Below, one piece after another: positions 1 to 64,000 of a stretch of DNA of 64,000 nucleotides. Both the position numbers and the translations under genes were made by a program. The DNA is from an uncultured Lachnospiraceae bacterium (lineage in GTDB: Bacteria; Bacillota; Clostridia; Christensenellales; UBA1242), in NCBI GenBank assembly GCA_964606505.1, contig CAZSGM010000001.1:18859-82858 (forward strand). Reading direction: 5' to 3'. The notes beneath the pieces were generated by a model. It had not been told where the DNA came from. It was given only the letters and a program-made list of their open reading frames with translations, and searched no databases. Numbering within the stretch: the first letter of the stretch is position 1; every line of letters begins with the position of its first letter.

Positions 1-599
1 AGTTGAGGATAGGTTGCCAAACTCACCTCATGCAAATTTCCCTCACTATCAAAAGCCCTGTCAATATGCATTTCTCCGTGCAAAAATGCCTTAAAGTCTC
101 TTTCAGTTACAACAAAATTAGCCATTTTTGACACAAGTACCTCATCGTGTTCCGACAAAGTGTGCGGAATTTCCTCAATAAACTTCTCGAATTCCAACTT
201 AAAGTCCGTAAACTTAGGGTTTGCTACAATACTCTTAAGATAGTCGACGCCTGCCAGCTTAAGTTCCTCATCAACAAAGCTACCAATTTCCAAGTAATCC
301 TGATAAACCTGCGAAACTTCGTCGTAAAGTTTTAGCGCATCGCTGTCGTTTGTGTCTAAGTCAAGTTTCAAAGCTGCATACGCCTGCAACGCATCAAATT
401 TGAGACAAATTTCATCGTCAAGTTTTTTATACTCAAGCAGTTTATCCTGATTACTTAATTGACCCTTGTAATTTTCAATTTGCTCCATCTGTTCTTCAAC
501 TTCATCAAGCGCCTCATAACACTCATCATCATTTGCGAAAAATTGCGACAAATCACATCTATATTTTTCGTCAATCTCGTCGCGCGATTTTAATACCAT
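1..599 (-). CDS. pepF: oligoendopeptidase F (M3B family), N-terminal part; gene runs off the window
   Basis: Not in the ORF track because there is no stop in the window. Minus-strand ATG at 597-599, preceded by AGGAG. Translation MVLKSRDEIDEKYRCDLSQFFANDDECYEALDEVEEQMEQIENYKGQL... resembles the PepF N-terminus as recalled. Confidence 0.7.
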   Translation of the reverse strand, partial: MVLKSRDEIDEKYRCDLSQFFANDDECYEALDEVEEQMEQIENYKGQLSNQDKLLEYKKLDDEICLKFDALQAYAALKLDLDTNDSDALKLYDEVSQVYQDYLEIGSFVDEELKLAGVDYLKSIVANPKFTDFKLEFEKFIEEIPHTLSEHDEVLVSKMANFVVTERDFKAFLHGEMHIDRAFDSEGNLHEVSLATYPQ

Positions 600-662
600 A
601 ATAACTCCTATTCCTATAAACTTTGCTGGTTGCACTCAAAAATGTTAAATATTTACACAAAA

Positions 663-1952
663 CTAAGGCAGCAATCTGTTTGGTCCACGGAAGATAAACA
701 TTGCTTCCTTAATCGTTGGAATATCCAACAATAACATTGTAATTCTGTCAAGTCCTAAACCAAAGCCGCCGTGTGGAGGGCAACCATATTTAAAGAATTC
801 AAGATAGAACTCAACGTCTTTCTTCAAGCCCTTCTCTTCTGCCTGCTCTTTCAAAATCTCGTACCTGTGCTCACGTTGTGCGCCCGTTGTGATTTCGACA
901 CCGCGCCAAATCAAGTCATAACCTTGAGGAACGCCGTCCTTTCTCATATGATAGAATGGACGCTGCTTGATGTCGTAATCTGTTACAAACATAAACTCAC
1001 TATTAAATATTTCTTGCGCGAGTTTAAACACTAACTTTTCAGCTTCAGTTGTAAGGTCTCCCTTTTCAATATCGTCGACAATGTAGTCGTATCTTTCCTC
1101 GAGCTCTTGGTAAACATCCTTAAGTTTCATTCTTGGGAACGGTGTTGTAGGGACAACGACTTCCACTCCAAACTCTTTCGCAATAACTTCGCCGTACTCT
1201 TCCTTTACGCATTTGAGCATATAGGTCAAAAGTTCCTCTTCAAGTTTCATAACATCTTCAAACGACTCAATGTAACTAAACTCTATATCAAAGCCTGTAA
1301 ACTCTGTCGCATGCCTTGATGTGTAACTTTGCTCTGCGCGAAAAACTGGGGCACACTCAAATATGCGCTCAAGCCCGCTTGCCATAGCCATTTGTTTATA
1401 AAACTGTGGACTTTGTGCGAGGTATGCCTTTTTGTCAAAATACTTAAGTTCAAAAACATCCGCACCACTCTCACTAGCCGTTGCGATTATTTTTGGCGTG
1501 TGAATTTCAACAAACTTGCGTTCAAGTAAGAAGTTTCTCAAAGCCTTTGTGCAGCAGGTTTGGATTTTGAAAATCAGCGACTTCTTTTCATCTCTTAAGT
1601 CAATCCAACGATAGTCAAGACGCATATCAATTGCGGTCGTTTCGTCAATCGGCGAAACCTCCGCCGCACTCTCAACAACTACACTTGTTGGTAAAATCTC
1701 CTTTCCGCCTGCCTTAACTGCAGGGTTTTCAACAACCTTTCCCTCGATTGTAACAACTGAGTTAACGTTCAACCCAGCAAAAATTTCAGCAATCTCAGGT
1801 TGCTCAGGTTTAACAACCGTAACTTGGATTTTTCCAGTTGTGTCTCTGACAACGATAAACTGCATAGTTTTTTGGTCGCGAATTTTATCTACGAAACCTT
1901 GAATTTTTTGCGTTTCGCCCGCTTTTGTTTCACTAATATAAGTTCTTTGCAT
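663..1952 (-). CDS. aspS: aspartate--tRNA ligase, archaeal/eukaryotic type (about 430 aa class IIb)
   Basis: 429-aa ORF. N-terminal OB fold plus class II motifs (FRAE, GGFGLGLDRITMLLL); its size and C-terminus fit type-2 AspRS rather than the 590-aa bacterial type. Confidence 0.85.
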   Translation of the reverse strand: MQRTYISETKAGETQKIQGFVDKIRDQKTMQFIVVRDTTGKIQVTVVKPEQPEIAEIFAGLNVNSVVTIEGKVVENPAVKAGGKEILPTSVVVESAAEVSPIDETTAIDMRLDYRWIDLRDEKKSLIFKIQTCCTKALRNFLLERKFVEIHTPKIIATASESGADVFELKYFDKKAYLAQSPQFYKQMAMASGLERIFECAPVFRAEQSYTSRHATEFTGFDIEFSYIESFEDVMKLEEELLTYMLKCVKEEYGEVIAKEFGVEVVVPTTPFPRMKLKDVYQELEERYDYIVDDIEKGDLTTEAEKLVFKLAQEIFNSEFMFVTDYDIKQRPFYHMRKDGVPQGYDLIWRGVEITTGAQREHRYEILKEQAEEKGLKKDVEFYLEFFKYGCPPHGGFGLGLDRITMLLLDIPTIKEAMFIFRGPNRLLP

Positions 1953-1984
1953 TTTGTTCTCCTAAATTTTAAAAATCTACCATT

Positions 1985-2013
1985 ATTATACCACAAAACC
2001 ACCGTTTTGGCAA
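1985..2013 (-). promoter_or_regulatory. SigA-type promoter of aspS
   Basis: On the minus strand: TTGCCA (2008-2013), a 17-nt spacer, then TGgTATAAT (-10 at 1985-1990). Confidence 0.6.
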
Positions 2014-2058
2014 ATGTTTGCATTAATTTTGTGTTATTACATTTCGCCTATCTAACAT

Positions 2059-2090
2059 AAAACAAGGCGCAAACCTTTTGCGCCCTGTTT
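2059..2090. repeat. 32-bp direct repeat copy 1 (hairpin GGCGCAA-ACCT-TTGCGCC, terminator-like)
   Basis: AAAACAAGGCGCAAACCTTTTGCGCCCTGTTT is identical to 6866-6897. Stem-loop flanked by A/T runs. Confidence 0.9.
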
Positions 2091-2140
2091 TTAGCTTATT
2101 GTAATACTTACAATTTCATTGTTTCAGTCATTGTGCCGAC

Positions 2141-2200
2141 CTAATTAGTAGTTGTTTCACTTACTTGATTAGTGGCTGTTACATTTACTCGATTAGCATT
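2141..2200. repeat. three degenerate ~21-bp tandem repeats (..T(A/G)ATTAG..)
   Basis: ctaattagtagttgtttcac / ttacttgattagtggctgttaca / tttactcgattagcatttc. Confidence 0.5.
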
Positions 2201-2273
2201 TCTTCATAATAACACAAAATGACACAAACTGCCATTGCGCACATTTTACGTTTTCAATCTCAATGTCAACCAA

Positions 2274-3824
2274 TTATACTTTAATACTATCTAGGAAGTT
2301 TTTTAAATTAGTTAAATCGCTATACGACAACTGAAAGACAAAATTTTCAGCGCAATTCGCGACTTGACTTTCAAAAAAACTAGCCCGCGCTTCATTTTTG
2401 GTTATGCCCAAAATTTTAGTTGCTACTGACACAAATGCGTTTTTAATGTTTGAATTTCTATATATGAGGACGCTCTTCATTGAGTTCTTAACGCTTTCCT
2501 TTAACGTAAATCTAATTAATTTAATGTTATTCAAAGTGTATTCAGTTAAATCGTACAACTCAAGAATAACGTCAAACCTCCCCGAGTACAACTCTTTTGC
2601 TTGTTCGCCAGTAAATACCCCATATTGCACATCTTTATTTGCCATTATCAGCGTTCTTAAATTCAACACATCTTTTAGTTGATATGTAAAATCTATTACA
2701 TAAACGCAATCTTGCGAGTGGCTGAGGGTTTTATTTTCTTTTTGCTTAAGGTAGTTAGATACTGACATTGAGTTGCCATCTTTTTCTTGTTTGTTAAGTA
2801 TAAATAATAAATTATTCTCATTCACTGCATCGTTTTTACATATATGCGACGCTATATCATTAAAATTAACGGCAACTTGGCTGCTGGCCTCTAATGACTT
2901 TTTGCCATGCGTATAAATGTCATACTCCTCGCTATATTCCAGTTTATCAAACGCTTTAGGTAAAATGTTGCAAACATAAAGGTCGCTTCTATAGCCTAGC
3001 GCTTCCGCTTTTTTATAGACATTAAAGTTTGCTATTATTTCCTTAAAGTATACAGAAAGTTTTTGCATAGCGCGTTGCACCTTGTAACCAATCGCGGGAG
3101 AAAGTTCAGCAGACTTATAACACAAGTATATTGTCGCAAATTTATCTTTGGAACATTCAATTGCGCGCAATAAAAATAACGACATCCCAACAGGCGTATA
3201 TGGAGGGTCAGTAAATACAACATCAAAACTTCTTTGAGCAGAAAGTGGACATCCCAACCTAAAATCACTATACAAAACCTTAATATTTAACTTGAAATCG
3301 CGTGCTGCTTGCGCAATAAAATTTAAGACGTCATCATCTATATCTAAAACTTCAATTTTATAATCATTAAACCCCACCTTACTCAACGTATACGCTAAAG
3401 CGATACTTGAAAAATCGTGGTCTCCTAAAAATAAAATTTTGCAGTTTGCAACATCGTGATTGTCAATAATATACTTCGCTCTCTTTACCAATGTTTCTGG
3501 AACCGCAGACACGTGGTCTAAATTCATTTTATGTTTGTCGAATTTAGAAACAATTTTTTCTATTTCCCCGCAAATACTCTCAAAATCAATCTCCTTGCCA
3601 CTAGCAAAATCACTTTGCAATAAATAGTCATCCCTAAACATGTAATGCTCGCCGGAAATTTCGCAATAATCATCCAAAACATCTTTTATAAACTTATATC
3701 CAACCCCCAATTCAAAGCAAAGCGAATGAATATTGTTGTGCTTTTTTGCCTCAGTCAAAATATTGATGGCAACCTTACTTAAACTGCCAAACTTTTCATA
3801 ACATTTTTCTCTTACATTTTCCAT
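2274..3824 (-). CDS. BpsA/DUF43-like Rossmann-fold transferase with an uncharacterised ~210-aa C-terminal extension
   Basis: The ORF-track start is TTG at 3842; ATG at 3824 has GAGG 6 nt upstream. Motifs ILFLGDHDFSSIALA, FDVVFTDPPYT and FNVYKKAEALGYRSD parallel the GDDDLTS / TDPPYT / FN.Y..AE motifs of the DUF43 branched-chain polyamine synthase family as recalled. Confidence 0.55.
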   Translation of the reverse strand: MENVREKCYEKFGSLSKVAINILTEAKKHNNIHSLCFELGVGYKFIKDVLDDYCEISGEHYMFRDDYLLQSDFASGKEIDFESICGEIEKIVSKFDKHKMNLDHVSAVPETLVKRAKYIIDNHDVANCKILFLGDHDFSSIALAYTLSKVGFNDYKIEVLDIDDDVLNFIAQAARDFKLNIKVLYSDFRLGCPLSAQRSFDVVFTDPPYTPVGMSLFLLRAIECSKDKFATIYLCYKSAELSPAIGYKVQRAMQKLSVYFKEIIANFNVYKKAEALGYRSDLYVCNILPKAFDKLEYSEEYDIYTHGKKSLEASSQVAVNFNDIASHICKNDAVNENNLLFILNKQEKDGNSMSVSNYLKQKENKTLSHSQDCVYVIDFTYQLKDVLNLRTLIMANKDVQYGVFTGEQAKELYSGRFDVILELYDLTEYTLNNIKLIRFTLKESVKNSMKSVLIYRNSNIKNAFVSVATKILGITKNEARASFFESQVANCAENFVFQLSYSDLTNLKNFLDSIKV

Positions 3825-3851
3825 AATCGACCTCAAATACAATTAAATGCA

Positions 3852-3881
3852 ATCAAGGATTGCAAAACTGCAATCCTTGAT
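3852..3881 (-). terminator. perfect 13-bp-stem hairpin between the precursor gene and the downstream transferase (attenuator or transcript stabiliser)
   Basis: ATCAAGGATTGCA-AAAC-TGCAATCCTTGAT. The weak T tract on the minus strand suggests partial read-through. Confidence 0.55.
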
Positions 3882-3895
3882 ATCAAAAACACAAA

Positions 3896-4012
3896 TTAGT
3901 TATTGTCTTCTCCTTTCTCGCCATATTCAGCTGAACCATTACGCTCGCCGTCTTGCGGTTTAGATTTTTTACTCATAGTAATTATTTCGATTTTTCCTAT
4001 TTTTTTAATCAT
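3896..4012 (-). CDS. candidate lasso-peptide precursor (38 aa)
   Basis: Below the ORF-track size cutoff. GAGGAGG lies 8 nt upstream of the ATG. Peptide MIKKIGKIEIITM/SKKSKPQDGERNGSAEYGEKGEDNN has Thr at -2, Ser1 and Asp8. It sits directly downstream of the B1 gene. Confidence 0.55.
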   Translation of the reverse strand: MIKKIGKIEIITMSKKSKPQDGERNGSAEYGEKGEDNN

Positions 4013-4059
4013 ATTGTGTTCCTCCTCTTTAGAAAGTATATCACCTGAAAAATAATATG

Positions 4060-4287
4060 TCAAGCGCTTTTAGTAAATATATCACATTCATAAAGTTCTT
4101 CTAATAACTCAATATCTTGATTTTGAGCATTAAAACAAACCTCTCTGCCTTTTGATTTTATCAAAGTAAATATTGGCAAATATTCATCCCCCAACAAATA
4201 AAATTCCCCAGAGTTGAAATCTAATATTACAACATTTTTATCTATAATAACAAAGCTAATATTTGTTGCAATACAAAAATTATACAT
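4060..4287 (-). CDS. PqqD-like RiPP recognition element (lasso B1)
   Basis: 75 aa. FVIIDKNVVILDFNSGEFYLLGDEY fits the PqqD beta-strand pattern. The start overlaps the cyclase stop (ATGTATAA). Confidence 0.65.
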   Translation of the reverse strand: MYNFCIATNISFVIIDKNVVILDFNSGEFYLLGDEYLPIFTLIKSKGREVCFNAQNQDIELLEELYECDIFTKSA

Positions 4288-6214
4288 TAATCACCTCAAC
4301 TTCCGACCTATCTTGCACCTTACTATGTATTTTACACTGTTCCAACATCCATTCTCGCCCCAAATGAATTTCCTTAAGCCATATTTCCAAATAAATCAAA
4401 TTATACATATATTTCATTGCTAAATTAGGCACAAAATGAGGATCAAAAATATTTAACAAAAACACTTCTAATTCGCGCAAAAACTCATCTCTTTTTACGA
4501 TCCCATATTTTGCCAAAAATAGTTCTTTATCGTCCCCCATAAGTTCAGCAAGATTTTTGCTCTCTTTTTTAAATTTTAAAACTATTGAAGGTGCATAATT
4601 TGTTTTGAACTTTTGTTCTGTTATTATATCTGGCAAAATATCTTTGTATGCTTCTCGCAAAACTCTTTTTTGTACATAATATGACCCAACATCACCCTTG
4701 CTTATGTCATAATGTATGTATGGCGGTATTTGTTGAGCTAAAGTATAAATTGATATATCTAACAATGGATGCACAAATTCATATCCATCATTTCGCTCAT
4801 CATCAACAATCCCCTTAGGAAACATGAAATCATAAGCAAATCTTCTAGCCCAAAACTTCAACACTTTACTGTCTCTATAATTATTCCCCTTTTGACTTTT
4901 ATTCGTTTTTTGCATTTCTTTCGTAAAAAATGACGGATACCCTACTTTGTCATCTTCTTTCCAATAATTTTTTCTATAATAGTAGTTATTCAAAAATGGA
5001 ATAAATTGAGCATATTTGTATAAATAATTATCCTTCTTTTGCTGTTTCATTATAGTTTTATGTGCCATAGCCTCTGAACGATTTCCACAATATTTAAACA
5101 CATCTTGACAATACCTAGTGCCCATAAATAGGTAATCTCCGCCATCCCCACCAAACAATAAAGAAACATTGTCCTTTTCTAATTCAGCAGATAAATGATA
5201 CGAGAAACTATCATTTCCTATACAACAAGGTCCGTTAATATTTTTAATATAATCACGCCCCATGACTGCATTGCATATAGAATTGCCACTATTTTGATAC
5301 AAAATTTTGCATTTTACTCCAAGTTTTTTTACTAACTTGCGCACTATTTCAGAATCATTACAACTAAAATATAAAGGATTATTAGATGTTGCATGATAAC
5401 ATATCACCCTGTCTTTATATCCCAAATCAATTAAAGATGCAAGTATAACTGCGGAATCAATGCCCCCACTTAATGAAACGCCTATTGAACCATCACCATA
5501 TGAAAGTACGAACTGATTAACAACACGGTTTAAAGTATCCCGAAACTTTTTATAGTATTGCTCCTTATCCGAAAAATTTAAGAATTCTCCATTGTAAAAA
5601 ATTGCATTGTCATATATGCTTTTATATTGAATATTCCCTTCTTTAATCTTACATTTTACACCATTGGGGATTTTTTTTATTCCACTAAAGTAAGTTTGAG
5701 TATCAAAATTTTCATTATTAACAAATAATTCAGTGTTGGTTAACTTGCACTTGTCAACATTTACTTTAATTGCAACCTCATCGCATAGTAACAATAATCT
5801 TATATCATTTGAAAAGAAAATGCCATCTCCGTTTGTATAATAAAAAAATGCATTAAACCCGTAATAATCATTAAAAATAGTAATTGAATTATCTTTGCTC
5901 GCCATTAACACCGTGTATCTTCCACTGCAACCACCCGTTTCTAATATATGCTCAATATTTTCAATATGATCAATACTATCATTGTTATAAAATTGTTCAT
6001 TATAAAAAACGCACCCATCAACACACATTTGCACCGTACAAATGCTTGCCGTTGATTTTTTTATATTTATATTCATCAAAAAAAACGAACTTTCACATCT
6101 ATTCAACTCTGACATGTCTTCAACAGAAAAATTTAGCCATGCTTTAACTTTTTTAAGCCAATCATTTTCAATTTTGTTTTTATTACGCCCCATATATCCA
6201 AAATAAAGTTCCAT
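4280..6214 (-). CDS. asparagine-synthetase-like lasso peptide cyclase (C protein)
   Basis: PP-loop VSLSGGIDSAV. No N-terminal glutaminase Cys2. The preferred start is the ATG overlapping the B2 stop (TAATG), with GGAG upstream. Confidence 0.8.
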   Translation of the reverse strand: MELYFGYMGRNKNKIENDWLKKVKAWLNFSVEDMSELNRCESSFFLMNINIKKSTASICTVQMCVDGCVFYNEQFYNNDSIDHIENIEHILETGGCSGRYTVLMASKDNSITIFNDYYGFNAFFYYTNGDGIFFSNDIRLLLLCDEVAIKVNVDKCKLTNTELFVNNENFDTQTYFSGIKKIPNGVKCKIKEGNIQYKSIYDNAIFYNGEFLNFSDKEQYYKKFRDTLNRVVNQFVLSYGDGSIGVSLSGGIDSAVILASLIDLGYKDRVICYHATSNNPLYFSCNDSEIVRKLVKKLGVKCKILYQNSGNSICNAVMGRDYIKNINGPCCIGNDSFSYHLSAELEKDNVSLLFGGDGGDYLFMGTRYCQDVFKYCGNRSEAMAHKTIMKQQKKDNYLYKYAQFIPFLNNYYYRKNYWKEDDKVGYPSFFTKEMQKTNKSQKGNNYRDSKVLKFWARRFAYDFMFPKGIVDDERNDGYEFVHPLLDISIYTLAQQIPPYIHYDISKGDVGSYYVQKRVLREAYKDILPDIITEQKFKTNYAPSIVLKFKKESKNLAELMGDDKELFLAKYGIVKRDEFLRELEVFLLNIFDPHFVPNLAMKYMYNLIYLEIWLKEIHLGREWMLEQCKIHSKVQDRSEVEVINV

Positions 6215-6705
6215 TATATATTCTCCAAACAAAATTTTTTAATAATATGATATTCTTTGTAATCAGTAAAATAATTTAATATTTGTTTATCTCCTACTTC
6301 TAACCAAGAATGAGATAGCACCTTTCCGTTTTCAATTTTAACCCCAACGATAATTTGAGAATCCTTATTGGAAAATATACATAACAAATGCGCCAACAAC
6401 GTTATACTTATACAACTTGAAACAATATTATTATGTAAATCTTGCTGCTGGATATATTTTAATATTTTTTTTATTTTCTTAATAGATAATCTACACAAAA
6501 ACTTATATTTATCAACTTTTTTACATAAGTTTAGAGATAGCGATTTAATTGTTTCTATGTATCCCATATTATAGATGGATGCTCTAATTATTTGGTGCAA
6601 CAAAACGCACTGCATTAAACTTGTTTTTATGTATTTCATAAGATCAATTCTAGCATTTCTTTTGCTGTTTGTCAAGTATTTGCCTGCTTTAAGGGTTTTT
6701 AACAA
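6214..6705 (-). CDS. transglutaminase-like cysteine protease (lasso B2); start uncertain (TTG in the track)
   Basis: SSCISITLLAHLL ... SHSWLEVGDKQIL matches the Cys ... HAWVE pattern of lasso leader peptidases. Confidence 0.7.
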   Translation of the reverse strand: MLKTLKAGKYLTNSKRNARIDLMKYIKTSLMQCVLLHQIIRASIYNMGYIETIKSLSLNLCKKVDKYKFLCRLSIKKIKKILKYIQQQDLHNNIVSSCISITLLAHLLCIFSNKDSQIIVGVKIENGKVLSHSWLEVGDKQILNYFTDYKEYHIIKKFCLENI

Positions 6706-6865
6706 GGCATTTCCACAGCATAAACTAACATTCTCAATGCAACCTTATAAAAAACATTTTCGATATAAATGGCTTTTTGAGTTTTGCTATTTATATTGCC
6801 ATAGTACTATGTTTACTAAAGCACTTTTGTTTCTCGATTTAAGCGACCATTGTACTTATAAAAAC

Positions 6866-6897
6866 AAAACAAGGCGCAAACCTTTTGCGCCCTGTTT
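6866..6897. repeat. 32-bp direct repeat copy 2 (terminator-like hairpin downstream of the MMPL gene)
   Basis: Identical to 2059-2090. Confidence 0.9.
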
Positions 6898-7026
6898 AAA
6901 ACGAGAATGATTGTATTGCTTTATGTTGTATTTTATATTTTTATCTGTTTTGTATTTTGAAAACAATACTATATTTTGTTTTATTGCTTATCTACACTAT
7001 GCGTTAAGACAAGCCAAATTTATTTG

Positions 7027-10000
7027 TTATTTTTTATCTTTTGTTTTGCTTGCAGTCTTGCTATTTGCGGATTTCTTTGAGGTCGTTTTGCTTTCCGCTT
7101 TAGAAGCCGACGTTTCGCTTTCCGCTTTGGTGGTGGCTGCTTTACTGTTTGTCCTTGCGGCGACTTTCTTAGTTTCTGCTTTTGCGGATGTTTTTACAGC
7201 TCCGCCTTTGCTTGTGGAAGTTTTTACGGGTTTTACGTCCGCGGTTTTATCTGTTCCCTTTTTGGTTTCAGCTTCGACTTCCACTTTGTCAGTTTTATTT
7301 GTTTTCTCTTCTGCAGTAGGCGTGCTGTCGCCCACGAGTGCGATAGCGTCGCCGCTTTCAAGTTGTGCAACTTCACTGCTTGCTACAGTTGGCGCACTCA
7401 CGAGTGGCACAAACTTAGCCTTTAAGGTTGTTTTCTCAATAAGTTTATCGAAAATCAACAAACATTGCGGCAATACAAACAGGATTGTCAACACTGACAA
7501 CAATGCACCGCGTCCAATTAAGTTTCCGATTGACCTAAGCAATGGGATTGTCGAAACCCAACTAATTGTAAACGCTGCAAGAACAAGGATTGTTCCACTT
7601 GTGATGATTGTAGTGAACGAGTTCCCAATCGCGGTTTTGATTGCCTCAAACTTGTTTTGCTTGCGGCGGGCAGTGAGATACCTATCGGTAAGCAAGATTG
7701 CGTAATCGATAGTTGCGCCCATTTGAATTGCCATTGCAAGCAAGTAGCAAATGAAGTAAACGCTGTCGCCCATTATGCTTGAAAGCCCGAGGTTAATCCA
7801 AATCGCGCCTTGAATTGCAAGTACCAAAATAACTGGAATACTTGCCGACCTAAATGTCAACAACACGATAAGGAAGATTAGCAAAATTGTTATGAGGTCA
7901 GTCTTTAACTTATCCGTACTAAACACTTCCATTGTACTTATAACATTCTCAGAGTTGCTAACAATATATGCACTTTCAAAATTCTCATTCAAATAATCTT
8001 GCAAGTCTCTGATAAAATCAAGTGCTTTTTCGTCTGCAACATCCAAATTCATATTGAAGAGCATTCTGTCGCAGTTTTCGCTAACGAGCATTTGTTCTGC
8101 GCTTGAAAGTGTAGCGTAGTAACCGTCAATTGTCGCCTGCTTAAATACCCCAATTTGTGTGCGGATTTCTTGGTTATTGTGCGCGTATTCCACAAACTGC
8201 AAGTTGTAAATTGTGCTGCTTGCGCTGCTAGCGTCTTGCCCATAGTAGGTAAACATTGCGCCAACTTGCGCCTGCGTTAAGCCATACTCACTGCAAATTG
8301 CTTGCGCTGTCAACTTACTAAACGCAGCCGTATTGTATGCGTCTGAAATTACTTCAACTTGGCTTCTACCCTCAACATCGTTTTCATAAATGTACGCCAA
8401 AATCTTGTAGTTTTGGACAGTGTCAGTATCTTGCAATGTATCGACACCTAAAATTGCCTTAAAGACGTTATTCATTGCGTCTTGGCTTGATAGCGCGTAG
8501 GTAGCCTGCGCTTGCGCCGCTGTCAATGCCACATACAAGTTGTTTGCGGCAATCTGCGCATAGAGGTTGTTGACTGTGGCTTCCGCCGCTGCAGGTAAAA
8601 CCGTTCTCTCCAAGTGGAGTGCGGTTACCACATCGGCAAGGTAAACGCTGTCCGTTGCAGGGTTTTTACCAAGCAAAGTAAACAGTCTATCAATTTTTGT
8701 AACAACTTCCGTATCCGCTTCGGTTACGCCGAACATAACCATAATTTGCGCTTTTGTCATCGTTTGCGCATAGAAGTCAGTTGTTGCAAGCGCGGTGCTT
8801 GAGTTTATGTAGTTTTGCTCAAACTTATCGGCGTCCGCGAAGTAATTGTTGATATATTCAACAAGCGCCCTTTCAGCCGCAACACCTGCGTCTCTATCGT
8901 CGTTTTTGCCGACCATAACTACTAGCGCATTTTGTTTGCCAAATGTTTCCTCAATCTTCGCTTGGTCAGTCGCTACAACCCCTGCACTTGAGCCGCTTTC
9001 AACGACGTAAGTGAAGTTGACGTTGCTTTCAAAATATAGACCGACGGCAACAATGCACAAAAACAGAATTGGCATAACAAAGCGCGTCTTTTTAGCAAAA
9101 GTTCCAATCTTATCCATTTTTGGCATAAAGCTGCGATGACGAGTTTTTTCAATTCCTTTCGCAAGCATCATAATTACGCTTGGCATAAAGAACAGAACCG
9201 CCAAAACGCCTATGAACACACCCTTCGCCAAAACCATACCGATATCGAACCCGATTGTGAAGTCCATAAACATCAACGCGACAAGCCCCGCGATAACCGT
9301 CAATGAACTTGCGACAATCGCAAGGAACGACCCCGCGAGTGCTTTAGTCATCGCTGTTTTTGCGTCAACACCCTTCTCCATTTCCTCACGGTATCTGTGG
9401 CAAAGCACGATACAGTAGTCCATAACAAGTGCAATCAACATAATCGAACTTATCGACTGTGTAACGCACGAAATCTCGCCCATCACAAGGTTTGTACCCA
9501 TATTGATGACAATTGAGCAGCCGATAACAATCAGGTAAACAAGCGGCTCGAGCCACGAACGCGACGTTAGGAACAAAACCAAAATTACAATCGCAACCGC
9601 AATCAACAGGATAATCATCAACTCCGAGCCAATCGCCTCTTGACTGCCCACGGTTTCAACCGCCGAACCGCCGAGCGCAAAGTCGTACCCGTCGAGGAAC
9701 GCCTTTAAGCTGTCTATCGACTCCTTAGTTTCGGGACTGTAATCGCTCTTTTCAAAGAAAACGCTCAAAAGTGCCTTGTTGTCTTTGTAGCACGCTTCTT
9801 TTTCTGCGTCAAATGAAATGCTTGCAACACCTGTAACGTCATCACTAGCCAAAATATCTTTAACCAGTTGAGTCGCGCCCTCTTTAGTTATGTTTTCAAC
9901 CATAATGCAGGCGGTTCCGCTTGCCCCAAATTCGTCCTCCATAACCTCAAGCGCAACTTTTGTACTTGAGTCGTTAGGAAGATACTTGGTAAAGTCGTAG

Positions 10001-10110
10001 TTTATTCCAACGTGCGGAATCATAAAAACACTAGCAACCACCAACGCCATAAATAGCCCAAATAGGTAATATCTGAATTTTACAACAAATTCTGCTATCT
10101 TCTTAAACAT
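7027..10110 (-). CDS. MMPL/RND-superfamily membrane transporter with a Lys/Thr/Ser/Ala-rich C-terminal tail
   Basis: 1027 aa with two multi-TM bundles separated by large soluble regions. N-terminus ..FRYYLFGLF..DFTKYLP is typical of Firmicute MMPL proteins. The last ~100 aa are low-complexity and basic. Confidence 0.75.
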   Translation of the reverse strand: MFKKIAEFVVKFRYYLFGLFMALVVASVFMIPHVGINYDFTKYLPNDSSTKVALEVMEDEFGASGTACIMVENITKEGATQLVKDILASDDVTGVASISFDAEKEACYKDNKALLSVFFEKSDYSPETKESIDSLKAFLDGYDFALGGSAVETVGSQEAIGSELMIILLIAVAIVILVLFLTSRSWLEPLVYLIVIGCSIVINMGTNLVMGEISCVTQSISSIMLIALVMDYCIVLCHRYREEMEKGVDAKTAMTKALAGSFLAIVASSLTVIAGLVALMFMDFTIGFDIGMVLAKGVFIGVLAVLFFMPSVIMMLAKGIEKTRHRSFMPKMDKIGTFAKKTRFVMPILFLCIVAVGLYFESNVNFTYVVESGSSAGVVATDQAKIEETFGKQNALVVMVGKNDDRDAGVAAERALVEYINNYFADADKFEQNYINSSTALATTDFYAQTMTKAQIMVMFGVTEADTEVVTKIDRLFTLLGKNPATDSVYLADVVTALHLERTVLPAAAEATVNNLYAQIAANNLYVALTAAQAQATYALSSQDAMNNVFKAILGVDTLQDTDTVQNYKILAYIYENDVEGRSQVEVISDAYNTAAFSKLTAQAICSEYGLTQAQVGAMFTYYGQDASSASSTIYNLQFVEYAHNNQEIRTQIGVFKQATIDGYYATLSSAEQMLVSENCDRMLFNMNLDVADEKALDFIRDLQDYLNENFESAYIVSNSENVISTMEVFSTDKLKTDLITILLIFLIVLLTFRSASIPVILVLAIQGAIWINLGLSSIMGDSVYFICYLLAMAIQMGATIDYAILLTDRYLTARRKQNKFEAIKTAIGNSFTTIITSGTILVLAAFTISWVSTIPLLRSIGNLIGRGALLSVLTILFVLPQCLLIFDKLIEKTTLKAKFVPLVSAPTVASSEVAQLESGDAIALVGDSTPTAEEKTNKTDKVEVEAETKKGTDKTADVKPVKTSTSKGGAVKTSAKAETKKVAARTNSKAATTKAESETSASKAESKTTSKKSANSKTASKTKDKK

Positions 10111-10436
10111 CTCTATCTCCTTTGTATTGTTTTCAAAACTTCCCGCAAAGCAAGCGCTGTTATTTTTTAATAACCCTTACCAACTAAAGGTTATCAATAA
10201 AATTTATCAATAGACTTTCAAACTCATTAATAAAACGCTTCTGCTATACTAGCCAAAAACTGCAGTTTTGAATTATTAAAATAAAAAACACACGCAAAGT
10301 TTAGATTTTCAAAACCTCTTTGCGCTACTAATAGAATTATATTAGAAATTTGTCGAAAAATCAATGCTTTAAGTACTTATATTTTGAATTTCGTGTATAG
10401 TTAATCGACATTTATCTTTAAAATGTAGACAAAATA

Positions 10437-11051
10437 TCATAATTCCAGTTCATTTTCGTTATATTTTTTGAGTTTCCACTCATAAGCAAGCGTTTTTAGG
10501 ATAAGTCGCGCCTGCAAATCAAACACCTTTTCGTTTGTAAACTCCATTAGTTTATCCATTGGCACAAGTTCATAGGTTATGAACTCAGACGCTTCTAGGC
10601 ATGCGCCCTCAAATGTTTCGACCTCGGCGGCAAAGCATACAACGGTTTCGTCGCTCATTCCCACCGAAGAATAAGACGCATCGTCAATTTTGACAAGTTG
10701 CTTTACTTTTGCGCCCACCTCCTCAAGCAGTTCGCGTTCGGCGGCTTGTTCGGGCGTTTCCCCCGAGTCAATGTTCCCCGCAGGCGTTGAGTAGACGTAA
10801 TCGGCAATTGGAAAACGATACTCTTTTGTAACGACGGCGAAAGCTGTTCCGCCCATTTTTACGTATGGCGCAATTCGGACAACATCGGCACGTCTTTCGC
10901 TTGTGGTTGCCTTTAAGTCGGCCATATTGCGACGCGACACAACATAGTAGTCGACCTCGTTTCCGTTTACGTCAAACAAAATACGGTACAAATTCAAAAA
11001 CTTTGTGTCCGTCATTTTTTCTAGACTTGTGATTTTAATTTTATCTTCCAT
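10437..11051 (-). CDS. NUDIX hydrolase (ADP-ribose pyrophosphatase-like)
   Basis: Nudix box GNIDSGETPEQAAERELLEEVGA. Confidence 0.85.
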   Translation of the reverse strand: MEDKIKITSLEKMTDTKFLNLYRILFDVNGNEVDYYVVSRRNMADLKATTSERRADVVRIAPYVKMGGTAFAVVTKEYRFPIADYVYSTPAGNIDSGETPEQAAERELLEEVGAKVKQLVKIDDASYSSVGMSDETVVCFAAEVETFEGACLEASEFITYELVPMDKLMEFTNEKVFDLQARLILKTLAYEWKLKKYNENELEL

Positions 11052-11291
11052 AGCAATCTCCCATTCACTTATTGTAACTTATTTATTATATAACACTTTT
11101 AAGCAATTACAAATTAATTTTACCCCACTCAAGAAAATTATATTTTTTGTATTTACCCGCAAAAGTTCAAAAACTTAACAAAAAGCAAGTTGTATAATTA
11201 ATTCTATTCGGATGAGCAAAATTGCGCCTATTGCACCTAAATATATCTTACTCAAAAAGTCGCGCCACAACTCCCGCAACTTTTATGCAAC

Positions 11292-11320
11292 AAAAAAACC
11301 CGCGTACAAACGCGGGTTTA
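11292..11320 (-). terminator. intrinsic terminator after the zinc-ribbon gene
   Basis: ACCCGCG-TACAAA-CGCGGGT, followed by a T7 run on the minus strand. Confidence 0.7.
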
Positions 11321-11406
11321 AAATGCAAAACGCGGATAGGGTCAAAATGTCAGTTTTGCATTTTTCAATTTCTAGGGCTATTTTTTTTGAAACAAATTTG
11401 GGCACA

Positions 11407-11607
11407 TCAGCCGTTTCTAATGCGTCTAATTTCTTCCTCACCTTTTGCAGGCTCAAGTGTCTTACATCCACACATTGGGCATTCGTGTTTCTTGAATGGG
11501 TAATAAATAAGGTATGTACCACAAGATATCACAGCCCAAACTATAGAAAATTTCTTTTTGCCCTCGCAGTTTCTCATGCAGTTAGGACAATACAATCTTT
11601 TTGCCAT
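11407..11607 (-). CDS. small zinc-ribbon membrane protein (66 aa)
   Basis: CPNC ... CPMC pairs flank a hydrophobic segment. AGGAGG SD upstream and a terminator downstream. Competing overlapping ORFs lack these signals. Confidence 0.55.
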   Translation of the reverse strand: MAKRLYCPNCMRNCEGKKKFSIVWAVISCGTYLIYYPFKKHECPMCGCKTLEPAKGEEEIRRIRNG

Positions 11608-11782
11608 AGCGCTTCCTCCTTTTGTAATGACAACTTAATAATACCACAAAAAATAGTGAGAGTCAAGCGTTTTGTATATTTATTTGTATATATTTTATAT
11701 ATTTTTATGTATTTTTTGGGTTGCGCTATCCGCAATTGACAATGATAAATATTGATAAAATATTTGTTATGGAGGAACAATT

Positions 11783-12082
11783 ATGGAATTAACTGAAATA
11801 ATCGACCGAATTAGCCACATAAGAACAATAAAAGGATTGTCAGCCAGAGAGTTGAGCCTTTCAATCGGGAAAAATCCATCCTACATAAACCGACTTGAGT
11901 ACCGCAAGGACTTTGAACCGACAATTGGAGTCATAAACGACATCATCGAGGCGTGCGACTCAAGTTTTGAGGAATTTTTCCACTACGACATAGACGAGTA
12001 TAAGGCCGATAAAAAAATTTTGGAAATAATCAAAAATCTTTCACAAGAGAAAAAGGAGGCACTAATTAAATTGTTATCATAA
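11783..12082 (+). CDS. XRE-family helix-turn-helix transcriptional regulator
   Basis: IRTIKGLSARELSLSIGKNPSYINRLE is an HTH_3 pattern. GGAGG SD. Confidence 0.8.
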   Translation: MELTEIIDRISHIRTIKGLSARELSLSIGKNPSYINRLEYRKDFEPTIGVINDIIEACDSSFEEFFHYDIDEYKADKKILEIIKNLSQEKKEALIKLLS

Positions 12083-12185
12083 ATTAAAAAGTGCAAAGCA
12101 TATGCGCTATATTATTTTTTTTGTTTGTCATAACTGTTGACATATTTGCATAAATTTACTAAAATATTATCAATGAGGAGACATT

Positions 12186-13046
12186 ATGAACAAAGATAAT
12201 CTTGACAATACAGACGTTGTGGACGAAACGACCGAAAAGCGTGGAAACAATGCTTCGACACTGGCATTTATCTACGACTTGGACGGGACGTTGGTGGACG
12301 GATACCTTTACAATCAATGTTTTGACAAACTGCTAAACCTCAACCTTTCGGCTGAGTGGCCAAGCATTGTTGAAAAATCAATTGAATTTGACGCCATTCC
12401 AAATATGTACTTTACGTACAAACTCATTTGCGCGTTAAAACAAAAGGTTGTGGAAACGGGCAAAAGTTTGGGAGAAATTTACGACGAGTGCGTCAAAAAT
12501 GTAAGGTATTTTAAGGGCGTTGAAACGTGGTTTGACAACATCAATGTGTTTGCAAAAGAACACAATGTTGAAATCCAACATCACATCGTTTCGGCGGGAG
12601 ACAAAGAGCTGATTTCGCGCATCTCGATTGCGCCGTTCATTCAGCGAATTTACGGAAACACATTCATTTACGAAAACGGTGTTCCCATTTGGCCGGCAAA
12701 CACGATTACCGCTGTTGAAAAAACCGAGTACATTTACCGCATTTCAAAGGGGAAGTTTGCCCCTTACGACATCTCAATCTACGATAAATCAAACGACGAC
12801 GAGCGAAATGTTACGTTTGAAAACATTGTCTACTTCGGCGACGGGGAGACGGATGTTCCGTCAATGAAACTTGTAAAAAACAAGGGCGGACACTCTATTG
12901 CGGTTTACGGAGAGGACAAACGCGAAATCGCGCAAAAACTCGCCGACAACAACCGCGTCAACCACATCGCGCAAGCTGACTACCGCAAAGGAAGTGAACT
13001 TTACAACTACATCTGCTCACTCATAGAAACTGCCGCAAGTAAATAA
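12186..13046 (+). CDS. HAD-superfamily hydrolase
   Basis: Motif I is YDLDGTLVDG and motif IV is YFGDGETDVPSM. Confidence 0.75.
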   Translation: MNKDNLDNTDVVDETTEKRGNNASTLAFIYDLDGTLVDGYLYNQCFDKLLNLNLSAEWPSIVEKSIEFDAIPNMYFTYKLICALKQKVVETGKSLGEIYDECVKNVRYFKGVETWFDNINVFAKEHNVEIQHHIVSAGDKELISRISIAPFIQRIYGNTFIYENGVPIWPANTITAVEKTEYIYRISKGKFAPYDISIYDKSNDDERNVTFENIVYFGDGETDVPSMKLVKNKGGHSIAVYGEDKREIAQKLADNNRVNHIAQADYRKGSELYNYICSLIETAASK

Positions 13047-13477
13047 AACCGCTACGATCGGCAGCGAACAGCGCGAGCATTGCACTCACTAAAAAAAGAA
13101 GGCAAAATCTGAAGCGAACCGCCACAAAGTTCCTTTCAGTACATCTAGCCTTCTTTTTTATATTATTATAATCCAACTGCTTTTCCAACAACTGAGGAAT
13201 TTCCGCGTATGGATTTTTGTCTAATATCTTGCTTGCGAACAAAAAAAATTCCCCGTATTTTAGGAATGTTTTTGATAAATTTGTGAAATATACGCAAAAA
13301 CCATAAAAATAATTTAAGTTTTAAGGTTTTAATTATTCAAATCCAGCATTTATTATAACAACAATAAAAAACGTCGATGGTTAGGCTTTGCAAAACACGA
13401 AGCCCAATCAATCGGCGTTTGAATTATTTTTATAAAGATTTTAAGTCCAATTTGAAAACGTATTTTAATTCAAATGA

Positions 13478-13618
13478 TTACTTTCTAATAATATTAAATT
13501 TTTGTCTTGGGCACCTGCCACAGCATTGGCGCGCGCCCGTTTTGTAGGGGTCATAGTCAGGAATAAAACCCACAAAATATTGTCTTTGCTTATACTGCAA
13601 AATCTCGTTGATGTACAT
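13478..13618 (-). CDS. possible small Cys-containing protein (46 aa)
   Basis: Not in the track. AGGAG lies 6 nt before the ATG, 44 nt downstream of the Rho-like gene. MYINEILQYKQRQYFVGFIPDYDPYKTGARQCCGRCPRQKFNIIRK. Confidence 0.3.
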   Translation of the reverse strand: MYINEILQYKQRQYFVGFIPDYDPYKTGARQCCGRCPRQKFNIIRK

Positions 13619-13661
13619 AGTTCGCTCCTAAGCGAAACCCCTATTACATTATATGCGCAAA

Positions 13662-14816
13662 CTAATTTTCTTGTCTAACGCTTTTTGCCTCGCAAAGTTC
13701 TTTGTTTTCTTCAACCCAGACAACATTCATAAAGTTGCCAAAGTCCTTATGTTGTTCAATAAATTCACTAGAACAACCACCTATAACCGTGCAAGACCCT
13801 TGTTTTTCAAACCTGCGCGCCATAGCAAAGAACGACTTAATCGAGTAAAGCGCTTCTCTATCAAGTTTGTCAGGATAAACATCCTCTAAGTCAGGTATAA
13901 TCAACGCAACGTTGCGCCCGCTTTCCACAAGCCTTTTAACATAGCTAATGGCAACCTTAAGCGCAAAATATTGCAGATTTGGATTATCGCTAAACGTGCT
14001 ATGGAAAAGTTCAAACTTGCCTTGACTCTCATCCTTTAAAAGCGCAATTCTTTCCGGAGTTTCGTTCAGCGCAACAACAATTGTCCTCACATCCTTAGGC
14101 ATACTTGTCGCAACCGGCAAAGTGATTGCGCTCAATCTGCCGCGCTTGTCCCCAATAATTAACGCGCGGTCGCCATAGCACAATGGCGCTACCGTACTAA
14201 TTTGTTTAACAACCTCTGCATTGCCCGCAAGGTTAATCTTTTCTTTATCGAAAATTATTTTTTCTTCCTCAAAATTAGGTCTCTCTTTTCCATCAAACTT
14301 GCAGCCGTCGACTGTCAAAATGTTGACAACGTTAAGCATTTGAACTTCCCTGTTGTACTTCGCCTCGCAAGTAAGTTTACTCCCCTCACGAATTCCGTGC
14401 AACTCAATATATTCTTTAGACAAGTGCGCAATTCTTTCAACGCTCGCCGAGTTTTCAAACCCCACCAAAAAGTATTGGTAGTTGTTTTCCAACACAAACC
14501 CCTCAACCTTTACAAGTTCGCTCTCATTATATTTTGAAACATTCTTATTGAAAACAACATCGCCTTTGATGTCGCTTCCGCAAACTCCGTACACAAAGTT
14601 CACTTCACCATCCAGCGGCAAAAAGCAGCTCTTAGCAGGCCTGCCCTTGCTGTTTGCAGGATAGTATGGCTTACCGCGCCCACTCTGAATTTCCAAAATA
14701 CCTTTAATTAACTCGTCTCTTTTCTTTGTAGTTGGCGACCTAACGCCCACGTTTCTCGATAGAAACCTAAGTTGGTAAATACTGTACTTCTTTAATTGTT
14801 CTTCTGTATAAACCAT
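13662..14816 (-). CDS. Rho-like protein with a degenerate ATPase core (Rho_N domain retained)
   Basis: N-terminus YSIYQLRFLSRNVGVRSPTTKKRDELIKGIL is Rho_N-like. The C-terminal half is collinear with the Rho RecA domain, but the catalytic motifs are replaced (see findings). Confidence 0.65.
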   Translation of the reverse strand: MVYTEEQLKKYSIYQLRFLSRNVGVRSPTTKKRDELIKGILEIQSGRGKPYYPANSKGRPAKSCFLPLDGEVNFVYGVCGSDIKGDVVFNKNVSKYNESELVKVEGFVLENNYQYFLVGFENSASVERIAHLSKEYIELHGIREGSKLTCEAKYNREVQMLNVVNILTVDGCKFDGKERPNFEEEKIIFDKEKINLAGNAEVVKQISTVAPLCYGDRALIIGDKRGRLSAITLPVATSMPKDVRTIVVALNETPERIALLKDESQGKFELFHSTFSDNPNLQYFALKVAISYVKRLVESGRNVALIIPDLEDVYPDKLDREALYSIKSFFAMARRFEKQGSCTVIGGCSSEFIEQHKDFGNFMNVVWVEENKELCEAKSVRQEN

Positions 14817-15090
14817 ATACTCACCTGTTCTTCATTAGTTTTATTTTTAATAAAAATTCCCTATCCGACTTATTGTAACATAAAATTATTTTTTTTGCAA
14901 TATAATTTACAAATTTTTTACAATATTTTTTTCAATTGAAACAAAAGAGTTAAGTTTTTTTATTCTTAACTCCAGTTTTTATATTAATTTTAAAACCATC
15001 CTGACGTCAGCCTTTGAGATTTCCAAACAGCCTATTTAAAAACTGCAATTCCGTAAATTTAAAACTTACCACTTGACGCAACAATTGCTT

Positions 15091-15822
15091 TTAGCTGACA
15101 TATTGGACGTCCTTTTCGCCCTTTAGGTGTTCAGGGATTTCATCCGCCTCAATGTCAGCGTCGTCATCCATATCGTTTTTGATTTGCTGCAACTCTTCGT
15201 CAACCTCTTTCTCTTCGGTTTCGTCCTCTGCCTCGTCGCCGTCGCCAATGTCGTACTCGTTGTACATACTCTCTGTTGTGTTACCTACGTTCAAAATCTG
15301 TATGCGCTCAAGCAGTGTTTCGTAATTTGGCAAGTCGTCGAGCGCGGTCAGGTCAAAACGTTTTAAAAACTCGTCCGTCGTTCCAAACAACAGCGGCTTC
15401 CCGACAACGTCCTTTCTTCCAACGACCTCAATCAAGTTGTGCCCCAACAAAACCTGAATAGCGTAGTCGCTACTAACGCCGCGCACGCTCTCAATTTCGA
15501 GCCTTGTAATAGGCTGCTTGTACGCAATTATCGCCATCGTTTCAAGCGCAGCCTTTGTGAGCGCCTTTTCCTTAATTGGATTCAACACGTCGGCAATAAA
15601 GTCAGAATACTCAGGGTTAGAAGAAAGTTGAACCTTGTTTTTATATGTAATCACGTTTATGCCGCAAGGGGAGACGTATTTTTTCTTCAAACTCTCGACT
15701 GCACCCTTTACCTTGTCGACGCTAACGTTGAGTTTCGACGCAATATCGTCGACCTCAACGCCTTGCCCCGCCACAAATAATATCGACATAACTATTTCAT
15801 CTAAGTTATCCAATCTATCCAT
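15091..15822 (-). CDS. scpB: segregation and condensation protein B
   Basis: ITRLEIESVRGVSSDYAIQVLL..LIEVVGRKDVVGKPLLFGTT. Start trimmed to the ATG overlapping the scpA stop (ATGGATAG). Acidic tail. Confidence 0.85.
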   Translation of the reverse strand: MDRLDNLDEIVMSILFVAGQGVEVDDIASKLNVSVDKVKGAVESLKKKYVSPCGINVITYKNKVQLSSNPEYSDFIADVLNPIKEKALTKAALETMAIIAYKQPITRLEIESVRGVSSDYAIQVLLGHNLIEVVGRKDVVGKPLLFGTTDEFLKRFDLTALDDLPNYETLLERIQILNVGNTTESMYNEYDIGDGDEAEDETEEKEVDEELQQIKNDMDDDADIEADEIPEHLKGEKDVQYVS

Positions 15823-16741
15823 TGTTGTCCTCACTTTCCTCAGTTTTTTCTGTTGTTTGCCCTTCGACATAGTCAGGGTTTTTGATAATCAAAATATCCT
15901 CAAACAGTTCCGCCTGCGTAACCCTAATAAACTGCAGCTTCATAAGTTCGAGCATTGCTTGAAAGGTCGAAATTATTTCAGATTTTGAATAGTCGCTATC
16001 AAACATCTCGCTAAAGTGAACCTGCTCTCTTTCGTTCAACACGATTTTCAAGGTAAACATCTTCTCCGCGACGGTAAACCTGTCCTTTTCAATCTTTCTT
16101 TGCACGCTTACCGTCGTCTTTTGCTGCAACTTAATCATCATTTTAGTGAACGCGTTCAAAAGGTTGTCCATATTCATTTGCTTTAAGACGTACCTAAAGT
16201 CGTTGACTGACTCGTCAGGCTCCTTATAGAACCTGTCGATGTCCTCAATTTTTTGCAGTTCAACCGCCGCTTCTTTCATAATCTTGTATTCTTCAATCTT
16301 GCGCAACAATTCCTTTTCAGGGTCGACTTCATCTTCCTTAGGTTCTTCTGGCTTTGGCAAGAGCGCCTTAACCTTTATCTCAAGCAATGTCGCCGCAACC
16401 GCCAAAAACTCGCTCGCCTGCTCTAGGTCAAAACTTTCCGACTCACGGATATATTTTAGATACTCGTCCGTGATTTCACTCAAAATAACCGTTTTGAGGT
16501 CGACCTTATTGTCGTCCATAATTGCAAGCAGCAACTCATATGGGTTGTCAAAGTTTTTGATGTTATACTTATTCTCGTCGTCTGCCGCTGTTTGGGTTTG
16601 CTCATCTTGCGCCGCGCCCGCGGTTTGCGCGTCTTGCGTTACATCCTTATTTTGCTCAAGGAACTCCGCATTGGTAAGCATTACGTTTTTACTCTCGCTG
16701 TCGACCACTTTGTCGACTTCATTTTCTAAAACTTCGTCCAT
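15815..16741 (-). CDS. scpA: segregation and condensation protein A (kleisin)
   Basis: FDNPYELLLAIMDDNKVDLKTVILSEITDEYLKYI is the ScpA signature. Located upstream of scpB. Confidence 0.85.
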   Translation of the reverse strand: MDEVLENEVDKVVDSESKNVMLTNAEFLEQNKDVTQDAQTAGAAQDEQTQTAADDENKYNIKNFDNPYELLLAIMDDNKVDLKTVILSEITDEYLKYIRESESFDLEQASEFLAVAATLLEIKVKALLPKPEEPKEDEVDPEKELLRKIEEYKIMKEAAVELQKIEDIDRFYKEPDESVNDFRYVLKQMNMDNLLNAFTKMMIKLQQKTTVSVQRKIEKDRFTVAEKMFTLKIVLNEREQVHFSEMFDSDYSKSEIISTFQAMLELMKLQFIRVTQAELFEDILIIKNPDYVEGQTTEKTEESEDNNG

Positions 16742-16751
16742 TTTTTACTCC

Positions 16752-17408
16752 TTAGAAAATCAAATCCCAGAAACCACTAAACGCGCCCGCTGCGGCGTTG
16801 ACCACGTACCCCAATACAAGGCTCACAAGCCCCGAAATTACTAGGATAACGAGCAAAATTTGCCCGTAACGCATATTGAAATCAACAAACTTGTTGTCAT
16901 AGCGCATAAACGCATTCAAGAAGTTAAATCCATCAAGCGGATAAATCGGTAACAAGTTAAACACTGCAAGCGACAAGTTGATTGTCATCCCAAACATAAA
17001 CAAGTACGCAAGGAAGAACTTGAACGCGCCCTCAATCATATAGTTGATTACGCAAACATATAACCCCGCGCAAACAAACGCCAGCACAATGTTTGTAACA
17101 ATTCCTGCAAGCGAAACCGCTATAACGCCCTTTTTGTGGTTGCGGAAATTGAGAGTGTTAATCGGCACGGGTTTTGCCCAACCAAACCCAACTAACACAA
17201 AACATATAAGTCCAATCAAGTCAAAGTGCGCCAGCGGGTTAATCGTCAAACGCCCATACGCTTTAGGTGTATTGTCGCCCATTTTATACGCGACGTAACT
17301 ATGGCTAAACTCGTGCATAACAATCGCAGCCACGATTGCTATTAGGTACGCAACCAACAATAAGACTGCTTCCCCTGCACTCAAGCCACTTAATAAACTA
17401 AATATCAT
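16752..17408 (-). CDS. site-2 protease family (M50) membrane metalloprotease
   Basis: HEFSHSYVAYKMGD (HExxH) in a polytopic membrane protein. Confidence 0.85.
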   Translation of the reverse strand: MIFSLLSGLSAGEAVLLLVAYLIAIVAAIVMHEFSHSYVAYKMGDNTPKAYGRLTINPLAHFDLIGLICFVLVGFGWAKPVPINTLNFRNHKKGVIAVSLAGIVTNIVLAFVCAGLYVCVINYMIEGAFKFFLAYLFMFGMTINLSLAVFNLLPIYPLDGFNFLNAFMRYDNKFVDFNMRYGQILLVILVISGLVSLVLGYVVNAAAGAFSGFWDLIF

Positions 17409-17774
17409 ATAATTCCTTTCTTTAATTTAATAAAGTATTATAACAAAAAATTACTAATTTAACAAGCATTTTACGCATACTGCTTTGAGCCTAATTTATG
17501 CGTGCAAAGCGCAAACTATGCGCAAGGCAAACTTCGCAATCAATTCAAATATTGCCAAAAGTTGCAATTCTAACATTTGCTTTGCCTTATCCTGCCACAA
17601 AAGTTTTTATGGTTATTATCCACACTCTCAAAAACAGCCTCTCGTTTAAACCATTAGCGCCCCCAACCCGCAGTTAAAGTACCCCACCCTCGCAGTTTTA
17701 AAGTCTGCGGCTTAAGGCATCCCCAAATATGTTACCCTATTTATACAATAAAAATAAACTAACCTATACAAAAT

Positions 17775-17805
17775 AAAAAACCGCTGTGGAAAATCCACAA
17801 CGGTT
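17775..17805 (-). terminator. intrinsic terminator after rplL
   Basis: CCGTTGTGGA-TTTT-CCACAGCGG stem (one mismatch) followed by a T run on the minus strand. Confidence 0.6.
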
Positions 17806-17825
17806 ACTATAGAAGTAAGATGAAA

Positions 17826-18206
17826 TTATTTAAGTTCGATAGTAGCGCCAGCAGCTTCAAGCTTTTCTTTCATAGCCTTAGCTTCTTCTGTAGCAACATT
17901 TTCTTTGATTGTAGCAGGAGCTTCATCAACGATTTTCTTAGCGTCCATAAGACCAACGCCAGCAACTTCCTTAATTGTCTTGATTGTTTCAGATCTCTTA
18001 TCAGCTGCATATGCTTTCAATACAACTGTGTATTCTGATTTTTCTTCAGCAGCAGCTGGAGCAGCAGCGCCAGCAGCTGGAGCAGCAGCTACAGCTACAG
18101 GAGCAGCAGCGCTAACACCAAATTCTTCTTCAAGTGCTTTTACAAGTTCACTTACTTGTGTAAGAGTCATACCCTTAACTACTTCAACAATTTCTTTAAT
18201 TTCCAT
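17826..18206 (-). CDS. rplL: 50S ribosomal protein L7/L12
   Basis: 126 aa. Ala-rich hinge and a C-terminal domain ..[19 protein letters not shown].. Confidence 0.95.
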
Positions 18207-18256
18207 TTTAAATTTCCTCCAATTTTTATTGTTGTAATCATTATGCGCTTATGCGC

Positions 18257-18775
18257 TTAGTTTTTCTTTGCGATTGCATCCAATGCGCAAACCAAGTTTC
18301 TGCCAGTTGCAGACAATACTTGACAAAGTTGTGTTGCTGGAGCGTTGAGCATTCCAAGCAATTTTGCAACCAAAACCTCTCTTGATGGAAGTTCTGCAAG
18401 TGCTTTTACGCCTTCTTCGTCGATAAATTTCTTATCTACAAGACCAAATTTGATTGAGATTGTAGGATTGTCGGCAAGTGCGGACTTTGCAACCTTAGCT
18501 GCTGCAACTTCGTCGTCGTAACTAAATGCTACAGCCAAAGTGTTTTGTAATCTCTCTTCGTAACCCTCAATGCCAAGTTCGTTGAAAGCGCGCAAAACAA
18601 GTCTGTTCTTATAAACCTTATATTCGCAGTTGTTCTTTCTAAACTCTCTACGCAACTTCATATCGCTGTTTACGTTCATTCCGCTGTAGTCGATAAAGAT
18701 GATTGATTTTGCTCTTTGAGCCTTATCTTTAATTTCTTCTACAATCTGTTGTTTCTTTTCAAGATTAGCAGACAT
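18257..18775 (-). CDS. rplJ: 50S ribosomal protein L10
   Basis: Start moved to the ATG (MSANLEKKQQIVEEIK), 6 nt after AGGAGG. Lies upstream of rplL. Confidence 0.9.
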   Translation of the reverse strand: MSANLEKKQQIVEEIKDKAQRAKSIIFIDYSGMNVNSDMKLRREFRKNNCEYKVYKNRLVLRAFNELGIEGYEERLQNTLAVAFSYDDEVAAAKVAKSALADNPTISIKFGLVDKKFIDEEGVKALAELPSREVLVAKLLGMLNAPATQLCQVLSATGRNLVCALDAIAKKN

Positions 18776-18946
18776 TTCCATCCTCCTTACTATAGTATAC
18801 AAAAAACTCTATGCCTTGAGTGCATAGAGTATCATTGCGCAAAAACCCTGCGTTGTGCGCTTAATTTACCTACACATCTCCTCGGCAAGCTTGCTAGGCA
18901 ATTTGCGGGTAACCCCACTTGCTGTCTATGGCGATAGTTTCTTGTA
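18776..18946 (-). ncRNA. probable rplJ (L10) leader, an autoregulatory 5' UTR
   Basis: ~170-nt structured UTR between a near-consensus promoter and the rplJ SD (for example the hairpin CTCTATGCACTCAAGGCATAGAG). Family assignment rests on position only. Confidence 0.4.
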
Positions 18947-18952
18947 GGTAAT

Positions 18953-18981
18953 ATTATACAAGTTTTGTACCCTTTTGTCAA
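18953..18981 (-). promoter_or_regulatory. consensus SigA promoter of rplJL
   Basis: Minus strand: TTGACA (18976-18981), a 17-nt spacer, TATAAT (18953-18958). Confidence 0.75.
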
Positions 18982-19061
18982 GGGTTTTTATTAAATTATT
19001 TTTTTTGTCCACTTATTGGGTGCCAAGCGCCAACTTTTACGCACAACTCAACCTTAACCGC

Positions 19062-19721
19062 TTACTGATTAATGCAATCAATGATAAAATCTGCCGACGG
19101 AGAAGCGTACTTATGTTTAACTCCGACCGTTAAAATTCCTTGGTTTCGAGCGCTGTCAATATTCCTTTGCCCGTCCTCAAAAACAACGCATTCACTCTGC
19201 TTTAGGTTGAGACTCTTTTCATTGTACCCTGCCCTCGACGGAAGTTCGCAAACATTTTCATAGAAAAACGATTTGCCTAGCGTGCTATTTGTAAGCGAAA
19301 CAATATCTTTAAACAAGTCAGAAATACCCCATTTGTTTAAACACATCCTTATAATATCCAGATGTTGGTTTGACAAAATGTAGTATTCCTTCGTAGGGAA
19401 AGTTTCAAATATTTCCTTTGCGTAATCAAATAGCGGGATTTGTTCGTTTTTAGTCAACTCCATAAAACCCGCAACGTATTCATCTACCAATTTGTCAAAG
19501 TCAACTTTTTCGCCCGTAATTTCATCAATAATTTTCGCGTACTCAGGCACAGGTCTCCCAATGTATTTTTTGTAATCTTCCTCGGTTAAATCAATCCCAT
19601 ATTTTACTAAATTCTTTTTGTGCACAAGATAATTAAAGCGTTCCGTATCAGTAAGCGTCCCATCAAAATCAAAAATAAAAACCTTTTTATCCTTCAACAT
19701 CTCGTAAAGCAATTTGTCCAT
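19062..19721 (-). CDS. HAD-family hydrolase (beta-phosphoglucomutase-like subfamily)
   Basis: VFIFDFDGTLTDTE motif I; C-terminal FEDGQRNIDSA. Confidence 0.8.
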   Translation of the reverse strand: MDKLLYEMLKDKKVFIFDFDGTLTDTERFNYLVHKKNLVKYGIDLTEEDYKKYIGRPVPEYAKIIDEITGEKVDFDKLVDEYVAGFMELTKNEQIPLFDYAKEIFETFPTKEYYILSNQHLDIIRMCLNKWGISDLFKDIVSLTNSTLGKSFFYENVCELPSRAGYNEKSLNLKQSECVVFEDGQRNIDSARNQGILTVGVKHKYASPSADFIIDCINQ

Positions 19722-19772
19722 ATCGTTCTCCTATATATGTGAACATAATGTTACCAAAATTTTAAAAATTTG

Positions 19773-20459
19773 TCAACTCTGCTTTAGGTGCACGTCAAAG
19801 GTTTGTGTTTTGCCATTATAAAACGCCACTAAAATATTTTTTAAGTCGCGCTTGCTTTTTACGTTCAACTTTTCAAATAGCCACTCCTCACTCTTCCCAA
19901 GTTCCTGCAAAAAACTTTTATCTACTATCCCGTCAATAACCGCAAACTTCTTTAACTCCGCTTTGGGGTTCTCTAATTTTAAGTCGGCGGCAACCGTCGG
20001 CGCAAAATCCGACTTTGGTAAAATACTCATCTCCCCGCTAGTTTCAAAAATTGCGTATGCAACCCGCGACAGGTCAAAGTAGTTTTTACTTCGGCACATA
20101 GCGATGACGTCGCTAACGTCGAGCTTGGATTTTTTTAAGTTCGCGTAATCAATCTTGCCGTCCGATATAATTATGATTGGTTTGCCGCGCAAGGCCTTCT
20201 TCAAAAATGGCGTCGTTCGCTCTAGGTATGTTATCGTCAAACTAAGTAAAAAGAACACAACTATCGCAATCATATAAAAGTACCACGCCTTGTCTAGGTC
20301 GGTCGACCACTCTGCGGCGATACTGCCGATTGAAATGCCAACTGCATAATCCACAAAGTCAAGTTCCGCAATTTGCTTCTTGCCAAGTAGTTTCGCGACA
20401 ATAAACAACGCGACAAAACTATACACCGAGTTTAGTAATACAATAAATCCGTCAAACAT
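19773..20459 (-). CDS. DUF421 (YetF-like) membrane protein
   Basis: N-terminal TM pair with LLGKKQIAELDFVDYAVGISIGSIAAE, plus a soluble C-terminal domain. Confidence 0.65.
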   Translation of the reverse strand: MFDGFIVLLNSVYSFVALFIVAKLLGKKQIAELDFVDYAVGISIGSIAAEWSTDLDKAWYFYMIAIVVFFLLSLTITYLERTTPFLKKALRGKPIIIISDGKIDYANLKKSKLDVSDVIAMCRSKNYFDLSRVAYAIFETSGEMSILPKSDFAPTVAADLKLENPKAELKKFAVIDGIVDKSFLQELGKSEEWLFEKLNVKSKRDLKNILVAFYNGKTQTFDVHLKQS

Positions 20460-20746
20460 CCCCTCACTCCCTCGCGTTATTGTCTGCAGATTTTGTTTTT
20501 TTATGTAACTTTCCCAATGTTTTTACAACTATTTATAATTTTTCAAACTCACTTTTTTGCCTCAATTTTCAACAAAAATTTAACCTTTTTTCATTTTTCG
20601 ACATTTTTCTCCCAATTTTGTACAAAAATAATGCCATTTTTGTACAAAATTAGTTTTACTTTTACGCAAAGTGTGATAAAATCTCATTGTTTGACACGGG
20701 GCGGGTCATTCAAATAAAATTTTAAAAAGGCAAATAGGGTTATAGA

Positions 20747-21505
20747 ATGAAACAAAAATTACTTATCGCGCAAGACGAAGAAACTTGCCAAAACTTAAGC
20801 GCATACTTTTCGAGTATGCTTGATTACGAGGTTGTAGGTACAACCACTACCGCAGACGAAACAATCGACGCAGTTGTAAACTGTCAACCGGACATTGTTG
20901 TGCTTGACTTAATACTGCAAGGAAAGGATGGGTTTTCTGTAATTGATTACATACAGAACAATCTCGCGTCAAACAAACCAAAAATTATTGTACTCACGGC
21001 ACTTACGCACGAAACGTTTGTAACTAAGGCACTCAACAGTGGCGCAAACGATTTTGTTGCAAAGCCTTTCGACAATGATATTTTGAAAAGACACATCAAC
21101 GAACTGTTGCAGATCAATGACGGCGTTTTAACAATGTCAAAGCCAAAAGTACGCGGTTTTGACGAACGCATTACGAGCATATTCTTGACCGTTGGAATAC
21201 CCGCTCACATCAAAGGCTTCCAGTACTTGCGTGAAGCAATCAAATTGAGCATTAAAGAGCCTGACATTATCAACAGCATAACAAAGGAACTTTATCCTGC
21301 GATTGCGAGCAGGTTTGAAACTTCCCCTAGCAAAGTTGAACGCGCTATTAGGCACGCAATTGAAGTTGCGTGGAACAGGGGCAAGATTGAAAACATCAAC
21401 ACCATTTTTGGCATAAGAGTTTATGAGAACAACGAGAAACCAACAAACAGCGAGTTTATTGCACTTATCTCGGATAAACTTATACTCGACGCCGCACAAA
21501 ATTAA
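20747..21505 (+). CDS. spo0A: sporulation master regulator Spo0A
   Basis: Receiver domain plus the Spo0A_C signature GIPAHIKGFQYLREAI...ITKELYPAIASRFETSPSKVERAIRHAIEVAWNRG. Confidence 0.9.
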   Translation: MKQKLLIAQDEETCQNLSAYFSSMLDYEVVGTTTTADETIDAVVNCQPDIVVLDLILQGKDGFSVIDYIQNNLASNKPKIIVLTALTHETFVTKALNSGANDFVAKPFDNDILKRHINELLQINDGVLTMSKPKVRGFDERITSIFLTVGIPAHIKGFQYLREAIKLSIKEPDIINSITKELYPAIASRFETSPSKVERAIRHAIEVAWNRGKIENINTIFGIRVYENNEKPTNSEFIALISDKLILDAAQN

Positions 21506-21747
21506 GACTAATCGCCATAGCAACAAAAACGCGGGACTTTTGAAGTCCTGCGTTTTTTAATTGTTATAAATAAATCTTTGCGTGTTGCACAATAAACCTT
21601 TGAGTAAAAATAAAAAACTAAGCAATTCAATCGCTGGAATTGCTTAGTTAATAAAATAATCTACCTTTTAACTACAATGTTTTCTTATTTCATTTAACAT
21701 TGGGGCTTTAAATCAACAAGGCTGCCAATGTTAAACCGCTCACTTCT

Positions 21748-23352
21748 TTACTTTGTTACCCATTCGGCGATTTTTTCGGCAGACTTGACGCCGTCTTGCG
21801 CGCTGGTTATAATCCCGCCTGCGTAACCTGCACCCTCTCCGATTGGAAACAGTCCCGCAATGCTTGCCTGCGCCAACTCGTTGCGCGTTACTTGCACTGG
21901 ACAACTTGACCTACTTTCAATTGCGGTCATTATGGCGTTATCGCTCGCAAAACCCCTGATTTTCTTATCAAAAATCGGGAGCGCAAGTTTGAGGCTGTCG
22001 GCAACAAAAGGCGGCAGACATTCGCGCAAATCGGCATACTTAACTTGCGGCTTGTAGGTTGGCGCGCAAACGTCGTTTTTCGCGCCGTCCGCATTTGTAT
22101 CGCGCGCTTTGGTTGCACCACTCAAAAAGTCGCCAACTTTTTCGCACGGAGCACAATAGTTACCCCCACCCAAAATGTACGCTTTATGCTCCCACTCTCT
22201 TTGGAAGTAGAGTCCGTCGAGCGGGTTGTCGTTGTAAAAGTCGTCGGGCGAAACATTGACCAGTACTGCGGAATTTGCGTTTTCAAGGTCGCGCGCGAAA
22301 TTGCTCATCCCGTTAGTAACAATTGTTTCTTCTTCGCAACTGCTCGCGACGACTTGTCCCCCTGGGCACATACAAAAAGTGAACACGCTGCGCCCGTTTT
22401 CTAAATGCGCGACGAGCTTATAGTCAGCAGGCGGCAGGCGGTCGTCAAGCGTCCCGTACTGACTCAAATTAATGTCCTTTTGCTTGTGCTCAATTCGCAC
22501 GCCCATCGCAAATGGTTTTGGCTGCATAACGACGCCCTTTTTGTTTAGCAATTCAAAAACATCTATTGCACTATGCCCGACACCAAGCGCAAGCACGTTC
22601 GTTTGAAACTCGATAAGTTCGCCACTTGTTAGCGACTGCGCCGTAACGCTTTTAACTTGGTTTTCGTCCGTGCTAAAATCGACAAACTTATGTTGGAACA
22701 ACACTTGCCCGCCCAAACTTTCAATTTTGCGCCTAATATTTTTGACAACTTTGACAAGGTTGTCGCTGCCTATATGCGGTTTTGACTTGTAAAAAATTTC
22801 TTTAGGTGCGCCTGCCAAAATAAACTCGTTAATTACCTTTTTACAGATTTCATTGGTAATGTTAGAATTAAGTTTGCCGTCGCTGAACGTTCCCGCGCCG
22901 CCCTCGCCGAACTGCACATTGCTCGTTTTGCACAACTTACCCGTTTCCCAAAACTCCGCGACATCGCGCTGCCGTTCATCCACAGTTTTACCTTGCTCCA
23001 AAACAATTGGCTTGAGCCCCATTATACTCAAGGCAAGTGCGCAAAACATTCCGCTCGCGCCGAAGCCGACAACTACGGGGCGCGTTTGCCCTGACACTTT
23101 CTCGTACTGCAACCCTGAGTAGTCAACTAGGGTAGTCTGAAAATGCTTAAAGTTCTTGTAACTCTTTTTCACTTCTACCGCAACATTTAGCACATACTGG
23201 ATGTTCTGCTTGTTGCGCGCGTCGATTGCCTCTTTTATCTTGTGAATGCTCAAAATTTCGCCGTCGCGAGCGCGCATTTTCCTTTTGCACTCGCAAAATA
23301 GGTCGCGCTCAGTATAGCCAATATTGAGTTTTAAGCCTGTTATTAGTAACAT
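21748..23352 (-). CDS. FAD-dependent protein (COG2509-like uncharacterised dehydrogenase)
   Basis: 534 aa. Dinucleotide fold VVVGFGASGMF and a conserved C-terminus GLFPIGEGAGYAGGI. Confidence 0.7.
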   Translation of the reverse strand: MLLITGLKLNIGYTERDLFCECKRKMRARDGEILSIHKIKEAIDARNKQNIQYVLNVAVEVKKSYKNFKHFQTTLVDYSGLQYEKVSGQTRPVVVGFGASGMFCALALSIMGLKPIVLEQGKTVDERQRDVAEFWETGKLCKTSNVQFGEGGAGTFSDGKLNSNITNEICKKVINEFILAGAPKEIFYKSKPHIGSDNLVKVVKNIRRKIESLGGQVLFQHKFVDFSTDENQVKSVTAQSLTSGELIEFQTNVLALGVGHSAIDVFELLNKKGVVMQPKPFAMGVRIEHKQKDINLSQYGTLDDRLPPADYKLVAHLENGRSVFTFCMCPGGQVVASSCEEETIVTNGMSNFARDLENANSAVLVNVSPDDFYNDNPLDGLYFQREWEHKAYILGGGNYCAPCEKVGDFLSGATKARDTNADGAKNDVCAPTYKPQVKYADLRECLPPFVADSLKLALPIFDKKIRGFASDNAIMTAIESRSSCPVQVTRNELAQASIAGLFPIGEGAGYAGGIITSAQDGVKSAEKIAEWVTK

Positions 23353-23392
23353 TTTCTCTCCTTAATTATCCCCCAAAAAAAGTTAAATCATT

Positions 23393-24526
23393 TTACATCT
23401 TTTTCAAAATTTGATTACCAACAATCATTGCGCTTGTGCTCGCCCACTGCAAATTATATCCGCCGCAAAGTCCGTCCACGTCGAGACACTCGCCCGTAAA
23501 AAACAGGTTTTCGGTGGTTTTACTCATTAGATTTTCGTCAACGCTAGCTAGCGGAACGCCGCCGCTAAAAACTTGGTAATTATCCATTGGTTTTGAGGGG
23601 GTTATTTTGTAGTTTTTGATAAGGTGCGCTAGGTTTTCTATATCCGCCTTTGTGTTGCAACCATTTTTGCAGTTTGCCTTTTCCAGCAAGTTTCTTGCAA
23701 GCGCAGGATGAAAAATGCCAATTAAAATATTTTCAAGCTTTCCCTGCCTTTGTAGCAACATCCCTTCGATTTTATCACTGCTAAAGTTTGGCATAAAGTC
23801 AACTGTTATCGTTGCGTTGTAATTTTTGCGGCGCGCAAGATACGCTGACAGGTTAAAAATCAAAATCCCGCTAACCGCGTTTTCTTTGAACAGGATTTCA
23901 CCCTTTTCAGACACGCCCAACTCGTCGATTGTTGCGACAACATTATCAACGCGCACGCCGTTTAGTCCTTTGTTTGTTTGTGTTTGCAGGCTCACAAGGC
24001 TTGGGGAGCAGGGGATAAAGTTTGCGTGCAGGTTTTTAAACATTGCATGCGCAGGGTTGCCACCGACGGAGATAATGCAGGTTTTGCAACGTATGGTGCA
24101 GGTTGAAGTTTTTACGGAAAACACGTCCCCGCACTTAGCGATAGCGGTTGCCTCACTATCTAAAAACATTGTTACCTTACCGTCGATGCCGTTTCTAAGC
24201 ACATCGAGGACGCTCGTCGCTGTGTTACTGAACGGGTACACGCGCCCCTCGGAGTCTGCGTAAGTGAGGAGCCCTAAGTTTTCGTAGAAACGCAAGTTTT
24301 CATTAAGCCCGAAGCGCGAAAAGTAGCCCGACAAGTCGGCGTTATAAAAAGAACTATCAACCCTCAAATTCGTGAGGTTGCAACGGCCATTTCCCGTCGC
24401 CAAAATCTTTTTGCCGACCCTGTCCGCCTTTTCAATTACGGCGACCCTCATTTTGTCGCAAAGCAAGTTAGCGCAAACCAGCCCACTCGCGCCCCCGCCT
24501 ACAATCACAACATCAAATTCTTCCAT
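23393..24526 (-). CDS. HI0933/BaiN-family NAD(P)/FAD-dependent oxidoreductase
   Basis: FDVVIVGGGASGL at the N-terminus, GNGRCNLTN, and C-terminal FFTGECLDVDGLCGGYNLQWA. Confidence 0.8.
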   Translation of the reverse strand: MEEFDVVIVGGGASGLVCANLLCDKMRVAVIEKADRVGKKILATGNGRCNLTNLRVDSSFYNADLSGYFSRFGLNENLRFYENLGLLTYADSEGRVYPFSNTATSVLDVLRNGIDGKVTMFLDSEATAIAKCGDVFSVKTSTCTIRCKTCIISVGGNPAHAMFKNLHANFIPCSPSLVSLQTQTNKGLNGVRVDNVVATIDELGVSEKGEILFKENAVSGILIFNLSAYLARRKNYNATITVDFMPNFSSDKIEGMLLQRQGKLENILIGIFHPALARNLLEKANCKNGCNTKADIENLAHLIKNYKITPSKPMDNYQVFSGGVPLASVDENLMSKTTENLFFTGECLDVDGLCGGYNLQWASTSAMIVGNQILKKM

Positions 24527-24755
24527 TTCTTCTCCCCTTTGCCTAATTTCAAACTTTCACTTTACCAAAAACGCTCGATTACTCTTGTGCCTTTACTTAA
24601 CAGTGAATGTCCTACAATTTTTGCGCATTTAGTTTGCACAATATTCCCCTTTTACGTTCTCGCGCACACGCGCACATTATGCAATGCCTTTTGTGCGCTT
24701 ATCCGCGCGTTCGTGCCTAGAAAAATAAGACAGCAAAGCCGTCTTATTTTTGTAA

Positions 24756-25607
24756 CTATTTAACTATCTTGCTAGCAATAAACAAGACTCCGAGCGTACC
24801 CGCGCCACAGTGGCTTGCAATTGTTGCGCCCGCGCTTGTTTCGTAAATTGTCTCAAACTTGCCCTCTAGTTTACTTCTTGCAACGTCAACAATTTCTTTG
24901 TCGATAGGAGTATGTGTTATAAACACTCTCTTCCTGTCGTACTCAGGGTTACTTGCAAGCGTGTTATCGACATAGTTTTCGATAACTTTTTCCATCTTAC
25001 CAATGTACTTTTTACCGACAATCATTTCGCCGTCTTTAACCAAAATTTCCGGCTTAATGCGCAAGAACTTAGCGCTCAAGTTTGCTGCGCCGCTACATCT
25101 CCCGCCCTTGTGCATATAGTCAAGGTTTCCCAAAATAAAGGACGCTTGAACATACTTAACCAAATCCTCACAACTCTTTGCGATTATTGGCGGCTCAACT
25201 CCACGTTCTGCTAAGTCGCAAGCGTTAAGTGCAAGCAGTGCCATACCTGTACTAAGCGACTTTGTGTCGACAACAAACACCTTGTTCCCGTAATCCTCAC
25301 TCGCTTTGGTGGCGTTGTTGTAACAACTAGACATCTTACCCGAAACGACAAAGTGGATAACGCAGTCTGCGTCTTTGAGTAGGTTATCAAAATACTCTTG
25401 GTAAACCATTATGCTAGGTGAGGCAGTTTTGGGTAACTCTCCCGACTGTTTTACAAACTCAAAAAGTTCATCGGTCGTAATGTCGACCCCGTCGCGTCTT
25501 GTAATATCTTTTAAGGTAACCAATAGCGGCATAACAGCAATGTTGTATTTTTCAATCAACTCACTGTTCAAATCTGCCGTACTATCAACTGAAATTCTTA
25601 TTTTCAT
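24756..25607 (-). CDS. DegV-family fatty-acid-binding protein
   Basis: MKIRISVDSTADL start with a GGGAG SD. DegV pattern throughout. Confidence 0.85.
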   Translation of the reverse strand: MKIRISVDSTADLNSELIEKYNIAVMPLLVTLKDITRRDGVDITTDELFEFVKQSGELPKTASPSIMVYQEYFDNLLKDADCVIHFVVSGKMSSCYNNATKASEDYGNKVFVVDTKSLSTGMALLALNACDLAERGVEPPIIAKSCEDLVKYVQASFILGNLDYMHKGGRCSGAANLSAKFLRIKPEILVKDGEMIVGKKYIGKMEKVIENYVDNTLASNPEYDRKRVFITHTPIDKEIVDVARSKLEGKFETIYETSAGATIASHCGAGTLGVLFIASKIVK

Positions 25608-25764
25608 AATAACTCCCATAAACGTTTTCGTTCTATAATTATATAGTTTTTTCGCATTTAAGTCAAGTATATCAAATAAATACTTGTTTTTTTTGTACTT
25701 TTTATATATAATTATATATACTATTTTTTTTGAAAATCTTAAAATCTACAAAGGAAGGTCAAAT

Positions 25765-26550
25765 GTGGCTAAAAAAGAGTGTGTACACGCTGGGCATAGA
25801 GAAAGAATGCGTTCAAAGATATTAAACAACCACGTTAATGTTATGCTCGACCACGAATTGCTTGAGGTGTTACTCTACTATTCGTTGCCAAGGCAAAACA
25901 CTAATGAAATCGCACACGAACTCATCCAGTCGTTTGGGACACTTGCAAATGTTTTCAAGGCGGATGCAGACGAACTTCACTCGGTTTGTGGCGTATCTAT
26001 GAAATCAATTTCACTTATTAAACTATTTCAAGAACTATTCAATAGATACAACGAGTTAATACGCTTGCCAAGGACAAAAATCTCCTCTACAAGCACTATG
26101 CATTCATATTTTGAAAAGTTTATGAACGACGCACCTGAAGAAGAACTGTTTATTGCTTATATTGATGAATCGCTAGAGATTTATGCTTGCGAAAAAATCG
26201 CAACAGGCTCATCATCCGAAGTTGGGACAACTATGGATGACATCATCTTAAATATTCAAAGAAAACATCCTTCTAAAATTGCGTTATCACACAATCACCC
26301 TTTCACGTCTTGTATGCCGTCTAAGAGTGATGTTATTTCTACGTTTAGAATTAAACTGTTTTTGCGTCTTTTAAATATTGAACTGGTGGAACATATTATA
26401 TTTGGAAATGACGGCTATTGTAGTTGTATGGACGTAGTTAATAATTTGTGTATGCAATTTGACGACGCATTAAGCGATGTTTCAAAAAGTTTTGATTACA
26501 GGGTAAACGTACAACGCCACAAGGTGATTCAATATGTTGAAGATATATAA
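25765..26550 (+). CDS. radC: RadC-like JAB-domain protein
   Basis: GTG start 6 nt after AAGGAAGG. GHRERMRSK ... HhH region; JAB motif LSHNHP. Confidence 0.8.
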   Translation: MAKKECVHAGHRERMRSKILNNHVNVMLDHELLEVLLYYSLPRQNTNEIAHELIQSFGTLANVFKADADELHSVCGVSMKSISLIKLFQELFNRYNELIRLPRTKISSTSTMHSYFEKFMNDAPEEELFIAYIDESLEIYACEKIATGSSSEVGTTMDDIILNIQRKHPSKIALSHNHPFTSCMPSKSDVISTFRIKLFLRLLNIELVEHIIFGNDGYCSCMDVVNNLCMQFDDALSDVSKSFDYRVNVQRHKVIQYVEDI

Positions 26551-27196
26551 ATATGAAGAATTAAAGCCGTTTTCCTATTTCTCGATAGGTTGCTATGTTG
26601 CATTTTTAGTCAGTATGAGCACTTTGTTCATACCATTGTTTTTCAATAAAACTACAAAGACGTTTTACAGTTTAATTGACATTTTATCACTCAACTTTAC
26701 TTCGATTAATATTTTAGTCGGTGTGTTGCTGTTTTGTTTCTGTCTAATATTTTTGTTTAACTTTTTGTTTGAGCCGTCGTGGCTGACATTCTTTATTAAT
26801 GTTGCGATAATTATCTTTATGTTTATTTCGCCACTATTATTAAAGGGACAACTTGTACCACTGCTTCGCATTTACAACTCGACGCTTTCAATGCATATAG
26901 GGGCAATTTTGATTATGCTCTGCGCCGTTGCTTACATCGCGCTAGAGTTATACAAAATTAGCATACTGGACAAATTTGTAAACAGAAACATCCTAAACAA
27001 GCGCGACTTGCTTATGCAGAAATTTAAAAATGCAAAGAAATTCTACCTGCACCACTCACAATCAAAAAATGCTAAATTCAAAAAGCACTACCGCGTTAGA
27101 AAACCACGCGTAAAATGTAACGTTCGCTACAAGCGCGCTAATCTAGTAAAAACCGCTGAGTACCTAAAGTATCTTGAGGAAGTTTACAAGATTTAG
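26534..27196 (+). CDS. hypothetical polytopic membrane protein with a basic C-terminus
   Basis: 220 aa with ~5 hydrophobic helices. No recognisable family. Confidence 0.5.
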   Translation: MLKIYKYEELKPFSYFSIGCYVAFLVSMSTLFIPLFFNKTTKTFYSLIDILSLNFTSINILVGVLLFCFCLIFLFNFLFEPSWLTFFINVAIIIFMFISPLLLKGQLVPLLRIYNSTLSMHIGAILIMLCAVAYIALELYKISILDKFVNRNILNKRDLLMQKFKNAKKFYLHHSQSKNAKFKKHYRVRKPRVKCNVRYKRANLVKTAEYLKYLEEVYKI

Positions 27197-27266
27197 CCAA
27201 AACACCGCAGCGTGTAACAAAAAAAGCCAAAAGATTTAAACTTTTGGCTTTTTTATATTTTGAAGG

Positions 27267-28592
27267 TTATTCTTCGGAATCGTCATTTATTGAACCATCT
27301 AGCAACGTTACAGGCTCAACTTCAATAAGTTTGGTTCCGTCAACGACTGCAACGGCATCCAATTTCTTTTGTATACGCTTAGATTTCTTAGTTGCATCCT
27401 CAATTGTTGTACTTGCCTCGTCAAGTTTCTTTTGTGTTTTTGCAAGCAGTTCAACAAACTTGACAAACTCAGTCTTAAACGTTGACAGCAACGCCCAAAC
27501 TTCACTTGAACGCTTTTCAATTGCGACGCTCTTGAAGCCCATTTGCAGCGAGTTGATGAGCGCCGAAAGTGTTGTTGGACCACAAACGATTATGCGGTAG
27601 TTATCTTGCAAGTATTCAAGCAAGCCCGCGTTTTTGACGACTTCCGCGTAAAGTCCCTCGAGCGCAAGGTACATAACGGCAAAGTCGGTTGTGCGCGGCG
27701 GGTCAATATACTTTTCGTTAATCTTTTTCGCTTCATCTTTTATGCGCTTTTCAAGTGCTTTTTGTGCCTTCTCCACGTCCTCTTTTATGCCAAGCTCACT
27801 CGCTTCAACCAATCTTTGGTAATCCTCAAGTGGGAACTTTGCGTCGATTGGAAGCAGTACGGTTTCGTCGTCGTTTTTCCCCGGCATTTTGATTACAAAG
27901 TCAACCGCTTCTTTGGAGTTTTTCTTGATTTGCACTTGGCTATCGTATTGGATGTGGCTGAGCATTTGCTCAAGTATGTTTCCAAGTTGCACCTCGCCCC
28001 AAACGCCACGTATTTTGATGTTACTCAAGGTGTGTTTTAGGTCGTCAACGCCGGTCGCGAGGCTGCGCATTTCGCCTAATCCCTTATGCACTTTTTCAAG
28101 TCTTTCCGAAATAATTGCAAAACTATCGTTAAGGCGTTTTTCAAGCGATGTGTTAAGTTTTTCGTCAACTGTTTCGCGCATTTTGTCAAGTTTTTCGTTG
28201 TTATCCACATTGATTTTATACAGCATTTCGCGGATTGTTTTATCAATATTTGACAGGCGCGTTTCGGTTTCGGTCAACAAGTTTTTTACGCGCACTTCAA
28301 CGTTTTGCAAAATCTGCGTTTGCTCAGTTTTGAACGCGTGTATATTTTGGTTGGATTCCGACTTTGAGGCGTACAACGTGCGCATAATCTGCTCGTTGTT
28401 GGAGTCAATAATTTTCTCAAGGTTTTCGTTTATTAATTTAATTTTATTAAACTGCTCATTTAATTCCCTTTGCACGCTACCGCTGCCTTGGTTGCTCTTT
28501 TTAAAAAGCAATACGGCGAGCAAAATTAGGCACAGTACTCCTACAACTAATATTCCGTAATCAACCATTGTTGCTGCACACAATCTTACCAT
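27267..28592 (-). CDS. rmuC: DNA recombination protein RmuC
   Basis: N-terminal TM segment, coiled coil, and the RmuC nuclease core (IRGVWGEVQLGNILEQ ... LPIDAKFPLEDY). Confidence 0.85.
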   Translation of the reverse strand: MVRLCAATMVDYGILVVGVLCLILLAVLLFKKSNQGSGSVQRELNEQFNKIKLINENLEKIIDSNNEQIMRTLYASKSESNQNIHAFKTEQTQILQNVEVRVKNLLTETETRLSNIDKTIREMLYKINVDNNEKLDKMRETVDEKLNTSLEKRLNDSFAIISERLEKVHKGLGEMRSLATGVDDLKHTLSNIKIRGVWGEVQLGNILEQMLSHIQYDSQVQIKKNSKEAVDFVIKMPGKNDDETVLLPIDAKFPLEDYQRLVEASELGIKEDVEKAQKALEKRIKDEAKKINEKYIDPPRTTDFAVMYLALEGLYAEVVKNAGLLEYLQDNYRIIVCGPTTLSALINSLQMGFKSVAIEKRSSEVWALLSTFKTEFVKFVELLAKTQKKLDEASTTIEDATKKSKRIQKKLDAVAVVDGTKLIEVEPVTLLDGSINDDSEE

Positions 28593-30010
28593 ATATCATC
28601 ACTCCACTCAATAAATTTCTCCAGTTCTTCCAATAAAAACTCTTTGTTGTTGTTTCTCTTTTTTACTGCAAGTATCAGCGCCGTTCCAAGCAACGATGAA
28701 ATCTCGTCATTGTCAAGTTCCGGCCACTTGTCTTTAATGTCTTTTGATGTAATCGAAAGTTCGCCAATATAGCGCGGGATGTTGTTTGCCTTCATTAAAT
28801 CTGCGGTTATAAAAACACGCTCAAAAATTTCATCGGCAAATCCTCTGTGTAAAATATTGTTATAATACGAAATATCTGAAAGCACAGGAAAGAAATAGTG
28901 CACATACGCAACAAATTTGCTCTCGTCGGTCATTTTGTTTCGCGTGAATAAACCATCCAAAACTAGGGTATAATGGGCTTGCGCTTTCCTTCCCAACATT
29001 AACCCTTCTTCCCCAAAATAACTTCCAAGCATTAGTTCCGCACGCTCGCCCACCATACTCTCAGTAAGTAGCCCTATAAAATAGGAAAGTCCCAGCGCAA
29101 AGTCAGCAGAAAGGAGCGTCCCAAATTTGAACGGCGTATGGTAGGAATCATATAACAAATTAATATCAACAACCTCTGGCAACCTAGTGTAAATATGTTC
29201 TATAATTCGCAAAGAGAACAAGGCGTCAAGCAGTCGAAGTTCCCTAGCGTGTATCGTATCTTCATCTTGTGCGTAGTTGTAACTATCTAATTGTGCACGC
29301 AGTGTGCGTTCGTCAGTTTCATCGGAGTAATGCTCTGTAGGATATTCGCCTTCCGCTGCTTGACATTTAAAAATCTTGCGCATTTCTTCCGCAACTTTAA
29401 CGTGTGAAACATCTTTTAGTAGATGCCTATGCAAAGTTGCGCTGTCCATAACGTCTTTAGGTATGTACATTTTCTTTGTGTATGCGAGCCTAACAAGGCG
29501 CATAATACGCAAGCCGTCCGATTCAAAAACGCGTTCGTTAACCATTCGTATGCGGTGTTCCAAGCAATCTTGCAAACCATTACAAGGGTCAAACAACTTA
29601 CATTCCGACAAATCGTAATACATTGCGTCTATAGTAAAATCTCGCCTTTGAACATCCTTTTCAACTTCGCTAACAAAGGAAACTTCGCGAGGGGTATGCC
29701 CTTTGCCGTAGATTTCCTCGCGAAAGGTGGTATAGTCAAATGTGGCGGTCTTTCTGCCTGCGGATATTTTATATGAGCCGAGCGCAGTGTTAACAGGTTG
29801 TGCTGTAAATTTTGTGTTTGTTAAAATCCTCTCAACGTCGCTAGGCGTTGCTGCACTGCAAATATCAATATCATCCGTGTCAATATCAAGCACAAAGTCG
29901 CGAATGTATCCACCAACGATGTACAACTTAAACCCGTTGTCTGCAAATATCTTGCTAAGTTCCCAAATTTCGCTTGGGATTTTTCCCTTAAATTTCTCTA
30001 GTATATCCAT
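28586..30010 (-). CDS. cca: CCA-adding enzyme / poly(A) polymerase-family tRNA nucleotidyltransferase
   Basis: LYIVGGYIRDFVLD..DIDICS. Start trimmed to ATG (MDILEK), 6 nt after GGAAGG; the track start is TTG. Confidence 0.8.
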   Translation of the reverse strand: MDILEKFKGKIPSEIWELSKIFADNGFKLYIVGGYIRDFVLDIDTDDIDICSAATPSDVERILTNTKFTAQPVNTALGSYKISAGRKTATFDYTTFREEIYGKGHTPREVSFVSEVEKDVQRRDFTIDAMYYDLSECKLFDPCNGLQDCLEHRIRMVNERVFESDGLRIMRLVRLAYTKKMYIPKDVMDSATLHRHLLKDVSHVKVAEEMRKIFKCQAAEGEYPTEHYSDETDERTLRAQLDSYNYAQDEDTIHARELRLLDALFSLRIIEHIYTRLPEVVDINLLYDSYHTPFKFGTLLSADFALGLSYFIGLLTESMVGERAELMLGSYFGEEGLMLGRKAQAHYTLVLDGLFTRNKMTDESKFVAYVHYFFPVLSDISYYNNILHRGFADEIFERVFITADLMKANNIPRYIGELSITSKDIKDKWPELDNDEISSLLGTALILAVKKRNNNKEFLLEELEKFIEWSDDIW

Positions 30011-30154
30011 TGTAAACCTTCCTATAATTATACCAAAATTCGCTTTCATAAACAAGTGAATAACACCAATTAATAAAAACAGATTACATGATACAATACT
30101 GGCAAAATAATGCTGCGATAATAACAAACTTTTAAGTTATTAAAACAATTAAAT

Positions 30155-30163
30155 CCCCCCCCC
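30155..30163. repeat. C9 homopolymer tract
   Basis: Nine consecutive C in the jag-cca intergenic region, 145 nt upstream of the cca start. Confidence 0.9.
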
Positions 30164-30341
30164 TACTTAAAGCACTTTTGAGCACCAAAAAAACAACCTA
30201 CACGAACTCAAAATGAGCAGCATAGGTTGCTTTTAATCTTATATGTTTAAATATTTTACTATTGCGATACTTTGCAAAACCACTTACAACAATTATTACA
30301 GCAAAGCGATTGCAAAGTCTCTACATTAAAATACGCTTAAA

Positions 30342-31082
30342 TTAGTCGTTCTTATCATTAGGGCGAACCGTTATGTATCTATATGGTTCGACGCCAAACG
30401 ACTCCGCGATTACATCCTTCCTATTCGCCAAAAAGTCGTGGATAAGGTGGCGCTCAAAAGAATTCATTGGTTGCATACGAATTGTTTTACCCGAACTGAT
30501 AGCCTCGTCGGCGCATTTAATTGCTTGCTCGCACAAATCGGCTTCGCGTTTCTTTTCATAGTCGCCCACATTAACAATTATGCGCTTGAGCGAAACTTCT
30601 TTGTTGTGTCCGCGCTCAATAGTGTTTAAAATAGTTTGCAGGGCATTGACGGCGTCAGTGTTTCCAAACACTTCGCAGCCTTCGCCTTGTATTTCAAAGA
30701 CAACTACTTTGTTTTGCACCCTTTCGGTCGCGTAAACGTTAGGGTTGTATAGTTTTAGAATTTTGTTTAAGACGCTCAACGCATATGTTGTTCCGCTTTC
30801 GTTTTGCACGCGCGCTTCCTCAGTTTCGCCGCAGTTTGTTTGCAAGCAGTTTGTTTCCGCGCCCGACTCTTGGCTGCAGGGTTCCGCGCTTTGAGGCTTG
30901 GACGTCGCGTCAAAAAGTTCGGCAAAACTCTCAGTTTTTGTCAACTTTACCTTTGCTTTTTTAAACATCCCCCCTTCGCTCAAAATCTCAACTTTTACCT
31001 CGTCGAGTTTTGCCCCCAGTTGGCTCAACCCGCTCTCGATTGCCTCTTGAACGTTCTTACCAAAACTCTCTATGCTTTCCAT
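30342..31082 (-). CDS. jag: Jag/KhpB RNA-binding protein (Jag_N-KH-R3H)
   Basis: R3H motif MQPMNSFERHLIHDFLA. Conserved position after yidC. Confidence 0.85.
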   Translation of the reverse strand: MESIESFGKNVQEAIESGLSQLGAKLDEVKVEILSEGGMFKKAKVKLTKTESFAELFDATSKPQSAEPCSQESGAETNCLQTNCGETEEARVQNESGTTYALSVLNKILKLYNPNVYATERVQNKVVVFEIQGEGCEVFGNTDAVNALQTILNTIERGHNKEVSLKRIIVNVGDYEKKREADLCEQAIKCADEAISSGKTIRMQPMNSFERHLIHDFLANRKDVIAESFGVEPYRYITVRPNDKND

Positions 31083-31103
31083 TGCCTCACCTCAACTGAC
31101 ATC

Positions 31104-32216
31104 CTATTGTCTAACGTAATCAGGTTTTTTAACTTCAACTTTTGCCTTACCGCTAGATTTTACTAGGTCGTCTTTTTTGTTCCTCAAAATTAGGTTGAAA
31201 ATATAGTTAGCAAGCGCACCGAACGCTGATGTCGTAACGATGTACAACGCAAACGCCGCACTATATCCCAAAGTAATCAACACCATAACGATAGGCAGTA
31301 CCCATTTCATAACCTTCGTTGCAGCAGCCCCGCTGGCTTTAGGTTGTGGGTTTTCTTTTTCACCTTTAGCAGAAAGTATGCGCCCCTCGTCGGCAGGTTT
31401 CTCTTCTTTCTTCTTTTTGTCCTTGACCGCTGCTTGTCCTAATGAAACAGATAGGAACGAAACAACTGCAGCAAGTATAATCAAGATAAAGTATCCGTTT
31501 GACGAACGAACCTTTTCGCGCAATGGATCCATAACTGCATCATACTTAGCTTTTTCTGCTTCGTATATTGCTTTTTCTTCGTCAGTTCCATTTTTTAGAT
31601 TAATTGAATTTGCGTATGATTCAAAAGATGCGATTGGACTTGCAGTTGTATCTGGACGCCAAATATTTTCAATCCAAAGCCAACTTGTTTTGATTTCTTG
31701 ATATTTTTCAAATACTGCTTGCTCTTGCTTAGCGACATAATCAACTTCGGTAACACTTACTGAGTCGTACGCTTTCTCAAGTGCTTCATACTGTGATTTG
31801 ACGACATTGCTTGAGATATTGTTCATTCCTGCAAACAGTGTAAAGAACACAAAACAGGTAACAAATAGATACAGTATCATTATACCACACGAACCAAACA
31901 TCCCGACGTTTTCGCGCTTATATAGTTCCATCGTCTTTTGGTTGAGTGTGTTTTTATCGTTGGCGTACTTTTCCTTGAGTTTAGCAAGTTGCGGCGCAAT
32001 CTTTTCTTGTTGCGCGGTAGTTTTTGCGGTCGACTTTCTTTGGAAATAGTCAAGCGGCAACATCAAAAGTTTTACAGCTATACCAATTAGAATGATAGTA
32101 AAACCATAATCGCCAATCCAACTATAAAACCATTTGATTATGTCTTCCCAAACACCTAATCCTGCTGGAATTTCAAGTTGTGCAGATAATAGATTTATTA
32201 AACTAACCATTTGCAA
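31104..32216 (-). CDS. yidC: membrane protein insertase YidC
   Basis: 370 aa polytopic protein with a basic C-terminal tail. Synteny rnpA-yidD-yidC-jag. Confidence 0.85.
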   Translation of the reverse strand: MQMVSLINLLSAQLEIPAGLGVWEDIIKWFYSWIGDYGFTIILIGIAVKLLMLPLDYFQRKSTAKTTAQQEKIAPQLAKLKEKYANDKNTLNQKTMELYKRENVGMFGSCGIMILYLFVTCFVFFTLFAGMNNISSNVVKSQYEALEKAYDSVSVTEVDYVAKQEQAVFEKYQEIKTSWLWIENIWRPDTTASPIASFESYANSINLKNGTDEEKAIYEAEKAKYDAVMDPLREKVRSSNGYFILIILAAVVSFLSVSLGQAAVKDKKKKEEKPADEGRILSAKGEKENPQPKASGAAATKVMKWVLPIVMVLITLGYSAAFALYIVTTSAFGALANYIFNLILRNKKDDLVKSSGKAKVEVKKPDYVRQ

Positions 32217-32470
32217 TCTCCTTTGATATTATCTGGAACAGGATCGACGCCGCCCGAATGTCTAGGCGTGCACCTCAAAATCCTTTTTAATCCTAAATAC
32301 GACCCCTTAAAAACCCCGAACGATTTTATAGCTTTTAAAGTGTAGGTTGAACACGTCGGCAAATATATACACCCGTGCGGCAACAGTGGCGAAATCACCC
32401 ATTTGTACAAGTAAATAAGTCCTTCCGCTAGCCACTGCAGAGGCATAAGCAATATTTTAAAGATGTTCAT
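32198..32470 (-). CDS. yidD: membrane protein insertion efficiency factor YidD
   Basis: ISPLLPHGCIYLPTCSTYTLKAIKSFG...GGVDPVP. Confidence 0.85.
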   Translation of the reverse strand: MNIFKILLMPLQWLAEGLIYLYKWVISPLLPHGCIYLPTCSTYTLKAIKSFGVFKGSYLGLKRILRCTPRHSGGVDPVPDNIKGDCKWLV

Positions 32471-32484
32471 ACGTTACCCTTAAA

Positions 32485-32826
32485 TTAGTCTTTATCCTTA
32501 ACTTTATTCAATAAAAACTTCAAATTATCATATAGCTGTTGATAACTCATATTTTCTATTCCGCTGCGCGCAACAATGATAATATTTTTCTTGCCGATTG
32601 AATCGTTTTTTGTAATATCATAAATGCAGGCGCGGATACGCCTCTTGACTTTGTTGCGCACGACCGCATTACCAACCTTTGAGCCGATACTTATCCCGTA
32701 GCGCGCGTAAGGCTTGTACGATTTCGTTACAATTAGCGTTACACATTTTGCGTTTTGGCGTTTCCCATTGCGGAACATAAAGTTGAATTCTTTAATCTTT
32801 TTTATTCTATACTTTTTTTTAATCAA
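32485..32826 (-). CDS. rnpA: ribonuclease P protein component
   Basis: 113 aa and basic (GNAVVRNKVKRRIR). Located downstream of rpmH. Confidence 0.85.
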   Translation of the reverse strand: MIKKKYRIKKIKEFNFMFRNGKRQNAKCVTLIVTKSYKPYARYGISIGSKVGNAVVRNKVKRRIRACIYDITKNDSIGKKNIIIVARSGIENMSYQQLYDNLKFLLNKVKDKD

Positions 32827-32878
32827 AACTTCCTCGCATATTATAAAAAATGCTCACTAATAAATAATGAGCAATTAA

Positions 32879-33013
32879 TTATACAGTAAGTTTTGCTCTA
32901 CCGCGTGCTCTACGTCTTTTGAGAACACGTCTGCCTGCTGTCGTCTTCATTCTTTGACGAAAGCCGTGAACTTTGCTTCTGTGTTTTTTCTTAGGTTGAT
33001 AAGTCCTCTTCAT
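32879..33013 (-). CDS. rpmH: 50S ribosomal protein L34
   Basis: Not in the track (44 aa). [50 protein letters not shown]. Confidence 0.92.
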
Positions 33014-34059
33014 AATGCCATCTCCTTTACATATTCATCTTGAAAGATTTAAGTTTTAATATTATATATGAATTTCACTTTTTTGTCAAGTCATTTAGCG
33101 ATATTTTTAAGTAAATGCGCCAAACTTATTTTTTTGCGCCACCCCGCGCTAAAAAACAACCTCAATCGACGGCGCAAAACAGCCATCTTTTCTCACCTAA
33201 ACATTTGCAGTTTCTCCACCCTCAGGTTTTGCCAAAAAGTCAGTATTTTCGGGCTTTTTAGCGTGTAGTTATCCACAATTGTTCAACTTTTGTGGATAAC
33301 TTTACACGCTTTAAAAATCAATAAAGCTAACACTTTTAAAAAGCATTATTTAAAGCTCGCTAAACCTCGTAAAATCCACACTTTAAAACTCTTTCTTTCT
33401 TAAAAAATCAGTAAAAACATCAACGGCGAAGCAAGAAAAAACTCTGCCGTTTTATCCTTGCGTAGGTTTAAGTTTTAAATGTACTAACCACCCTCACGGC
33501 TTAGACTAAGTACAGGTAAAACCTGCTTTTTTTACATTCAAATGCACACGACTGAGTTTTTAAACTTTTTGTTGAGCGTTGCGCAAAACATCCAACGCGC
33601 CCAATGCCGCAGCCCTAATGCAGGCAAACTTCCCACACCACACCACAGTGGACAAACCCAACGCACAACGCCGCTGTGGATAAGTCCGAGCGCAAGACTT
33701 AACGCTACTGTGAACAACTCATAAAAGTATACTACACATTTATGAAACTACACAATTGTGGATAACCGCTAAAACACTCACTACAACCGCCTCTGCCCCT
33801 CCCTAAAGCTAGACAAGACGACCTCCCATTTCAAACATCACTCTCACTAATTTTATTATTTAGCAAGCTCAAATATTCACACTAAAAAGCTTCGCGATAA
33901 ACCACTACAAAAAAAAGCGGAAAAAGTCCGCAGCAACTAAAAAAAAACTTAGAAGCCTACACTCTTTCACGCTTTGAAACTTATGTTATCCGCTTAAACA
34001 GAAACTGCCCGATTTCCACAAATGTGGATAACTCAACTTTTTGCCCCACAAGAAAAATG

Positions 34060-34073
34060 GTTAAGTACTTAAC
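34060..34073. promoter_or_regulatory. perfect 14-bp palindrome GTTAAGTACTTAAC (unassigned binding-site candidate), copy a
   Basis: Minus-strand context is AAAAATAGTTAAGTACTTAACCATTTTT. A DnaA box lies 29 bp away. Confidence 0.6.
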
Positions 34074-34346
34074 TATTTTTGCCGCCAAAAAACATACGCG
34101 TATTACACAATTTACCCTATGATACTCTTGCAAAAACATAGTATTTATGCGGGGTGTAGGCATTTAGGCACAATACAAATTCTTATCTGCATCCACTGAT
34201 TGCGTTAACAAGTTTTTGGGGAGTTATCCACATTCTCAATAAAAACAGTCTTTTATACCCCCCTGTGGAAGAGATGTGAATAAATCGTCTACAAGTTTAA
34301 ATTGTAAACATTTTATTGCCTTCAAGTTTAAATATTTTAAAACATT

Positions 34347-34355
34347 TAGTAGTAG
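34347..34355 (+). other. TAGTAGTAG, a candidate DnaA-trio element next to an AT-rich direct repeat
   Basis: Three 5'-TAG-3' triplets 22 nt from the box pair at 34378/34400. Upstream, CAAGTTTAAAT occurs twice (34291-34345). Confidence 0.35.
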
Positions 34356-34516
34356 TGGTGTTTGTTACAAAAAACACTTATCCACAATTGTTTAACATAT
34401 GTGGATAAGTAATTTTAGAAAAATTTGCACCCAAAATTTTTGCCGCCAAAAAGCAGAAAATTCAAGAGAATGTTCCACTTTAAAACTGCAAAATATGAGC
34501 CTAACAAATGTGCATT

Positions 34517-35635
34517 TTAGTTAATTATGCGCACAGGAAGGATGAGGAAAAGATACCCGTCCCCTTCAAATGGCTTAATAATGCACGGAGCGATTGGAGT
34601 TGTAAAATTAAGTGTTATAAACTCGTCGTTTACCACCTTCAAGCACTCGATAAAATAGCGTGAGTTAAACGCCGTTGTCAAATCAACGCCATCCAAAGAA
34701 ATTGTAACATTTTCGTGGATGTTTCCAATTTCACTGTTCGACGAAATAGCCAAAGTTTTGTCCTTAATTTCAAACTTTGCTATGTTGTTTCTTTCGACGC
34801 GCGCAAGCAAACTTGTTCTGTCGAGCGCCTCTTCAAGTTGTTTTTTGTTTACGGTCGTAACCGTAGTAAAATCACCAGACGTAATGAGGTTATTATAATT
34901 AATAAACTCCCCGTCTAGCAAGCGAGAAATGATGACCGCGCCCTCTTGCTCAATCATCACGTATTGCTTTTGGAAAAATACTTTTATGCTCTCGTCTTTG
35001 TCGTCGATAACCTTGGTTATTTCAGACAAACTCTTAGCAGGAACGACAAACTGCGCCTCGCTAGTTGTGTACAAAATTGGCTTTTTAGCTATACTCATCC
35101 TGTACCCATCGAGTGCGACAACATTGACCTTATCGCTAAAAACTTCAAAGAAGCACCCCTTGAATAGTGGCCTTGCGTCGTCAAGCGAAACGGAAAAAAT
35201 CGTCTTGTTAATAGCGTCCACAAAGTCGTCTTTGCTAATCTCAAAGTACTGCTCGTTTGAAATCTTTTGTATATCAGGAAACTCCTCAGCATTCAAGCAT
35301 TGCATATAACCCACACTGTCAGTATATGCAAGCTTCAACTGATTGTTTTCACTAACTTCCAAAACAATTTGCTCGTTTGTAAGTTTTCTAACATACTCAC
35401 TAAAGAACTTACCGGGAACAACAACCGTTCCTTCAAGTTTTACGTCAGCCTTAATCTTTGTCTCAATCATCAACTCAAGATCTGTTGCGCTCAACTTCAA
35501 GCAATCAGCCTCAGCAACCAACTTAATTCCTTCCAAAATCGGATTAGTTGTTCTAGTTGCAGTTGCTTTGATAACCTTCAAAACTGCATCAGCGAGGTCA
35601 AGCCCATCGCATATTACTTTCATTCGGGTATTCAT
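34517..35635 (-). CDS. dnaN: DNA polymerase III beta sliding clamp
   Basis: Start set to ATG (MNTRMKVICDG), 5 nt after AGGAG. Three-domain clamp length (372 aa) with C-terminus LFLILPVRI. Confidence 0.9.
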   Translation of the reverse strand: MNTRMKVICDGLDLADAVLKVIKATATRTTNPILEGIKLVAEADCLKLSATDLELMIETKIKADVKLEGTVVVPGKFFSEYVRKLTNEQIVLEVSENNQLKLAYTDSVGYMQCLNAEEFPDIQKISNEQYFEISKDDFVDAINKTIFSVSLDDARPLFKGCFFEVFSDKVNVVALDGYRMSIAKKPILYTTSEAQFVVPAKSLSEITKVIDDKDESIKVFFQKQYVMIEQEGAVIISRLLDGEFINYNNLITSGDFTTVTTVNKKQLEEALDRTSLLARVERNNIAKFEIKDKTLAISSNSEIGNIHENVTISLDGVDLTTAFNSRYFIECLKVVNDEFITLNFTTPIAPCIIKPFEGDGYLFLILPVRIIN

Positions 35636-35795
35636 AGTTTCTCCTAAAAAATTCAAATCATTTTAGCATACTTTCGTTTTTCTGTAAAGCATTTTTGCCC
35701 AACTTTTCAAAATTTCTTCATTTTTTTTGGCGCTACAGGAGTTGAATTTTTTATTTTTTTTAAATAATAACCTGTATTATTATTGTCTGTGCAAA

Positions 35796-35956
35796 TGTGG
35801 ATAAATTTTGACGTAACCACAATATATTGTGTCATAACTCCTTAAAATCAACCACAGTATACAATATATAGTTTTTCAAAATGTGCATATCTCGGTGGAG
35901 AATTCCACATTTTTTGCACATTTAACTAACATTTTCAATTTTTCGGGTGTGGATAA
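35796..35956. promoter_or_regulatory. two perfect DnaA boxes (oriC part 2, dnaN-proximal)
   Basis: TGTGGATAA at 35796-35804 and 35948-35956. Confidence 0.75.
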
Positions 35957-35988
35957 CCCGATTTTGAACCGCGTTTTTTGGAAAAATA

Positions 35989-36002
35989 GTTAAGTACTTT
36001 AC
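35989..36002. promoter_or_regulatory. 13/14 variant of the palindrome (GTTAAGTACTTTAC), copy b
   Basis: Same 5' flank as copy a (GTTTTTTGG..AAAAATAGTTAAGTACT). A DnaA box lies 33 bp upstream. Confidence 0.5.
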
Positions 36003-36059
36003 GAAATTTGGCGAAAAATATTTTTTTTTGACTTTTTCAAAAAAATCAATTAAATTTGG

Positions 36060-36087
36060 TTGACTTATTTTTGAAAATCGCTATAAT
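36060..36087 (+). promoter_or_regulatory. orphan SigA-like promoter firing into the AT-rich array
   Basis: TTGACT (36060-36065), a 16-nt spacer, TATAAT (36082-36087). No ORF downstream. Confidence 0.4.
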
Positions 36088-36120
36088 ATAAAATTTTATT
36101 ATTTTTAGTTAATTTAGTTT

Positions 36121-36149
36121 TTAGAATTTAAAAAAATTTTAAATTCTAA
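36121..36149. repeat. 13-bp-arm perfect inverted repeat
   Basis: TTAGAATTTAAAA-AAA-TTTTAAATTCTAA. Confidence 0.85.
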
Positions 36150-36239
36150 ATTCGCGGAAGTTCGGCTCTTCAAAATAAACGGAACCTAAAATTGTAGCGT
36201 CTTTTAGTTGAACTCATCGCCAGTTGCGCAAGTTTTTTT

Positions 36240-37115
36240 GTGTGTTATTTAAGTACTAATAATATGTTAAGCTTGTTTATTTAATTGTTACTCATAATTT
36301 AGTAAGTAATTTTATTTTATTTCAGCACTTACTTATAATCATTACTTAAATACTATTAATACAATCTTTACTTAATTATAATATATAATATTGCAAATAA
36401 TAAGTCAAGTAATTTTATATTATTAATTAATAATTATTTATTGTCTAAATTATTTTGGTTATACTAATATAATATTAAGTACTTTTATTAATGTTATACT
36501 TATTTTATTATAAGTACTAACTTAATACACTTACTTATTTTTTTATTCGTACTAATTATAAGGGGTTGCATAATGCAGCGTGCTATCGCTTTTTATACTC
36601 ATACAATATAGTGAGTAATTATACTTATATTTTTTACTTATAATATTATAAGTTAATATTAATTTTTATATTTAAAATAATATGCATATATAGTACTATT
36701 ATATTATTACTAATACTATATTAAGTATTAATATGTTTTGTTTACTTTAATAATAGATATTACTAAAAATATTAAAGTACTTATAAAATGTTAAGTATTT
36801 TATATATTATTTTGTTATTATATAATTATATAACGTATATATATTAATACTTATTATATTATAAAAACTATATTATTTATTATACTCATAATATAATAAG
36901 TACTTAATTATTATACTACTTATAATATTATATAAACTAACATATTACTGTATTTATAATATTATAAGTTTAGATATATAATTATATCTTTACTTAATAT
37001 AAGTACTAAAATAGATAAGTACTTACAATATTATAAGTACTTATTTTATTTAAGTACTAAAATAATATAACGTATTTAAATATATATTTATTCTTATTAT
37101 ATTATTAGTACTAAA
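36240..37115. repeat. AT-rich AGTACT-core iteron array, block 1
   Basis: AGTACT starts at 36252, 36478, 36513, 36692, 36776, 36899, 37002, 37018, 37036, 37053 and 37107, mostly within (A/T)TAAGTACT(A/T)A. Confidence 0.8.
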
Positions 37116-37494
37116 ATAAGACAATGGGCAAACAAAATGCCGACTAAATTTTGCCTGATACAGTTTTATTTGGTTCATATGCTTATTTTGTGTCTACTGC
37201 ACCATACCCATTTGCAACGGCGCACACGATGTCGTGGCAGATTATACCATACTCCATTGCGGTTATGCAATTATTTTCTGCGTTGCAATCAATTGCTGCA
37301 TTGTAACCAATCAACATACTACAACTAATCGGCGTACCGCAACCAATTATGGCAGCACAACTGATAGCCGAACTGACAACTAAACCGACAGATGAACTAA
37401 CAGTGAACCGACAGCTAAGTTACAATCAACTCCATGTTGTTGTTAGCAATCAAACTTAAATTAACTATTATGCGACAATTAACTATTCCGCGAT

Positions 37495-38200
37495 ACTTAA
37501 TTAAAATTTACATGCAACTTATTTTATAAGTAATAATAAGTTATTAGGTACAAATATTATTTAAGTACTTAACATATTATTTGTATTAGCTAATAGTAAT
37601 AGTTAAAAATATTATATGTACTTATTATATATGAGTAAATAAAATATTGTAATACAAATATAATGTGTTAACATAAATTATTTTGAGTATTAAATTAATA
37701 TTAGTACTTAAAATATTATTAAAAATAAAATAATATGTATAAGTCTATTATATTATCATAAAATTATTGGAGTACTAATAATAAAGTAAGTACTATTATT
37801 AAGTATAATAAATATTATTAGTACTAAAAAATTTATGTACTAACAATTTAATAAGTACTAAATTATGTAAATACTGATAAATTAATAAGTACTTAAATTA
37901 TATAAGTAAAAAAATGTAAAACGTACGAATTATACATAAGTACAAAAAATATATAACGTAATAATATTATATGATTACGAATAATATAGAATGAACTAGT
38001 ATAAATAAGTACTAATAACTTAATAAGTACTAAAATATTGTAGTACTAATAATAAAATAAGTACTACAACTAAATAGGTACTAGAAATATATTGATATAA
38101 TAATATATTGTACGTAAAAATGTTGTTCGTACTAGAAATTATAACACTAAAAATAGTTTAAGTACGTATAAATTAAATTAGTAATAAAATTATAAGTGCC
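37495..38200. repeat. AT-rich AGTACT-core iteron array, block 2
   Basis: AGTACT starts at 37564, 37703, 37771, 37789, 37820, 37854, 37888, 38008, 38026, 38042 and 38060. The site at 37560-37573, TTTAAGTACTTAAC, matches the palindrome at 13/14 positions. Confidence 0.8.
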
Positions 38201-38435
38201 AATGTAAAAACAAAAGATGCGTAATTATATAATTTATTTTGAGTAGAAACAACAAGACAAGAACTGCATAAAAATTAATTGCGTACCATATGAAATTAAA
38301 TCACAAATGAAAGTTTAATACTCATCAAATAAATTTTAGACAATTAAGTAAAAAAAATATAGCATCACTAAAAACACACTATTTCAAATACAAAAATAAA
38401 AAGCAAAAAATCCATAATTCATTACAATTCTAGAC

Positions 38436-38464
38436 TTGACTAATTTGTGGATAAGTGGTATAAT
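38436..38464 (+). promoter_or_regulatory. dnaA promoter with a perfect DnaA box in the spacer
   Basis: TTGACT (38436-38441), a 17-nt spacer containing TGTGGATAA (38446-38454), then TATAAT (38459-38464). The dnaA ATG is 7 nt after the -10. Confidence 0.7.
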
Positions 38465-38470
38465 CAAGCT

Positions 38471-39829
38471 ATGGATAATAAGATTTTGAAAGGTTGGGAA
38501 AACGTCCTAACACGAATGGCTACAAACATTTCAGCCGTCAGTTTTGATTTATGGTTAAAACCGCTTGAGGTAATCGACTTAAAAGACAACGCAATCATTC
38601 TATCAGCACCAAGTGTTGTTACAAAAAGTCAAATTTTAAAAAATTTTAAGGAAGAACTTTTGAACGCAATTTCTGCAGAGTTTGAGAATGTTATGGGTTT
38701 TGAGCTGTTTACACCTGAAGAGAAGGAAGAGTACTTAAAATACAATAAACCGTTTGAAGAGGAAATACAGCAATCGACTGCGCCTAACTCGCTCGACAAC
38801 TTCAACCCAAAGTACACGTTTGATAACTTCGTCGTCGGCAAAAGTAACCAGTTTGTTTACACGGCGTGCAGGGCGGTTGCGGAAAACCCCGCAATGCGTT
38901 TTAACCCGCTGTTCATTTACGGGGGCGTTGGACTTGGAAAGACCCACTTGTTGCACGCGATAGGTAATTACATAAAAAACAACCTAAAAGACAAAAAAAT
39001 CGTCTACGTAACTTGTGAAAACTTTATCAACGACTATGTTTATGCGCTCAAATTCAACTCATCAAACGATACAATCATAACAAACTTTAGAGAGAAATAC
39101 CGCAACGTTGACGTTCTAATGGTTGACGACATACAGTTCATTTCTGAGAAAAAAGCGTTGCAAGAGGAATTTTTCCACACATTTAACGACCTTTACCAAA
39201 AAAACAAGCAAATTATCATTAGCTCAGACCGACCACCGCGCGAAATTTCAGCACTTGAGGATAGATTGAAATCGAGGTTTGGAAGCGGACTTATTCAAGA
39301 TATACAAAAACCTGACCTTGAAACCCGAATTGCTATCTTGGAGAAAAAGGCAACAATTGAAAATTACAACATCGAAAAAGACGCGATTAAGTTTATCGCA
39401 GAAAGAGTTGACTCAAACATTCGTGAAATGGAAGGGTTCCTATCAAAAGTTATTTTCTTTAGTTCGCTTCTAGGTAAAGATGTGGCAACAGTTGATGACG
39501 CTCAAGAAGCACTTAAAAATTACATTGAAACAAACAAAGAATCATTAAGCACTGACAGGATTATTCACGTCGTTTGTGATTACTTCAATGTTACAAAAGA
39601 CGACCTAATTGGCAAAAAGAAAACAAAAGAAATTGTAACCGCTCGCCAAATTTGTGTTTATCTCATAACAGAAATGATGGATTTACCATTGACGGCAATT
39701 GGTGAAATTTTCGGCGGAAGAGACCATACAACAATAATTCATTCACGCGATAAAATCGAAGAAATGGTTAGAAATAAGACAAACGTAAATGTTGCGGTTA
39801 ACGACCTTAAAGCAATGCTTGAAAACTAA
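38471..39829 (+). CDS. dnaA: chromosomal replication initiator protein DnaA
   Basis: Walker A GGVGLGKTHLLHAIG, sensor motifs, and C-terminal HTH ..GRDHTTIIHSRDKI. The ATG at 38471 is preferred over the track GTG at 38447, which lies inside the promoter. Confidence 0.92.
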   Translation: MDNKILKGWENVLTRMATNISAVSFDLWLKPLEVIDLKDNAIILSAPSVVTKSQILKNFKEELLNAISAEFENVMGFELFTPEEKEEYLKYNKPFEEEIQQSTAPNSLDNFNPKYTFDNFVVGKSNQFVYTACRAVAENPAMRFNPLFIYGGVGLGKTHLLHAIGNYIKNNLKDKKIVYVTCENFINDYVYALKFNSSNDTIITNFREKYRNVDVLMVDDIQFISEKKALQEEFFHTFNDLYQKNKQIIISSDRPPREISALEDRLKSRFGSGLIQDIQKPDLETRIAILEKKATIENYNIEKDAIKFIAERVDSNIREMEGFLSKVIFFSSLLGKDVATVDDAQEALKNYIETNKESLSTDRIIHVVCDYFNVTKDDLIGKKKTKEIVTARQICVYLITEMMDLPLTAIGEIFGGRDHTTIIHSRDKIEEMVRNKTNVNVAVNDLKAMLEN

Positions 39830-39909
39830 TGTGTAGACAAAATCCAAATTACACAAAAAAATATTACATCACTTAAAAATGGTAAAAATCTTAAAAAAAC
39901 ACTAAAAAG

Positions 39910-39931
39910 CACGTTTTTAACGTGTTTTTTT
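39910..39931 (+). terminator. intrinsic terminator after dnaA
   Basis: CACGTT-TTT-AACGTG followed by T7. Confidence 0.6.
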
Positions 39932-40196
39932 GATGTTTTTACACATATTTTTTGAAAATTACGCAATTTTTAATAGTAAAAAAATAATATGTAGACAATT
40001 TTTTTAAGGTGTTTACCACTAATTTCATTGCCATTATAAGTGCATTTAAATCAATTAAAAAATTCTTGTCGTTTTTTTTTGCTGTATTATTTTTTTTAAT
40101 AAGTATAAATTATCAATTAAAAGAATTAAAAATTATATTCAATATTTTTCATGAAAAATCTAGCTTAATTTCAAAAATAGAATATTCAAAAAAATA

Positions 40197-40225
40197 TTGT
40201 ATTTTTCTATAAAAAATGGTATAAT
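40197..40225 (+). promoter_or_regulatory. extended -10 promoter of mnmE
   Basis: TTGTAT, a 17-nt spacer, TGgTATAAT (40217-40225). The ATG is 7 nt after the -10 and there is no SD. Confidence 0.55.
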
Positions 40226-40231
40226 TTATTC

Positions 40232-41575
40232 ATGGAAAATAATGAAAAAACAATAGTTGCAGTTGCAACTCCAATTGGAAGCGCGGGCGTCGGGATTGTT
40301 CGTTTGAGTGGCAGTCAAAGTTTTGAGATTGCGCAACAAATGTTTAACAAAACAATTTCGCAGCCGCGTTATATGTATTTAGGAAAAATCAAAACAGAAA
40401 AACTTGATGAATTTGGTTTTGTAGTTTACTTTAAGGCGCCAAACTCATATACAGGTGAAGATGTTATCGAATTTCAAGTACATGGTGGTGTACTAATATT
40501 AAATGAAGTCGTTAAGCAATGTTTAAAACTTGGGGCGACGATGGCGGAGCGTGGAGAGTTTACAAAGCGGGCGTTTTTAAACGGCAAGGTTAGTTTAAAT
40601 GAGGCTGAAAGCTTGATGGATTACATCAATGCACAGTCGGATGCTGAATTAGTTGCAAGCAAAAACTTGTTAAATGGCGCATTTTCTACGCAAATCAATG
40701 ATTTTATCGACAATTTAAAGGATTGCTTGGCACAAATAAATGTAACACTAGATTATCCTGAGCACGATGATGAGCTAAAAACAGCACAAAATATCAAAAA
40801 ATTGCTGCAAAACCTTGAAATTAAGGTTGAAAAACTTATAAACTCATATAAATATGGGAAATTAATCAAAAACGGAGTCAATGTTTGTCTAGTTGGCGAA
40901 CCGAATGTTGGAAAGTCATCCATTATGAACGGGTTAATGAATCTTGACGTTGCAATTGTTACCGACATTGCGGGCACAACAACGGACGCCATTAAAGAGT
41001 CCTATATATATAAGGATATAAGATTTAACATTATTGATACTGCAGGCATACGCGAGAGCAAAAATGTTATTGAGCAAATTGGAATTGTAAGAACGAAACA
41101 AAATATTGATTTGGCTGACTTGGTTTTGTGTGTATTTGATTGCTCAAACATTTCTAACCTTGAGGCAATATTACAAGAAACTCAAAATAAATCGCGTTTA
41201 CTTGTTTTTAATAAAAAAGACCTTAAAAATGACCAAAATTTTGATAAAAACGCATTAAAAAACGAAAATTTCATTGAAATTAGCGCAAAAAACAGTGAGG
41301 ATATCGCCGCGCTAAAAGAAAAAATTTATTCAACAATTATTAGCGACAACTTCAACCTTGACTCGTTCGTGATTTTAAACCAGAGGCATTATGAAATGTT
41401 AAACTTGGCGCGTGAGGCAATTGAACGTGCGGTTAGCAACATTGATATTGTAACGCTTGATTGCACGGCTTGCGATGTTATGGACGCATATGGTGCGCTT
41501 GCTGGTATCGTGGGGCACGGCGATATAGAAGAAATAATTGACACTATTTTTTCAAAGTTTTGTTTAGGCAAATAA
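40232..41575 (+). CDS. mnmE: tRNA modification GTPase MnmE
   Basis: G1 motif GEPNVGKSS, DTAGIRE, and the C-terminal CLGK. Confidence 0.9.
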   Translation: MENNEKTIVAVATPIGSAGVGIVRLSGSQSFEIAQQMFNKTISQPRYMYLGKIKTEKLDEFGFVVYFKAPNSYTGEDVIEFQVHGGVLILNEVVKQCLKLGATMAERGEFTKRAFLNGKVSLNEAESLMDYINAQSDAELVASKNLLNGAFSTQINDFIDNLKDCLAQINVTLDYPEHDDELKTAQNIKKLLQNLEIKVEKLINSYKYGKLIKNGVNVCLVGEPNVGKSSIMNGLMNLDVAIVTDIAGTTTDAIKESYIYKDIRFNIIDTAGIRESKNVIEQIGIVRTKQNIDLADLVLCVFDCSNISNLEAILQETQNKSRLLVFNKKDLKNDQNFDKNALKNENFIEISAKNSEDIAALKEKIYSTIISDNFNLDSFVILNQRHYEMLNLAREAIERAVSNIDIVTLDCTACDVMDAYGALAGIVGHGDIEEIIDTIFSKFCLGK

Positions 41576-41696
41576 TTGATAAATATTCTTTTAAAATGCA
41601 AAAGCTGTAAAAATTCAAAAAAAACGATAAAAATCAAAGAAAAAGCATCAAAAAATGCGTTTTTTGATGCTTTTTATCGCAAAAACGGAGGAAAAT

Positions 41697-43574
41697 ATGG
41701 AAAATCTTATTGATTATGAAGATTATGATGCGATAGTTATTGGCGCGGGGCACGCAGGTAGTGAGGCGGGATTGGCACTTGCGCGGCTGGGACACAAAAC
41801 GCTTGTTTTAACAATCAATCTTGATGCTGTTGGGTTTTTGGCGTGTAACCCATCTATTGGTGGTTCCGCAAAGGGGCATTTGGTATGCGAAATGGATGCA
41901 CTTGGCGGGCAGATGGGGCGAACAGCGGATGAAACAATGTTGCAGATAAAAATGTTAAACCTTGGTAAGGGACCCGCTGTTCATAGTTTGCGCGCTCAGG
42001 TAGATAAGGTTGAATATCACAAAGCTACCAAACAAGTTATGGAAAATCAAGAAAACCTTTTCTTAAAACAAGGTGAAGTTAAGGAAATTTTGGTTGAAAA
42101 CGGCAAAGTTGTCGGTGTTGTAACTGCTACAAATGAAAAATTTACTTGTAAAACCATTGTTGTATGTACAGGGGTTTATTTAAAATCAAAAATCATTATC
42201 GGAGAATACATTGAAAATATTGGGCCTAGCGGGTTTAAACAGGCAAGTTTTTTGTCAGACTCGCTGCAAAAACTTGGTTTTGAGCTTAGGCGATTTAAAA
42301 CAGGAACTCCGCCGCGAATTGACGCGCGTACAATGGATTTTAGCAAAATGGAAATTCAGTTGGGCGATGACGATATTCAAAGTTTTTCTGTGCTAACCGA
42401 ACAAAAGAAAGAAAATGTTAGTCCTTGCTATTTAGTTTACACAAACAATAACTCACATAATACAATTAAAGAAAATATACATCGCGCGCCACTGTACAAT
42501 GGGTTGATTAACGGTGTGGGGGCACGATATTGTCCGTCAATTGAGGATAAAGTTATGCGTTTTGCGGACAAAGAACGCCACCAATTATTTTTGGAACCTG
42601 AAAGCGCGTCAACGAATGAATGGTATTTGCAGGGGTTTGGAACTTCGCTGCCAGTTGATGTTCAAAGAAAAACCGTTCAAACTATGGATGGGCTGGAGCG
42701 TGCGTTTATTATGCGCGATGGCTATGCAATTGAATACGATTGTATTGACAGCACGAAATTGTTACCGACACTCGAAAGTAAAGATATTGAGGGGTTGTAC
42801 TTTGCGGGACAGATTAATGGAACTTCTGGTTATGAGGAGGCAGGCGCGCAAGGATTGCTTGCGGGGATTAATGCGAGCCTCAAAATGAGAAGTGAAGAGC
42901 CGCTTGTTTTAAAACGCTCGGAAAGTTACATTGGTGTTTTGATAGATGATTTGGTTACAAAAGGGACAAACGAGCCATATCGAATGATGACCTCGCGTGC
43001 TGAGTTCCGCCTGCAGCTTAGACAGGACAACTGCGACTTGCGGCTTACAGAGTATGGGCATAGAGTTGGGCTTGTTGGCGAAAAACAGTACGAAATCTAC
43101 AAAAATAAGCAAAAAAACATTGAAAATGCAAGAAAAATCACAAAAAATACGATAAAACCCGATAAAATTATTAATGATTACTTAACGTCGGTTGGCGAAC
43201 CAGTCATTCAAACAGGAACAACAATTGAAAGTTTGTTGAAGCGAGCGCGCGTTGATATTTACTCGTTGAATGAATGCCTGCACGTGTTTGACGAGTTTGA
43301 CAAATCGGTTTTAGATGAAATCAATATTGAGATTAAATATGAGGGGTATTTAAAACGTCAATTGCAGCAAATTGAACAGCAAACGAAATCGGAAAATTAT
43401 AAACTTGACCCCAATTTGGATTATATGAACATTGAGGGGTTGAGAATTGAGGCAAGGCAAAAACTTGATAAAATTAAACCGCTCACATTGGGACAGGCGA
43501 GCAGAATTTCAGGAGTTAATCCTGCAGATATTTCGGTTTTACTGATTTATTTAAAGAAAAACGCAAAAAATTAG
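41697..43574 (+). CDS. mnmG: tRNA uridine 5-carboxymethylaminomethyl modification enzyme MnmG (GidA)
   Basis: YDAIVIGAGHAGSEA FAD fold. Start trimmed to ATG after GGAGG. Confidence 0.92.
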   Translation: MENLIDYEDYDAIVIGAGHAGSEAGLALARLGHKTLVLTINLDAVGFLACNPSIGGSAKGHLVCEMDALGGQMGRTADETMLQIKMLNLGKGPAVHSLRAQVDKVEYHKATKQVMENQENLFLKQGEVKEILVENGKVVGVVTATNEKFTCKTIVVCTGVYLKSKIIIGEYIENIGPSGFKQASFLSDSLQKLGFELRRFKTGTPPRIDARTMDFSKMEIQLGDDDIQSFSVLTEQKKENVSPCYLVYTNNNSHNTIKENIHRAPLYNGLINGVGARYCPSIEDKVMRFADKERHQLFLEPESASTNEWYLQGFGTSLPVDVQRKTVQTMDGLERAFIMRDGYAIEYDCIDSTKLLPTLESKDIEGLYFAGQINGTSGYEEAGAQGLLAGINASLKMRSEEPLVLKRSESYIGVLIDDLVTKGTNEPYRMMTSRAEFRLQLRQDNCDLRLTEYGHRVGLVGEKQYEIYKNKQKNIENARKITKNTIKPDKIINDYLTSVGEPVIQTGTTIESLLKRARVDIYSLNECLHVFDEFDKSVLDEINIEIKYEGYLKRQLQQIEQQTKSENYKLDPNLDYMNIEGLRIEARQKLDKIKPLTLGQASRISGVNPADISVLLIYLKKNAKN

Positions 43575-43595
43575 CAATTTTTGCGTTTTTTTTAT
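43561..43595 (+). terminator. intrinsic terminator overlapping the mnmG stop
   Basis: ACGCAAAAA-ATTAGCAA-TTTTTGCGT followed by T8. Confidence 0.7.
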
Positions 43596-43858
43596 TAAAT
43601 TTACTCATTTTTTAATAAAAAACGGCGTTGAATCCTAGTTTTTTGTGTTTTATAGTTTATTTTTTTTGTTGTAATAAGGATTATATTGTTAGTATTTTAT
43701 GTCGGTTTTTAAGTATATAATGAGGATAGTAGGGTTGTGACAGAATGTTTTTTTGTGAAAAGTTTAATTTGTGGAAGTTTAAAAAATATAAGTGCATTGT
43801 AAAGTAAACCCCAAAGGGGGCACTTCAATTGCTTGTTAGGCGCTTTTTATTTTTTATG

Positions 43859-43867
43859 TGTGGATAA
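43859..43867. promoter_or_regulatory. perfect DnaA box in the mnmG-parA gap
   Basis: TGTGGATAA. Confidence 0.6.
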
Positions 43868-44171
43868 TTCATGTTAGTGTATAAGTTGCAACTATAAGTT
43901 GTTTTTAAGTATATATTTCAGTTGGCAGGGAGTTCGAAGGCGTCTTTATTTGTAGAAAGAATGGTTTTACGTAAATTGGTATAATTTTATATTTTTTGTA
44001 TATTTTGTCGAAATTTCGCCGCAATTTGGGCGTTATAACCCGTCAAAAGTAGGGGTAAGGTTGCATTTTTTAGGATAAAGTCAAGTATTTGTGTGTCCGA
44101 GGGGTGCTTTGTGAATTTACCCCCACTTTTGTGCATTTTTTAACGCGATTTATCTTAATACACCTAAAATA

Positions 44172-44185
44172 GTTAAGTACTTAAC
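44172..44185. promoter_or_regulatory. perfect palindrome GTTAAGTACTTAAC, copy c
   Basis: Context AAAATAGTTAAGTACTTAACCATATTTTT. Confidence 0.6.
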
Positions 44186-44624
44186 CATATTTTTATAGGC
44201 GTTTCACGTTCTTGAGTTTATCGAACAAATGTTTTATAAAATATTTATATGAGTATGTGAATGAATAGGTGTGGTTTAGTTGGGGTAAAAGTAGTTTCTT
44301 AGTGTGAATTTTTTGTTGTTGTGGGTAAGTTATTTTGTGGTAATATTTAAGTTGTGCACAGTTGCTTTATTTGCGTTGCAGGGATGTTTTGTTTTTAGAC
44401 AAAATACAGGTTTAGAAAGTGTTGTGGGCTAGTGGGGAATGGGAACTTTGAAAAAGTTTTTGCGTGGGAGTTATTAGTGGATATATTAATATAGAATAAA
44501 AAAAAGTTAGGAAAATCATTTTTTTTTGAAAAAAATTTGCTCAATTTCATTTTTCTTGTGCAAATAAAGTGATTTTTTATTTAAAACGTGTTATAATATA
44601 AAAAATCAATATAAGGAGATGTGT

Positions 44625-45398
44625 ATGGGAAAAATAATTTCGTTCGTAAATCAGAAAGGAGGAGTTGGGAAAACGACAACGTGCGTTAATTTGTCTGCAT
44701 TTATTGCTGCGTCTGGTAAAAAAACGCTGCTCGTCGATATGGACCCTCAAGGGAACGCGTCTAGCGGCTTGGGAGTTGAGAAGGGTGGAAACCTAAAGAC
44801 GGTTTACAGCGTTTTGGATGGCGAGTGCCCAATTCAGGAAGCAATTTCGTCTACAATGATTAAAAACCTTTCAATTTTGCCTGCGACTGTTGATTTGGCA
44901 GGGGCTGAAATCGAGCTGGTTTCGGTTAATAATAGGGAAAAGGTGTTAAAGGAAAGCCTTTCAAATGTTAAAGATGAATATGATTACATTATGATTGACT
45001 GTCCGCCTTCGCTCGGATTGTTGACAATCAACGCACTGTCCGCCTCTGATACGGTTTTAATTCCTATTCAGTGTGAGTTTTATGCGCTCGAGGGATTAAG
45101 TCAGTTGATGAATACTATTAAACTTGTTAAAAAACACTTAAATCCAGAACTTGAGATTGAGGGTGTTATTATGACAATGAAAGATAACCGTTCAAACCTC
45201 GTGCAGCAGGTTTCGGAGCAAATTAGACAATATTTTGGCAAAAAAGTGTTTGAAACCACAATTCCAAGAAATATTAGGCTTGCAGAAGCGCCAAGCCATG
45301 GCGTTCCGGTTTATTTGTACGATAGTAAATGCTCGGGTGCGCTTGCTTACCGTGCTATGGCAGAAGAATTTTTGAAGAAAAACAAAAGGAGAGCGTAA
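44625..45398 (+). CDS. parA: chromosome partitioning ATPase ParA/Soj
   Basis: Deviant Walker A NQKGGVGKTTT. Start at ATG, 6 nt after AAGGAG. Confidence 0.9.
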   Translation: MGKIISFVNQKGGVGKTTTCVNLSAFIAASGKKTLLVDMDPQGNASSGLGVEKGGNLKTVYSVLDGECPIQEAISSTMIKNLSILPATVDLAGAEIELVSVNNREKVLKESLSNVKDEYDYIMIDCPPSLGLLTINALSASDTVLIPIQCEFYALEGLSQLMNTIKLVKKHLNPELEIEGVIMTMKDNRSNLVQQVSEQIRQYFGKKVFETTIPRNIRLAEAPSHGVPVYLYDSKCSGALAYRAMAEEFLKKNKRRA

Positions 45399-46315
45399 TG
45401 ATTAAAAAAGGATTAGGCAAAGGATTGGATGCGTTGTTTTCAGTTTACGACAACGACGACAGCAAACAAGATGAGCAAATTAAAAAATATGAAGCAAAAA
45501 ACAACATAAAAACGGTTGAAAATGGGGTTTTAGAGGTCGAATTAAGCAAAATTCAACCAAATCCTAATCAGCCAAGAAAGAATTTTGATAAAACGGCGCT
45601 TGAAGAGTTGCGCGATTCCATCAAAATCCATGGGGTTATTCAGCCAATTGTTTTGGCAAAACACATTGATGGTGGATACATAATTATTGCGGGCGAACGT
45701 CGTTTTAGGGCGAGCCAAATGGCGGGGCTTAAGTGCATTCCTGCAATAGTTAAAGACTACACAGAAAGGCAAATTAAAGAGATTGCGCTTATTGAAAACC
45801 TGCAAAGAGAGGATCTTAACCCGATTGAAACGGCAAGGGCGCTCAAAGAGGTTATGCTTGAGTACAATATGACGCAAGATGAACTTGCAGATAGAATAGG
45901 AAAGAGTCGCTCTGCAATTGCAAATACATTGAGATTGTTGTCTTTAAGTAGTGAAGTTCTCAAACTTGTCGAGATGGGCAAATTATCCGCTGGGCACGCG
46001 CGTACGTTGGTTGTTGTAACAGATAGTACAATGCAATATTCGCTTGCGCTTAAAGCTAGTGAGGACAAGATGTCTGTGCGCGACCTTGAAAAAGCCGTTA
46101 AAGATGCTTTAAATCCACCCGTAAAAAAGCGCAAACTTGAACGCGTGCAATCGTTGGAACTTAAAGAACTTGTAAGCGATATGCAAAAAGTATTCTCTAC
46201 AAAGGTTTCAGTGCTTGGAAGCGACAATAAAGGGCGCATTTACATTGATTATTTCAATCGCGACGACTTAAATAGAATTTGCGACTTGATAGATTACCTT
46301 AAAAACAGGTTATAA
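45398..46315 (+). CDS. parB: chromosome partitioning protein ParB/Spo0J
   Basis: GLGKGLDAL, IQPNPNQPRK, GERRFRA. The start overlaps the parA stop (TAATG). Confidence 0.9.
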   Translation: MIKKGLGKGLDALFSVYDNDDSKQDEQIKKYEAKNNIKTVENGVLEVELSKIQPNPNQPRKNFDKTALEELRDSIKIHGVIQPIVLAKHIDGGYIIIAGERRFRASQMAGLKCIPAIVKDYTERQIKEIALIENLQREDLNPIETARALKEVMLEYNMTQDELADRIGKSRSAIANTLRLLSLSSEVLKLVEMGKLSAGHARTLVVVTDSTMQYSLALKASEDKMSVRDLEKAVKDALNPPVKKRKLERVQSLELKELVSDMQKVFSTKVSVLGSDNKGRIYIDYFNRDDLNRICDLIDYLKNRL

Positions 46316-46365
46316 TATGCTCAATACCATTAATATGTATTCAATGTGTACTTATTTAAAGTTTA

Positions 46366-46395
46366 AAGATTGACAAATGTCAATCTTTTTTATTT
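46366..46395 (+). terminator. intrinsic terminator after parB
   Basis: AAGATTGAC-AAAT-GTCAATCTT followed by a T run. Confidence 0.75.
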
Positions 46396-46969
46396 TCGCC
46401 CCGTATTTATCATATAATACGCCTATGTGGGCGCAAATATATAAATACGGAAGCATTTAAAAAGCTTTTAAGTGAAATTATTTTAATAAGCAAAGAAATT
46501 TCAGTATGAGAACTAAATTCAATATAAATAAAACGCTGATTCTCATCAAAAAATAGCGTTTTATTTGTTGTTTTTTTTAAAAACTCACATTGTTATGCGA
46601 TACACCGTCAATTTGATTAATATCCTAACTTAAATGTATTATTGCTTAAATGGGACACCTAAGCAATAATAACCTATAAAAATAATAATTTAATTGATAT
46701 TTAAGGCAATGTCTGCCGGATTTGGATTGAATTCTAGTAAATACAACAAGAATGGCAACCGTGTTTGTTGAGCTGTTGTTTTAATGGGGGTAAAGCTACA
46801 TAGTGATAAACTTGTTAATATGTGTTGTGGACAACGACATTTCCTATAGTGCATTAACCACGTAGAGGCAAGATAATTAAATAAATAAAACATGTAGCAG
46901 TGGTGGCAATCAAGTAGATATTGCAGCAATTATGTGCTATAGTTAAGTAATTGCGCAGAGTTAATAGTT

Positions 46970-46985
46970 TGTTTCACGTGAAACA
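46970..46985. promoter_or_regulatory. parS site 1 (perfect consensus)
   Basis: TGTTTCACGTGAAACA. Confidence 0.9.
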
Positions 46986-47559
46986 ATGTTGATTGCGGTT
47001 GTAGGCGTTGGGTGTTTTCATATTAGAATAGGACAAACAGGTAGGGCTTGGCATTTTGTAAGGTGTTTTTATTGCGCAGTGTACACTGAGTGAAACATAT
47101 GTTTAATTAGAATAAGTATGCTTAATAGGACAATTACGCTATGTATACTATGAGTTCAAATAAAATAAATAGATTATACATAATAACATACACGTAGCAT
47201 GCGGCATATAGTGTATAGCACGCAATATAATACATAATGAATAATAGACAATACAAATAGAATATATAATATTTAATGTATAATATGTAATTTATAATAC
47301 ACATTATACAACATAGAGGATATAAAATGTAAAAATGCTACGCAGTAATGGCTGAATGCTATAACGTATATGGTATTGCTATGCTTACATTGTATTTTGC
47401 AAGTTATAAAACAATTGTTGTAATATGTAATATATAGCATATAGAACACACTATATTAAATAATCCGCTTTATATTATTACTACTGTTGTGTTTAATGGG
47501 TGAACACTGCTGATAATTGATTTTGCAATTGACTACATATTGTGCAGTTTTCGTGAGGA

Positions 47560-47575
47560 TGTTTCACGTGAAACA
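47560..47575. promoter_or_regulatory. parS site 2 (perfect consensus)
   Basis: TGTTTCACGTGAAACA. Confidence 0.9.
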
Positions 47576-48081
47576 AAAGAAATAAGAATGGATGTGTCTT
47601 TGGCAAAAAGTGTGCATTTATGCAGGTTTTATAGGTGTTTATGCTGCACTTATTCTGCATTTAAGATAAATACAATTGAAGTTTTGTAAAATAAACGCAT
47701 AGGCTAAGATAGTTTATATTAAAACAAATATATAAAATAAATAATGAAGCATTAATCATAAAAAATGTTTAATGTTAGTATCTAAACAGTTTGTCTTGCT
47801 GCGAGGTTTAAGTATTATATATTCTTTTATTGTTTGCGTGCTTTAATTGAATGCGTGCTCAACATAAATGATTAACCCGAGCATAAAAATGAATGCAATT
47901 TCAGTGGTATGTAAGTATATAAAGCGTTCGAGTGTTTAAGTAAAGAAAAAAGACGTTGCAAAATAGTCGCATAATGAGGTTTAAATGTGTTCCGCGATTA
48001 GTGTTTTTAATTACGAGTTGTATTACAGGTTGATTTGCCAAAATCGCATAAAATCTACCTTTTTGCGTCTTTTTTTAACCT

Positions 48082-48097
48082 TGTTTCACGTGAAACA
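48082..48097. promoter_or_regulatory. parS site 3 (perfect consensus)
   Basis: TGTTTCACGTGAAACA. Confidence 0.9.
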
Positions 48098-48949
48098 GTT
48101 GTTATTTGGGGTGTTATTTGAGAAAAAGTAGGACGATTTGACGTATATTTTTTTACTGTGGCTGTGGGTTCACTGCCCTATTTATATTGCGTCAAAACTT
48201 ACGTAAAAAATGTTGATAAGGTGTTCAAATTGTGCTTATCAACGGCGAAATAATTAATAAGCAGTAAATCGAATAAAAAATGACCTTAACAGGCTTTAAT
48301 ACATCAAGTGATGTTTGATTTTGTTGAAAGTTGCCAATTTGCAAACTATTTTTCTTGAAATATAGAAGTAATTTGCGATATTATCCCCCGCTATTCTTCA
48401 AAATAACCCCTAAAGTGGCAAAAATCAAGTTTTTAACAATTTAATCTAATTATATGACATATTTTGTTTTATTTGGCGGTAAGTTAGTATTTATTTCTGC
48501 TTTATATGGGGAATTATTCGCGTTATTTATTCATAATGGTGTTAATTTTATCTTATTTTGGGCTAATTTGCTTATTTTGAGTTTATTTTTTAAAAAAAAT
48601 AAACAATTACGCCATAATTTTATGCAAATAATCATATAAAACGAAAATTTAATAATTATTATAATTTTTAAATATATTTTTTATTATTTTATTATTTTTT
48701 TTGCATTTTAGTTAAAAAAAATGACATTTTTGATGTGGATTTGTTTATATTAAGTCTCAAAAATCGCAAATTATGGTAAAATTGGATATAATTAGCATTA
48801 TATTGCTTGAATAAACGGCTTTTGCATTTTTTATAATGCCCTTAGTCATGTGAATTGTGTTTCTATGCTTTATTGAGACGCATATTTTTGTGTTTTTGCA
48901 CTGGAATTTTGGCAAATTGCGCCTTTTTATTGTTAAAAAATAATAGTAG

Positions 48950-49013
48950 TTATCCACAATTATATGCACAATTTGGGTGGTTTCAGGATTATTAGTGGGC
49001 AAAGTTATCCACA
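48950..49013. promoter_or_regulatory. two perfect DnaA boxes, same orientation
   Basis: TTATCCACA at 48950-48958 and 49005-49013. Confidence 0.65.
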
Positions 49014-49377
49014 TTGAATTAATGAAAATGTGCATAAGTTTGAAATATGTTAATTACTTTTTAATAAATTTAGGTTTATTAATATGCGGAAATGGGTACA
49101 AAAAGTGCAGTGAAATGCTGCAAATGCTAGAATTTAATGATTTTTGTCCTATTTCAATATACTTATTGTTAATATTTGAAATATTTAATAAAAATGGCGT
49201 ATTTACTGACGTCTTTAATTGTTGAATTTTTCTATTTTTTATTATTTTTGGCAAATTATTGTATTAATTTATCATTAGATATGTGGAAAAATGGCTTTGA
49301 TTATGGCTTTTGTGTATGTATAAAGTTTTAGCTTTATTAATTTATCAACCATATGTTGACAAAATGGGCAAAAAATA

Positions 49378-49415
49378 GTTAAGTACTTAACCAAAAAAAT
49401 AGTTAAGTACTTAAC
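49378..49415. promoter_or_regulatory. tandem pair of perfect palindromes GTTAAGTACTTAAC, copies d1 and d2
   Basis: Located at 49378-49391 and 49402-49415, centres 24 bp apart. Context AAAAAATAGTTAAGTACTTAACCAAAAAAATAGTTAAGTACTTAACT. Confidence 0.65.
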
Positions 49416-49805
49416 TAAAATTGAGCGTAAAAATTCGCTGAGGGATGAAAATGTTGTCAACATAAGTTTTGGATGTGTTGATGTATTTGTAGGTTTAACA
49501 TTGTAACTGCGTTTTTGAGTACAATGTTGTAATTGCGTTAATCCGTGTCTAGATTGAGGCGATTGTTACTTAGATTTCAACAATTTACTCGCGTATTGTT
49601 GCAGTTAGGTGGTAGTTTATTCGTGTATTTAGCTCGATTATTTTGGTTTGGGGTTGGGTTACTTTACTCTTTGGTTTGGGTACACATTTTTTGCTATATT
49701 ATTACTGGACAGGATAATTTTGTTATAGTTTTAAACTAGATTGTGATGGTTTGGGGCTGCATAAGCGAGGCGCGGGCTCGATTGCGACAAGTAACATATA
49801 ATTAC

Positions 49806-49834
49806 TTGACATTTTTCAGAAAAACGCGTATAAT
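49806..49834 (+). promoter_or_regulatory. consensus SigA promoter of greA
   Basis: TTGACA, a 17-nt spacer, TATAAT. Confidence 0.75.
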
Positions 49835-50023
49835 ATATACGCAAAATATGGGCAGAGTTGCTTTTTGTGAGCACTTTTAATGGTAGTTGGTCAGTAGCAA
49901 ATCATTTTTTGTAATGAATGCGTATGTTTACGCGTTTCTTTGTAGCGGCGCAAATTTGAGGCGTTGGGTGGTTTGTGATTGAGTTTTGACTGGTGAGAGT
50001 TCCACAGCGGCGATGTTCGCGCA

Positions 50024-50049
50024 AGTGCCAGAACGGCACTTTTGTTTTA
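50024..50049 (+). terminator. terminator-like hairpin inside the greA 5' leader
   Basis: AGTGCC-AGAAC-GGCACT followed by TTTGTTTTA, ending 5 nt before the GGAGG SD. Confidence 0.5.
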
Positions 50050-50066
50050 TTATGGAGGTTATTTAA

Positions 50067-50534
50067 ATGGAAAGTTATTTAACGAGAGAGGGATTTGAGG
50101 CGCTGCAAAGCAGGTTAAACTATCTCAAAACTGATAGACGTAACGAGGTTGCTAAAAAATTGCAGGCAGCTAGAGAAATGGGCGACTTGAGCGAAAATGC
50201 TGAGTATGACTCGGCAAAAGATGAGCAAACTGTCATTGAAACCGAGATTGCTGAAATTGAGCACAAATTGCGTACTTCTAAGATTATTGACGAAGAAGAA
50301 ATTGATACATCTAAAGTTTCAATTGGCTGTACTGTTAAAATTTTGGATATGGAATTCAAGGAAGAATTGGAATACAAAATTGTTGGCTCGTCTGAAAGCG
50401 ACCCTAAAAACAAGTTGATTAGCAACGAATCCCCAGTGGGTTCCTCGCTACTTGGGAAAAGTGAGGGCGACGTTGTAGAAGTTCGCGCACCGTCGGGTAT
50501 GTTGAAATTTAAGATTATTTCAATCACAAGATAG
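50067..50534 (+). CDS. greA: transcription elongation factor GreA
   Basis: 155 aa. GDLSENAEYDSAKDEQ coiled-coil tip and C-terminal globular domain. Confidence 0.92.
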   Translation: MESYLTREGFEALQSRLNYLKTDRRNEVAKKLQAAREMGDLSENAEYDSAKDEQTVIETEIAEIEHKLRTSKIIDEEEIDTSKVSIGCTVKILDMEFKEELEYKIVGSSESDPKNKLISNESPVGSSLLGKSEGDVVEVRAPSGMLKFKIISITR

Positions 50535-50614
50535 GTTTGCTTGCAAACAACGTTTGTACGAGTTTTATAGTGTTAAATAGATAATAATGGTGGCGCATTT
50601 GCCGTGTTAGTATG

Positions 50615-50649
50615 TAGACAAATTCAAAAATGGATTTGTCTATTTTTTT
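50615..50649 (+). terminator. intrinsic terminator downstream of greA
   Basis: TAGACAAAT, a 10-nt loop, ATTTGTCTA, followed by T7. Confidence 0.65.
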
Positions 50650-50838
50650 GAAATGGGCTTGTCAAACTTTCTATAATGGTGCAAAATGCAAATGTGGCTT
50701 TCGGTAAAAAACAATAATAAAACAAAATAGATTTTAAATAACAATAATATATTTTAAGTAAAAATAAAATTTGATAGGCAGAGATTTTATGTCTAAAAAA
50801 TGGCAGTATTAGTTTTTTATGTGCAAAATAATGGCGTG

Positions 50839-50956
50839 AAAAAATATATTTTTTAAGGGCGAAAATTTAGTTTGAAAAAATATATTTTAACTATAAATAT
50901 TGTGCGACGAAAATATTTTTCAGTGTATAAATATCGTGCAAGGAAAATGTATTTTT
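50839..50956. repeat. A/T-tract palindromes and a ~33-bp direct repeat
   Basis: AAAAAATATATTTTTT (50839-50854). TATAAATATTGTGCGACGAAAATATTTTT (50891-50920) versus TATAAATATCGTGCAAGGAAAATGTATTTTT (50924-50956). Confidence 0.7.
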
Positions 50957-52007
50957 ATACAATAAAATTGTCAATGAAAATAGCGCAATAGGAATACAGA
51001 AATTGAGAAAAATAATAAGCAAAACGAGTAAAAAAAAGAGTAAAAAACATGCAAAAAATTTTAAGTGAAAAAATAGGTAAAATACAAGTAAAAAATTAAG
51101 TAAAATAATAAACGGAAAAAATGCAAAAAATATGTGTTTAAATTTAATTTTTTGCGTAAAATTATGGCGTAACTATATATAAAAAATTGAGTGTTCAATA
51201 ATTAAAAATGGCAAGAGAAAATACGGATAAATACAAATAAAAATCTGGAATATTTTTAATAAATAAAATTGGGATGAAATTTATTTTTTTAGTCTGCGAA
51301 AAATAGTTTTACAGTGGTTTATGTTGTATATATTTTAGTATTTTATTGAATAAATAAAACTATTTTATAAATCCATAAAAATGCAGTATAGCTGCAAAAT
51401 TATGCAGCTTACCTGTTAAAATTTGCGTGAAAGCTGTTAAAAATTGCGGGTATGCTGCATTTTACGTGCAAATAATTGTGTAAAATATAAATTTGATATA
51501 TATTTTAATTGTAAATTATATTTTTTTATAATATTTTTTAATTAAATAATAAATATTTTCGTTATATTTTTTTGACGTTGTAAAATTATATTTTTTTGCA
51601 GGTAAATTTATTAATTAATTTGTGATTAAAATAAAATGAATTAATGCGCAATTTTATTTGATTTTATCGGTTTATATTTTAGTGTTATTTTAGGTGTAAT
51701 TTTCAGTATTTTTTATTTTGCGGGGGGAATTGTGATTTTATTTATTTTTGACAGCGTTTATTCTTAATAAAAAGTGTTATTTCTTCGCCGCTTTAATTAT
51801 TTTTTTAGCGATGATTTTTCGCGGAAATTTTAATAAAAAAAATAAGGAATATTTTGTGTTAATAAAAAATAAAAAATCAATATTCATATGCATATTTATA
51901 TTTTGTTTATTTTTCAAATTTAATTATTTAAGGACGCAGAAATTTACTGCGTCCTTAAAAGTTGAAATGATAATTTTTTTTGCGAGTGCATTCAACTTGC
52001 GTGCACG

Positions 52008-52125
52008 GCAAACTAGCCCACTATTGTAAGTAGCGCACACAACAGATTAGTGTACACAGCAAACTAGCGCGCCGTGTTAAATGACGACCGCGACAAACTA
52101 GCGCGCGTAACTAACTAGCGCGCGG
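52008..52125. repeat. four dispersed copies of AACTAGC(G/C)C(G/A)C; the last contains the stop codon of the 427-aa ORF
   Basis: CAAACTAGCCCAC, CAAACTAGCGCGCC, CAAACTAGCGCGCG, CTAACTAGCGCGCGG. Confidence 0.7.
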
Positions 52126-53398
52126 CGTTAATTGTGCGTGCGGCAATAATGAGTAGCGCAACTAGAGAATGTAGTTCCTTGCTGAGTCGCGATTTTTCGT
52201 AAATTGAGCACAGCAACGCCATAAGTTTCGACAGCATCCTACTGCGACTTACAAAATACAAAAGCGGACGTTCAATAACTTTGACCTCGTCTAGGTATTC
52301 GCTAAGCCCAAAATCGTCCTTAAAATACTGGTTCAAGTCCTGCACTAAGTCGTTCAAAATTGCCGTCTCGTATTCATTCAGCCCCTTGTAAGAAACTTGC
52401 GGCGTTGGCTCAATAAGTGGTTGTACTTCGTCGGCACCGTGCCTCCCAAAACTCCCACTTTGCGCGCCAAAACTGTTTTCTTGCGCAAAATCACGTTCGG
52501 CGTGTGTCCCATAACCTTGAGACCCACCTGTGTGCCATCCTCTAAGGTCGTCGTTTCTCGCATTGCCTTGAAACTCATTCATTTCCCAAAACTCCTGTTC
52601 GTGTTGTGCCTCTTGGTTGCGTTGTGCCCCCTGTTTGCTGAGTATGTCTTGTTCGCGCTGTGTGCCTTGTTTAATGTCGTCTTTAATTGCGGGGCTGCGC
52701 TGTGAAGCGTCTTCTGCGCTTGCGTGCGAACTGTTGCTGTTTGGGGCGCTCAAATTGTTGCGGGTTTGAGCGTGCGGGTTTGCGTTGTCAACTACGCTGT
52801 CCGCGTTCGTAATAAATTTGTCGGGGTTACCTGTTGCGTCGGCCGTACTGCCAAAAAGTTTGCTAAAAAAACGCGAGCTACCTGTTGCGCTTGGAGTAGT
52901 GCCAGTGCGCAAATTATTTTGAGTGTGCGAGTTGTTAAATGCAGTGGGCGCACAACCGTCCTCGGGTGCGGACGCGCTTTGAGTTGGCTCAACCCCTTTG
53001 TTTTTGCCGAAAATTTGCGGGACAGGCGTTTTTTTAGTTGTGCTATTTGTTTGCAGGGTCGTGTTTTGTAAATCGTCGTCCTGTCGGGCGTTTCCCGCTT
53101 TTGTGTGCCAGTCGGTTGCCGCATTCTCGCGTTTTTCATTAGTGAGTTTGCCGTTAATTGGTTTGTTATTGGTGCACTCGCCATTAGCGTGGTCGCCGTT
53201 ATTGCCGCCGCCGCTAACCCTCGCGCTGTTTGTGTGCTCGCCATTAATCAGCTCGTCGTTAGTGTGCCCACAGTTAATTTGTCCGCGGTCAGCCCCCTCG
53301 CCGCTCGTGCAATCATTGCGTGCCTCAACGTACGCCTGCGCAAGCATTTCATACTCGCTTTTGTTGTAACCGTCAATTCTGTCGTCGTATTTTTCCAT
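52115..53398 (-). CDS. hypothetical low-complexity protein (N/G/H/T/Q-rich) with a short ordered C-terminal domain
   Basis: 427 aa with internal (I/A)NG.(H/C)TN repeats. Only the last ~90 aa look globular. Higher GC than its surroundings, and many overlapping alternative-frame ORFs. Confidence 0.5.
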   Translation of the reverse strand: MEKYDDRIDGYNKSEYEMLAQAYVEARNDCTSGEGADRGQINCGHTNDELINGEHTNSARVSGGGNNGDHANGECTNNKPINGKLTNEKRENAATDWHTKAGNARQDDDLQNTTLQTNSTTKKTPVPQIFGKNKGVEPTQSASAPEDGCAPTAFNNSHTQNNLRTGTTPSATGSSRFFSKLFGSTADATGNPDKFITNADSVVDNANPHAQTRNNLSAPNSNSSHASAEDASQRSPAIKDDIKQGTQREQDILSKQGAQRNQEAQHEQEFWEMNEFQGNARNDDLRGWHTGGSQGYGTHAERDFAQENSFGAQSGSFGRHGADEVQPLIEPTPQVSYKGLNEYETAILNDLVQDLNQYFKDDFGLSEYLDEVKVIERPLLYFVSRSRMLSKLMALLCSIYEKSRLSKELHSLVALLIIAARTINAAR

Positions 53399-53653
53399 AT
53401 TTTACCTCTTACAAAAATATATTTTAAAGGGGTTGTAATTATGCAAAAATTTAATTTTATGAATATTTTGCAAAGCGAAAGCATAATATGATATAGCCAC
53501 TAAGCACACAAAAACTCCAACATTTTACGATTTAATGCGGCGCTTTTATTTAAAATGCGTGTTTGAAAAGCCAGTAAAAACGTCATTTTTGCCCTAAAAA
53601 CCGCTGTTTTGAGAAAAAAAATTACTAAAAGTGTATTTTTTTGCTAAAAACTG

Positions 53654-53682
53654 TTGACAAATTTTTTATTATATAGTAAAAT
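53654..53682 (+). promoter_or_regulatory. SigA promoter of the tRNA operon
   Basis: TTGACA, a 17-nt spacer, TAAAAT. Confidence 0.7.
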
Positions 53683-53702
53683 AGTGGAGTCGTTAAGAAT
53701 AT

Positions 53703-53779
53703 CGCGGGGTAGAGCAGTTTGGCAGCTCGTCGGGCTCATAACCCGAAGGTCGTTGGTTCAAATCCAGCCCCCGCTACCA
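53703..53779 (+). tRNA. initiator tRNA-fMet (CAU)
   Basis: CGCGGGG acceptor with a 1-72 mismatch and three G-C pairs closing the anticodon stem (TCGGGCTCATAACCCGA). CCA encoded. Confidence 0.9.
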
Positions 53780-53789
53780 TTTTTTTTAT

Positions 53790-53866
53790 GGCGGTGTAGC
53801 TTAGCTGGTTATAGCGTCCGGTTCATACCCGGAAGATCAAAGGTTCGAATCCTTTCACCGCTACCA
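53790..53866 (+). tRNA. elongator tRNA-Met (CAU)
   Basis: GGCGGTGTAGCTTAGCTGG... with anticodon loop TTCATAC. Closely resembles Bacillus elongator tRNA-Met as recalled. CCA encoded. Confidence 0.8.
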
Positions 53867-53888
53867 GCGTGGGCGCATTGCCCAAGTT

Positions 53889-53963
53889 GGCCCTATGGTC
53901 AAGCGGTTAAGACACCACCCTTTCACGGTGGTATCGTGGGTTCGAATCCCGCTAGGGTCACCA
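53889..53963 (+). tRNA. tRNA-Glu (UUC)
   Basis: GGCCCTATGGTCAAGCGGTTAAGACACCACCCTTTCACGGTGG... Cloverleaf checked by hand. CCA encoded. Confidence 0.88.
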
Positions 53964-53967
53964 AATT

Positions 53968-53999
53968 CTCACTTTCTAAATAGAAAGTGAGTTTTTTTT
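53968..53999 (+). terminator. intrinsic terminator of the tRNA operon
   Basis: CTCACTTTC-TAAATA-GAAAGTGAG followed by T8. Confidence 0.85.
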
Positions 54000-54324
54000 A
54001 TATTTTAAGTTCTTGCGCTGCTTGGTTTATACCGCAGGTTGATATATTACTTGGCTTATATTATGGGTTGATGTGCTTGCAGTTTTATCTTCAAGCTGTT
54101 GCGCTAGTTGTATAACTGGAAATATTGGCAGCGAACAAACAAAGGAATTCAATTCTAAAGTGCTGCGCCTGCCTTGCTAGCTGCCTTTGTGGTTTGGGAA
54201 TTATGGTTGCGGCTAGTTTTACAAATTCGTTCCGCTTTGCGGTTTTGCAGGCAGGCAAAATGCTTGACTTTCGCGGCAATGTGGAGTAAAATGGAAATGG
54301 TTAAATGACCAAATGGAGTTAATA

Positions 54325-55146
54325 ATGGATATTACCGATTTAACTTGGAACCCTTGGCACGGCTGCCATAAGTGTAGCGAGGGCTGCCAAAATTGTTATG
54401 CGTATTTTTTAGACAAAAGGTACGGCAGAGATACTAATCAGGTTTGTAGGAATAAGTCAAACTTTGATTACCCAATAAAAAAGGACAAGAGCGGGAACTA
54501 TAAGTTGCCGAGTGGGTCGTTTGTCCGCGTGTGTATGACAAGCGACTTCTTTCTCGAAGAGGCCGACGACTGGCGCGGCGAGGCGTGGGATATAATTCGC
54601 AAAAGGTCAGACGTTACCTTTTCATTGCTTACTAAAAGGGCAAACAGAATTAAGGATAATTTGCCAGACGATTGGGGCGACGGCTGGGACAATGTCCAGT
54701 TTGCGGTTTCTGCAGAAAACCAAAAGCGAGTGGACGAAAGAATTCCGTACCTTTTGGACGTTCCTGCCAAGCATAGGTGGATAAGTGTAAAACCCTTTAT
54801 TGGCGAAGTTGATTTGGAGCAATACCTTTCAACCGGCGGAATAGAAGCTGTCCTTGCAGGCGGGGAAAACTATATGGGTTGTCGTCCGCTCCACTTTGAA
54901 TGGGTAAAAAAGTTGCACGACCAATGTGAAAAATATGATGTCCAATTAATTTTTGGGCAAACGGGAAACGTTTTTGTTAAAGATGGGGTTGAATACAAAA
55001 TTAGAAACAGAACCGACCAAATGATACAGGCGGTTAAGTCGGGGCTCAATTATCCGCACTTGGATATTGATAAACGCGTTAACGAGATTTTAGAAATTAG
55101 GGAAAAAATGAAAAACGCTAGGATGAAAAAGACTGATTGTGATTAA
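54325..55146 (+). CDS. DUF5131 (phage Gp37/Gp68 family) protein
   Basis: TWNPWHGCHKCSEGCQNCYA N-terminal Cys cluster is typical of the family. Start at ATG, 6 nt after GGAG. Confidence 0.75.
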   Translation: MDITDLTWNPWHGCHKCSEGCQNCYAYFLDKRYGRDTNQVCRNKSNFDYPIKKDKSGNYKLPSGSFVRVCMTSDFFLEEADDWRGEAWDIIRKRSDVTFSLLTKRANRIKDNLPDDWGDGWDNVQFAVSAENQKRVDERIPYLLDVPAKHRWISVKPFIGEVDLEQYLSTGGIEAVLAGGENYMGCRPLHFEWVKKLHDQCEKYDVQLIFGQTGNVFVKDGVEYKIRNRTDQMIQAVKSGLNYPHLDIDKRVNEILEIREKMKNARMKKTDCD

Positions 55147-55350
55147 AATATTAGAGTACATTACAACTAACAATAAAAAATGCGAAATTAACGGCTGCGA
55201 GATATACGAAAAAAGTATGTAAGCAGTCTTTTTTAATGGAAAAATAAAAAAAATAACATTTTTTTTATAAACAAGCAAAAAATATTTGGAATAAAATAAT
55301 AAATGTGTTAAAATTGCATAAAATACACACAGTAAGGAGTGATAAAAATG

Positions 55351-55364
55351 GTTAAGTACTTAAC
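55351..55364. promoter_or_regulatory. perfect palindrome GTTAAGTACTTAAC, copy e
   Basis: Lies 6 nt upstream of the G12 tract, with imperfect DnaA boxes 29-39 bp downstream. Confidence 0.6.
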
Positions 55365-55370
55365 TAAATT

Positions 55371-55382
55371 GGGGGGGGGGGG
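55371..55382. repeat. G12 homopolymer tract
   Basis: Twelve consecutive G in a low-GC genome, 240 nt upstream of the GLUG protein gene. Confidence 0.9.
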
Positions 55383-55392
55383 CGTCTCAGAC

Positions 55393-55411
55393 TAATCCAC
55401 AATGTGGACAA
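55393..55411. promoter_or_regulatory. inverted pair of one-mismatch DnaA boxes
   Basis: TAATCCACA-A-TGTGGACAA. Confidence 0.4.
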
Positions 55412-55621
55412 ACGCGAAAGGTAGAAACGGGCGAAAAAGCCAGTGTTTCTGCGGGTTGCAGCAACCGCGCCACCCGCAAAACAAACACGAGCGTTTGCAA
55501 ACAAACTCATATTACTAGATATAAAAACAGTTACTTAAATAGGAGTTGCCTCAAGGGAGCAACTAACAAGAAAACAGGTATAATTAAACAAAACAACCGC
55601 CGCGCTACATTAGGAATACTA

Positions 55622-57403
55622 ATGTGGCTTTTGGCGTTGCTGTCCTGCGTTGGACTAATGATTTGCGGAACACCTGTCCAAGGCGACCCGCCGAATCGCG
55701 ACGAACTCCAACTAACAACGCAACCCGTTGTTACTGCCGCCGCCGCGCCTCTTTTTTCGGGCGCGGGTACGGAGACCAATCCTTACAAAATCTCGTCAGG
55801 CGAAGATATGATAGCATTGTCAACGACAACGGACTATTCGACATACTGGGGGACTTCTAGCAAAACAGTTTACTACAAACTTACAAAAGACATTACGGTA
55901 ACAGCTGACACTTGGACGCCTATAGGGAATGGAACAAATAAATTTTATGGCGTTTTTGACGGCTGCGGAAAAACTATTACTATTCAAGCGCAATCAGGTT
56001 CAGACATCACAATAAACACTGTTGATACGGGAAATATTCAATATGTGGGACTATTTGGCTGCGCCGACGAAAATAGGTCATTGATAGCAAATCTAATTAT
56101 TAGCACCACGACATCCCTAAACTATACGTTAAAAAATTGTAGCAACTCATATAATCCTAGTGATAATAACATCGCTTATATTGGGTACCTTGGGGGCTAT
56201 TTGCCTTCGATTTACAATATATCTATTGACTATGTGAAACTAAGCATTTCTGGTCCATCAAGTGATGTCTATTTTGGAAAAATAGTTGAAGGTTTGGTTG
56301 CGGGTTATGGGGGAGGGTGCGAAGACAAGAATAATGAACTATGTAATATTTCTGCATATGGGAGTTTGTATGGAAGTGGTATATCATCAACTCTTAGTGT
56401 GTATTATTTATATTTTGGTGGAATTGTTGGGGAATTGGAGCCAACAAGTTCAAATACATTAACAATCAAAAATTGTGTAGTTAGAAATTTTTGGGAGATC
56501 TGCAATGGTATTTATATTACAGCTTACGTTGGGGGATTAGTTGGGTATGTAGGAACTACTGGAACTAAAATAATGGTTTCTAATTGTCTTGTTGATGATC
56601 TTGATGTGAGTAATACTTACTCATCTCATACCACTTGGCTTTATGCAGGTGGGATTATTGGGTACTGTGATCTTCAGTCAGGGAGTTCATTTAAGCACTG
56701 CTATCTTACTGGGAGCATTAACTTAGACATCGACTCACGGGGATATGCTCAGGGCAAGTTGGCTACAATTGCTGCACCCTATGGAGTAGGTGCTACTATT
56801 ACCATCGAAGATTGCTTGTATGCGTTAACCTATAGTGTTGGCAATGATACTGATGCTGCTTTAATAGAGGGTACATATGATTCAGCTATGGATTTTTGTG
56901 ATGTAGATTGGGTGCCTGAGCATTTTACTAGCGAGAATGAGTGGAGTACGGACATTTGGTTAATTGAACCAGATGACCCTGATTCGCCAGAGGAGTATAC
57001 TATTTCCTTAAATGTCGCAGGAATTTATAGGACGGAACATCCAGTGGTTGGCACGGCGTTCACTGTAACATTTTCAGCTGACACGCCAAAGGGTGGGTTG
57101 TTCCTTTATGTGCTTTGCATAGACAGCACAGGTGCAAGCAAGTACTCCGAAATCCGTCAGTACTACTTTGAGGGGGCAAATGAAACCGAAACTATTTACT
57201 ACGAACTCACGCAAGGCGCAACCTACAAAGTACTAATAAGCAAACCTTATGTTTGGGAGTTTACAATTGAAGGAACGGACGGTATATCGGGGACAGCGGC
57301 AAACGGGCAATTCACTTTTACCGCGCCTGCTCCTGATGTAGGCGGAACTGTTACAATAGAAGCCTCAGGGGGTACATCACCAAACAACTTCGCTGTCGTG
57401 TAA
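55622..57403 (+). CDS. secreted or lipid-anchored GLUG-motif repeat protein
   Basis: Signal peptide MWLLALLSCVGLMICG. Repeated G(L/I)(F/V/I)G motifs (YVGLFGCAD, FGGIVGEL, VGGLVGYVG, AGGIIGYC). Beta-rich C-terminus. Confidence 0.7.
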   Translation: MWLLALLSCVGLMICGTPVQGDPPNRDELQLTTQPVVTAAAAPLFSGAGTETNPYKISSGEDMIALSTTTDYSTYWGTSSKTVYYKLTKDITVTADTWTPIGNGTNKFYGVFDGCGKTITIQAQSGSDITINTVDTGNIQYVGLFGCADENRSLIANLIISTTTSLNYTLKNCSNSYNPSDNNIAYIGYLGGYLPSIYNISIDYVKLSISGPSSDVYFGKIVEGLVAGYGGGCEDKNNELCNISAYGSLYGSGISSTLSVYYLYFGGIVGELEPTSSNTLTIKNCVVRNFWEICNGIYITAYVGGLVGYVGTTGTKIMVSNCLVDDLDVSNTYSSHTTWLYAGGIIGYCDLQSGSSFKHCYLTGSINLDIDSRGYAQGKLATIAAPYGVGATITIEDCLYALTYSVGNDTDAALIEGTYDSAMDFCDVDWVPEHFTSENEWSTDIWLIEPDDPDSPEEYTISLNVAGIYRTEHPVVGTAFTVTFSADTPKGGLFLYVLCIDSTGASKYSEIRQYYFEGANETETIYYELTQGATYKVLISKPYVWEFTIEGTDGISGTAANGQFTFTAPAPDVGGTVTIEASGGTSPNNFAVV

Positions 57404-57487
57404 CCAATACTCTTTCTTGAATTAGTTTTGCAATGTGGGAATGTAAAAATAAGGCTGCATTAATTATATTCTCATAAAAATGCGCTA

Positions 57488-57605
57488 CTTTGAAAACTTT
57501 CTAAAATCAACTAGTTTTCAAAGCACGTTTTGAAAACTCTATATTTTCAACCACTTTTCAAAGTGTATTTTGAAAAGTGGTTGACTTTTTTATTTTTCAA
57601 AGTAT
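57488..57605. repeat. array of seven TTTTCAAAG / CTTTGAAAA elements in alternating orientation, overlapping a promoter
   Basis: CTTTGAAAACT (57488) pairs with AGTTTTCAAAG (57513), which also pairs with TTTGAAAACT (57529). A perfect 12-bp-arm inverted repeat lies at 57551-57580. TTGACT (57581), 16-nt spacer, TATAAT (57603). Confidence 0.8.
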
Positions 57606-57627
57606 AATATTGGTAATAAGGTGCAAA

Positions 57628-58062
57628 ATGATAGCGAGAAAGAGTTATATTGACAGAATAAAATCGTATAAAGATATGCAGTTAATAAAGGTTATTACGG
57701 GGATAAGAAGATGTGAAAAGTCTACGCTGCTGAAGTTATACAAGGATGAGTTGATAGCGAGCGGGGTTGACGAAAGTCAAATCACGTTTATCAACTTGGA
57801 AGAGAAAGAAAACGAGGGGTTGAAGCAGGTTGACGCTTTGTATGATTACTTGAAAGGTAGGCTTGTTGCGGGCAAAATGAATTACATTTTTGTTGATGAA
57901 GTTCAGGAGTGTGCGAATTTTCAAATTGCGGGAGATAGTTTGTTTGTCAAGGATAACGTGGATATATACGTAACGGGGTCTAACGCGCATATGTTATCTG
58001 GCGAACTTGCAACTCTCCTTTATTTTGGATTTTTTGTTAAACAAAAGGAATATTTAATTTAG
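57628..58062 (+). pseudogene. truncated and decayed AAA_14/DUF4143-family ATPase
   Basis: N-terminal ~130 aa match the family (IKVITGIRRCEKSTLL ... FVDEVQ ... YVTGSNAHML). The Walker A GKS is changed to EKS, and the ORF ends where ~270 more residues are expected. Confidence 0.6.
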
Positions 58063-58073
58063 TGAGGTAAAAA

Positions 58074-58433
58074 ATGGAATACGAAATGAAGCTGCGGGCG
58101 GTGTATTTTGAGAAAATTAGGAGTGGGCAAAAAGTTTACGAGATTAGGCTCAATGACGAGAAACGCCAGTTGCTCAAGGTGGGGGATGTCATTATTTTTA
58201 GAAAAGAGGAAAACCTTGAAGAAGCGTTGCGGGCAAGGGTTGCTGACTTAATTTATTTTGAGTCGTTTGAGGCGATGGTTGGCGCGCTCGGAACGCGAGA
58301 GATTGGGTTTGGCGATAGTGCTGCGGGCGAAGTCGTGGATGTTTATCACGGATTCTACTCGGTTGAGGATGAGCGCAAGTTCGGGGTTGTTGCGATAAAG
58401 GTGGAGGTTGAAACGAGCACGGGTGGCGCGTAG
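58074..58433 (+). CDS. ASCH-domain protein
   Basis: MKLRAVYFEKIRSGQKVYEIRLNDEKRQLLKVGDVIIF is a typical ASCH N-terminus. Confidence 0.75.
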   Translation: MEYEMKLRAVYFEKIRSGQKVYEIRLNDEKRQLLKVGDVIIFRKEENLEEALRARVADLIYFESFEAMVGALGTREIGFGDSAAGEVVDVYHGFYSVEDERKFGVVAIKVEVETSTGGA

Positions 58434-58511
58434 GTAGGTACGCTTACGGTGGCGCGGATAGTTGGTGGTGCGGGCATTTATTGCGGTGCGGGGGGATTTA
58501 AAGATAAAAAA

Positions 58512-58539
58512 AGCGAGTTCCACAAGAACTCGCTTTTTT
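58512..58539 (+). terminator. intrinsic terminator after the ASCH gene
   Basis: AGCGAGTTC-CACAA-GAACTCGCT followed by a T run. Confidence 0.8.
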
Positions 58540-58563
58540 AGAAACAGAAACAGAAACAGAAAC
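58540..58563. repeat. (AGAAAC)x4 hexanucleotide microsatellite
   Basis: Four perfect tandem units immediately after the terminator. Confidence 0.9.
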
Positions 58564-58624
58564 GGGTTGAGGCGCAGGGGTTAGGTGGTAAAACTGGAGC
58601 GTGCCAAATTTTGGGTTAGGGGTG

Positions 58625-59176
58625 TTAGTTATTTAGGGAGAAGTCGTTAAACTTTAGGGACGAGTCGGAGTTTGGGTTTGTGTCGGCGTTGGTGTTGGAT
58701 GTCGATTTTGAGTCAGTGGTTGTGTTTGGTGTAGTGTTGGAGCTTGGCGCGGCGTTGGCGTCGGTCGGAGAGTTTTCGGCAAGTATGGGTTTTGCGCGAA
58801 ACGCAAAGATTGTGGCAAGTAAGAACATCGCAAAACTAGGGATAAAGGCGGCAATTCCGAGCGAAAACTCTTGCAGCGAGACAAGTAGGTCAATAAAGAC
58901 GGCAAACGAGAGGACGGTTGCGGTCAAGTAGAGAAACGCCGAAATGCGGGCGCGCCTGAGTACATATGCCGACGCGACAATGCCGATGATGACGCTCGCG
59001 AGTGTAACAGCCATTAGCGCGACAACCGAAATGACAAACAGTGCGCTGCCGTCGCCGAGGTCTGCGCTGATACTGCCGACGATGTAAAGGAAAATCAAAA
59101 TCAATATGCAGCCCAAGCTGAAAATACTCCCTAAAATGCCAAGCACGAGCGCGGGAATGCTCTTTGTTTTTTGCAT
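58625..59176 (-). CDS. hypothetical 4-TM membrane protein with a Thr/Asn/Pro/Ser-rich tail
   Basis: Start at ATG (MQKTKSIPALVLG), 4 nt after AGGAGG. Confidence 0.6.
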   Translation of the reverse strand: MQKTKSIPALVLGILGSIFSLGCILILIFLYIVGSISADLGDGSALFVISVVALMAVTLASVIIGIVASAYVLRRARISAFLYLTATVLSFAVFIDLLVSLQEFSLGIAAFIPSFAMFLLATIFAFRAKPILAENSPTDANAAPSSNTTPNTTTDSKSTSNTNADTNPNSDSSLKFNDFSLNN

Positions 59177-59550
59177 AACGCCTCCTTGTTTAATGGTTAT
59201 CATTAAATATTTACAATTAGATTGTAACATTTTATTTTATTTTGCGCAACTAATTTTGTTACTATTCGCGGGCTTGTGTTGTTTTTCGTGGGTGGCTTCT
59301 GTTGCGGTAGTTTGTGCGTGTTTTGCCCGCGTATGTGTGGGCTTTGCGAAAAAATGCTCGGGTTGTTGCGTTTGCAAAATATTTGAGTTTCCGCGTGTGA
59401 AATTGCGGCACGCGAAGTTTTGGTTTGTTGCTGCAGTGGCAACCTTTTTCGGTGGAGTTGAAAAACTTTTTTTGACAGCAACCGAGTTTGCACGCGGTTT
59501 AGCTGTGTTTGAGGTTGAGCGAGTGGGGCGGGAACAACGGGCGGCGATGC

Positions 59551-59577
59551 AAGGCGCAAAGTAACAAAGTTTGCGCC
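59551..59577 (+). other. third hairpin with the AAGGCGCAAA ... TTTGCGCC stem, upstream of the collagen-like gene
   Basis: AAGGCGCAAA-GTAACAAAG-TTTGCGCC followed by TTTATAAT. Same stem as the 32-bp repeat but a different loop. Confidence 0.6.
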
Positions 59578-59611
59578 TTTATAATAAAATGACAATAGGA
59601 GTATCATTTAA

Positions 59612-61441
<1,830 letters not shown>

Positions 61442-61568
61442 AGAGTAAAAGTGCGGTCTTAGTAAGTGTTAAGGATAAATGTTTTAAATGGTTTAATTTA
61501 AGAAATGCCGTTATATTTGTTGTTTTGCCTTAAATGGTTATATAAATATAAACGCTTATTTTTGCAAA

Positions 61569-61594
61569 GACGACACTATGTTGTCGTTTTTTTT
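61569..61594 (+). terminator. intrinsic terminator after the collagen-like gene
   Basis: ACGACA-CTATGT-TGTCGT followed by T8. Confidence 0.7.
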
Positions 61595-61717
61595 GCGAAA
61601 CTTTTTGAGCGAGGCGAAAAGGCGCAACAAATCTTGAGGCTGGGATAGACGCGCGGGCGTTTGTGCGGCAATCGACAAAACTTGCCAGAGCAGCGCAAAA
61701 ATTGTCTTACGTAACGC

Positions 61718-61746
61718 TTGACTCAAAATGTAAAAACTTGTATAAT
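61718..61746 (+). promoter_or_regulatory. consensus-like SigA promoter of the transglutaminase-like gene
   Basis: TTGACT, a 17-nt spacer, TATAAT. Confidence 0.7.
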
Positions 61747-61773
61747 AGTTTGATTTTAATTTGGAGGGACAAA

Positions 61774-64000
61774 ATGACAAAACAACAAGTTGGTTTTATG
61801 AAATATGTTGCGGTCGTTGTAGTGTGCTTGTTTGCGCTGCTTATTGTTGCAGGCAATGCAAGGGCTAACGCTTCTTGCGTGCAGGCGGCGAGTGCTGAGA
61901 GCACATTTAGTTACTATTCACAATTGAGCGACAACGCGAAAAAGTTTTATGACGCAATCGGGAAAATGAACAAGAACGGGGCGCTTTTGAGCGGGAATGA
62001 AAAGTTTGACTTGATTGCAAATAAGGTTTTGACTGAAAGTCAGGTTAAGAATTTTCAAAACGGGTCAAGCAAACTGCTCAAGGAATTTGGCGCAGGTAAG
62101 GACGCGTTTTACCTCGACCACCCCGAGATTTTCTACATAAATTTCGACAACCTCTCGCTTAGTTTTGCCACCCAAAACGGTAAATACACGGCGCACATTG
62201 ACGCGGGGCGTCGCGCAACTTACTATTTAGATGGTTACACAACGGAAGTGGGTGTTGAGGCGGCGAAAACAGAGTTAAACAACGTTTTAACTGGCAGAGT
62301 TAACGCACTAAACGCAGTTGCGGGCGCGGACGAAAAGGTTAAGGTTGCAAACGAAATTGTTTGCGACGCTGTAACTTACGATTTCTGCGCAAGCGAGCCA
62401 GACAAGGCGGCTGCAATTCGCACGGCTTACGGCGCGCTTGTTAACGGCAAGGCAGTGTGCGAGGGTTATGCGCGCGCGTTCAAAACACTTATGGACTCAC
62501 AAAACATTGAGTGCGTCATTGTTGTTGGTTATTTCTACAACGATAACGGGCAACTTGAGCCTCACGCGTGGAACAACGTTAGGCTTGACGGCAAGTGGTA
62601 CTTGGTTGACTGCACGATGAACGACAGTGCAAAAGCTACGGATACATACACATTGTTGGGGTCTGAAAGTGCGATTGAGTACGAGCCAAACGGCGTGATT
62701 TCGTCGTCAGGGTTTGAGTTTGAATACCCAGTTTTGGCGACCTACAACTACGGGCTTGAGGCGTTGCAAACTCAAGTGAATTATGATAACGGCACAATCT
62801 CTGCAAAGTATGAGGGCAAAACCGCTCTTGAGTTAGTAGAAGAGGGTAAGTATATTTTGTGCGCTCACGAAACGGATGAGGGTTGGTCAAACTACTATTC
62901 GTTGGCGGTTCAAAATTTAACCGAGGCACATTTTAATGTGCATTGCTTGAGTACAAAATTTATTGCGACAACACAGGCTCCAACAGATACTACGGGGATT
63001 TACGCGTCAATTGAAGAAGATAAAATCTTTGCAAAAAGCGACGTTATCTACAATGAGCAATACGACGTAACTGCTTATACTCCAAATGTGAGAAGTGTAA
63101 GTCCGTCAAACACTGCGATTCTTGACGCGCGCAACACTTACTTAATTACGATTGAATACGACAGCGTGCTCCAAAAGGAAGATGAAAGCAAACCTGTCGG
63201 CATTAAAGTTTATAGTGAAAAGGATAGCGAGTTGCAAAAGTATGTAACAATTGAGGATGTAACTTTTGACGGCGCTAAAAAGGTAAGTTTTAAGATTACG
63301 CCAAGTAAAATGTACAAGCACGACACACTTTCTTACCACATGACACCTACTAACCTAGTTAGTTCGGCAAACGGGGCAAATCCGCGTACTGTTTCGTACG
63401 TGTTTGCAAAACCGTGGTCAGTGTGCAGCAAGGTTTACGACAACGGCAGATTGTATATGGATGTTTACGGCGAGCCAACATTGATTGACAACCAAGATTT
63501 GAGTTTGACAGGATTTGTCGACGAGAGTGGCAAGCAAATTGCAGAGTCGCAAAGAAGCCAACTTGTTATGGTAGCTTCCAAGCCAAGCGACGAAACGGCT
63601 AGTGATATGATGGATAGTTCGCTTGACAAGGCAGGCGTAACGGAGAAGGACGTTAAGGCAAGTGCGACTTACGAACTTGACCTGCACGTTTGCGGCGTTG
63701 TACAACAAATTCCTGAGGGGTCTTACTTAAAACTCGCGTTTGGGTTCCCTGATGGATTTAGCGCAAAGGATAAGGGGACGACCTTTAAGGTTTACCACTT
63801 TAAGCGTGGTGCAGACGGCAAGATTGACCCAACGAAAACTGAGGAAATCCCTTGCGTTGTTACCGAGTATGGGTTGGTTGTTGTTGTGAATAGTTTTAGT
63901 CCGTTTATGGTTATGGCACTTGACAGCAGTAAGGCTACAAGTGGGGACGCAAGCGAGAGCAAGAGCGTTTACGCATACGTTACAAGCACGGGCGGAAAGG
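61774..64000 (+). CDS. secreted transglutaminase-like (Transglut_core) domain protein, partial (runs off the window)
   Basis: Not in the track because there is no stop in the window. GGAGGG SD, signal peptide MTKQQVGFMKYVAVVVVCLFALLIVAG. Catalytic pattern GKAVCEGYARAF ... EPHAWNNVRLDGKWYLVDCT. Frame checked open at several points through to 64000. Confidence 0.75.
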   Translation, partial: MTKQQVGFMKYVAVVVVCLFALLIVAGNARANASCVQAASAESTFSYYSQLSDNAKKFYDAIGKMNKNGALLSGNEKFDLIANKVLTESQVKNFQNGSSKLLKEFGAGKDAFYLDHPEIFYINFDNLSLSFATQNGKYTAHIDAGRRATYYLDGYTTEVGVEAAKTELNNVLTGRVNALNAVAGADEKVKVANEIVCDAVTYDFCASEPDKAAAIRTAYGALVNGKAVCEGYARAFKTLMDSQNIECVIVVGYFYNDNGQLEPHAWNNVRLDGKWYLVDCTMNDSAKATDTYTLLGSESAIEYEPNGVISSSGFEFEYPVLATYNYGLEALQTQVNYDNGTISAKYEGKTALELVEEGKYILCAHETDEGWSNYYSLAVQNLTEAHFNVHCLSTKFIATTQAPTDTTGIYASIEEDKIFAKSDVIYNEQYDVTAYTPNVRSVSPSNTAILDARNTYLITIEYDSVLQKEDESKPVGIKVYSEKDSELQKYVTIEDVTFDGAKKVSFKITPSKMYKHDTLSYHMTPTNLVSSANGANPRTVSYVFAKPWSVCSKVYDNGRLYMDVYGEPTLIDNQDLSLTGFVDESGKQIAESQRSQLVMVASKPSDETASDMMDSSLDKAGVTEKDVKASATYELDLHVCGVVQQIPEGSYLKLAFGFPDGFSAKDKGTTFKVYHFKRGADGKIDPTKTEEIPCVVTEYGLVVVVNSFSPFMVMALDSSKATSGDASESKSVYAYVTSTGGK

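What the first reader, a model, noticed from the sequence alone, without database searches (positions are those of the whole stretch)
2274..6705. Compact lasso-peptide (RiPP) gene cluster with atypical order B2-C-B1-A and no exporter
Four co-directional genes are tightly linked, and the first three are translationally coupled. The B2 stop and C start share TAATG at 6212-6216, and the C stop and B1 start overlap in ATGTATAA at 4280-4287. They encode a transglutaminase-like Cys protease (SSCIS ... SHSWLE) and an Asn-synthetase-like ATP-dependent cyclase (SGGIDS PP-loop, no glutaminase Cys2). The other two encode a 75-aa PqqD-like RRE and, 47 nt further on, a 38-aa peptide with a strong SD. That is the complete minimal lasso machinery. 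Placing the precursor after the enzymes is unusual. The absence of an ABC exporter or known tailoring gene (kinase, methyltransferase) is also unusual. The cluster is visibly more AT-rich than aspS and the MMPL gene that flank it, which suggests horizontal acquisition.
Basis: partly seen in the sequence, partly recalled or inferred. Interest (0 to 1): 0.8.

Follow-up and report, generated by a model that had tools for sequence, protein, structure and literature searches.

The report
Lariocidin-type lasso cluster with new alkyltransferase
This is a real five-gene cluster for a knotted "lasso" peptide related to the new ribosome-targeting antibiotics lariocidin and triculamin, but its peptide is not positively charged and the usual self-protection enzyme is replaced by an uncharacterised methyltransferase-like enzyme that turns up beside such peptides in three bacterial phyla.

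Summary
Pfam supports B2 (Transglut_core3) and C (Asn_synthase). B1 is supported only by profile comparison.

First, the 38-aa precursor has the triculamin/lariocidin signature: a short leader ending T-M, then the ring SKKSKPQD-G. The cyclase is 26% identical over its full length to lariocidin-type cyclases. So this is a divergent canonical member of that family.

Second, a fifth gene lies inside the reported coordinates (2274-3824, 516 aa, called "T" here). It has a BpsA_C/class-I methyltransferase fold and is conserved after the precursor in every close relative.

T homologues also sit next to leaderless triculamin-type clusters in Actinomycetota and Chloroflexota. There they are mutually exclusive with the known immunity acetyltransferase TriT (6 versus 8 loci, none with both). 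T lacks BpsA's GDDD motif (it has GDHD) and carries a DPPY amino-methyltransferase motif.

My reading is that T is an alternative self-resistance or tailoring N-alkyltransferase, acting on the peptide or on the ribosome. This is inferred, not shown.

Other unusual features are real: the B2-C-B1-A order, no exporter, a core with net charge about -1 instead of +6, low GC, and a bracketing 37-nt repeat.

Verdict: a new variant of a known kind.

The parts
6861..6897 (.). Upstream copy of a 37-nt direct repeat. It contains a G+C-rich terminator hairpin that ends the MMPL gene and marks the upstream edge of the low-GC cassette.
   Evidence: two copies, 35/37 identical, 4807 nt apart; a 27-nt core of this repeat (three mismatches allowed) matches only these two sites in 64 kb, with 0 expected by chance; terminator-like, 14-bp stem.
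6647..6675 (-). Promoter-like site P1 (TTGACA-17-TAGAAT with an extended TG). It ends about 8 nt before the B2 ATG, which suggests a leaderless or nearly leaderless B2-C-B1 transcript.
   Evidence: 11 of 12 matches. A comparable TTGACT-17-TAAAAT stands before B2 in L002. This is a consensus match only.
6214..6639 (-). B2, the leader peptidase (141 aa from ATG 6639). It has a transglutaminase-like Cys protease fold with Cys76 and His110, and Asn122 at the third triad position.
   Evidence: Pfam Transglut_core3 1.8e-7. NCBIfam lasso_biosyn_B2 6.8e-6, below its cut-off. C76, H110 and W112 are invariant in an alignment that includes lariocidin-type B2 proteins.
4280..6214 (-). C, the ATP-dependent lasso macrolactam cyclase (644 aa). 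It has the SGGIDS PP-loop and no N-terminal Cys nucleophile.
   Evidence: Asn_synthase 4.8e-21. 26% identity over the full length to the lariocidin-type cyclase of L143, E 3e-68. Only about 17 close relatives in 5.8 billion proteins.
4060..4287 (-). B1, the RiPP recognition element (75 aa, PqqD-like).
   Evidence: No direct HMM hit. hhalign against lariocidin-type B1 proteins, all four of which hit PqqD: probability 80%, E 1.4e-5. Top PDB profile hits are TfuB1 and TbiB1, E 0.16. Its homologue in L008 hits PqqD at 5e-6.
4035..4063 (-). Promoter-like site P2 dedicated to the precursor (TTGACA-17-TATACT with TG). Its -35 hexamer overlaps the B1 stop codon.
   Evidence: An equivalent TTGAC(A/T)-17/18-TA(T/G)A(C/T/A)T stands before the precursor in L002, L003 and L005.
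3896..4012 (-). A, the precursor MIKKIGKIEIITM|SKKSKPQDGERNGSAEYGEKGEDNN. The 13-aa leader has Thr at -2. The 25-aa core is predicted to form a Ser1-Asp8 macrolactam.
   Evidence: Sequence. Orthologous precursors in L002-L008. Weak NCBIfam hits to lariocidin/triculamin models, 0.005-0.02. Leader and ring align with lariocidin precursors.
3848..3885 (-). Conserved stem-loop between A and T (core stem AAGGATTG...CAATCCTT) followed by a T-rich tract. It probably acts as a partial terminator or transcript stabiliser that sets the ratio of precursor to T.
   Evidence: dG -21.3 kcal/mol, z -4.2, 0 of 200 shuffles fold as well. The stem sequence is conserved in four loci.
2274..3824 (-). T, a 516-aa three-domain protein: an acidic winged-helix N-domain, a BpsA_C-type class-I alkyltransferase domain (GDHD, VLDIDD, SDFR, TDPPYT), and a second degenerate methyltransferase-like domain with a helical tail (TKNEAR). 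It is a candidate self-resistance or tailoring N-alkyltransferase.
   Evidence: Pfam BpsA_C 2.3e-32. AF2 model pLDDT 92.8. Fold hits to BpsA, then METTL5, RsmG and PrmA. C-terminal domain model pLDDT 95; best hit DIMT1/KsgA at 1.4e-4. Conserved in the cluster and linked to triculamin-type loci in other phyla.
2054..2090 (.). Downstream copy of the 37-nt direct repeat and terminator hairpin. It marks the downstream edge of the cassette, ahead of the aspS promoter.

Best explanation
Window 6897-2054 (minus strand) is a self-contained 4.8-kb cassette for a leader-dependent lasso peptide of the triculamin/lariocidin family.

How it most likely works:
1. Promoter P1 drives the translationally coupled genes B2, C and B1.
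2. A second, conserved promoter P2 with a strong SD drives the 38-aa precursor. A conserved hairpin after the precursor lets only part of the transcripts run on into the fifth gene, T.
3. B1 binds the short leader (K-x-I-G-K-I-E-x-I-T-M).
4. B2 (Cys76/His110) cuts after Met-1.
5. C adenylates the Asp8 side chain and joins it to the Ser1 amine around the threaded tail. This gives a 25-residue lasso with an 8-membered ring, SKKSKPQD.
6. T is a BpsA_C-superfamily alkyltransferase that has lost BpsA's GDDD motif (it has GDHD) and carries the DPPY motif of enzymes that alkylate nitrogen. It occupies the slot held in other triculamin-like clusters by the immunity N-acetyltransferase (TriT/GelT/LrcE).

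I infer that T is the cluster's self-resistance or tailoring enzyme. Most probably it N-alkylates (methyl, or possibly aminopropyl or aminocarboxypropyl) a conserved lysine of the lasso peptide (K2, K3, K5 or the tail G-x-K-G lysine).

Shown: gene content, homology, the architecture of the regulatory elements, and the cross-phylum linkage and mutual exclusivity with TriT.
Inferred: product structure, T's substrate and chemistry, and biological activity.

My sub-probabilities:
- Functional triculamin-like lasso pathway: about 0.9.
- T functionally tied to the peptide: about 0.8.
- T acts on the peptide rather than on the target: about 0.5.
For: Lasso machinery.

Precursor family:
- Thr at -2, the ring SKKSxPxDG and the tail G-x-K/R-G are conserved in 8 metagenomic relatives.
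- The same features are shared with lariocidin (SKKSKPGDGKFGRGVKRG), gelatinamin and triculamin loci fetched here. Those loci include S. triculaminicus and B. gelatini themselves.
- The literature defines this family (PMC12070363, PMC11451635, PMC13178200).

T belongs to the cluster: the arrangement B2-C-B1-A-T, or A-A-B2-C-B1-T, recurs in four different genomic contexts.

T is linked to the peptide family independently of the canonical machinery:
- T lies next to leaderless precursors with truncated cyclases in Kribbella, Nocardia beijingensis, Pseudonocardiaceae and other Actinomycetota.
- T also lies next to a leaderless precursor with a full-length cyclase in a Chloroflexota MAG.

Mutual exclusivity with TriT among triC-type loci: 8 loci have TriT only, 6 have T only, none has both, and 1 has neither (Fisher p about 0.0014). 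T sits where triT sits.

Enzyme features:
- G134-D-H136-D and D206-P-P-Y209 are invariant in 98 homologues.
- In BpsA, GDDD residues Asp159 and Asp160 position the dcSAM amine (PMC12979288).
- T and its N-domain are acidic (pI 6.0 and 5.0; family median 6.4). That fits a cationic ligand better than RNA.

Expression coupling: there is no promoter-like site between the hairpin and T. The promoter before A and the hairpin after it are conserved.
Against: - No product has been observed.
- The predicted lasso has net charge about -1, against +5 to +6 for the characterised family members. It also has Gln7 where Gly7 is 'almost invariant' and contacts the A-site tRNA in lariocidin. It may therefore not bind the ribosome, which weakens the case for any immunity need.
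- Most T homologues in genomes are orphans, with no lasso genes within 8 kb (75 of the 80 best loci). This includes the Clostridia MAG homologues at 46% identity. The family's basic function does not require the cluster.
- T's C-terminal domain most resembles KsgA/DIMT1 rRNA methyltransferases. The nearest non-BpsA folds to the catalytic domain are rRNA methyltransferases. Both favour the target-modification rival.
- The loci behind the exclusivity test are partly phylogenetically related, and their 8-kb windows are not centred.
- B1 has no significant direct HMM hit.
Confidence: 0.5

Rival explanations
1. T protects the target rather than the peptide. In this reading it is an N-methyltransferase that modifies 16S rRNA (h31/h34 region or the 530 loop) or a ribosomal protein at the lariocidin binding site. 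That would give Erm/KsgA-style self-resistance. The rest of the cluster works as described above.
For: - The DPPY motif is typical of m2G and m6A rRNA methyltransferases.
- Weak sequence hits to RsmD/Cons_hypoth95 (9e-4) and PrmC.
- Fold neighbours after BpsA are METTL5, PH1948, RsmG and RlmG.
- The C-terminal domain's best hit is the KsgA-family enzyme DIMT1 (E 1.4e-4).
- Lariocidin-resistance mutations map to h31 and h34 (U961, G1207, C1209, U1052), next to natural m2G966 and m2G1207 sites.
- Many syntenic orphan copies in Actinomycetota look like housekeeping or resistance rRNA methyltransferases.
Against: - T is acidic, and so is its winged-helix domain (pI 5.0). RNA methyltransferases are usually basic.
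- Lariocidin mainly contacts the rRNA backbone, so base methylation may protect poorly.
- The closest homologues by sequence and structure (BpsA, 2QM3) act on small polycations, not RNA.
- The C-terminal fold match is weak (TM 0.41, rmsd 12.5).
Confidence: 0.25
2. T is a true aminopropyltransferase. It would either make an unusual polyamine that counteracts the peptide or aminopropylate the peptide's lysines, raising its positive charge to produce the active compound. It would then be a maturation enzyme, not an immunity enzyme.
For: - Best sequence and fold matches are BpsA and 2QM3 (6e-36 / 7e-35).
- The active site is strongly acidic, with nine invariant Asp/Glu.
- The window peptide is unusually non-cationic, so a charge-adding modification would restore the family's character.
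- Microcin C maturation is a precedent for aminopropylation in RiPPs (established knowledge; papers listed).
Against: - BpsA's indispensable GDDD motif is GDHD in all 98 homologues, and DPPE is DPPY.
- BpsA's C-terminal acidic carrier tail is absent, replaced by a 200-aa domain.
- No SAM decarboxylase gene is in the cluster.
- T-linked actinomycete peptides are already cationic.
- Mutual exclusivity with an inactivating acetyltransferase points to immunity.
Confidence: 0.12
3. T is an unrelated neighbour with a housekeeping function, and the functional unit is only B2-C-B1-A.
For: Most T homologues are orphans. Relatives L007 (an ABC transporter follows B1) and L008 (other genes follow B1) lack T directly after B1.
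Against: - T follows the precursor in four distinct genomic contexts, behind a conserved hairpin and without its own promoter.
- T lies inside the segment bracketed by the 37-nt repeats and shares its low GC.
- T recurs beside triculamin-type precursors in two other phyla and is never found together with TriT.
Confidence: 0.08
4. The cluster is a decaying or silent remnant that makes no lasso peptide.
For: - There is no exporter.
- The leader is very short (13 aa).
- Asn replaces Asp at the B2 triad position.
- The cyclase and B2 score far below NCBIfam's lasso cut-offs.
Against: - All five ORFs are intact here and in a relative that has diverged to 51-84% protein identity, while the ring and leader motifs are preserved.
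- Promoters, SD and hairpin are conserved.
- Catalytic Cys, His and the PP-loop are intact.
- Cys-His-Asn triads are functional in papain-like enzymes (established knowledge).
Confidence: 0.05

Closest known systems
Lariocidin (lrc) and gelatinamin (gel) clusters of Paenibacillus and Brevibacillus: canonical triculamin-like lasso peptides
   Same: - Leader-dependent pathway with separate B1, B2 and a full-length C.
- The leader pattern G-x-[FI]-x-x-[VI]-T-[LM] is homologous.
- The ring is S/A-K-K-S-K-P-x-D-G with an isopeptide from residue 1 to Asp8, and the tail carries G-x-K-G.
- The cyclase is 26% identical end to end.
   Different: - Gene order is B2-C-B1-A-T instead of A-B1-B2-C-D1-D2-GNAT(-clostripain).
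- There is no ABC exporter, no GNAT and no clostripain-like transpeptidase, so no second ring (class V) is expected.
- The core has Gln7 instead of Gly7, a 4-residue loop insertion, five acidic residues and net charge about -1 instead of +6.
- The host is a low-GC Clostridia-like genome, and relatives are known only from metagenomes.
Triculamin (tri) non-canonical clusters of Actinomycetota
   Same: The same ring motif. A subset of these clusters carries a T homologue (34-42% identity in the catalytic domain) adjacent to the precursor, cyclase and ABC genes.
   Different: tri precursors are leaderless with a C-terminal follower, the cyclase is N-terminally truncated, and there is no B1 or B2. 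The window has a leader, B1, B2 and a full-length C. The characterised tri cluster uses the GNAT TriT, not T.
TriT / GelT / LrcE GNAT N-acetyltransferases (self-resistance by lysine acetylation of the lasso peptide)
   Same: They occupy the same cluster position and show the same pattern of association with triculamin-like precursors as T. The proposed logic is also the same: neutralise a functionally essential lysine amine.
   Different: The fold and cofactor are unrelated (class-I SAM-type alkyltransferase versus GNAT with acetyl-CoA). T's substrate is untested.
[quoted passage not shown]
   Same: An N-terminal winged-helix domain plus a Rossmann catalytic domain, alignable over about 270 residues (E 1e-35). 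They share the motifs LGDxDLTS, DIDER/DIDD, DLR/DFR and TDPP.
   Different: - GDDD becomes GDHD and DPPE becomes DPPY, both invariant in the T family.
- T lacks the C-terminal acidic aminopropyl-carrier tail.
- T has an extra 200-aa degenerate methyltransferase-like domain.
- The hosts are mesophilic bacteria, not thermophiles.

Membership tests
Canonical lasso peptide biosynthetic gene cluster | An Asn-synthetase-like ATP-dependent cyclase (C) with a PP-loop and without glutaminase activity | tested here: met
   Asn_synthase 4.8e-21. SGGIDS is present and the N-terminus is MELYFG, with no Cys2. Full-length homology to lariocidin-type cyclases. Note that the NCBIfam lasso cyclase model scores only 47 bits against a cut-off of 525.
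Canonical lasso peptide biosynthetic gene cluster | A transglutaminase-like Cys protease (B2) with a catalytic Cys and His | tested here: met
   Transglut_core3 at 31.5 bits against a cut-off of 26. Cys76 and His110 are invariant in an alignment that includes lariocidin-type B2 proteins. The third triad residue is Asn122.
Canonical lasso peptide biosynthetic gene cluster | A PqqD-like RiPP recognition element (B1) | tested here: inconclusive
   No Pfam or NCBIfam hit for the window protein. Profile-profile match to PqqD-positive lariocidin-type B1 proteins: probability 80%, E 1.4e-5. Top PDB hits are TfuB1 and TbiB1, at E 0.16 only. Size, position and sequence pattern all fit. No structure model was made.
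Canonical lasso peptide biosynthetic gene cluster | A precursor with Thr at -2, a small residue at core position 1, and Asp or Glu at core position 7-9 | tested here: met
   ...IIT-M|S1...D8. The same register holds in 8 relatives.
Canonical lasso peptide biosynthetic gene cluster | A threaded macrolactam product (-18 Da, resistant to heat and carboxypeptidase) | not testable with these tools
   Needs expression and MS/NMR.
Triculamin-like / lariocidin family of lasso peptides | A core beginning (S/A)KKSxPGDG, with the 'almost invariant PGDG' centred on the ring Asp (PMC12070363) | tested here: inconclusive
   SKKSKPQDG matches 8 of 9 positions, but Gly7 is Gln in the window, L002, L003 and L005. 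The more distant relatives L004, L007 and L008 keep PGDG or PADG. NCBIfam lariocidin/triculamin models hit at E 0.005-0.02, below their cut-offs.
Triculamin-like / lariocidin family of lasso peptides | A strongly cationic core rich in K, R and H | tested here: not met
   Predicted net charge is -1 for the window peptide and 0 to +1 for its closest relatives, against +5 to +6 for triculamin, lariocidin and gelatinamin.
Triculamin-like / lariocidin family of lasso peptides | Biosynthetic enzymes homologous to those of characterised members | tested here: met
   C at 26% identity over the full length, E 3e-68. B2 at phmmer 1e-8 to 1e-10. B1 by hhalign. The leader motif is alignable.
Triculamin-like / lariocidin family of lasso peptides | Ribosome (30S h31/h34) binding and antibacterial activity | not testable with these tools
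   Needs purified peptide. The changes in sequence and charge make this uncertain.
Class V lasso peptides (second ring from Lys2 to the C-terminus) | A clostripain-like transpeptidase (LrcF/GelP) in the cluster | tested here: not met
   No such gene lies in the cassette or within 10 kb upstream.
[quoted passage not shown] | A GDDD motif whose Asp159 and Asp160 position the dcSAM aminopropyl group | tested here: not met
   T has G134-D-H136-D, invariant in 98 homologues. The motif's role is taken from PMC12979288.
[quoted passage not shown] | A flexible C-terminal acidic cluster that carries the aminopropyl group | tested here: not met
   It is replaced by a folded 200-aa domain (pLDDT 95) with a TKNEAR helix.
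[quoted passage not shown] | The BpsA_C Rossmann fold with an N-terminal winged-helix domain | tested here: met
   Pfam BpsA_C 2.3e-32. PDB profile hits 6e-36 and 7e-35. Foldseek E 1e-16.
N-directed class-I methyltransferases ((D/N)PP(Y/F) group) | Motif IV DPPY together with motifs I-III for the cofactor | tested here: met
   D206-P-P-Y209, D161 (motif II) and D187 (motif III) are invariant. Fold neighbours are METTL5, PrmA, KMT9 and RsmG. The cofactor and acceptor are untested.

The most novel reading that the evidence does not exclude
The T family (BpsA_C fold with GDHD and DPPY motifs) would be a previously unrecognised, cross-phylum self-resistance or tailoring system for ribosome-targeting lariocidin/triculamin-type lasso peptides. 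It would act by N-alkylating the peptide's essential lysines or the 30S binding site. Hundreds of orphan copies exist: 558 loci among 185,579 species genomes, mostly Actinomycetota. These would form a pre-existing environmental reservoir of resistance to this new antibiotic class. The non-cationic, exporter-less Clostridia peptides would then represent a functional departure of the scaffold, with a different target or an intracellular role.
Probability: 0.35. Interest if true: 0.85.

Novelty: new variant of a known kind. Interest (0 to 1): 0.66.

Why it matters
Lariocidin and triculamin-type lasso peptides are a newly recognised class of ribosome inhibitors that evade common resistance mechanisms. 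The only self-resistance mechanism described so far is lysine acetylation by a GNAT.

- A second, unrelated enzyme family replaces that GNAT in clusters from three phyla, and it also occurs widely as an orphan gene. That is directly relevant to predicting resistance, to genome mining (current rules would miss both the gene and the role) and to the enzymology of the BpsA_C/DUF43 superfamily. The only characterised chemistry in that superfamily is polyamine branching in thermophiles.
- The window's peptide shows that the conserved SKKSxPxDG ring can be combined with an acidic tail. This probes which features of the scaffold are needed for folding and which for ribosome binding.
- The cassette is small (4.8 kb, five genes, own promoters), so every claim can be tested by straightforward heterologous expression.

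Tried and rejected
- A cyclase-based scan of GTDB species genomes found no close relative, only a weak Bacteroidota match. The clade is known only from metagenomic contigs.
- A precursor-alignment scan of genomes matched 63 stretches, but tblastn confirmation failed on the short query. I replaced it with explicit degenerate DNA patterns. The second scan was mostly chance matches: the Clostridia, Lachnospiraceae and Heliobacteriaceae hits are not precursors.
- Clustering the neighbours of T in actinomycete loci showed only lineage synteny (betaine ABC transporter, IclR, malic enzyme) and spurious high-GC ORFs. It gave no functional clue.
- The orphan T contexts L012 and L036 were uninformative.
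- The MMPL gene as exporter was rejected. A terminator separates it from the cluster, and it is absent from L003, L004 and L005.
- A GNAT, ABC transporter, kinase or clostripain gene near the window cluster: none within 10 kb upstream.
- An anti-phage defence reading: no PADLOC hits.
- RNA families: only tRNAs and an L10 leader, both far from the cluster.
- Literature searches linking lasso peptides with aminopropyl transfer, spermidine synthase, DUF43 or PF01861 found nothing relevant. No supplement text was held for PMC12070363.
- The precursor protein search needed a query of at least 40 aa. Run with the 55-aa ORF, it found only 3 clusters.
- Translation starting at internal Met13 (a leaderless, triculamin-style precursor) was considered and rejected. 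There is no SD before it, relatives have Leu or Lys at -1, and B1 and B2 are present.
- T esterifying the acidic tail, by analogy with BpsA's acidic carrier, was rejected because T-linked actinomycete cores have no acidic residues apart from the ring-forming Asp8.

Full report
**1. What is in the sequence**

All relevant genes are on the minus strand.
- A 141-aa B2 gene runs from ATG 6639 to 6214. The mechanical ORF starts at TTG 6705, but homologues are 141 aa and a promoter-like site lies at 6675-6647.
- B2 ends in TAATG, which is shared with the start of a 644-aa gene C (6214-4280).
- The stop of C overlaps the start of a 75-aa gene B1 (4287-4060) in ATGTATAA.
- After 47 nt, behind AGAGGAGG, comes a 38-aa ORF A (4012-3896).
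- A strong hairpin follows (dG -21.3 kcal/mol, z -4.2).

**2. Assignments**
- B2 hits Pfam Transglut_core3 above its cut-off, and C hits Asn_synthase at 4.8e-21.
- NCBIfam's lasso-specific models are hit but far below their cut-offs. These proteins are therefore divergent.
- B1 has no direct HMM hit.
- A profile of B1 and its six orthologues matches a profile of lariocidin-type B1 proteins (hhalign probability 80%, E 1.4e-5). All four of those proteins hit PqqD. The two best PDB hits are the lasso RREs TfuB1 and TbiB1, though not significantly.
- In B2, Cys76, His110 and Trp112 are invariant in an alignment that includes lariocidin-type B2 proteins. The third triad position is Asn122.

**3. 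The precursor places the cluster in a known family**
- NCBIfam gave weak hits of the 38-mer to the lariocidin and triculamin precursor models.
- The cyclase has only about 17 relatives in a database of 5.8 billion proteins, all metagenomic. Seven encoding contigs were recovered.
- Their precursors share a leader ending (G)KIExIT(M/L/K) and a core SKKSxP(G/Q/A)DG...G(V/E/D)(K/R)G.
- Pattern scans of GTDB genomes recovered two groups of known loci:
  - the triculamin producer S. triculaminicus and other leaderless precursors;
  - lariocidin/gelatinamin-type loci in Paenibacillus, the Bacillus licheniformis group, Brevibacillus gelatini and Xenorhabdus, with cores SKKSKPGDGKFGRGVKRG, AKKSKPGDGKHGRGVKKG and similar.
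- The window leader aligns with theirs (Gly at -8, hydrophobic residues at -6 and -3, Thr at -2). The window cyclase is 26% identical to a lariocidin-type cyclase over its whole length (E 3e-68).
- The published descriptions of this family are PMC12070363, PMC11451635, PMC13178200 and bioRxiv 10.64898/2026.07.03.736388.
- The window cluster is therefore a divergent canonical (leader, B1, B2, full-length C) member of the triculamin-like group.

**4. How it differs from the characterised members**
- *Gene order.* Lariocidin-type loci read A-B1-B2-C-D1-D2-GNAT. The window reads B2-C-B1-A-T. More distant relatives read A-B2-C-B1.
- *Exporter.* No ABC exporter is present. The adjacent MMPL gene is cut off by a 14-bp-stem terminator and is absent from the non-syntenic relatives.
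- *Core sequence.* The core has Gln7 where Gly7 is described as almost invariant. It also has a four-residue insertion in the loop and five acidic residues.
- *Charge.* The predicted lasso has net charge about -1, against +5 to +6 for triculamin, lariocidin and gelatinamin.
- *Rarity.* Only three precursor clusters of this type exist among called proteins.
- *Other enzymes.* No GNAT and no clostripain-like transpeptidase is present.

**5. The fifth gene, T**
- Pfam assigns residues 97-280 to BpsA_C (2.3e-32).
- A profile of 98 homologues matches P. furiosus 2QM3 and T. kodakarensis BpsA at 6e-36 and 7e-35 over the N-terminal 283 positions.
- The AF2 model is confident (pLDDT 92.8, pTM 0.93). 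Its best fold matches are BpsA, followed by N-directed methyltransferases: METTL5, PH1948, RsmG, RlmG, PrmA and KMT9.
- BpsA's indispensable GDDD motif, whose Asp159 and Asp160 hold the dcSAM amine (PMC12979288), is G-D-H-D in T.
- BpsA's DPPE is DPPY in T. Both changes are invariant across the family.
- BpsA's acidic C-terminal carrier tail is replaced by a well-folded 200-aa domain (pLDDT 95). Its best match is the KsgA-family enzyme DIMT1 (E 1.4e-4, TM 0.41), followed by weak hits to other methyltransferases. I read this as a degenerate second methyltransferase-like domain with a helical tail that carries the conserved TKNEAR motif.
- T is acidic: pI 6.0 overall, 5.0 for the N-domain, and a family median of 6.4.
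- T therefore fails the membership test for BpsA proper. It is a distinct subfamily of about 1,000 clusters at 50% identity. It occurs at 558 loci in GTDB species genomes.

**6. T is tied to the peptide family**
- In four of the five distinct genomic contexts recovered for cyclases at 36% identity or more, T follows directly. L002 is syntenic with the window, and L003, L005/L006 and L004 are in different contexts. The arrangement is A-hairpin-T in the first four loci, and B1 followed directly by T in L004.
- L008 has a partial T at the contig end.
- Some T loci fetched from genomes contain leaderless triculamin-type precursors with truncated cyclases directly beside T. These are Kribbella (two species), an Actinomycetota MAG and a Pseudonocardiaceae MAG.
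- The reverse search, starting from precursors, added Nocardia beijingensis and another MAG.
- A Chloroflexota MAG has a leaderless precursor (MSKKAHPGDG...) and a full-length cyclase divergent from T.
- Among triC-type loci, 8 carry a TriT-like GNAT and no T, 6 carry T and no GNAT, none carries both, and one with adequate flanks carries neither. Fisher's exact p is about 0.0014. The loci are not all phylogenetically independent, and the 8-kb windows are not centred.
- In S. cyaneofuscatus, the GNAT sits beside an HTH regulator next to triA-C-D. In the Pseudonocardiaceae MAG, T sits in the equivalent place beside an HTH regulator.
- TriT and GelT are experimentally shown self-resistance enzymes that acetylate essential lysines. 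TriT is required for heterologous production.
- The simplest inference is that T supplies the same need by different chemistry.

**7. What limits that inference**
- 75 of the 80 best genomic T loci have no triculamin-like precursor within 8 kb. This includes the Clostridia MAG copies at 46% identity.
- This pattern fits orphan immunity genes. It equally fits a housekeeping modification enzyme that has been recruited repeatedly.
- Lariocidin-resistance mutations map to 16S rRNA h31 and h34, near the natural m2G966 and m2G1207 sites. DPPY enzymes include m2G and m6A rRNA methyltransferases. A target-modifying role is therefore a serious rival, which I put at about 0.25.
- Against the target-modifying role, T is acidic, its closest relatives act on small polycations, and lariocidin mainly contacts the rRNA backbone.
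- The window peptide's lack of positive charge also raises the question of whether immunity is needed at all. T might instead mature the peptide. True aminopropyl transfer seems unlikely given the GDHD motif (about 0.12).

**8. Regulation and the boundaries of the cassette**
- A conserved sigma-70-like promoter stands immediately before the precursor in all four close loci. In the window its -35 hexamer overlaps the B1 stop codon.
- The hairpin after the precursor is conserved in sequence (AAGGATTG...CAATCCTT) and is followed by a T-rich tract.
- No promoter-like site lies between the hairpin and T. T therefore depends on read-through.
- The -10 box before B2 ends about 8 nt from its ATG, both here and in L002. 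This suggests a leaderless mRNA.
- A 37-nt direct repeat (35 of 37 identical) contains a terminator hairpin. It occurs only twice in the 64-kb window and brackets exactly the five low-GC genes, at 6861-6897 and 2054-2090.
- Cluster genes are 0.25-0.34 GC, against 0.42-0.45 for the flanks.
- This supports insertion of a five-gene cassette, T included, between the MMPL gene and aspS.
- The insertion is old. L002 has the cluster at the same site with aspS 96% identical, yet its cluster proteins are only 51-84% identical, and L002 has no such repeat.

**9. Verdict**
- I classify the finding as a new variant of a known kind.
- What is known: lasso peptides and the triculamin/lariocidin family.
- What I did not find described in the searchable literature:
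  - the BpsA_C-type partner enzyme and its mutual exclusivity with the GNAT;
  - the non-cationic core;
  - the gene order;
  - the absence of an exporter.
- No product or activity has been demonstrated.

Noticed in passing
window 2054-2090 and 6861-6897: A 37-nt direct repeat (35 of 37 identical) brackets exactly the five low-GC genes. Each copy contains the terminator hairpin GGCGCAAACCTTTTGCGCC. A 27-nt core of the repeat (three mismatches allowed) matches only these two sites in the 64-kb window. The syntenic relative L002 has no such repeat. It could be a target-site or terminator duplication from insertion of the cassette.
   Followed up: partly
window 3848-3885 (minus); L002 10330-10360; L003 2660-2690; L005 4930-4965: The stem-loop after the precursor gene keeps the same stem sequence (AAGGATTG...CAATCCTT) in four clusters whose proteins are only about 50-65% identical. 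That is more sequence conservation than a plain terminator needs. It may be a protein-binding or RNA-processing site.
   Followed up: partly
window 6639-6675 (minus); L002 about 7550-7581: The -10 box of the promoter-like site before B2 ends only about 6-9 nt before the ATG, and there is no Shine-Dalgarno sequence. The B2-C-B1 transcript may therefore be leaderless.
   Followed up: no
L008 4244-4675 and 10230-12784: A more distant relative (cyclase 33% identical) has the order A-B2-C-B1. These are followed by an acyl-carrier-like PP-binding protein, two unknown ORFs and a partial T homologue at the contig end. A GNAT and two phage-type integrases lie upstream. This could be a mobile variant with extra tailoring.
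   Followed up: no
L060 5261-9293 (Chloroflexota MAG DAHVFL010000005.1): A leaderless triculamin-like precursor (MSKKAHPGDGDYGKGDKG... plus a follower) sits next to a full-length 647-aa cyclase that starts MIAGICG, and divergent from a T homologue. This is a third cluster architecture that combines a leaderless precursor with an untruncated cyclase.
   Followed up: partly
L096, L098, L101, L105, L115 (Peregrinibacteria/Peribacteria MAGs); L090, L097, L107 (Lewinella/Saprospiraceae MAGs): Leaderless MSKKS(H/K/R)PGDG precursors with acidic or Ser-rich followers occur in candidate-phyla-radiation bacteria and in Bacteroidota. In most of these loci a full-length cyclase-like ORF lies nearby. These are, as far as I know, unreported hosts for this peptide family.
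   Followed up: no
L132 337-835 (Bacillus sp. NPDC094077): Four tandem, nearly identical precursor genes (core AKKSKPGDGTR(T/A)KGIRKGL) spaced about 155 nt apart.
   Followed up: no
L007 3189-7047: In this relative (cyclase 34% identical), B1 is followed by an ABC transporter and a 671-aa beta-lactamase-fold protein instead of T. That may be yet another accessory solution for export or immunity.
   Followed up: no
window 18791-18949 (minus); 53703-53960 (plus): A ribosomal protein L10 leader and three tRNA genes. These are ordinary housekeeping elements, unrelated to the finding.
   Followed up: no

What the first reader, a model, noticed from the sequence alone, without database searches (positions are those of the whole stretch)
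2274..3824. BpsA/DUF43-like transferase as a possible new lasso tailoring enzyme
The gene downstream of the precursor and hairpin encodes 516 aa. Its first ~310 residues parallel the DUF43 family of branched-chain polyamine (aminopropyl) synthases (LGDHDFSSIALA, FTDPPYT, FNVYKKAE). An unassigned ~210-aa C-terminal domain follows and could provide peptide recognition. This fold uses SAM or decarboxy-SAM. I am not aware of a DUF43-type enzyme described in lasso or other RiPP pathways. It could alkylate, aminopropylate or methylate one of the many Lys, Asp or Glu side chains, or the C-terminus, of the charged core.
Basis: inference. Interest (0 to 1): 0.75.

Follow-up and report, generated by a model that had tools for sequence, protein, structure and literature searches.

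The report
BpsA-like transferase in lasso-peptide cassette
A 516-residue enzyme distantly related to polyamine synthases belongs to a small mobile gene cassette that makes a triculamin/lariocidin-like lasso peptide, and its relatives have joined such clusters at least three separate times, which points to an undescribed peptide modification or self-resistance mechanism for a new class of ribosome-targeting antibiotics.

Summary
Window 2274-3824 (minus strand) encodes a 516-aa protein with a BpsA/DUF43 catalytic domain (Pfam E 2e-32) and a further ~210-aa C-terminal domain.

It is not next to the lasso genes by chance. The five genes B2-C-B1-precursor-enzyme form a 4.8-kb AT-rich cassette bounded by a 37-nt direct repeat. 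Two close relatives lack the whole cassette at the same site.

Relatives of the enzyme accompany lasso genes in four more Clostridia loci. Others accompany leaderless triculamin-type clusters in Kribbella and in two metagenomic lineages. A tree shows at least three independent recruitments. All the cores share the xxxxxPxDG ring of triculamin/lariocidin.

The enzyme is not a true BpsA. The essential GDDD motif reads GDHD, DPPE reads DPPY, and the acidic carrier tail is missing. The predicted fold of the C-terminal half is closest to KsgA/Erm rRNA methyltransferases.

The enzyme sits where other triculamin-like clusters carry their immunity acetyltransferase. Best reading (0.45): a SAM-family N-alkyl, probably methyl, transferase acting on the finished peptide, mainly for self-protection. 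Main rival (0.25): it methylates the ribosome. No report of this link was found. Chemistry and acceptor remain untested.

The parts
6861..6897 (.). Left copy of the 37-nt direct repeat, a terminator-like G+C hairpin downstream of the MMPL gene. It marks one edge of the cassette.
   Evidence: the repeat finder family D1, 95% identical to 2054-2090, spacing 4807 nt; terminator-like site.
6214..6705 (-). Lasso leader peptidase B2 (transglutaminase-like). The probable start is the ATG at 6639, giving 141 aa as in L081.
   Evidence: PF13471 E 1.8e-7; NF033537 lasso_biosyn_B2 E 6.8e-6, below the curated cut-off. Conserved in L081, L086 and L091.
4280..6232 (-). Lasso cyclase C (asparagine-synthase-like). 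The probable start is at 6214.
   Evidence: PF00733 E 4.8e-21; NF033535 lasso cyclase E 1e-12, below the cut-off. 36-66% identical cyclases occur in L081, L086 and L091.
4060..4287 (-). 75-aa protein in the position of B1 (RiPP recognition element).
   Evidence: No Pfam hit. Assigned by size and position, and by conservation between C and the precursor or enzyme in L081, L086 and L091.
4035..4063 (-). Promoter-like site (TTGACA-17-TATACT with TG) just upstream of the precursor gene.
   Evidence: 11 of 12 matches. This is a consensus match only.
3896..4012 (-). Precursor peptide MIKKIGKIEIITM|SKKSKPQDGERNGSAEYGEKGEDNN. It has a 13-aa leader with Thr at -2 and a predicted Ser1-Asp8 ring.
   Evidence: Weak NCBIfam hits to lariocidin/triculamin core models, E 0.007-0.03, below cut-offs. 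Orthologous precursors occur in L081, L091, L094 and L086.
3852..3881 (-). 13-bp hairpin between the precursor and the enzyme gene. It is possibly an attenuator that sets the precursor-to-enzyme ratio.
   Evidence: strand folding gave -22.8 kcal/mol, z -3.3, with 0 of 200 shuffles as stable.
2274..3824 (-). The 516-aa BpsA/DUF43-like enzyme, which is the finding.
   Evidence: AlphaFold2 model with pLDDT 86.8 and pTM 0.87.
3615..3824 (-). N-terminal helix-turn-helix-like domain (residues ~1-70), shared with BpsA and 2qm3.
   Evidence: Model secondary structure. Foldseek alignments to 2qm3 and 5xnc span 330-355 columns and include this part.
2940..3614 (-). Rossmann-fold catalytic domain (residues ~71-295). 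It holds GDHD (3414-3425) and DPPY (3198-3209).
   Evidence: Pfam and PDB alignments; Foldseek to BpsA E 1e-16; motif census of 122 relatives.
2904..2918 (-). Invariant IYTHG motif (residues 303-307, followed by invariant Glu312) in a flexible linker. It is probably an active-site lid.
   Evidence: Invariant in 24 relatives and kept in the L005 and L178 enzymes. pLDDT is below 50 at residues 306-314.
2277..2939 (-). C-terminal domain (residues 296-516). It is an alpha/beta subdomain plus a helical subdomain carrying the motifs (R/K)SxxKNxF and TKN(E/Q)AR.
   Evidence: Separate model with pLDDT 88.2. The nine best Foldseek matches are DIMT1, ErmC', KsgA and ErmAM, E 4.7e-5 to 1.4e-2, TM 0.2-0.39. 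No sequence-level match.
2054..2090 (.). Right copy of the 37-nt direct repeat, between the enzyme gene and the AspRS promoter. It marks the other edge of the cassette.
   Evidence: The sequence just beyond it aligns with the MMPL-AspRS spacer of the cassette-free relative L096.

Best explanation
The gene encodes the accessory enzyme of a mobile five-gene cassette (B2, C, B1, precursor, enzyme) that makes a triculamin/lariocidin-like lasso peptide.

What the enzyme is. It has three domains: an N-terminal helix-turn-helix-like domain, a BpsA-fold Rossmann catalytic domain, and a degenerate methyltransferase-like C-terminal half. It belongs to an uncharacterised bacterial branch of the DUF43 family defined by the motifs GDHD and DPPYT.

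Proposed mechanism (inferred).
- B1 binds the 13-residue leader. B2 cuts after Thr-Met. C closes the Ser1-Asp8 ring around the tail.
- The enzyme then binds S-adenosylmethionine or a close derivative in its Rossmann pocket.
- It presents a nitrogen nucleophile of the finished lasso peptide to the DPPY motif. Prime candidates are the epsilon-amines of the invariant Lys2 and Lys3 of the ring.
- The acidic and aromatic residues it shares with BpsA (Asp206, Glu240, Tyr270) and the invariant IYTHG...E loop assist.
- It transfers an alkyl group. Methyl is more likely than aminopropyl or aminocarboxypropyl.
- No leader recognition is needed.

Proposed role (inferred). The enzyme does the job that a GNAT acetyltransferase (TriT, LrcE, GelT) does in other triculamin-like clusters. 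It blocks the peptide's amines inside the producer so that the producer's own ribosomes are spared. It may also give the exported product its final form.

Shown here: the gene, its domains and motifs, its membership of the cassette, and its repeated association with this lasso subfamily.

Not shown: the cofactor, the transferred group, the acceptor atom and the physiological role.
For: 1. The enzyme belongs to the cassette.
- A 37-nt direct repeat flanks exactly B2 through the enzyme gene.
- The cassette has 30-34% GC against 40-45% in its flanks.
- Relatives L095 and L096 (AspRS 96% and 94% identical) have MMPL directly next to AspRS with no cassette.
- L081 has the cassette at the same site.

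2. The association recurs.
- P0002, P0003, P0007 and P0009 (64-37% identical) lie next to lasso genes or precursors in different genomic surroundings.
- Full-length homologues (hhalign E 1e-48) sit beside leaderless triculamin-type precursors and truncated cyclases. This is seen in an Actinomycetota MAG, a soil metagenome contig, Kribbella antibiotica, Kribbella sp. NPDC051620 and contig L178.
- The tree shows at least three independent recruitments.

3. All associated cores share the ring pattern of triculamin/lariocidin: five residues, then P-x-D-G. Lys2 and Lys3 are invariant in the six Clostridia cores. The ring-Lys numbering and the PGDG motif are described in PMC12070363.

4. The enzyme fills the immunity niche.
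- Acetylation by triT inactivates triculamin and is most likely on a ring lysine (K2, K3 or K5). triT is required for production. The lariocidin and gelatinamin clusters also carry a GNAT.
- The DUF43-bearing loci show no GNAT in the cassette or its flanks. The one exception is a 151-aa GNAT 5.7 kb away in L005.
- Five DUF43-less triculamin-like loci hold four GNAT ORFs among 28.

5. Stand-alone copies (P0004-P0006) are nested within the lasso-linked clade with 100% bootstrap. They occur in MAGs where no related cyclase was found. This is typical of immunity genes.

6. The chemistry fits an amine acceptor.
- The closest structures are BpsA enzymes, which alkylate aliphatic amines.
- The BpsA acceptor residues Asp225, Glu259 and Tyr290 are kept as Asp206, Glu240 and Tyr270.
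- The catalytic domain is net acidic in all 24 relatives, which suits a cationic substrate.
- The window protein has pI 6.0.
Against: - The putative core in L178 (ATSDVPGDGTHGGGRRDG...) has no lysine, so Lys alkylation cannot be universal.
- The predicted fold of the C-terminal half is closest to rRNA methyltransferases, and the N-terminus is a nucleic-acid-binding type of fold. A peptide substrate explains neither.
- Relatives also occur in an NRPS cluster, next to an ABC-F ATPase, next to pnp, and most often next to an OpuA-type importer. The family is therefore not specific to lasso peptides.
- The window's core is roughly neutral, not polycationic like triculamin. Its ribosome-directed toxicity, and hence the need for immunity, is assumed.
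- The GNAT comparison rests on few loci, some of them not centred on the cluster.
- Nothing biochemical was or could be tested.
Confidence: 0.45

Rival explanations
1. Target protection. The enzyme methylates the producer's ribosome at or near the binding site of triculamin/lariocidin-type peptides. The target could be 16S rRNA in helices h31/h32/h34, or a nearby ribosomal protein or tRNA. The peptide then cannot bind, in the way Erm or aminoglycoside-resistance methyltransferases protect their producers. The peptide itself is not modified.
For: - The nine best structural matches of the C-terminal half are all KsgA/Dim1/Erm rRNA adenine methyltransferases, including their helical RNA-binding subdomain.
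- The only profile alignment to E. coli KsgA places the family motif RSxxKNxF on KsgA's RRKTIRNSL, although it is not significant.
- DPPY is the motif of amino-methyltransferases acting on nucleic acids and proteins. There are weak hits to RsmD, PrmC and METTL5.
- The Asp that positions the aminopropyl group in BpsA is replaced by an invariant His.
- Lariocidin binds 16S rRNA h31/h32/h34, and resistance mutations map there.
- The only constant feature of the associated peptides is the PxDG ring, not a modifiable residue. L178 has no Lys.
- Stand-alone copies, a copy in an NRPS cluster, an ABC-F neighbour and a pnp neighbour all fit a resistance or housekeeping RNA-modifying enzyme.
- From my own knowledge: an active domain paired with a degenerate methyltransferase domain also occurs in RsmC (m2G1207 in h34) and RlmG. 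RlmG appears among the Foldseek hits.
Against: - No member of the BpsA/DUF43 family is known to act on RNA.
- The catalytic domain is acidic in all 24 relatives, and whole proteins have pI 5.7-8.4. This is unlike most rRNA methyltransferases.
- The BpsA residues that activate an aliphatic amine are conserved.
- The KsgA/Erm resemblance has low TM-scores (0.2-0.39) and no sequence support.
- Lariocidin contacts mainly the sugar-phosphate backbone, so base methylation may protect little.
- Most actinobacterial relatives are divergently paired with a betaine/choline-type importer. This points to small-amine chemistry.
Confidence: 0.25
2. Pure maturation. The enzyme installs a modification needed for the activity of the exported product. 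An example is aminopropylation or aminocarboxypropylation of Lys side chains to add charge to an otherwise near-neutral peptide. It has no role in immunity.
For: - It belongs to the BpsA family by Pfam and by structure.
- One of the two Asp that hold the aminopropyl amine of decarboxy-SAM is kept (Asp137).
- The window's core is not polycationic, so added amines could restore RNA affinity.
- The gene is co-directional with, and last in, every Clostridia cassette. In L086 its start overlaps the B1 stop codon.
- Aminopropylation of a RiPP has a precedent in microcin C, cited.
Against: - GDDD is GDHD in 112 of 122 relatives, and the acidic carrier tail of BpsA is absent.
- Stand-alone copies nested in the lasso-linked clade have no peptide to mature.
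- The already polycationic Kribbella cores carry the enzyme too.
- It does not explain the apparent absence of a GNAT or any other immunity gene from the cassettes.
Confidence: 0.15
3. Chance neighbour. The gene is an ordinary polyamine or small-amine metabolism gene that happens to lie beside a lasso cluster.
For: - NCBI names relatives 'bis-aminopropyl spermidine synthase family protein'.
- Most actinobacterial relatives are not next to lasso genes.
Against: - The cassette boundaries include the gene, and cassette-free sites exist in close relatives.
- It is adjacent to the same lasso subfamily in at least three independent lineages and two different biosynthetic architectures.
Confidence: 0.03

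Closest known systems
BpsA, N4-bis(aminopropyl)spermidine synthase (EC 2.5.1.128; Tk-BpsA 5xnc, Tth-BpsA 6j27; Pfam PF01861/DUF43)
   Same: - Same N-terminal small domain and Rossmann catalytic fold (Foldseek E 1e-16; sequence E 6e-15).
- Motif positions line up.
- Acceptor-side residues are kept: Asp225, Glu259 and Tyr290 in BpsA correspond to Asp206, Glu240 and Tyr270 here.
- The surface is acidic.
   Different: - GDDD reads GDHD. The essential Asp159 is an invariant His.
- DPPE reads DPPY.
- There is no C-terminal acidic aminopropyl-carrier cluster. A ~210-aa extra domain follows instead.
- It has 516 residues rather than ~350.
- It occurs in mesophilic Clostridia and Actinomycetota inside antibiotic gene clusters, not in thermophile polyamine metabolism.
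TriT / LrcE / GelT, the GNAT N-acetyltransferases of triculamin, lariocidin and gelatinamin clusters
   Same: - Same place in the cluster logic: the one accessory enzyme beside precursor and cyclase, with or without B1/B2, in clusters that encode the same xKKxKPxDG-type ring.
- The proposed acceptor, a Lys amine of the finished lasso, is the one shown for those enzymes.
   Different: - Unrelated fold and cofactor: acetyl-CoA against a SAM-type donor.
- Alkylation would keep the positive charge where acetylation removes it.
- The function here is inferred, not shown.
KsgA/Dim1/Erm rRNA adenine dimethyltransferases
   Same: The predicted fold of the C-terminal half matches them best, covering both the Rossmann-like subdomain and the C-terminal helical subdomain. 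A conserved basic (R/K)xxKN motif lies where KsgA has RRKxxxN.
   Different: No significant sequence similarity. The C-terminal half has no conserved SAM-binding motif and no N(I/L)PY catalytic motif, so it is at most a non-catalytic relic. The active site lies in the other, BpsA-like, domain.
Known lasso-peptide methyltransferases (aspartimide-forming O-methyltransferases such as LihM; lassomycin-type C-terminal carboxyl methyltransferases)
   Same: They are SAM-dependent accessory enzymes encoded in lasso clusters. Some act only on the threaded product.
   Different: Those are O-methyltransferases acting on carboxylates and belong to other families. The DPPY motif here predicts attack by a nitrogen.
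Microcin C aminopropylation (MccD/MccE; the decarboxy-SAM route in Bacillus subtilis)
   Same: It is the only RiPP-type pathway cited in the papers read here in which an aminopropyl group from SAM or decarboxy-SAM is added.
   Different: The enzymes are unrelated. The acceptor is a phosphoramidate of a peptidyl-nucleotide, not a lasso peptide.

Membership tests
[quoted passage not shown] | PF01861 catalytic domain and overall BpsA fold | tested here: met
   Pfam E 2.3e-32; PDB sequence E 5.9e-15; Foldseek E 1e-16 to 2qm3 and 5xnc.
[quoted passage not shown] | GDDD motif, with Asp159 and Asp160 essential for positioning the aminopropyl group of decarboxy-SAM | tested here: not met
   The aligned motif is G134-D135-H136-D137. 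GDHD occurs in 112 of 122 relatives. The definition is from PMC12979288.
[quoted passage not shown] | C-terminal flexible acidic cluster that carries the aminopropyl group (ping-pong mechanism) | tested here: not met
   The alignment to BpsA ends near residue 295 and a 210-aa structured domain follows. Only one invariant Glu (Glu312) lies in the flexible linker.
[quoted passage not shown] | Acceptor-activating residues Asp225, Glu259, Tyr290 | tested here: met
   Asp206 and Tyr270 align exactly. Glu240 is offset by one position in the phmmer alignment. All are invariant or nearly so in 24 relatives.
[quoted passage not shown] | Uses decarboxy-SAM and polyamine substrates | not testable with these tools
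   Needs an enzyme assay.
Canonical lasso-peptide biosynthetic cluster | Asparagine-synthase-like cyclase (C) | tested here: met
   PF00733 E 4.8e-21. The lasso cyclase model NF033535 gives E 1e-12, below the curated cut-off.
Canonical lasso-peptide biosynthetic cluster | Transglutaminase-like leader peptidase (B2) | tested here: met
   PF13471 at 31.5 bits against a cut-off of 26. NF033537 gives 26.5 bits against a cut-off of 33.
Canonical lasso-peptide biosynthetic cluster | RiPP recognition element (B1, PqqD-like) | tested here: inconclusive
   The 75-aa ORF at 4060-4287 has no Pfam or NCBIfam hit. It is conserved in the same position in L081, L086 and L091.
Canonical lasso-peptide biosynthetic cluster | Short precursor with Thr at -2, an N-terminal Gly/Ser/Ala/Cys in the core, and Asp/Glu at position 7-9 | tested here: met
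   MIKKIGKIEIITM|SKKSKPQDG... has Thr at -2, Ser1 and Asp8. Five orthologous precursors were found.
Triculamin/lariocidin-like lasso peptides | Eight-residue ring with Lys2, Lys3, Pro6 and the P-G-D-G motif around the ring-forming Asp8 | tested here: met
   The window has SKKSKPQDG, that is PQDG in place of PGDG. L086 has PGDG and PADG. The motif definition is from PMC12070363.
Triculamin/lariocidin-like lasso peptides | NCBIfam lariocidin/triculamin precursor models above their curated cut-offs | tested here: not met
   NF050021 16.3 bits (cut-off 40); NF050022 14.6 bits (cut-off 27); NF050031 14.6 bits (cut-off 65).
Triculamin/lariocidin-like lasso peptides | Strongly cationic core | tested here: not met
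   The window's tail is GERNGSAEYGEKGEDNN and the net charge is about zero, read directly from the sequence. The Kribbella-type cores are cationic.
Triculamin/lariocidin-like lasso peptides | GNAT acetyltransferase for self-resistance in the cluster | tested here: not met
   There is no GNAT in the five-gene cassette or in the flanks of L081, L086 and L091.
Triculamin/lariocidin-like lasso peptides | Inhibits the ribosome | not testable with these tools
   Needs the compound.
KsgA/Dim1/Erm rRNA methyltransferases (C-terminal half only) | Fold: Rossmann domain plus C-terminal helical domain | tested here: inconclusive
   The nine best Foldseek matches are all from this family, E 4.7e-5 to 1.4e-2. 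However, TM is 0.2-0.39 and rmsd 11-14 A.
KsgA/Dim1/Erm rRNA methyltransferases (C-terminal half only) | SAM-binding glycine motif and N(I/L)PY catalytic motif; significant profile similarity | tested here: not met
   The only invariant residues in this half are Asn462 and Asn477. There are no Pfam or PDB profile hits. hhalign to E. coli KsgA gives E 0.13.
(D/N)PPY amino-methyltransferases | Motif IV (D/N)-P-P-(Y/F/W) after strand 4 of a class I fold | tested here: met
   DPPY at residues 206-209. DPPYT occurs in 117 of 122 relatives. There are weak hits to PrmC, RsmD and METTL5.

The most novel reading that the evidence does not exclude
The GDHD/DPPY branch of the DUF43 family provides a previously unknown way of living with ribosome-targeting lasso peptides. 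Either it carries out the first N-alkylation (methyl, aminopropyl or aminocarboxypropyl) of a threaded lasso peptide, as an immunity or maturation step. Or it is a new type of ribosome-modifying resistance enzyme built on a polyamine-synthase fold with a relic KsgA/Erm-like domain, which would already be present as stand-alone resistance genes in gut Clostridia. In either case it has been recruited independently at least three times to triculamin/lariocidin-like clusters in place of the known acetyltransferase.
Probability: 0.6. Interest if true: 0.85.

Novelty: new variant of a known kind. Interest (0 to 1): 0.72.

Why it matters
Lariocidin and the triculamin-like peptides are a recently recognised class of ribosome-targeting antibiotics. 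The only self-resistance mechanism described for them is lysine acetylation.

A second, unrelated enzyme family that repeatedly takes the same place in these clusters would mean one of two things. It could be a new post-translational modification of lasso peptides. Or it could be a new resistance determinant that clinical development of this class should know about. Stand-alone copies already circulate in gut Clostridia.

The finding also gives the first functional foothold on a large uncharacterised branch of the DUF43 family. That branch is currently annotated, probably wrongly, as bis-aminopropyl spermidine synthase.

Finally, it names a cultured strain, Kribbella antibiotica JCM 13523, in which the question can be tested.

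Tried and rejected
1. AspRS next door as a microcin-C-style immunity copy: rejected. Close relatives without the cassette have the same AspRS next to MMPL, so it is a housekeeping neighbour.

2. Sequence-level homology of the C-terminal domain: nothing found.
- phmmer against 1.8 billion representatives found only six family members.
- Profile searches against the PDB and Pfam gave only noise.
- hhalign against E. coli KsgA gave E 0.13.

3. More members of this lasso cyclase clade: the scan of 185,579 species genomes found none. This also means the two MAGs that carry stand-alone enzyme genes have no detectable related cyclase.

4. JGI metagenome scan with the enzyme profile: it gave only distant relatives similar in the N-terminal and catalytic part. 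Two of them (L175, L178) turned out to be lasso-linked.

5. Plasmid collection (tblastn) and the PADLOC defence models: no useful hits.

It yielded five further true triculamin-like loci without the enzyme.

7. Literature searches for DUF43, PF01861, BpsA-like or aminopropyl together with lasso or triculamin: no report of the association.

One of the four GNAT ORFs in the DUF43-less loci could not be assigned to a locus.

9. An RRE-like role for the N-terminal domain: not pursued, because the domain is inherited from BpsA/2qm3.
Full report
**1. The observation**

The minus strand of window 2274-3824 carries an ORF of 516 codons plus a stop. It starts at an ATG preceded by GAGG. The mechanical ORF list extends it to a TTG at 3842.

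Pfam BpsA_C (PF01861, formerly DUF43) matches residues 97-280 with E 2.3e-32. The solved BpsA structures 5xnc and 2qm3 match residues 70-295 at E about 1e-14.

The last ~210 residues hit nothing by sequence. A full HMMER scan of 1.8 billion representatives found only six proteins, all from the same family. Profile searches of the PDB and Pfam gave noise.

**2. The surroundings**

The same strand upstream carries, in order:
- a transglutaminase-like B2 peptidase (6214-6705);
- an asparagine-synthase-like cyclase (4280-6232);
- a 75-aa B1-sized ORF (4060-4287);
- a strong promoter-like site (4035-4063);
- a 38-aa precursor, MIKKIGKIEIITM|SKKSKPQDGERNGSAEYGEKGEDNN (3896-4012);
- a 13-bp hairpin (3852-3881; z -3.3).

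The enzyme gene follows. The precursor weakly touches the NCBIfam lariocidin/triculamin core models, below their cut-offs.

**3. The gene belongs to the cassette**

A 37-nt direct repeat, a terminator-like hairpin, occurs at 6861-6897 and 2054-2090. It brackets exactly the five genes. This stretch has 30-34% GC against 40-45% around it.

Genomes whose AspRS is 96% and 94% identical to the window's (L095, L096) have the MMPL gene directly next to AspRS, with no cassette. The window sequence just beyond the right repeat aligns with their spacer.

A third relative (L081; AspRS 96% identical) has a cassette at the same site. Its genes are only 51-70% identical to the window's. The enzyme gene therefore comes and goes with the lasso genes as one unit. 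The AspRS neighbour is housekeeping, not a resistance copy.

**4. Co-occurrence elsewhere in Clostridia**

A search of 5.8 billion proteins found about 25 full-length relatives at 27-64% identity, and hundreds that were first detected only over the N-terminal and catalytic part.

Neighbourhoods that could be read:

| Relative | Identity | Neighbourhood |
|---|---|---|
| P0002 | 64% | full lasso gene set |
| P0003 | 47% | lasso cluster (B2 cut at the contig end) |
| P0009 | 37% | full lasso gene set |
| P0007 | 41% | precursor gene at a contig end |
| P0005/P0006, MAG loci L001/L002 | 45-46% | no lasso gene in the 0.5-1.4 kb upstream or in the downstream stretch read (0.5-9 kb) |
| P0012, P0025 | 32-34% | ABC transporters and an NTP_transf_5 gene |
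| P0017 | 33% | inside an NRPS cluster |
| P0019 | 35% | followed by an ABC-F ATPase |

P0002, P0003 and P0009 sit in three different genomic surroundings. A scan of all species genomes found no cyclase of this clade, so the two MAGs with stand-alone genes have none detectable.

In a neighbour-joining tree the lasso-linked proteins and the stand-alone ones form one clade (100% bootstrap). The stand-alone ones are sister to lasso-linked P0003 (100%).

**5. Co-occurrence across phyla**

I searched all fetched loci for the ring pattern and found leaderless precursors with a follower sequence, of the triculamin type.

The precursor MSKKSKPGDGSQAKGKKGALLYEP... lies beside a truncated asparagine-synthase-like cyclase. 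Both are divergent from a 570-aa homologue of the enzyme. This arrangement occurs in an Actinomycetota MAG (L005) and a soil metagenome contig (L175).

The same arrangement, with three precursor genes, is present in Kribbella antibiotica JCM 13523 and Kribbella sp. NPDC051620.

A different contig (L178) has enzyme, then precursor (M|ATSDVPGDGTHGGGRRDG...), then a truncated cyclase, all on one strand.

hhalign shows the actinobacterial enzyme aligns with the Clostridia family over its whole length (E 1e-48). The alignment includes the linker motif IYTHG...E and the C-terminal motifs KNxF and TKN(E/Q)AR. The three-domain architecture is therefore family-wide.

A tree places the Clostridia clade, the Kribbella type and L178 in three separate positions, among relatives that are not lasso-linked. 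There were thus at least three independent recruitments to the same lasso subfamily. They involve two different biosynthetic architectures: canonical B1/B2/C, and non-canonical A/C.

Most other actinobacterial relatives are divergently paired with an OpuA-type ABC importer (56 of 78 loci). Others lie next to pnp or unrelated genes.

**6. What the associated peptides have in common**

All share the pattern of five residues followed by P-x-D-G. Published work describes this as the nearly invariant PGDG motif around the ring-forming Asp8 of triculamin-like peptides, with Lys2, Lys3 and Lys5 in the ring.

Lys2 and Lys3 are invariant in the six Clostridia cores and present in the Kribbella cores. 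They are absent from the L178 core. Tails vary from polycationic (Kribbella) to about neutral (window).

The published background is as follows:
- Lariocidin binds helices h31/h32/h34 of 16S rRNA, and its Pro6 and Gly7 approach the A-site tRNA.
- In triculamin, lariocidin and gelatinamin clusters the accessory enzyme is a GNAT.
- Acetylation by triT inactivates triculamin and gelatinamin, and triT is required for production.

**7. GNAT versus DUF43**

The window cassette holds no GNAT. Neither do the flanks of L081, L086 and L091, nor L175 and L178, nor the ten ORFs scanned in Kribbella antibiotica. L005 has one 151-aa GNAT, 5.7 kb from the precursor.

Five true triculamin-like loci without the enzyme (L246, L318, L319, L329, L334) came from a genome-wide pattern search. 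They hold four GNAT ORFs among 28, in at least three of the loci.

The numbers are small and some loci are not centred on the cluster. The distribution is nevertheless complementary.

**8. What kind of enzyme it is**

The AlphaFold2 model is confident (pLDDT 86.8, pTM 0.87). Its best structural matches are 2qm3 and the BpsA structures (E 1e-16). After these come DPPY/NPPF-type methyltransferases such as METTL5, and two-domain phosphoethanolamine methyltransferases.

I compared it with the defining features of BpsA as summarised in PMC12979288:
- The GDDD motif reads GDHD. The essential Asp159 is an invariant His. This holds in 112 of 122 relatives.
- DPPE reads DPPY (DPPYT in 117 of 122 relatives).
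- The acidic C-terminal carrier cluster is absent.
- The acceptor-side residues are kept: Asp225, Glu259 and Tyr290 correspond to Asp206, Glu240 and Tyr270.

The protein is therefore a member of the DUF43 superfamily but not of BpsA proper. Aminopropyl transfer cannot be assumed. DPPY predicts a nitrogen acceptor.

The catalytic domain is net acidic in all 24 close relatives, and the window protein has pI 6.0.

**9. The C-terminal half**

Modelled alone it is also confident (pLDDT 88.2). Its nine best PDB matches are all KsgA/Dim1/Erm rRNA adenine dimethyltransferases (E 4.7e-5 to 1.4e-2). The alignments cover both the Rossmann-like and the helical subdomain. TM-scores are low, at 0.2-0.39.

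No SAM motif is conserved in this half. The only invariant residues are Asn462 and Asn477.

hhalign against E. coli KsgA aligns RSxxKNxF with RRKTIRNSL, the start of KsgA's C-terminal domain, but at E 0.13. I take this as a real but weakly supported resemblance to a degenerate rRNA-methyltransferase module.

**10. Weighing the explanations**

Chance adjacency is practically excluded.

A peptide-directed N-alkyltransferase is favoured by:
- the BpsA-like amine pocket and the acidic catalytic domain;
- the link of most relatives to small-amine transport;
- the precedent that immunity in this peptide class works on lysine amines;
- the published remark that lariocidin mostly contacts the rRNA backbone.

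A ribosome-directed methyltransferase is favoured by:
- the KsgA/Erm-like domain and the helix-turn-helix-like N-terminus;
- the lysine-free L178 core;
- a distribution typical of resistance genes (stand-alone copies, an NRPS cluster, an ABC-F neighbour).

An immunity role of either kind explains three things better than pure maturation does: the stand-alone copies nested in the lasso clade, the missing GNAT, and the minimal cassettes (precursor, cyclase with or without B1/B2, enzyme).

| Explanation | Confidence |
|---|---|
| Peptide N-alkylation with a protective role | 0.45 |
| Ribosome modification | 0.25 |
| Maturation only, including aminopropylation | 0.15 |
| Chance neighbour | 0.03 |

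**11. Novelty**

Full-text searches found no paper linking DUF43, PF01861 or BpsA-like enzymes with lasso peptides or other RiPPs. A 2026 review of lasso modifications and the triculamin genome-mining paper do not mention such an enzyme.

The cluster type is known. The accessory enzyme family, its architecture and its repeated recruitment are new. The chemistry remains to be determined experimentally. Kribbella antibiotica JCM 13523 offers a cultured entry point.

Noticed in passing
window 34517-43574: This is the chromosomal origin region. dnaN (34517-35656, minus strand) and dnaA (38447-39829, plus strand) diverge around a ~2.8-kb spacer of about 20% GC. mnmE and mnmG follow, and the GC skew changes sign here.
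   Followed up: partly
window 59630-61441 (+): A 603-aa protein with collagen triple-helix repeats (Pfam E 3e-56), in a region of about 50% GC.
   Followed up: no
window 18791-18949 (-) and 53703-53960 (+): A ribosomal protein L10 leader (Rfam, 55 bits) and a run of three tRNA genes.
   Followed up: no
window 7027-10110 (-): The MMPL-family transporter next to the cassette ends in a long Lys/Thr/Ser/Ala-rich low-complexity tail. It is only 69% identical between the window and L081, although the AspRS on the other side of the cassette is 96% identical.
   Followed up: partly
L082 1-1448; L001 1-600; L002 1-520: Upstream of the stand-alone enzyme genes lies repeated, apparently non-coding DNA. 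Contigs from several MAGs break there, so a distant lasso cluster cannot be fully excluded.
   Followed up: partly
L087 1-19593: A 33%-identical relative (P0017) sits inside an NRPS cluster. The cluster also holds an Orn/Arg decarboxylase, an aminotransferase, a carrier protein, a PPTase, a radical SAM/SPASM enzyme, a carbamoyltransferase and a glycosyltransferase. This may be another amine-rich antibiotic that uses the same enzyme family.
   Followed up: no
L092 7442-9010: An ABC-F type ATPase, the family that includes ribosome-protection resistance proteins, follows the relative P0019 directly.
   Followed up: no
L334 about 350-830 (-); L224 6838, 7378 (+) and 9065 (-): Precursor genes are multiplied. 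There are four tandem triculamin-like precursors in a 31% GC genome (L334). Each Kribbella locus has three leaderless precursors.
   Followed up: no
L089 and L090 5269-10671; 56 of 78 actinobacterial loci: The actinobacterial relatives of the enzyme are divergently paired with an OpuA-type (betaine/choline) ABC importer. The neighbourhood is conserved and includes malic enzyme and whiB. This hints at a small-amine substrate for that subfamily.
   Followed up: partly
L086 8078-15945: The most divergent Clostridia lasso-plus-enzyme cluster lies next to DNA methylases, a Vsr endonuclease and a serine recombinase, so it is probably on an integrated mobile element.
   Followed up: no

What the first reader, a model, noticed from the sequence alone, without database searches (positions are those of the whole stretch)
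3896..4012. Precursor candidate obeys lasso rules but has a very short leader and a hyper-charged core
The peptide is MIKKIGKIEIITM-SKKSKPQDGERNGSAEYGEKGEDNN. With cleavage after Met13 it has the conserved Thr at -2 and a small residue (Ser1) at core position 1. Asp sits at position 8, the canonical 8-membered ring acceptor, and Tyr17 could act as a plug. The 13-aa leader is at the short end of known lasso leaders. The 25-aa core carries 12 charged residues and almost no hydrophobics, unlike most characterised lasso peptides. An alternative register (Gly1 ... Glu8 from GERNGSAE) lacks Thr at -2. A perfect 13-bp hairpin (3852-3881) directly follows the gene, a common way of raising precursor transcript stoichiometry in RiPP operons.
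Basis: inference. Interest (0 to 1): 0.7.

Follow-up and report, generated by a model that had tools for sequence, protein, structure and literature searches.

The report
Short-leader lasso peptide precursor gene
The small gene is a real, conserved precursor of a knotted "lasso" peptide whose ring resembles the ribosome-targeting antibiotic lariocidin, but it has an unusually short leader, a non-cationic tail and a partner enzyme (a polyamine-synthase-like transferase) not reported for lasso peptides in the literature I could search.

Summary
The ORF at 3896-4012 (-) encodes MIKKIGKIEIITM|SKKSKPQDGERNGSAEYGEKGEDNN, and a perfect 13-bp hairpin lies at 3852-3881. One correction: the core has 11 charged residues, not 12.

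The ORF sits in a 4.8-kb, low-GC island with the gene order B2 protease, Asn-synthase-like cyclase, B1-like protein, A, BpsA-like transferase. Nine homologous precursors from other loci share [IV]GKI.xxT[MLK]|[SG]KKSxPxDG. Thr(-2), Lys2, Lys3, Ser4, Pro6, Asp8 and Gly9 are invariant. Synonymous sites are saturated while pN is about 0.1, so the ORF is under purifying selection.

The Ser1-Asp8 register is therefore strongly supported. In-frame stops in two relatives fix the 13-aa leader. Three relatives pass NCBI's lariocidin/triculamin core model. The window peptide matches that model only over the ring and fails the cutoff, and its mature form would carry a net charge of about -1.

A TTGACA promoter upstream of A and the hairpin downstream are both conserved, the hairpin with four compensatory pairs.

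The most novel element is the co-inherited BpsA-like enzyme, found in 7 loci. It carries GDHD and DPPY motifs in place of BpsA's GDDD and DPPE. I found no paper linking such an enzyme to lasso peptides.

Verdict: a real precursor and a new variant of a known kind. No product chemistry has been shown.

The parts
6861..6897 (-). Upstream copy of a 37-nt direct repeat that contains a GC-rich terminator hairpin. It terminates the MMPL gene and marks the left edge of the island.
   Evidence: 35 of 37 identical to 2054-2090, spacing 4807; 14-bp stem plus T-run.
6647..6675 (-). Candidate operon promoter, TTGACA-17-TAGAAT with TG. This is a consensus match only.
   Evidence: 11 of 12 matches. It lies inside the longest B2 ORF, so the true B2 start is probably the ATG at 6639.
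6214..6705 (-). B2 leader peptidase (transglutaminase-like Cys protease). The longest ORF is 163 aa. Homologues are 134-155 aa, so the start is probably at 6639.
   Evidence: PF13471, 31.5 bits against a cutoff of 26; lasso_biosyn_B2, 26.5 bits, below its cutoff of 33. Homologue lengths.
4280..6232 (-). C, the lasso macrolactam cyclase (Asn-synthase-like, with PP-loop SLSGGIDS).
   Evidence: PF00733, 4.8e-21; weak hit to lass_lactam_cya. S-G-G-I-D-S invariant in 15 homologues; only about 17 close homologues among 5.8 billion proteins.
4060..4287 (-). B1-like 75-aa protein, the presumed RiPP recognition element. It overlaps the end of C and its stop codon overlaps the -35 box of the A promoter.
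   Evidence: No Pfam or NCBIfam hit. A profile of 6 orthologues has TbiB1 (5V1U, E = 0.067) and TfuB1 (6JX3, E = 0.28) as its best two PDB hits. Its position is conserved in all loci.
4035..4063 (-). Dedicated promoter of the precursor gene, TTGACA-17-TATACT with an extended -10 TG.
   Evidence: TTGACA is invariant, and a TG plus -10-like box is kept, in 5 loci.
3896..4012 (-). A, the precursor peptide: 13-aa leader MIKKIGKIEIITM and 25-aa core SKKSKPQDGERNGSAEYGEKGEDNN. Predicted ring is Ser1-Asp8.
3852..3881 (-). Conserved 13-bp RNA hairpin between A and the BpsA-like gene. Inferred to be a leaky terminator or a 3' stabiliser.
   Evidence: -21.3 kcal/mol, z = -3.5; 13 pairs, 4 with compensatory changes across window, L006, L011 and L017..
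2274..3824 (-). BpsA-like 516-aa protein: N-terminal winged helix, Rossmann transferase domain with GDHD and DPPY motifs, and an extra alpha/beta C-terminal domain of about 200 aa. Presumed N-alkyl (aminopropyl or methyl) transferase acting as a tailoring or immunity enzyme.
   Evidence: PF01861, 2.3e-32; alignment to BpsA 5XNC; motif counts. AF2 pLDDT 90.2. Foldseek. Co-located with lasso genes in 7 loci.
2054..2090 (-). Downstream copy of the 37-nt repeat and terminator hairpin. It marks the right edge of the island, and the AspRS promoter follows it.

Best explanation
The ORF at 3896-4012 (-) is the precursor gene (A) of a compact five-gene lasso-peptide island: B2, C, B1, A and a BpsA-like transferase.

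Proposed pathway:
1. The B1-like protein binds the conserved leader segment [IV]GKI[ET]xxT[ML]. In this genome that segment is almost the whole 13-aa leader.
2. B2 cuts after Met13.
3. The cyclase activates the Asp8 side chain with ATP and joins it to the Ser1 amine, giving an 8-residue macrolactam (SKKSKPQD). The tail is threaded around Tyr17-Gly18-Glu19, with Lys20 below the ring.

The ring is homologous to that of the ribosome-binding lariocidin/triculamin/gelatinamin peptides. The loop is 4 residues longer, and the tail is neutral to acidic instead of polycationic.

The precursor gene is a high-output mini-cistron. It has its own conserved sigma-70-type promoter, a strong ribosome-binding site and a conserved downstream hairpin. 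The hairpin most likely limits read-through into the next gene or protects the 3' end of the short mRNA.

The co-inherited BpsA-like enzyme most likely transfers an alkyl group onto an amine of the peptide. Aminopropyl from decarboxylated SAM is slightly favoured over methyl from SAM, and the invariant Lys2 and Lys3 or the tail Lys20 are the candidate sites. It would act either as a tailoring step or as a self-protection step, replacing the GNAT acetyltransferase of lariocidin-type clusters.

Shown: the sequence features, their conservation, purifying selection, domain homologies and gene co-occurrence.
Inferred: the cleavage site, ring and threading, the effect of the hairpin, and everything about the chemistry and role of the BpsA-like enzyme.
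For: Gene context:
- B2 hits PF13471 above its cutoff and the cyclase hits PF00733. The PP-loop is invariant.
- The B1 profile's two best PDB hits are lasso B1 proteins.

Precursor family:
- Ten sequences share an invariant Thr(-2), S/G at position 1, K2, K3, S4, P6, D8 and G9.
- Synonymous sites are saturated while pN is 0.10-0.16.
- No rival ORF exists in the island.

Link to the lariocidin family:
- L013a, P0128 and the L021 peptide score 30.7, 27.6 and 28.3 bits against NF050022, whose cutoff is 27. The window peptide scores 15.2 bits over the ring only.
- The residue-1 to Asp8 ring is experimentally established for lariocidin and gelatinamin.
- A PGDG motif centred on the ring Asp and leaders lacking the YxxPxL motif are described for this family.

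Expression signals:
- The promoter is conserved in 5 loci.
- The hairpin is conserved with 4 compensatory pairs.

BpsA-like enzyme:
- It lies in the same operon in 7 loci, including L022, whose cyclase is only 27% identical.
- Its start abuts or overlaps the B1 stop in L013 and L022.
- Equivalents of the BpsA amine-activating residues D225, E259 and Y290, and of D160, are kept, while D159 is replaced by His.
Against: - There are no mass-spectrometric or transcript data, so cleavage, ring and threading rest on homology.
- B1 has no Pfam or NCBIfam hit and only weak PDB-profile E-values (0.067 and 0.28).
- B2 is below the NCBIfam B2 cutoff (26.5 against 33).
- The window peptide fails all three curated lariocidin/triculamin models.
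- The island has no exporter, GNAT or clostripain-like gene.
- The hairpin is not followed by a clean U-run, and in L013 and L022 the A gene sits elsewhere in the operon without an equivalent hairpin.
- Population variants suggest the system is dispensable or decaying: a frameshifted cyclase in L001, a 41-nt deletion in the BpsA-like gene of L017, and strains that keep only the BpsA-like gene.
- The wider BpsA-like family also occurs in non-lasso contexts, so a peptide substrate is not proven.
Confidence: 0.75

Rival explanations
1. It is simply another member of the lariocidin/triculamin family. The mature peptide would be a cationic ribosome-binding antibiotic made and used like lariocidin, and the BpsA-like gene would be incidental.
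For: The ring motif SKKSxP(G/Q/A)DG and the tail motif G-V-K-G match the family. Three relatives pass NF050022. Short leaders lacking YxxPxL are typical of canonical triculamin-like clusters.
Against: The window peptide scores 15.2, 16.8 and 15.6 bits against cutoffs of 27, 40 and 65. It has PQDG, not PGDG. Predicted net charge is -1, whereas a polycationic core is described as a family hallmark and as the basis of binding to the rRNA backbone. No GNAT, ABC transporter or clostripain-like gene is present. The BpsA-like gene is co-inherited in 7 loci, so it is not incidental.
Confidence: 0.15
2. The ORF is the precursor, but the ring uses another register, such as the Gly1...Glu8 register from GERNGSAE or a different acceptor.
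Against: That register has no Thr at -2. The ERNGSAE segment is missing from L013a and P0128 and differs in L022 and L021, whereas S/G1...D8 is invariant in 10 of 10. Homology to the solved lariocidin and gelatinamin rings also argues against it.
Confidence: 0.03
3. The island is a decaying or silent remnant. The ORF is conserved by recent descent only, and no lasso peptide is made in this organism.
For: Variant contigs show a frameshifted cyclase (L001), a frameshifted BpsA-like gene (L017) and strains that lost B2-C-B1-A (L007 and L012). No exporter is present. The island is low-GC and bracketed by repeats.
Against: All five genes are intact in the window and in L002, L006, L011, L013 and L022. 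Synonymous divergence between orthologues is saturated while the peptide stays 74-84% identical, which is long-term purifying selection. Promoter, ribosome-binding site and hairpin are also conserved.
Confidence: 0.1
4. The BpsA-like protein does not touch the peptide. It protects the producer by modifying the target, for example by N-methylating an rRNA base. That would explain why it survives in strains that lost the biosynthetic genes.
For: DPPY is the motif of N-methyltransferases that act on exocyclic or side-chain amines. After BpsA, the best Foldseek matches include rRNA methyltransferases (METTL5, RsmG, RlmG) and PrmA. An intact BpsA-like gene persists without B2-C-B1-A in L007 and L012. 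Relatives of the peptide target the ribosome.
Against: The closest sequence and structure relatives are BpsA polyamine aminopropyltransferases, and the amine-binding residues are conserved. Similarity to rRNA methyltransferases is generic Rossmann-fold similarity. Family members sit in unrelated contexts. In L017 the gene is disrupted although the biosynthetic genes are intact.
Confidence: 0.15

Closest known systems
Lariocidin, gelatinamin and triculamin-like lasso peptides (NCBIfam NF050021, NF050022, NF050031; class V and relatives)
   Same: An 8-residue ring from residue 1 (Ser, Ala or Gly) to Asp8, with Lys2, Pro6 and a Gly after Asp. A tail motif G-V-K-(K/R)-G. Short leaders without the YxxPxL motif but with Thr at -2. 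Split B1 and B2 in Bacillota-type clusters. Three close relatives of the window peptide pass the curated core model.
   Different: The window peptide fails the curated cutoffs and has PQDG instead of PGDG. Its loop is 4 residues longer. It has a C-terminal EDNN extension and a net charge of about -1 instead of strongly positive. The cluster lacks the GNAT resistance gene, the ABC exporters and the clostripain-like transpeptidase, and carries a BpsA-like gene instead.
BpsA, N4-bis(aminopropyl)spermidine synthase (EC 2.5.1.128; PDB 5XNC, 6J27; Pfam PF01861)
   Same: An N-terminal domain plus a Rossmann domain, with best sequence and fold matches to BpsA. Equivalents of Asp160, Asp225 (of DPP), Glu259 and Tyr290 are conserved.
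   Different: GDDD is replaced by GDHD, so the essential Asp159 is His. DPPE is replaced by DPPY. BpsA's flexible acidic C-terminal carrier tail is replaced by a folded domain of about 200 aa. The host is not a thermophile-type polyamine producer as far as can be seen, and the gene is embedded in a RiPP operon.
Canonical Bacillota lasso clusters with split B1/B2, such as paeninodin
   Same: A, B1, B2 and C are separate genes, and the leader ends in Thr-Met before the core (own knowledge for paeninodin, not tested here).
   Different: Gene order is B2-C-B1-A. There is no kinase, nucleotidyltransferase or ABC transporter. The leader is 13 aa, lacks the aromatic-xx-Pro RRE-binding motif, and uses a [IV]GKI[ET] motif instead.
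Stem-loops after RiPP precursor genes, for example between capA and capB of capistruin or after lanthipeptide lanA genes (own knowledge)
   Same: A stable hairpin immediately 3' of the precursor gene and upstream of the enzyme gene, here conserved with covariation.
   Different: There is no clean U-tract. The hairpin is paired with a dedicated internal promoter directly upstream of A. Its function is untested.

Membership tests
Lasso peptide biosynthetic gene cluster | Asn-synthase-homologous ATP-dependent macrolactam cyclase (C) | tested here: met
   PF00733, 4.8e-21. PP-loop SGGIDS invariant. There is only a weak hit to the NCBIfam lasso cyclase model, 47 bits against a cutoff of 525, so this is a divergent clade.
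Lasso peptide biosynthetic gene cluster | Transglutaminase-like cysteine leader peptidase (B2) | tested here: met
   PF13471, 31.5 bits against a cutoff of 26. NCBIfam lasso_biosyn_B2 scores 26.5, below its cutoff of 33. Cys...His-x-Trp...Asp is visible in the sequence.
Lasso peptide biosynthetic gene cluster | PqqD-like RiPP recognition element (B1) | tested here: inconclusive
   No Pfam or NCBIfam hit even at E = 10. A profile of 6 orthologues ranks TbiB1 and TfuB1 first among 177,635 PDB sequences, but only at E = 0.067 and 0.28. The single-sequence AF2 model has pLDDT 56 and is unusable.
Lasso peptide biosynthetic gene cluster | Precursor with Thr at -2, Gly/Ser/Ala/Cys at core position 1 and Asp/Glu at position 7-9 | tested here: met
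   T12, S14 and D21 in the window peptide. All three are invariant across 10 family members, apart from Ser to Gly at position 1 in one.
Lasso peptide biosynthetic gene cluster | Threaded lariat topology of the product | not testable with these tools
   Needs MS/MS plus NMR, carboxypeptidase or thermal unthreading assays.
Lariocidin/triculamin family lasso peptide (NF050021, NF050022, NF050031) | Score at or above the curated HMM cutoffs | tested here: not met
   The window peptide scores 16.8 against 40, 15.2 against 27 and 15.6 against 65. Its match covers only the -1 residue to Gly9. Relatives L013a, P0128 and L021 pass NF050022.
Lariocidin/triculamin family lasso peptide (NF050021, NF050022, NF050031) | Almost invariant PGDG motif around the ring Asp (PMC12070363) | tested here: not met
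   The window and its four closest relatives have PQDG. L013a, P0128 and L021 have PGDG, L013b has PADG and L022 has PEDG.
Lariocidin/triculamin family lasso peptide (NF050021, NF050022, NF050031) | Polycationic core (many Lys, Arg and His residues) | tested here: not met
   5 basic against 6 acidic residues. Predicted net charge of the mature lasso is -1.
Lariocidin/triculamin family lasso peptide (NF050021, NF050022, NF050031) | Cluster carries a GNAT self-resistance gene and ABC exporters, with or without a clostripain-like transpeptidase | tested here: not met
   None is present in the island 2054-6897, nor in L006, L011, L013 or L022 next to the cluster.
[quoted passage not shown] | PF01861 catalytic domain | tested here: met
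   112.6 bits against a cutoff of 27. Best PDB sequence and fold matches are 5XNC and 2QM3.
[quoted passage not shown] | GDDD motif, with Asp159 and Asp160 essential (PMC12979288) | tested here: not met
   GDHD in the window protein and in 114 of the 120 best homologues.
[quoted passage not shown] | Flexible acidic C-terminal aminopropyl-carrier tail | tested here: not met
   It is replaced by a confidently folded alpha/beta domain at residues about 310-516.
[quoted passage not shown] | dcSAM-dependent aminopropyl transfer to a polyamine | not testable with these tools
   Needs an enzyme assay comparing MTA and SAH release with dcSAM and SAM.

The most novel reading that the evidence does not exclude
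The GDHD/DPPY BpsA-like protein is a new kind of RiPP enzyme. It would install aminopropyl (polyamine-like) groups on lysine side chains of a lariocidin-type lasso peptide. That would either convert a neutral scaffold into a cationic, target-competent molecule or serve as a new alkylation-based self-immunity. It would also give the first functional handle on a family of several hundred uncharacterised 'bis-aminopropyl spermidine synthase family' proteins.
Probability: 0.25. Interest if true: 0.8.

Novelty: new variant of a known kind. Interest (0 to 1): 0.6.

Why it matters
Lariocidin-type lasso peptides are a recently discovered class of ribosome-targeting antibiotics. This locus belongs to a rare sister lineage, with about ten precursors and 17 cyclases found among 5.8 billion proteins. 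The lineage keeps the ring but changes the loop, tail and charge.

It also swaps the known resistance, export and cross-linking genes for a polyamine-synthase-like transferase that I could not find linked to lasso peptides in any searchable paper. If that enzyme modifies the peptide, it would be a new lasso post-translational modification. It could also be the first assigned function in a large uncharacterised enzyme family.

The 13-aa leader consists almost entirely of a 9-residue conserved motif. That defines a minimal recognition sequence, distinct from the classical YxxPxL motif, which would be useful for engineering. The 4.8-kb island is small enough to clone and test directly.

Tried and rejected
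Searches that gave little:
- A scan of GTDB genomes with the cyclase found only one distant Bacteroidota Asn-synthase-like locus.
- A scan of JGI metagenomes with a cyclase profile returned mostly generic Asn synthases. Only L022 was useful.
It was repeated with the 43-aa member first.
- The exact-sequence cluster look-up returned no organism names, so the host taxon stays unknown. It is a 38% GC genome, and Bacillota-like is only an impression.
- Rfam finds nothing in the island. PADLOC finds nothing for any island protein.
- Literature searches for lasso together with aminopropyl, PF01861, DUF43, BpsA or polyamine synthase found no paper linking the two.
- A search for literature on minimal lasso leader length gave nothing usable.

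Structure attempts that failed:
- The single-sequence B1 model had pLDDT 56 and was not searched.

Ideas rejected:
- A microcin C-like link, suggested by the C-terminal Asn, the adjacent AspRS gene and an aminopropyl-type enzyme. AspRS has its own promoter beyond the island terminator. It is adjacent only in the syntenic L006 and not in L011, L013, L020 or L022. There is no ThiF/MccB-like gene.
- The MMPL gene as a dedicated exporter. A terminator separates it from the island, and it is absent from the non-syntenic loci.
- An RRE fused to the BpsA-like enzyme. Its N-terminal domain is a helix-helix-helix-strand-strand winged helix shared with BpsA itself, not the strand-first RRE order.
- The longer 55-aa TTG-started version of the ORF. 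That TTG is the -35 box, and L011 and L017 have stop codons there.
Full report
**1. The observation**

On the minus strand, ATG 4012 to TAA 3896 encodes MIKKIGKIEIITMSKKSKPQDGERNGSAEYGEKGEDNN. It is preceded by AGAGGAGG 8 nt upstream and by a TTGACA-17-TATACT promoter with a TG extension at 4063-4035. The -35 box of that promoter overlaps the stop codon of the upstream gene.

Fourteen nucleotides after the stop codon lies a perfect 13-bp hairpin: 3881-3869 paired with 3864-3852, loop GUUU. Its MFE is -21.3 kcal/mol, z = -3.5, and 0 of 200 shuffles fold as well.

There are 11 (5 basic, 6 acidic), not 12.

**2. The surroundings**

The same strand carries five genes:
- a Transglut_core3 protein (B2, 6214-6705);
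- an Asn-synthase-family protein with a PP-loop (C, 4280-6232);
- a 75-aa protein without database hits (4060-4287);
- the small ORF;
- a 516-aa protein with a BpsA_C domain (2274-3824; PF01861, 2.3e-32).

A profile of six orthologues of the 75-aa protein ranks the lasso RRE proteins TbiB1 and TfuB1 first in the PDB, but weakly (E = 0.067 and 0.28). I therefore treat it as a divergent B1.

The block is bracketed by two copies of a 37-nt sequence that contains a terminator hairpin, at 6861-6897 and 2054-2090 (35 of 37 identical). Its GC content is 31.1%, against 38.2% for the window and 39-46% in the flanks.

The flanking MMPL and AspRS genes have their own terminator and promoter.

No other ORF on the cluster strand of the island satisfies the lasso precursor rules.

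**3. Is the ORF a real gene?**

Gene callers called it on four independent Logan assemblies that carry the identical peptide. A profile search of 5.8 billion proteins found eight distinct family members. Two more were found in fetched loci. With leader and core lengths, the family is:

| Source | Sequence | Leader | Core |
|---|---|---|---|
| window | MIKKIGKIEIITM\|SKKSKPQDGERNGSAEYGEKGEDNN | 13 | 25 |
| L006 | MIKKAGKIEVITM\|GKKSKPQDGERNGSAEYGVKGESDN | 13 | 25 |
| L011 | MIKKVGKIEDITM\|SKKSKPQDGERSGSAEYGDKGISNN | 13 | 25 |
| L017 | MIKKIGKIEIITM\|SKKSTPQDGEREGSAEYGVKGMSNN | 13 | 25 |
| L020 | MIKKIGKIEIVTM\|SKKSTPQDGERSGSAEYGVKGDNNY | 13 | 25 |
| L022 | MKTIKELGKINEITL\|SKKSKPEDGCGNGNQQCGVKGE | 15 | 22 |
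| L013a | MKKVGIVKVGKITQITL\|SKKSHPGDGTNNCGVRGMQKI | 17 | 21 |
| L013b | MKKTIKRIKVGKIEKLTL\|SKKSVPADGETHNGYNYGCKAMSKI | 18 | 25 |
| P0128 | MKLLEFSIVKVGNIQNLTL\|SKKSTPGDGTHACGKKGGSRT | 19 | 21 |
| L021 | MIKNLDQPKTKSKDKFEKIGKIEKITK\|SKKSHPGDGSWGNGVKGGNW | 27 | 20 |

Among the five 38-aa orthologues, 65-98% of synonymous sites differ but only 10-16% of nonsynonymous sites do. dN/dS is at most 0.12 wherever it can be computed. The ORF is clearly under purifying selection as a protein.

**4. Register and leader**

Thr at -2, S/G at +1, K2, K3, S4, P6, D8 and G9 are invariant. The one change at +1 is Ser to Gly, and both residues are allowed at lasso position 1.

The alternative GERNGSAE register lies in a loop that is missing from L013a and P0128, so it is rejected.

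In L011 and L017 a stop codon lies one codon upstream of MIKK, so the leader is exactly 13 aa. Relatives with leaders of 15-27 aa keep the same last 9-10 residues, [IV]GKI[ET]xxT[MLK]. This short leader is therefore essentially the bare recognition and cleavage motif.

It cannot contain the classical Y(-17)/P(-14)/L(-12) motif. That motif is also reported to be missing from canonical triculamin-like leaders (PMC12070363).

**5. Relation to known peptides**

NCBIfam gives weak hits of the window peptide to the lariocidin and triculamin models: 16.8, 15.2 and 15.6 bits, all below cutoff. The match runs only from the -1 residue to Gly9. L013a, P0128 and the L021 peptide pass the curated lariocidin/triculamin core model NF050022 over its full length, with 30.7, 27.6 and 28.3 bits against a cutoff of 27.

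What the literature shows for that family:
- Lariocidin has a Ser1-Asp8 ring with Lys2, Pro6 and Gly7 (PMC11451635).
- Gelatinamin has Ala1-Asp8, threads R13-G14-V15 through the ring, and is acetylated at Lys16 by its resistance GNAT (PMC13178200).
- The family is defined by an almost invariant PGDG motif and many basic residues.

L013a lines up with gelatinamin position by position: x13-G14-V15-R16-G17. The window peptide keeps the ring and the x-G-x-K-G tail motif (Y17-G18-E19-K20-G21). It differs in having PQDG, four extra loop residues and a C-terminal EDNN.

Predicted net charge of the mature lasso is -1, and across the family it ranges from -1 to +4.

The peptide is therefore a divergent offshoot of the lariocidin/triculamin lineage. 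By the curated criteria it is not a member of the family.

**6. Expression signals**

TTGACA followed by a TG plus -10-like box sits at the same place upstream of the precursor gene in five loci.

The hairpin after the gene is present in window, L006, L011 and L017. In these four sequences, 4 of its 13 pairs show compensatory double changes. L020 has a different, weaker hairpin.

The tail after the stem is U-rich but interrupted. Action as a leaky terminator or as a 3' stabiliser is therefore an inference, in line with stem-loops described after other RiPP precursor genes (own knowledge).

**7. The partner enzyme**

The BpsA-like gene is in the same operon in seven loci: window, L006, L011, L013, L017, L020 and L022. 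These include clusters whose cyclase is only 27-36% identical and whose gene order differs. In L013 its start overlaps the end of B1, and in L022 it follows B1 immediately. Only L021 lacks it, carrying an ABC transporter and a beta-lactamase-family protein instead.

Its AF2 model is confident (pLDDT 90.2). The best PDB matches are 2QM3 and BpsA, followed by N-methyltransferases such as METTL5.

Compared with BpsA:
- The equivalents of Asp160, Asp225, Glu259 and Tyr290 are kept.
- The essential Asp159 is His, so GDDD becomes GDHD.
- DPPE becomes DPPY.
- The acidic carrier tail is replaced by a folded domain of about 200 residues.

GDHD and DPPY occur in 114 and 116 of the 120 best homologues. 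An exhaustive search finds 568 clusters (at 50% identity) at E <= 1e-10. Only about a dozen of the listed best hits match over roughly the full length.

More distant members sit in an NRPS-type cluster (L014) and next to an OpuA-type transporter (L015).

I found no paper connecting this family with lasso peptides.

The chemistry (aminopropyl or methyl) and the role (tailoring or immunity) cannot be decided from sequence. Evidence pointing each way:
- Retention of an acidic residue in the GD-x-D motif favours dcSAM.
- The DPPY motif favours N-methyl-type transfer onto an amine.
- Close juxtaposition with B1 favours action on the precursor.
- Survival of an intact copy in strains that lost B2-C-B1-A (L007 and L012) favours an immunity-like or independent role.

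**8. Verdict**

It is a new variant of a known kind: a rare sub-lineage of lariocidin-like lasso peptides with a minimal leader, a non-cationic tail and an undescribed partner enzyme. Everything about the mature product is inferred, and a single heterologous-expression and MS experiment would settle it.

Noticed in passing
window 2054-2090 and 6861-6897: A 37-nt direct repeat (35 of 37 identical) containing a GC-rich terminator hairpin brackets the whole lasso island, with spacing 4807. The island has 31% GC against 38% for the window. Logan contig L002 is 100% identical to 2061-6895 and begins and ends in the repeat. The repeat is absent from the syntenic L006. This looks like the footprint of an island insertion or a duplicated terminator.
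   Followed up: partly
L007 1-1460 and L012 1-1150, compared with L017: These contigs share L017's upstream flank but lack B2-C-B1-A. The junction lies in the 3' arm of the post-precursor hairpin, and the BpsA-like gene is intact. In L017, which has the biosynthetic genes, the BpsA-like gene carries a 41-nt deletion that splits it into 76 + 410 aa. The orphan transferase copies could be immunity-like remnants.
   Followed up: partly
L001, compared with L002 and window 4280-6232: One indel in an otherwise 99.9% identical contig splits the cyclase into 195 + 375 aa. This is either population-level pseudogenisation or an assembly error.
   Followed up: partly
L013 2387-2655: Two tandem precursor genes in one cluster. 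One passes the curated lariocidin/triculamin core model (30.7 bits). The other is divergent, with PADG and a longer loop. Both contain Cys. The cluster lies next to a restriction-modification system and a serine recombinase.
   Followed up: partly
L021 148-7047: A related cluster (cyclase 34% identical) whose precursor has a 27-aa leader and the core SKKSHPGDGSWGNGVKGGNW. It has an ABC transporter and a 671-aa beta-lactamase-family protein where the others have the BpsA-like gene.
   Followed up: partly
L014 8001-9593; L015 8001-9659: More distant GDHD/DPPY BpsA-like proteins sit in other contexts. One is in an NRPS, radical-SAM, carbamoyltransferase and Orn/Arg-decarboxylase cluster. The other, in Actinoalloteichus, is next to an OpuA-type ABC transporter. 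The family is large and uncharacterised.
   Followed up: partly
window 36450-38105: AT-rich arrays of units of about 34 nt (8-9 copies, about 64% matches) built around AAGTACT cores.
   Followed up: no
window 59810-60852: Repeats of 9, 18 and 27 nt rich in GGn-GAn-AAn, of the kind that encode collagen-like G-X-Y stretches.
   Followed up: no
window 2144-2196: A 24-nt tandem repeat (2.2 copies, 82% matches) in the spacer between the BpsA-like stop codon and the downstream terminator repeat.
   Followed up: no
window 18791-18949 (-): A ribosomal protein L10 leader (RF00557, 55 bits). Three tRNAs lie at 53703-53960. These are ordinary housekeeping context.
   Followed up: no
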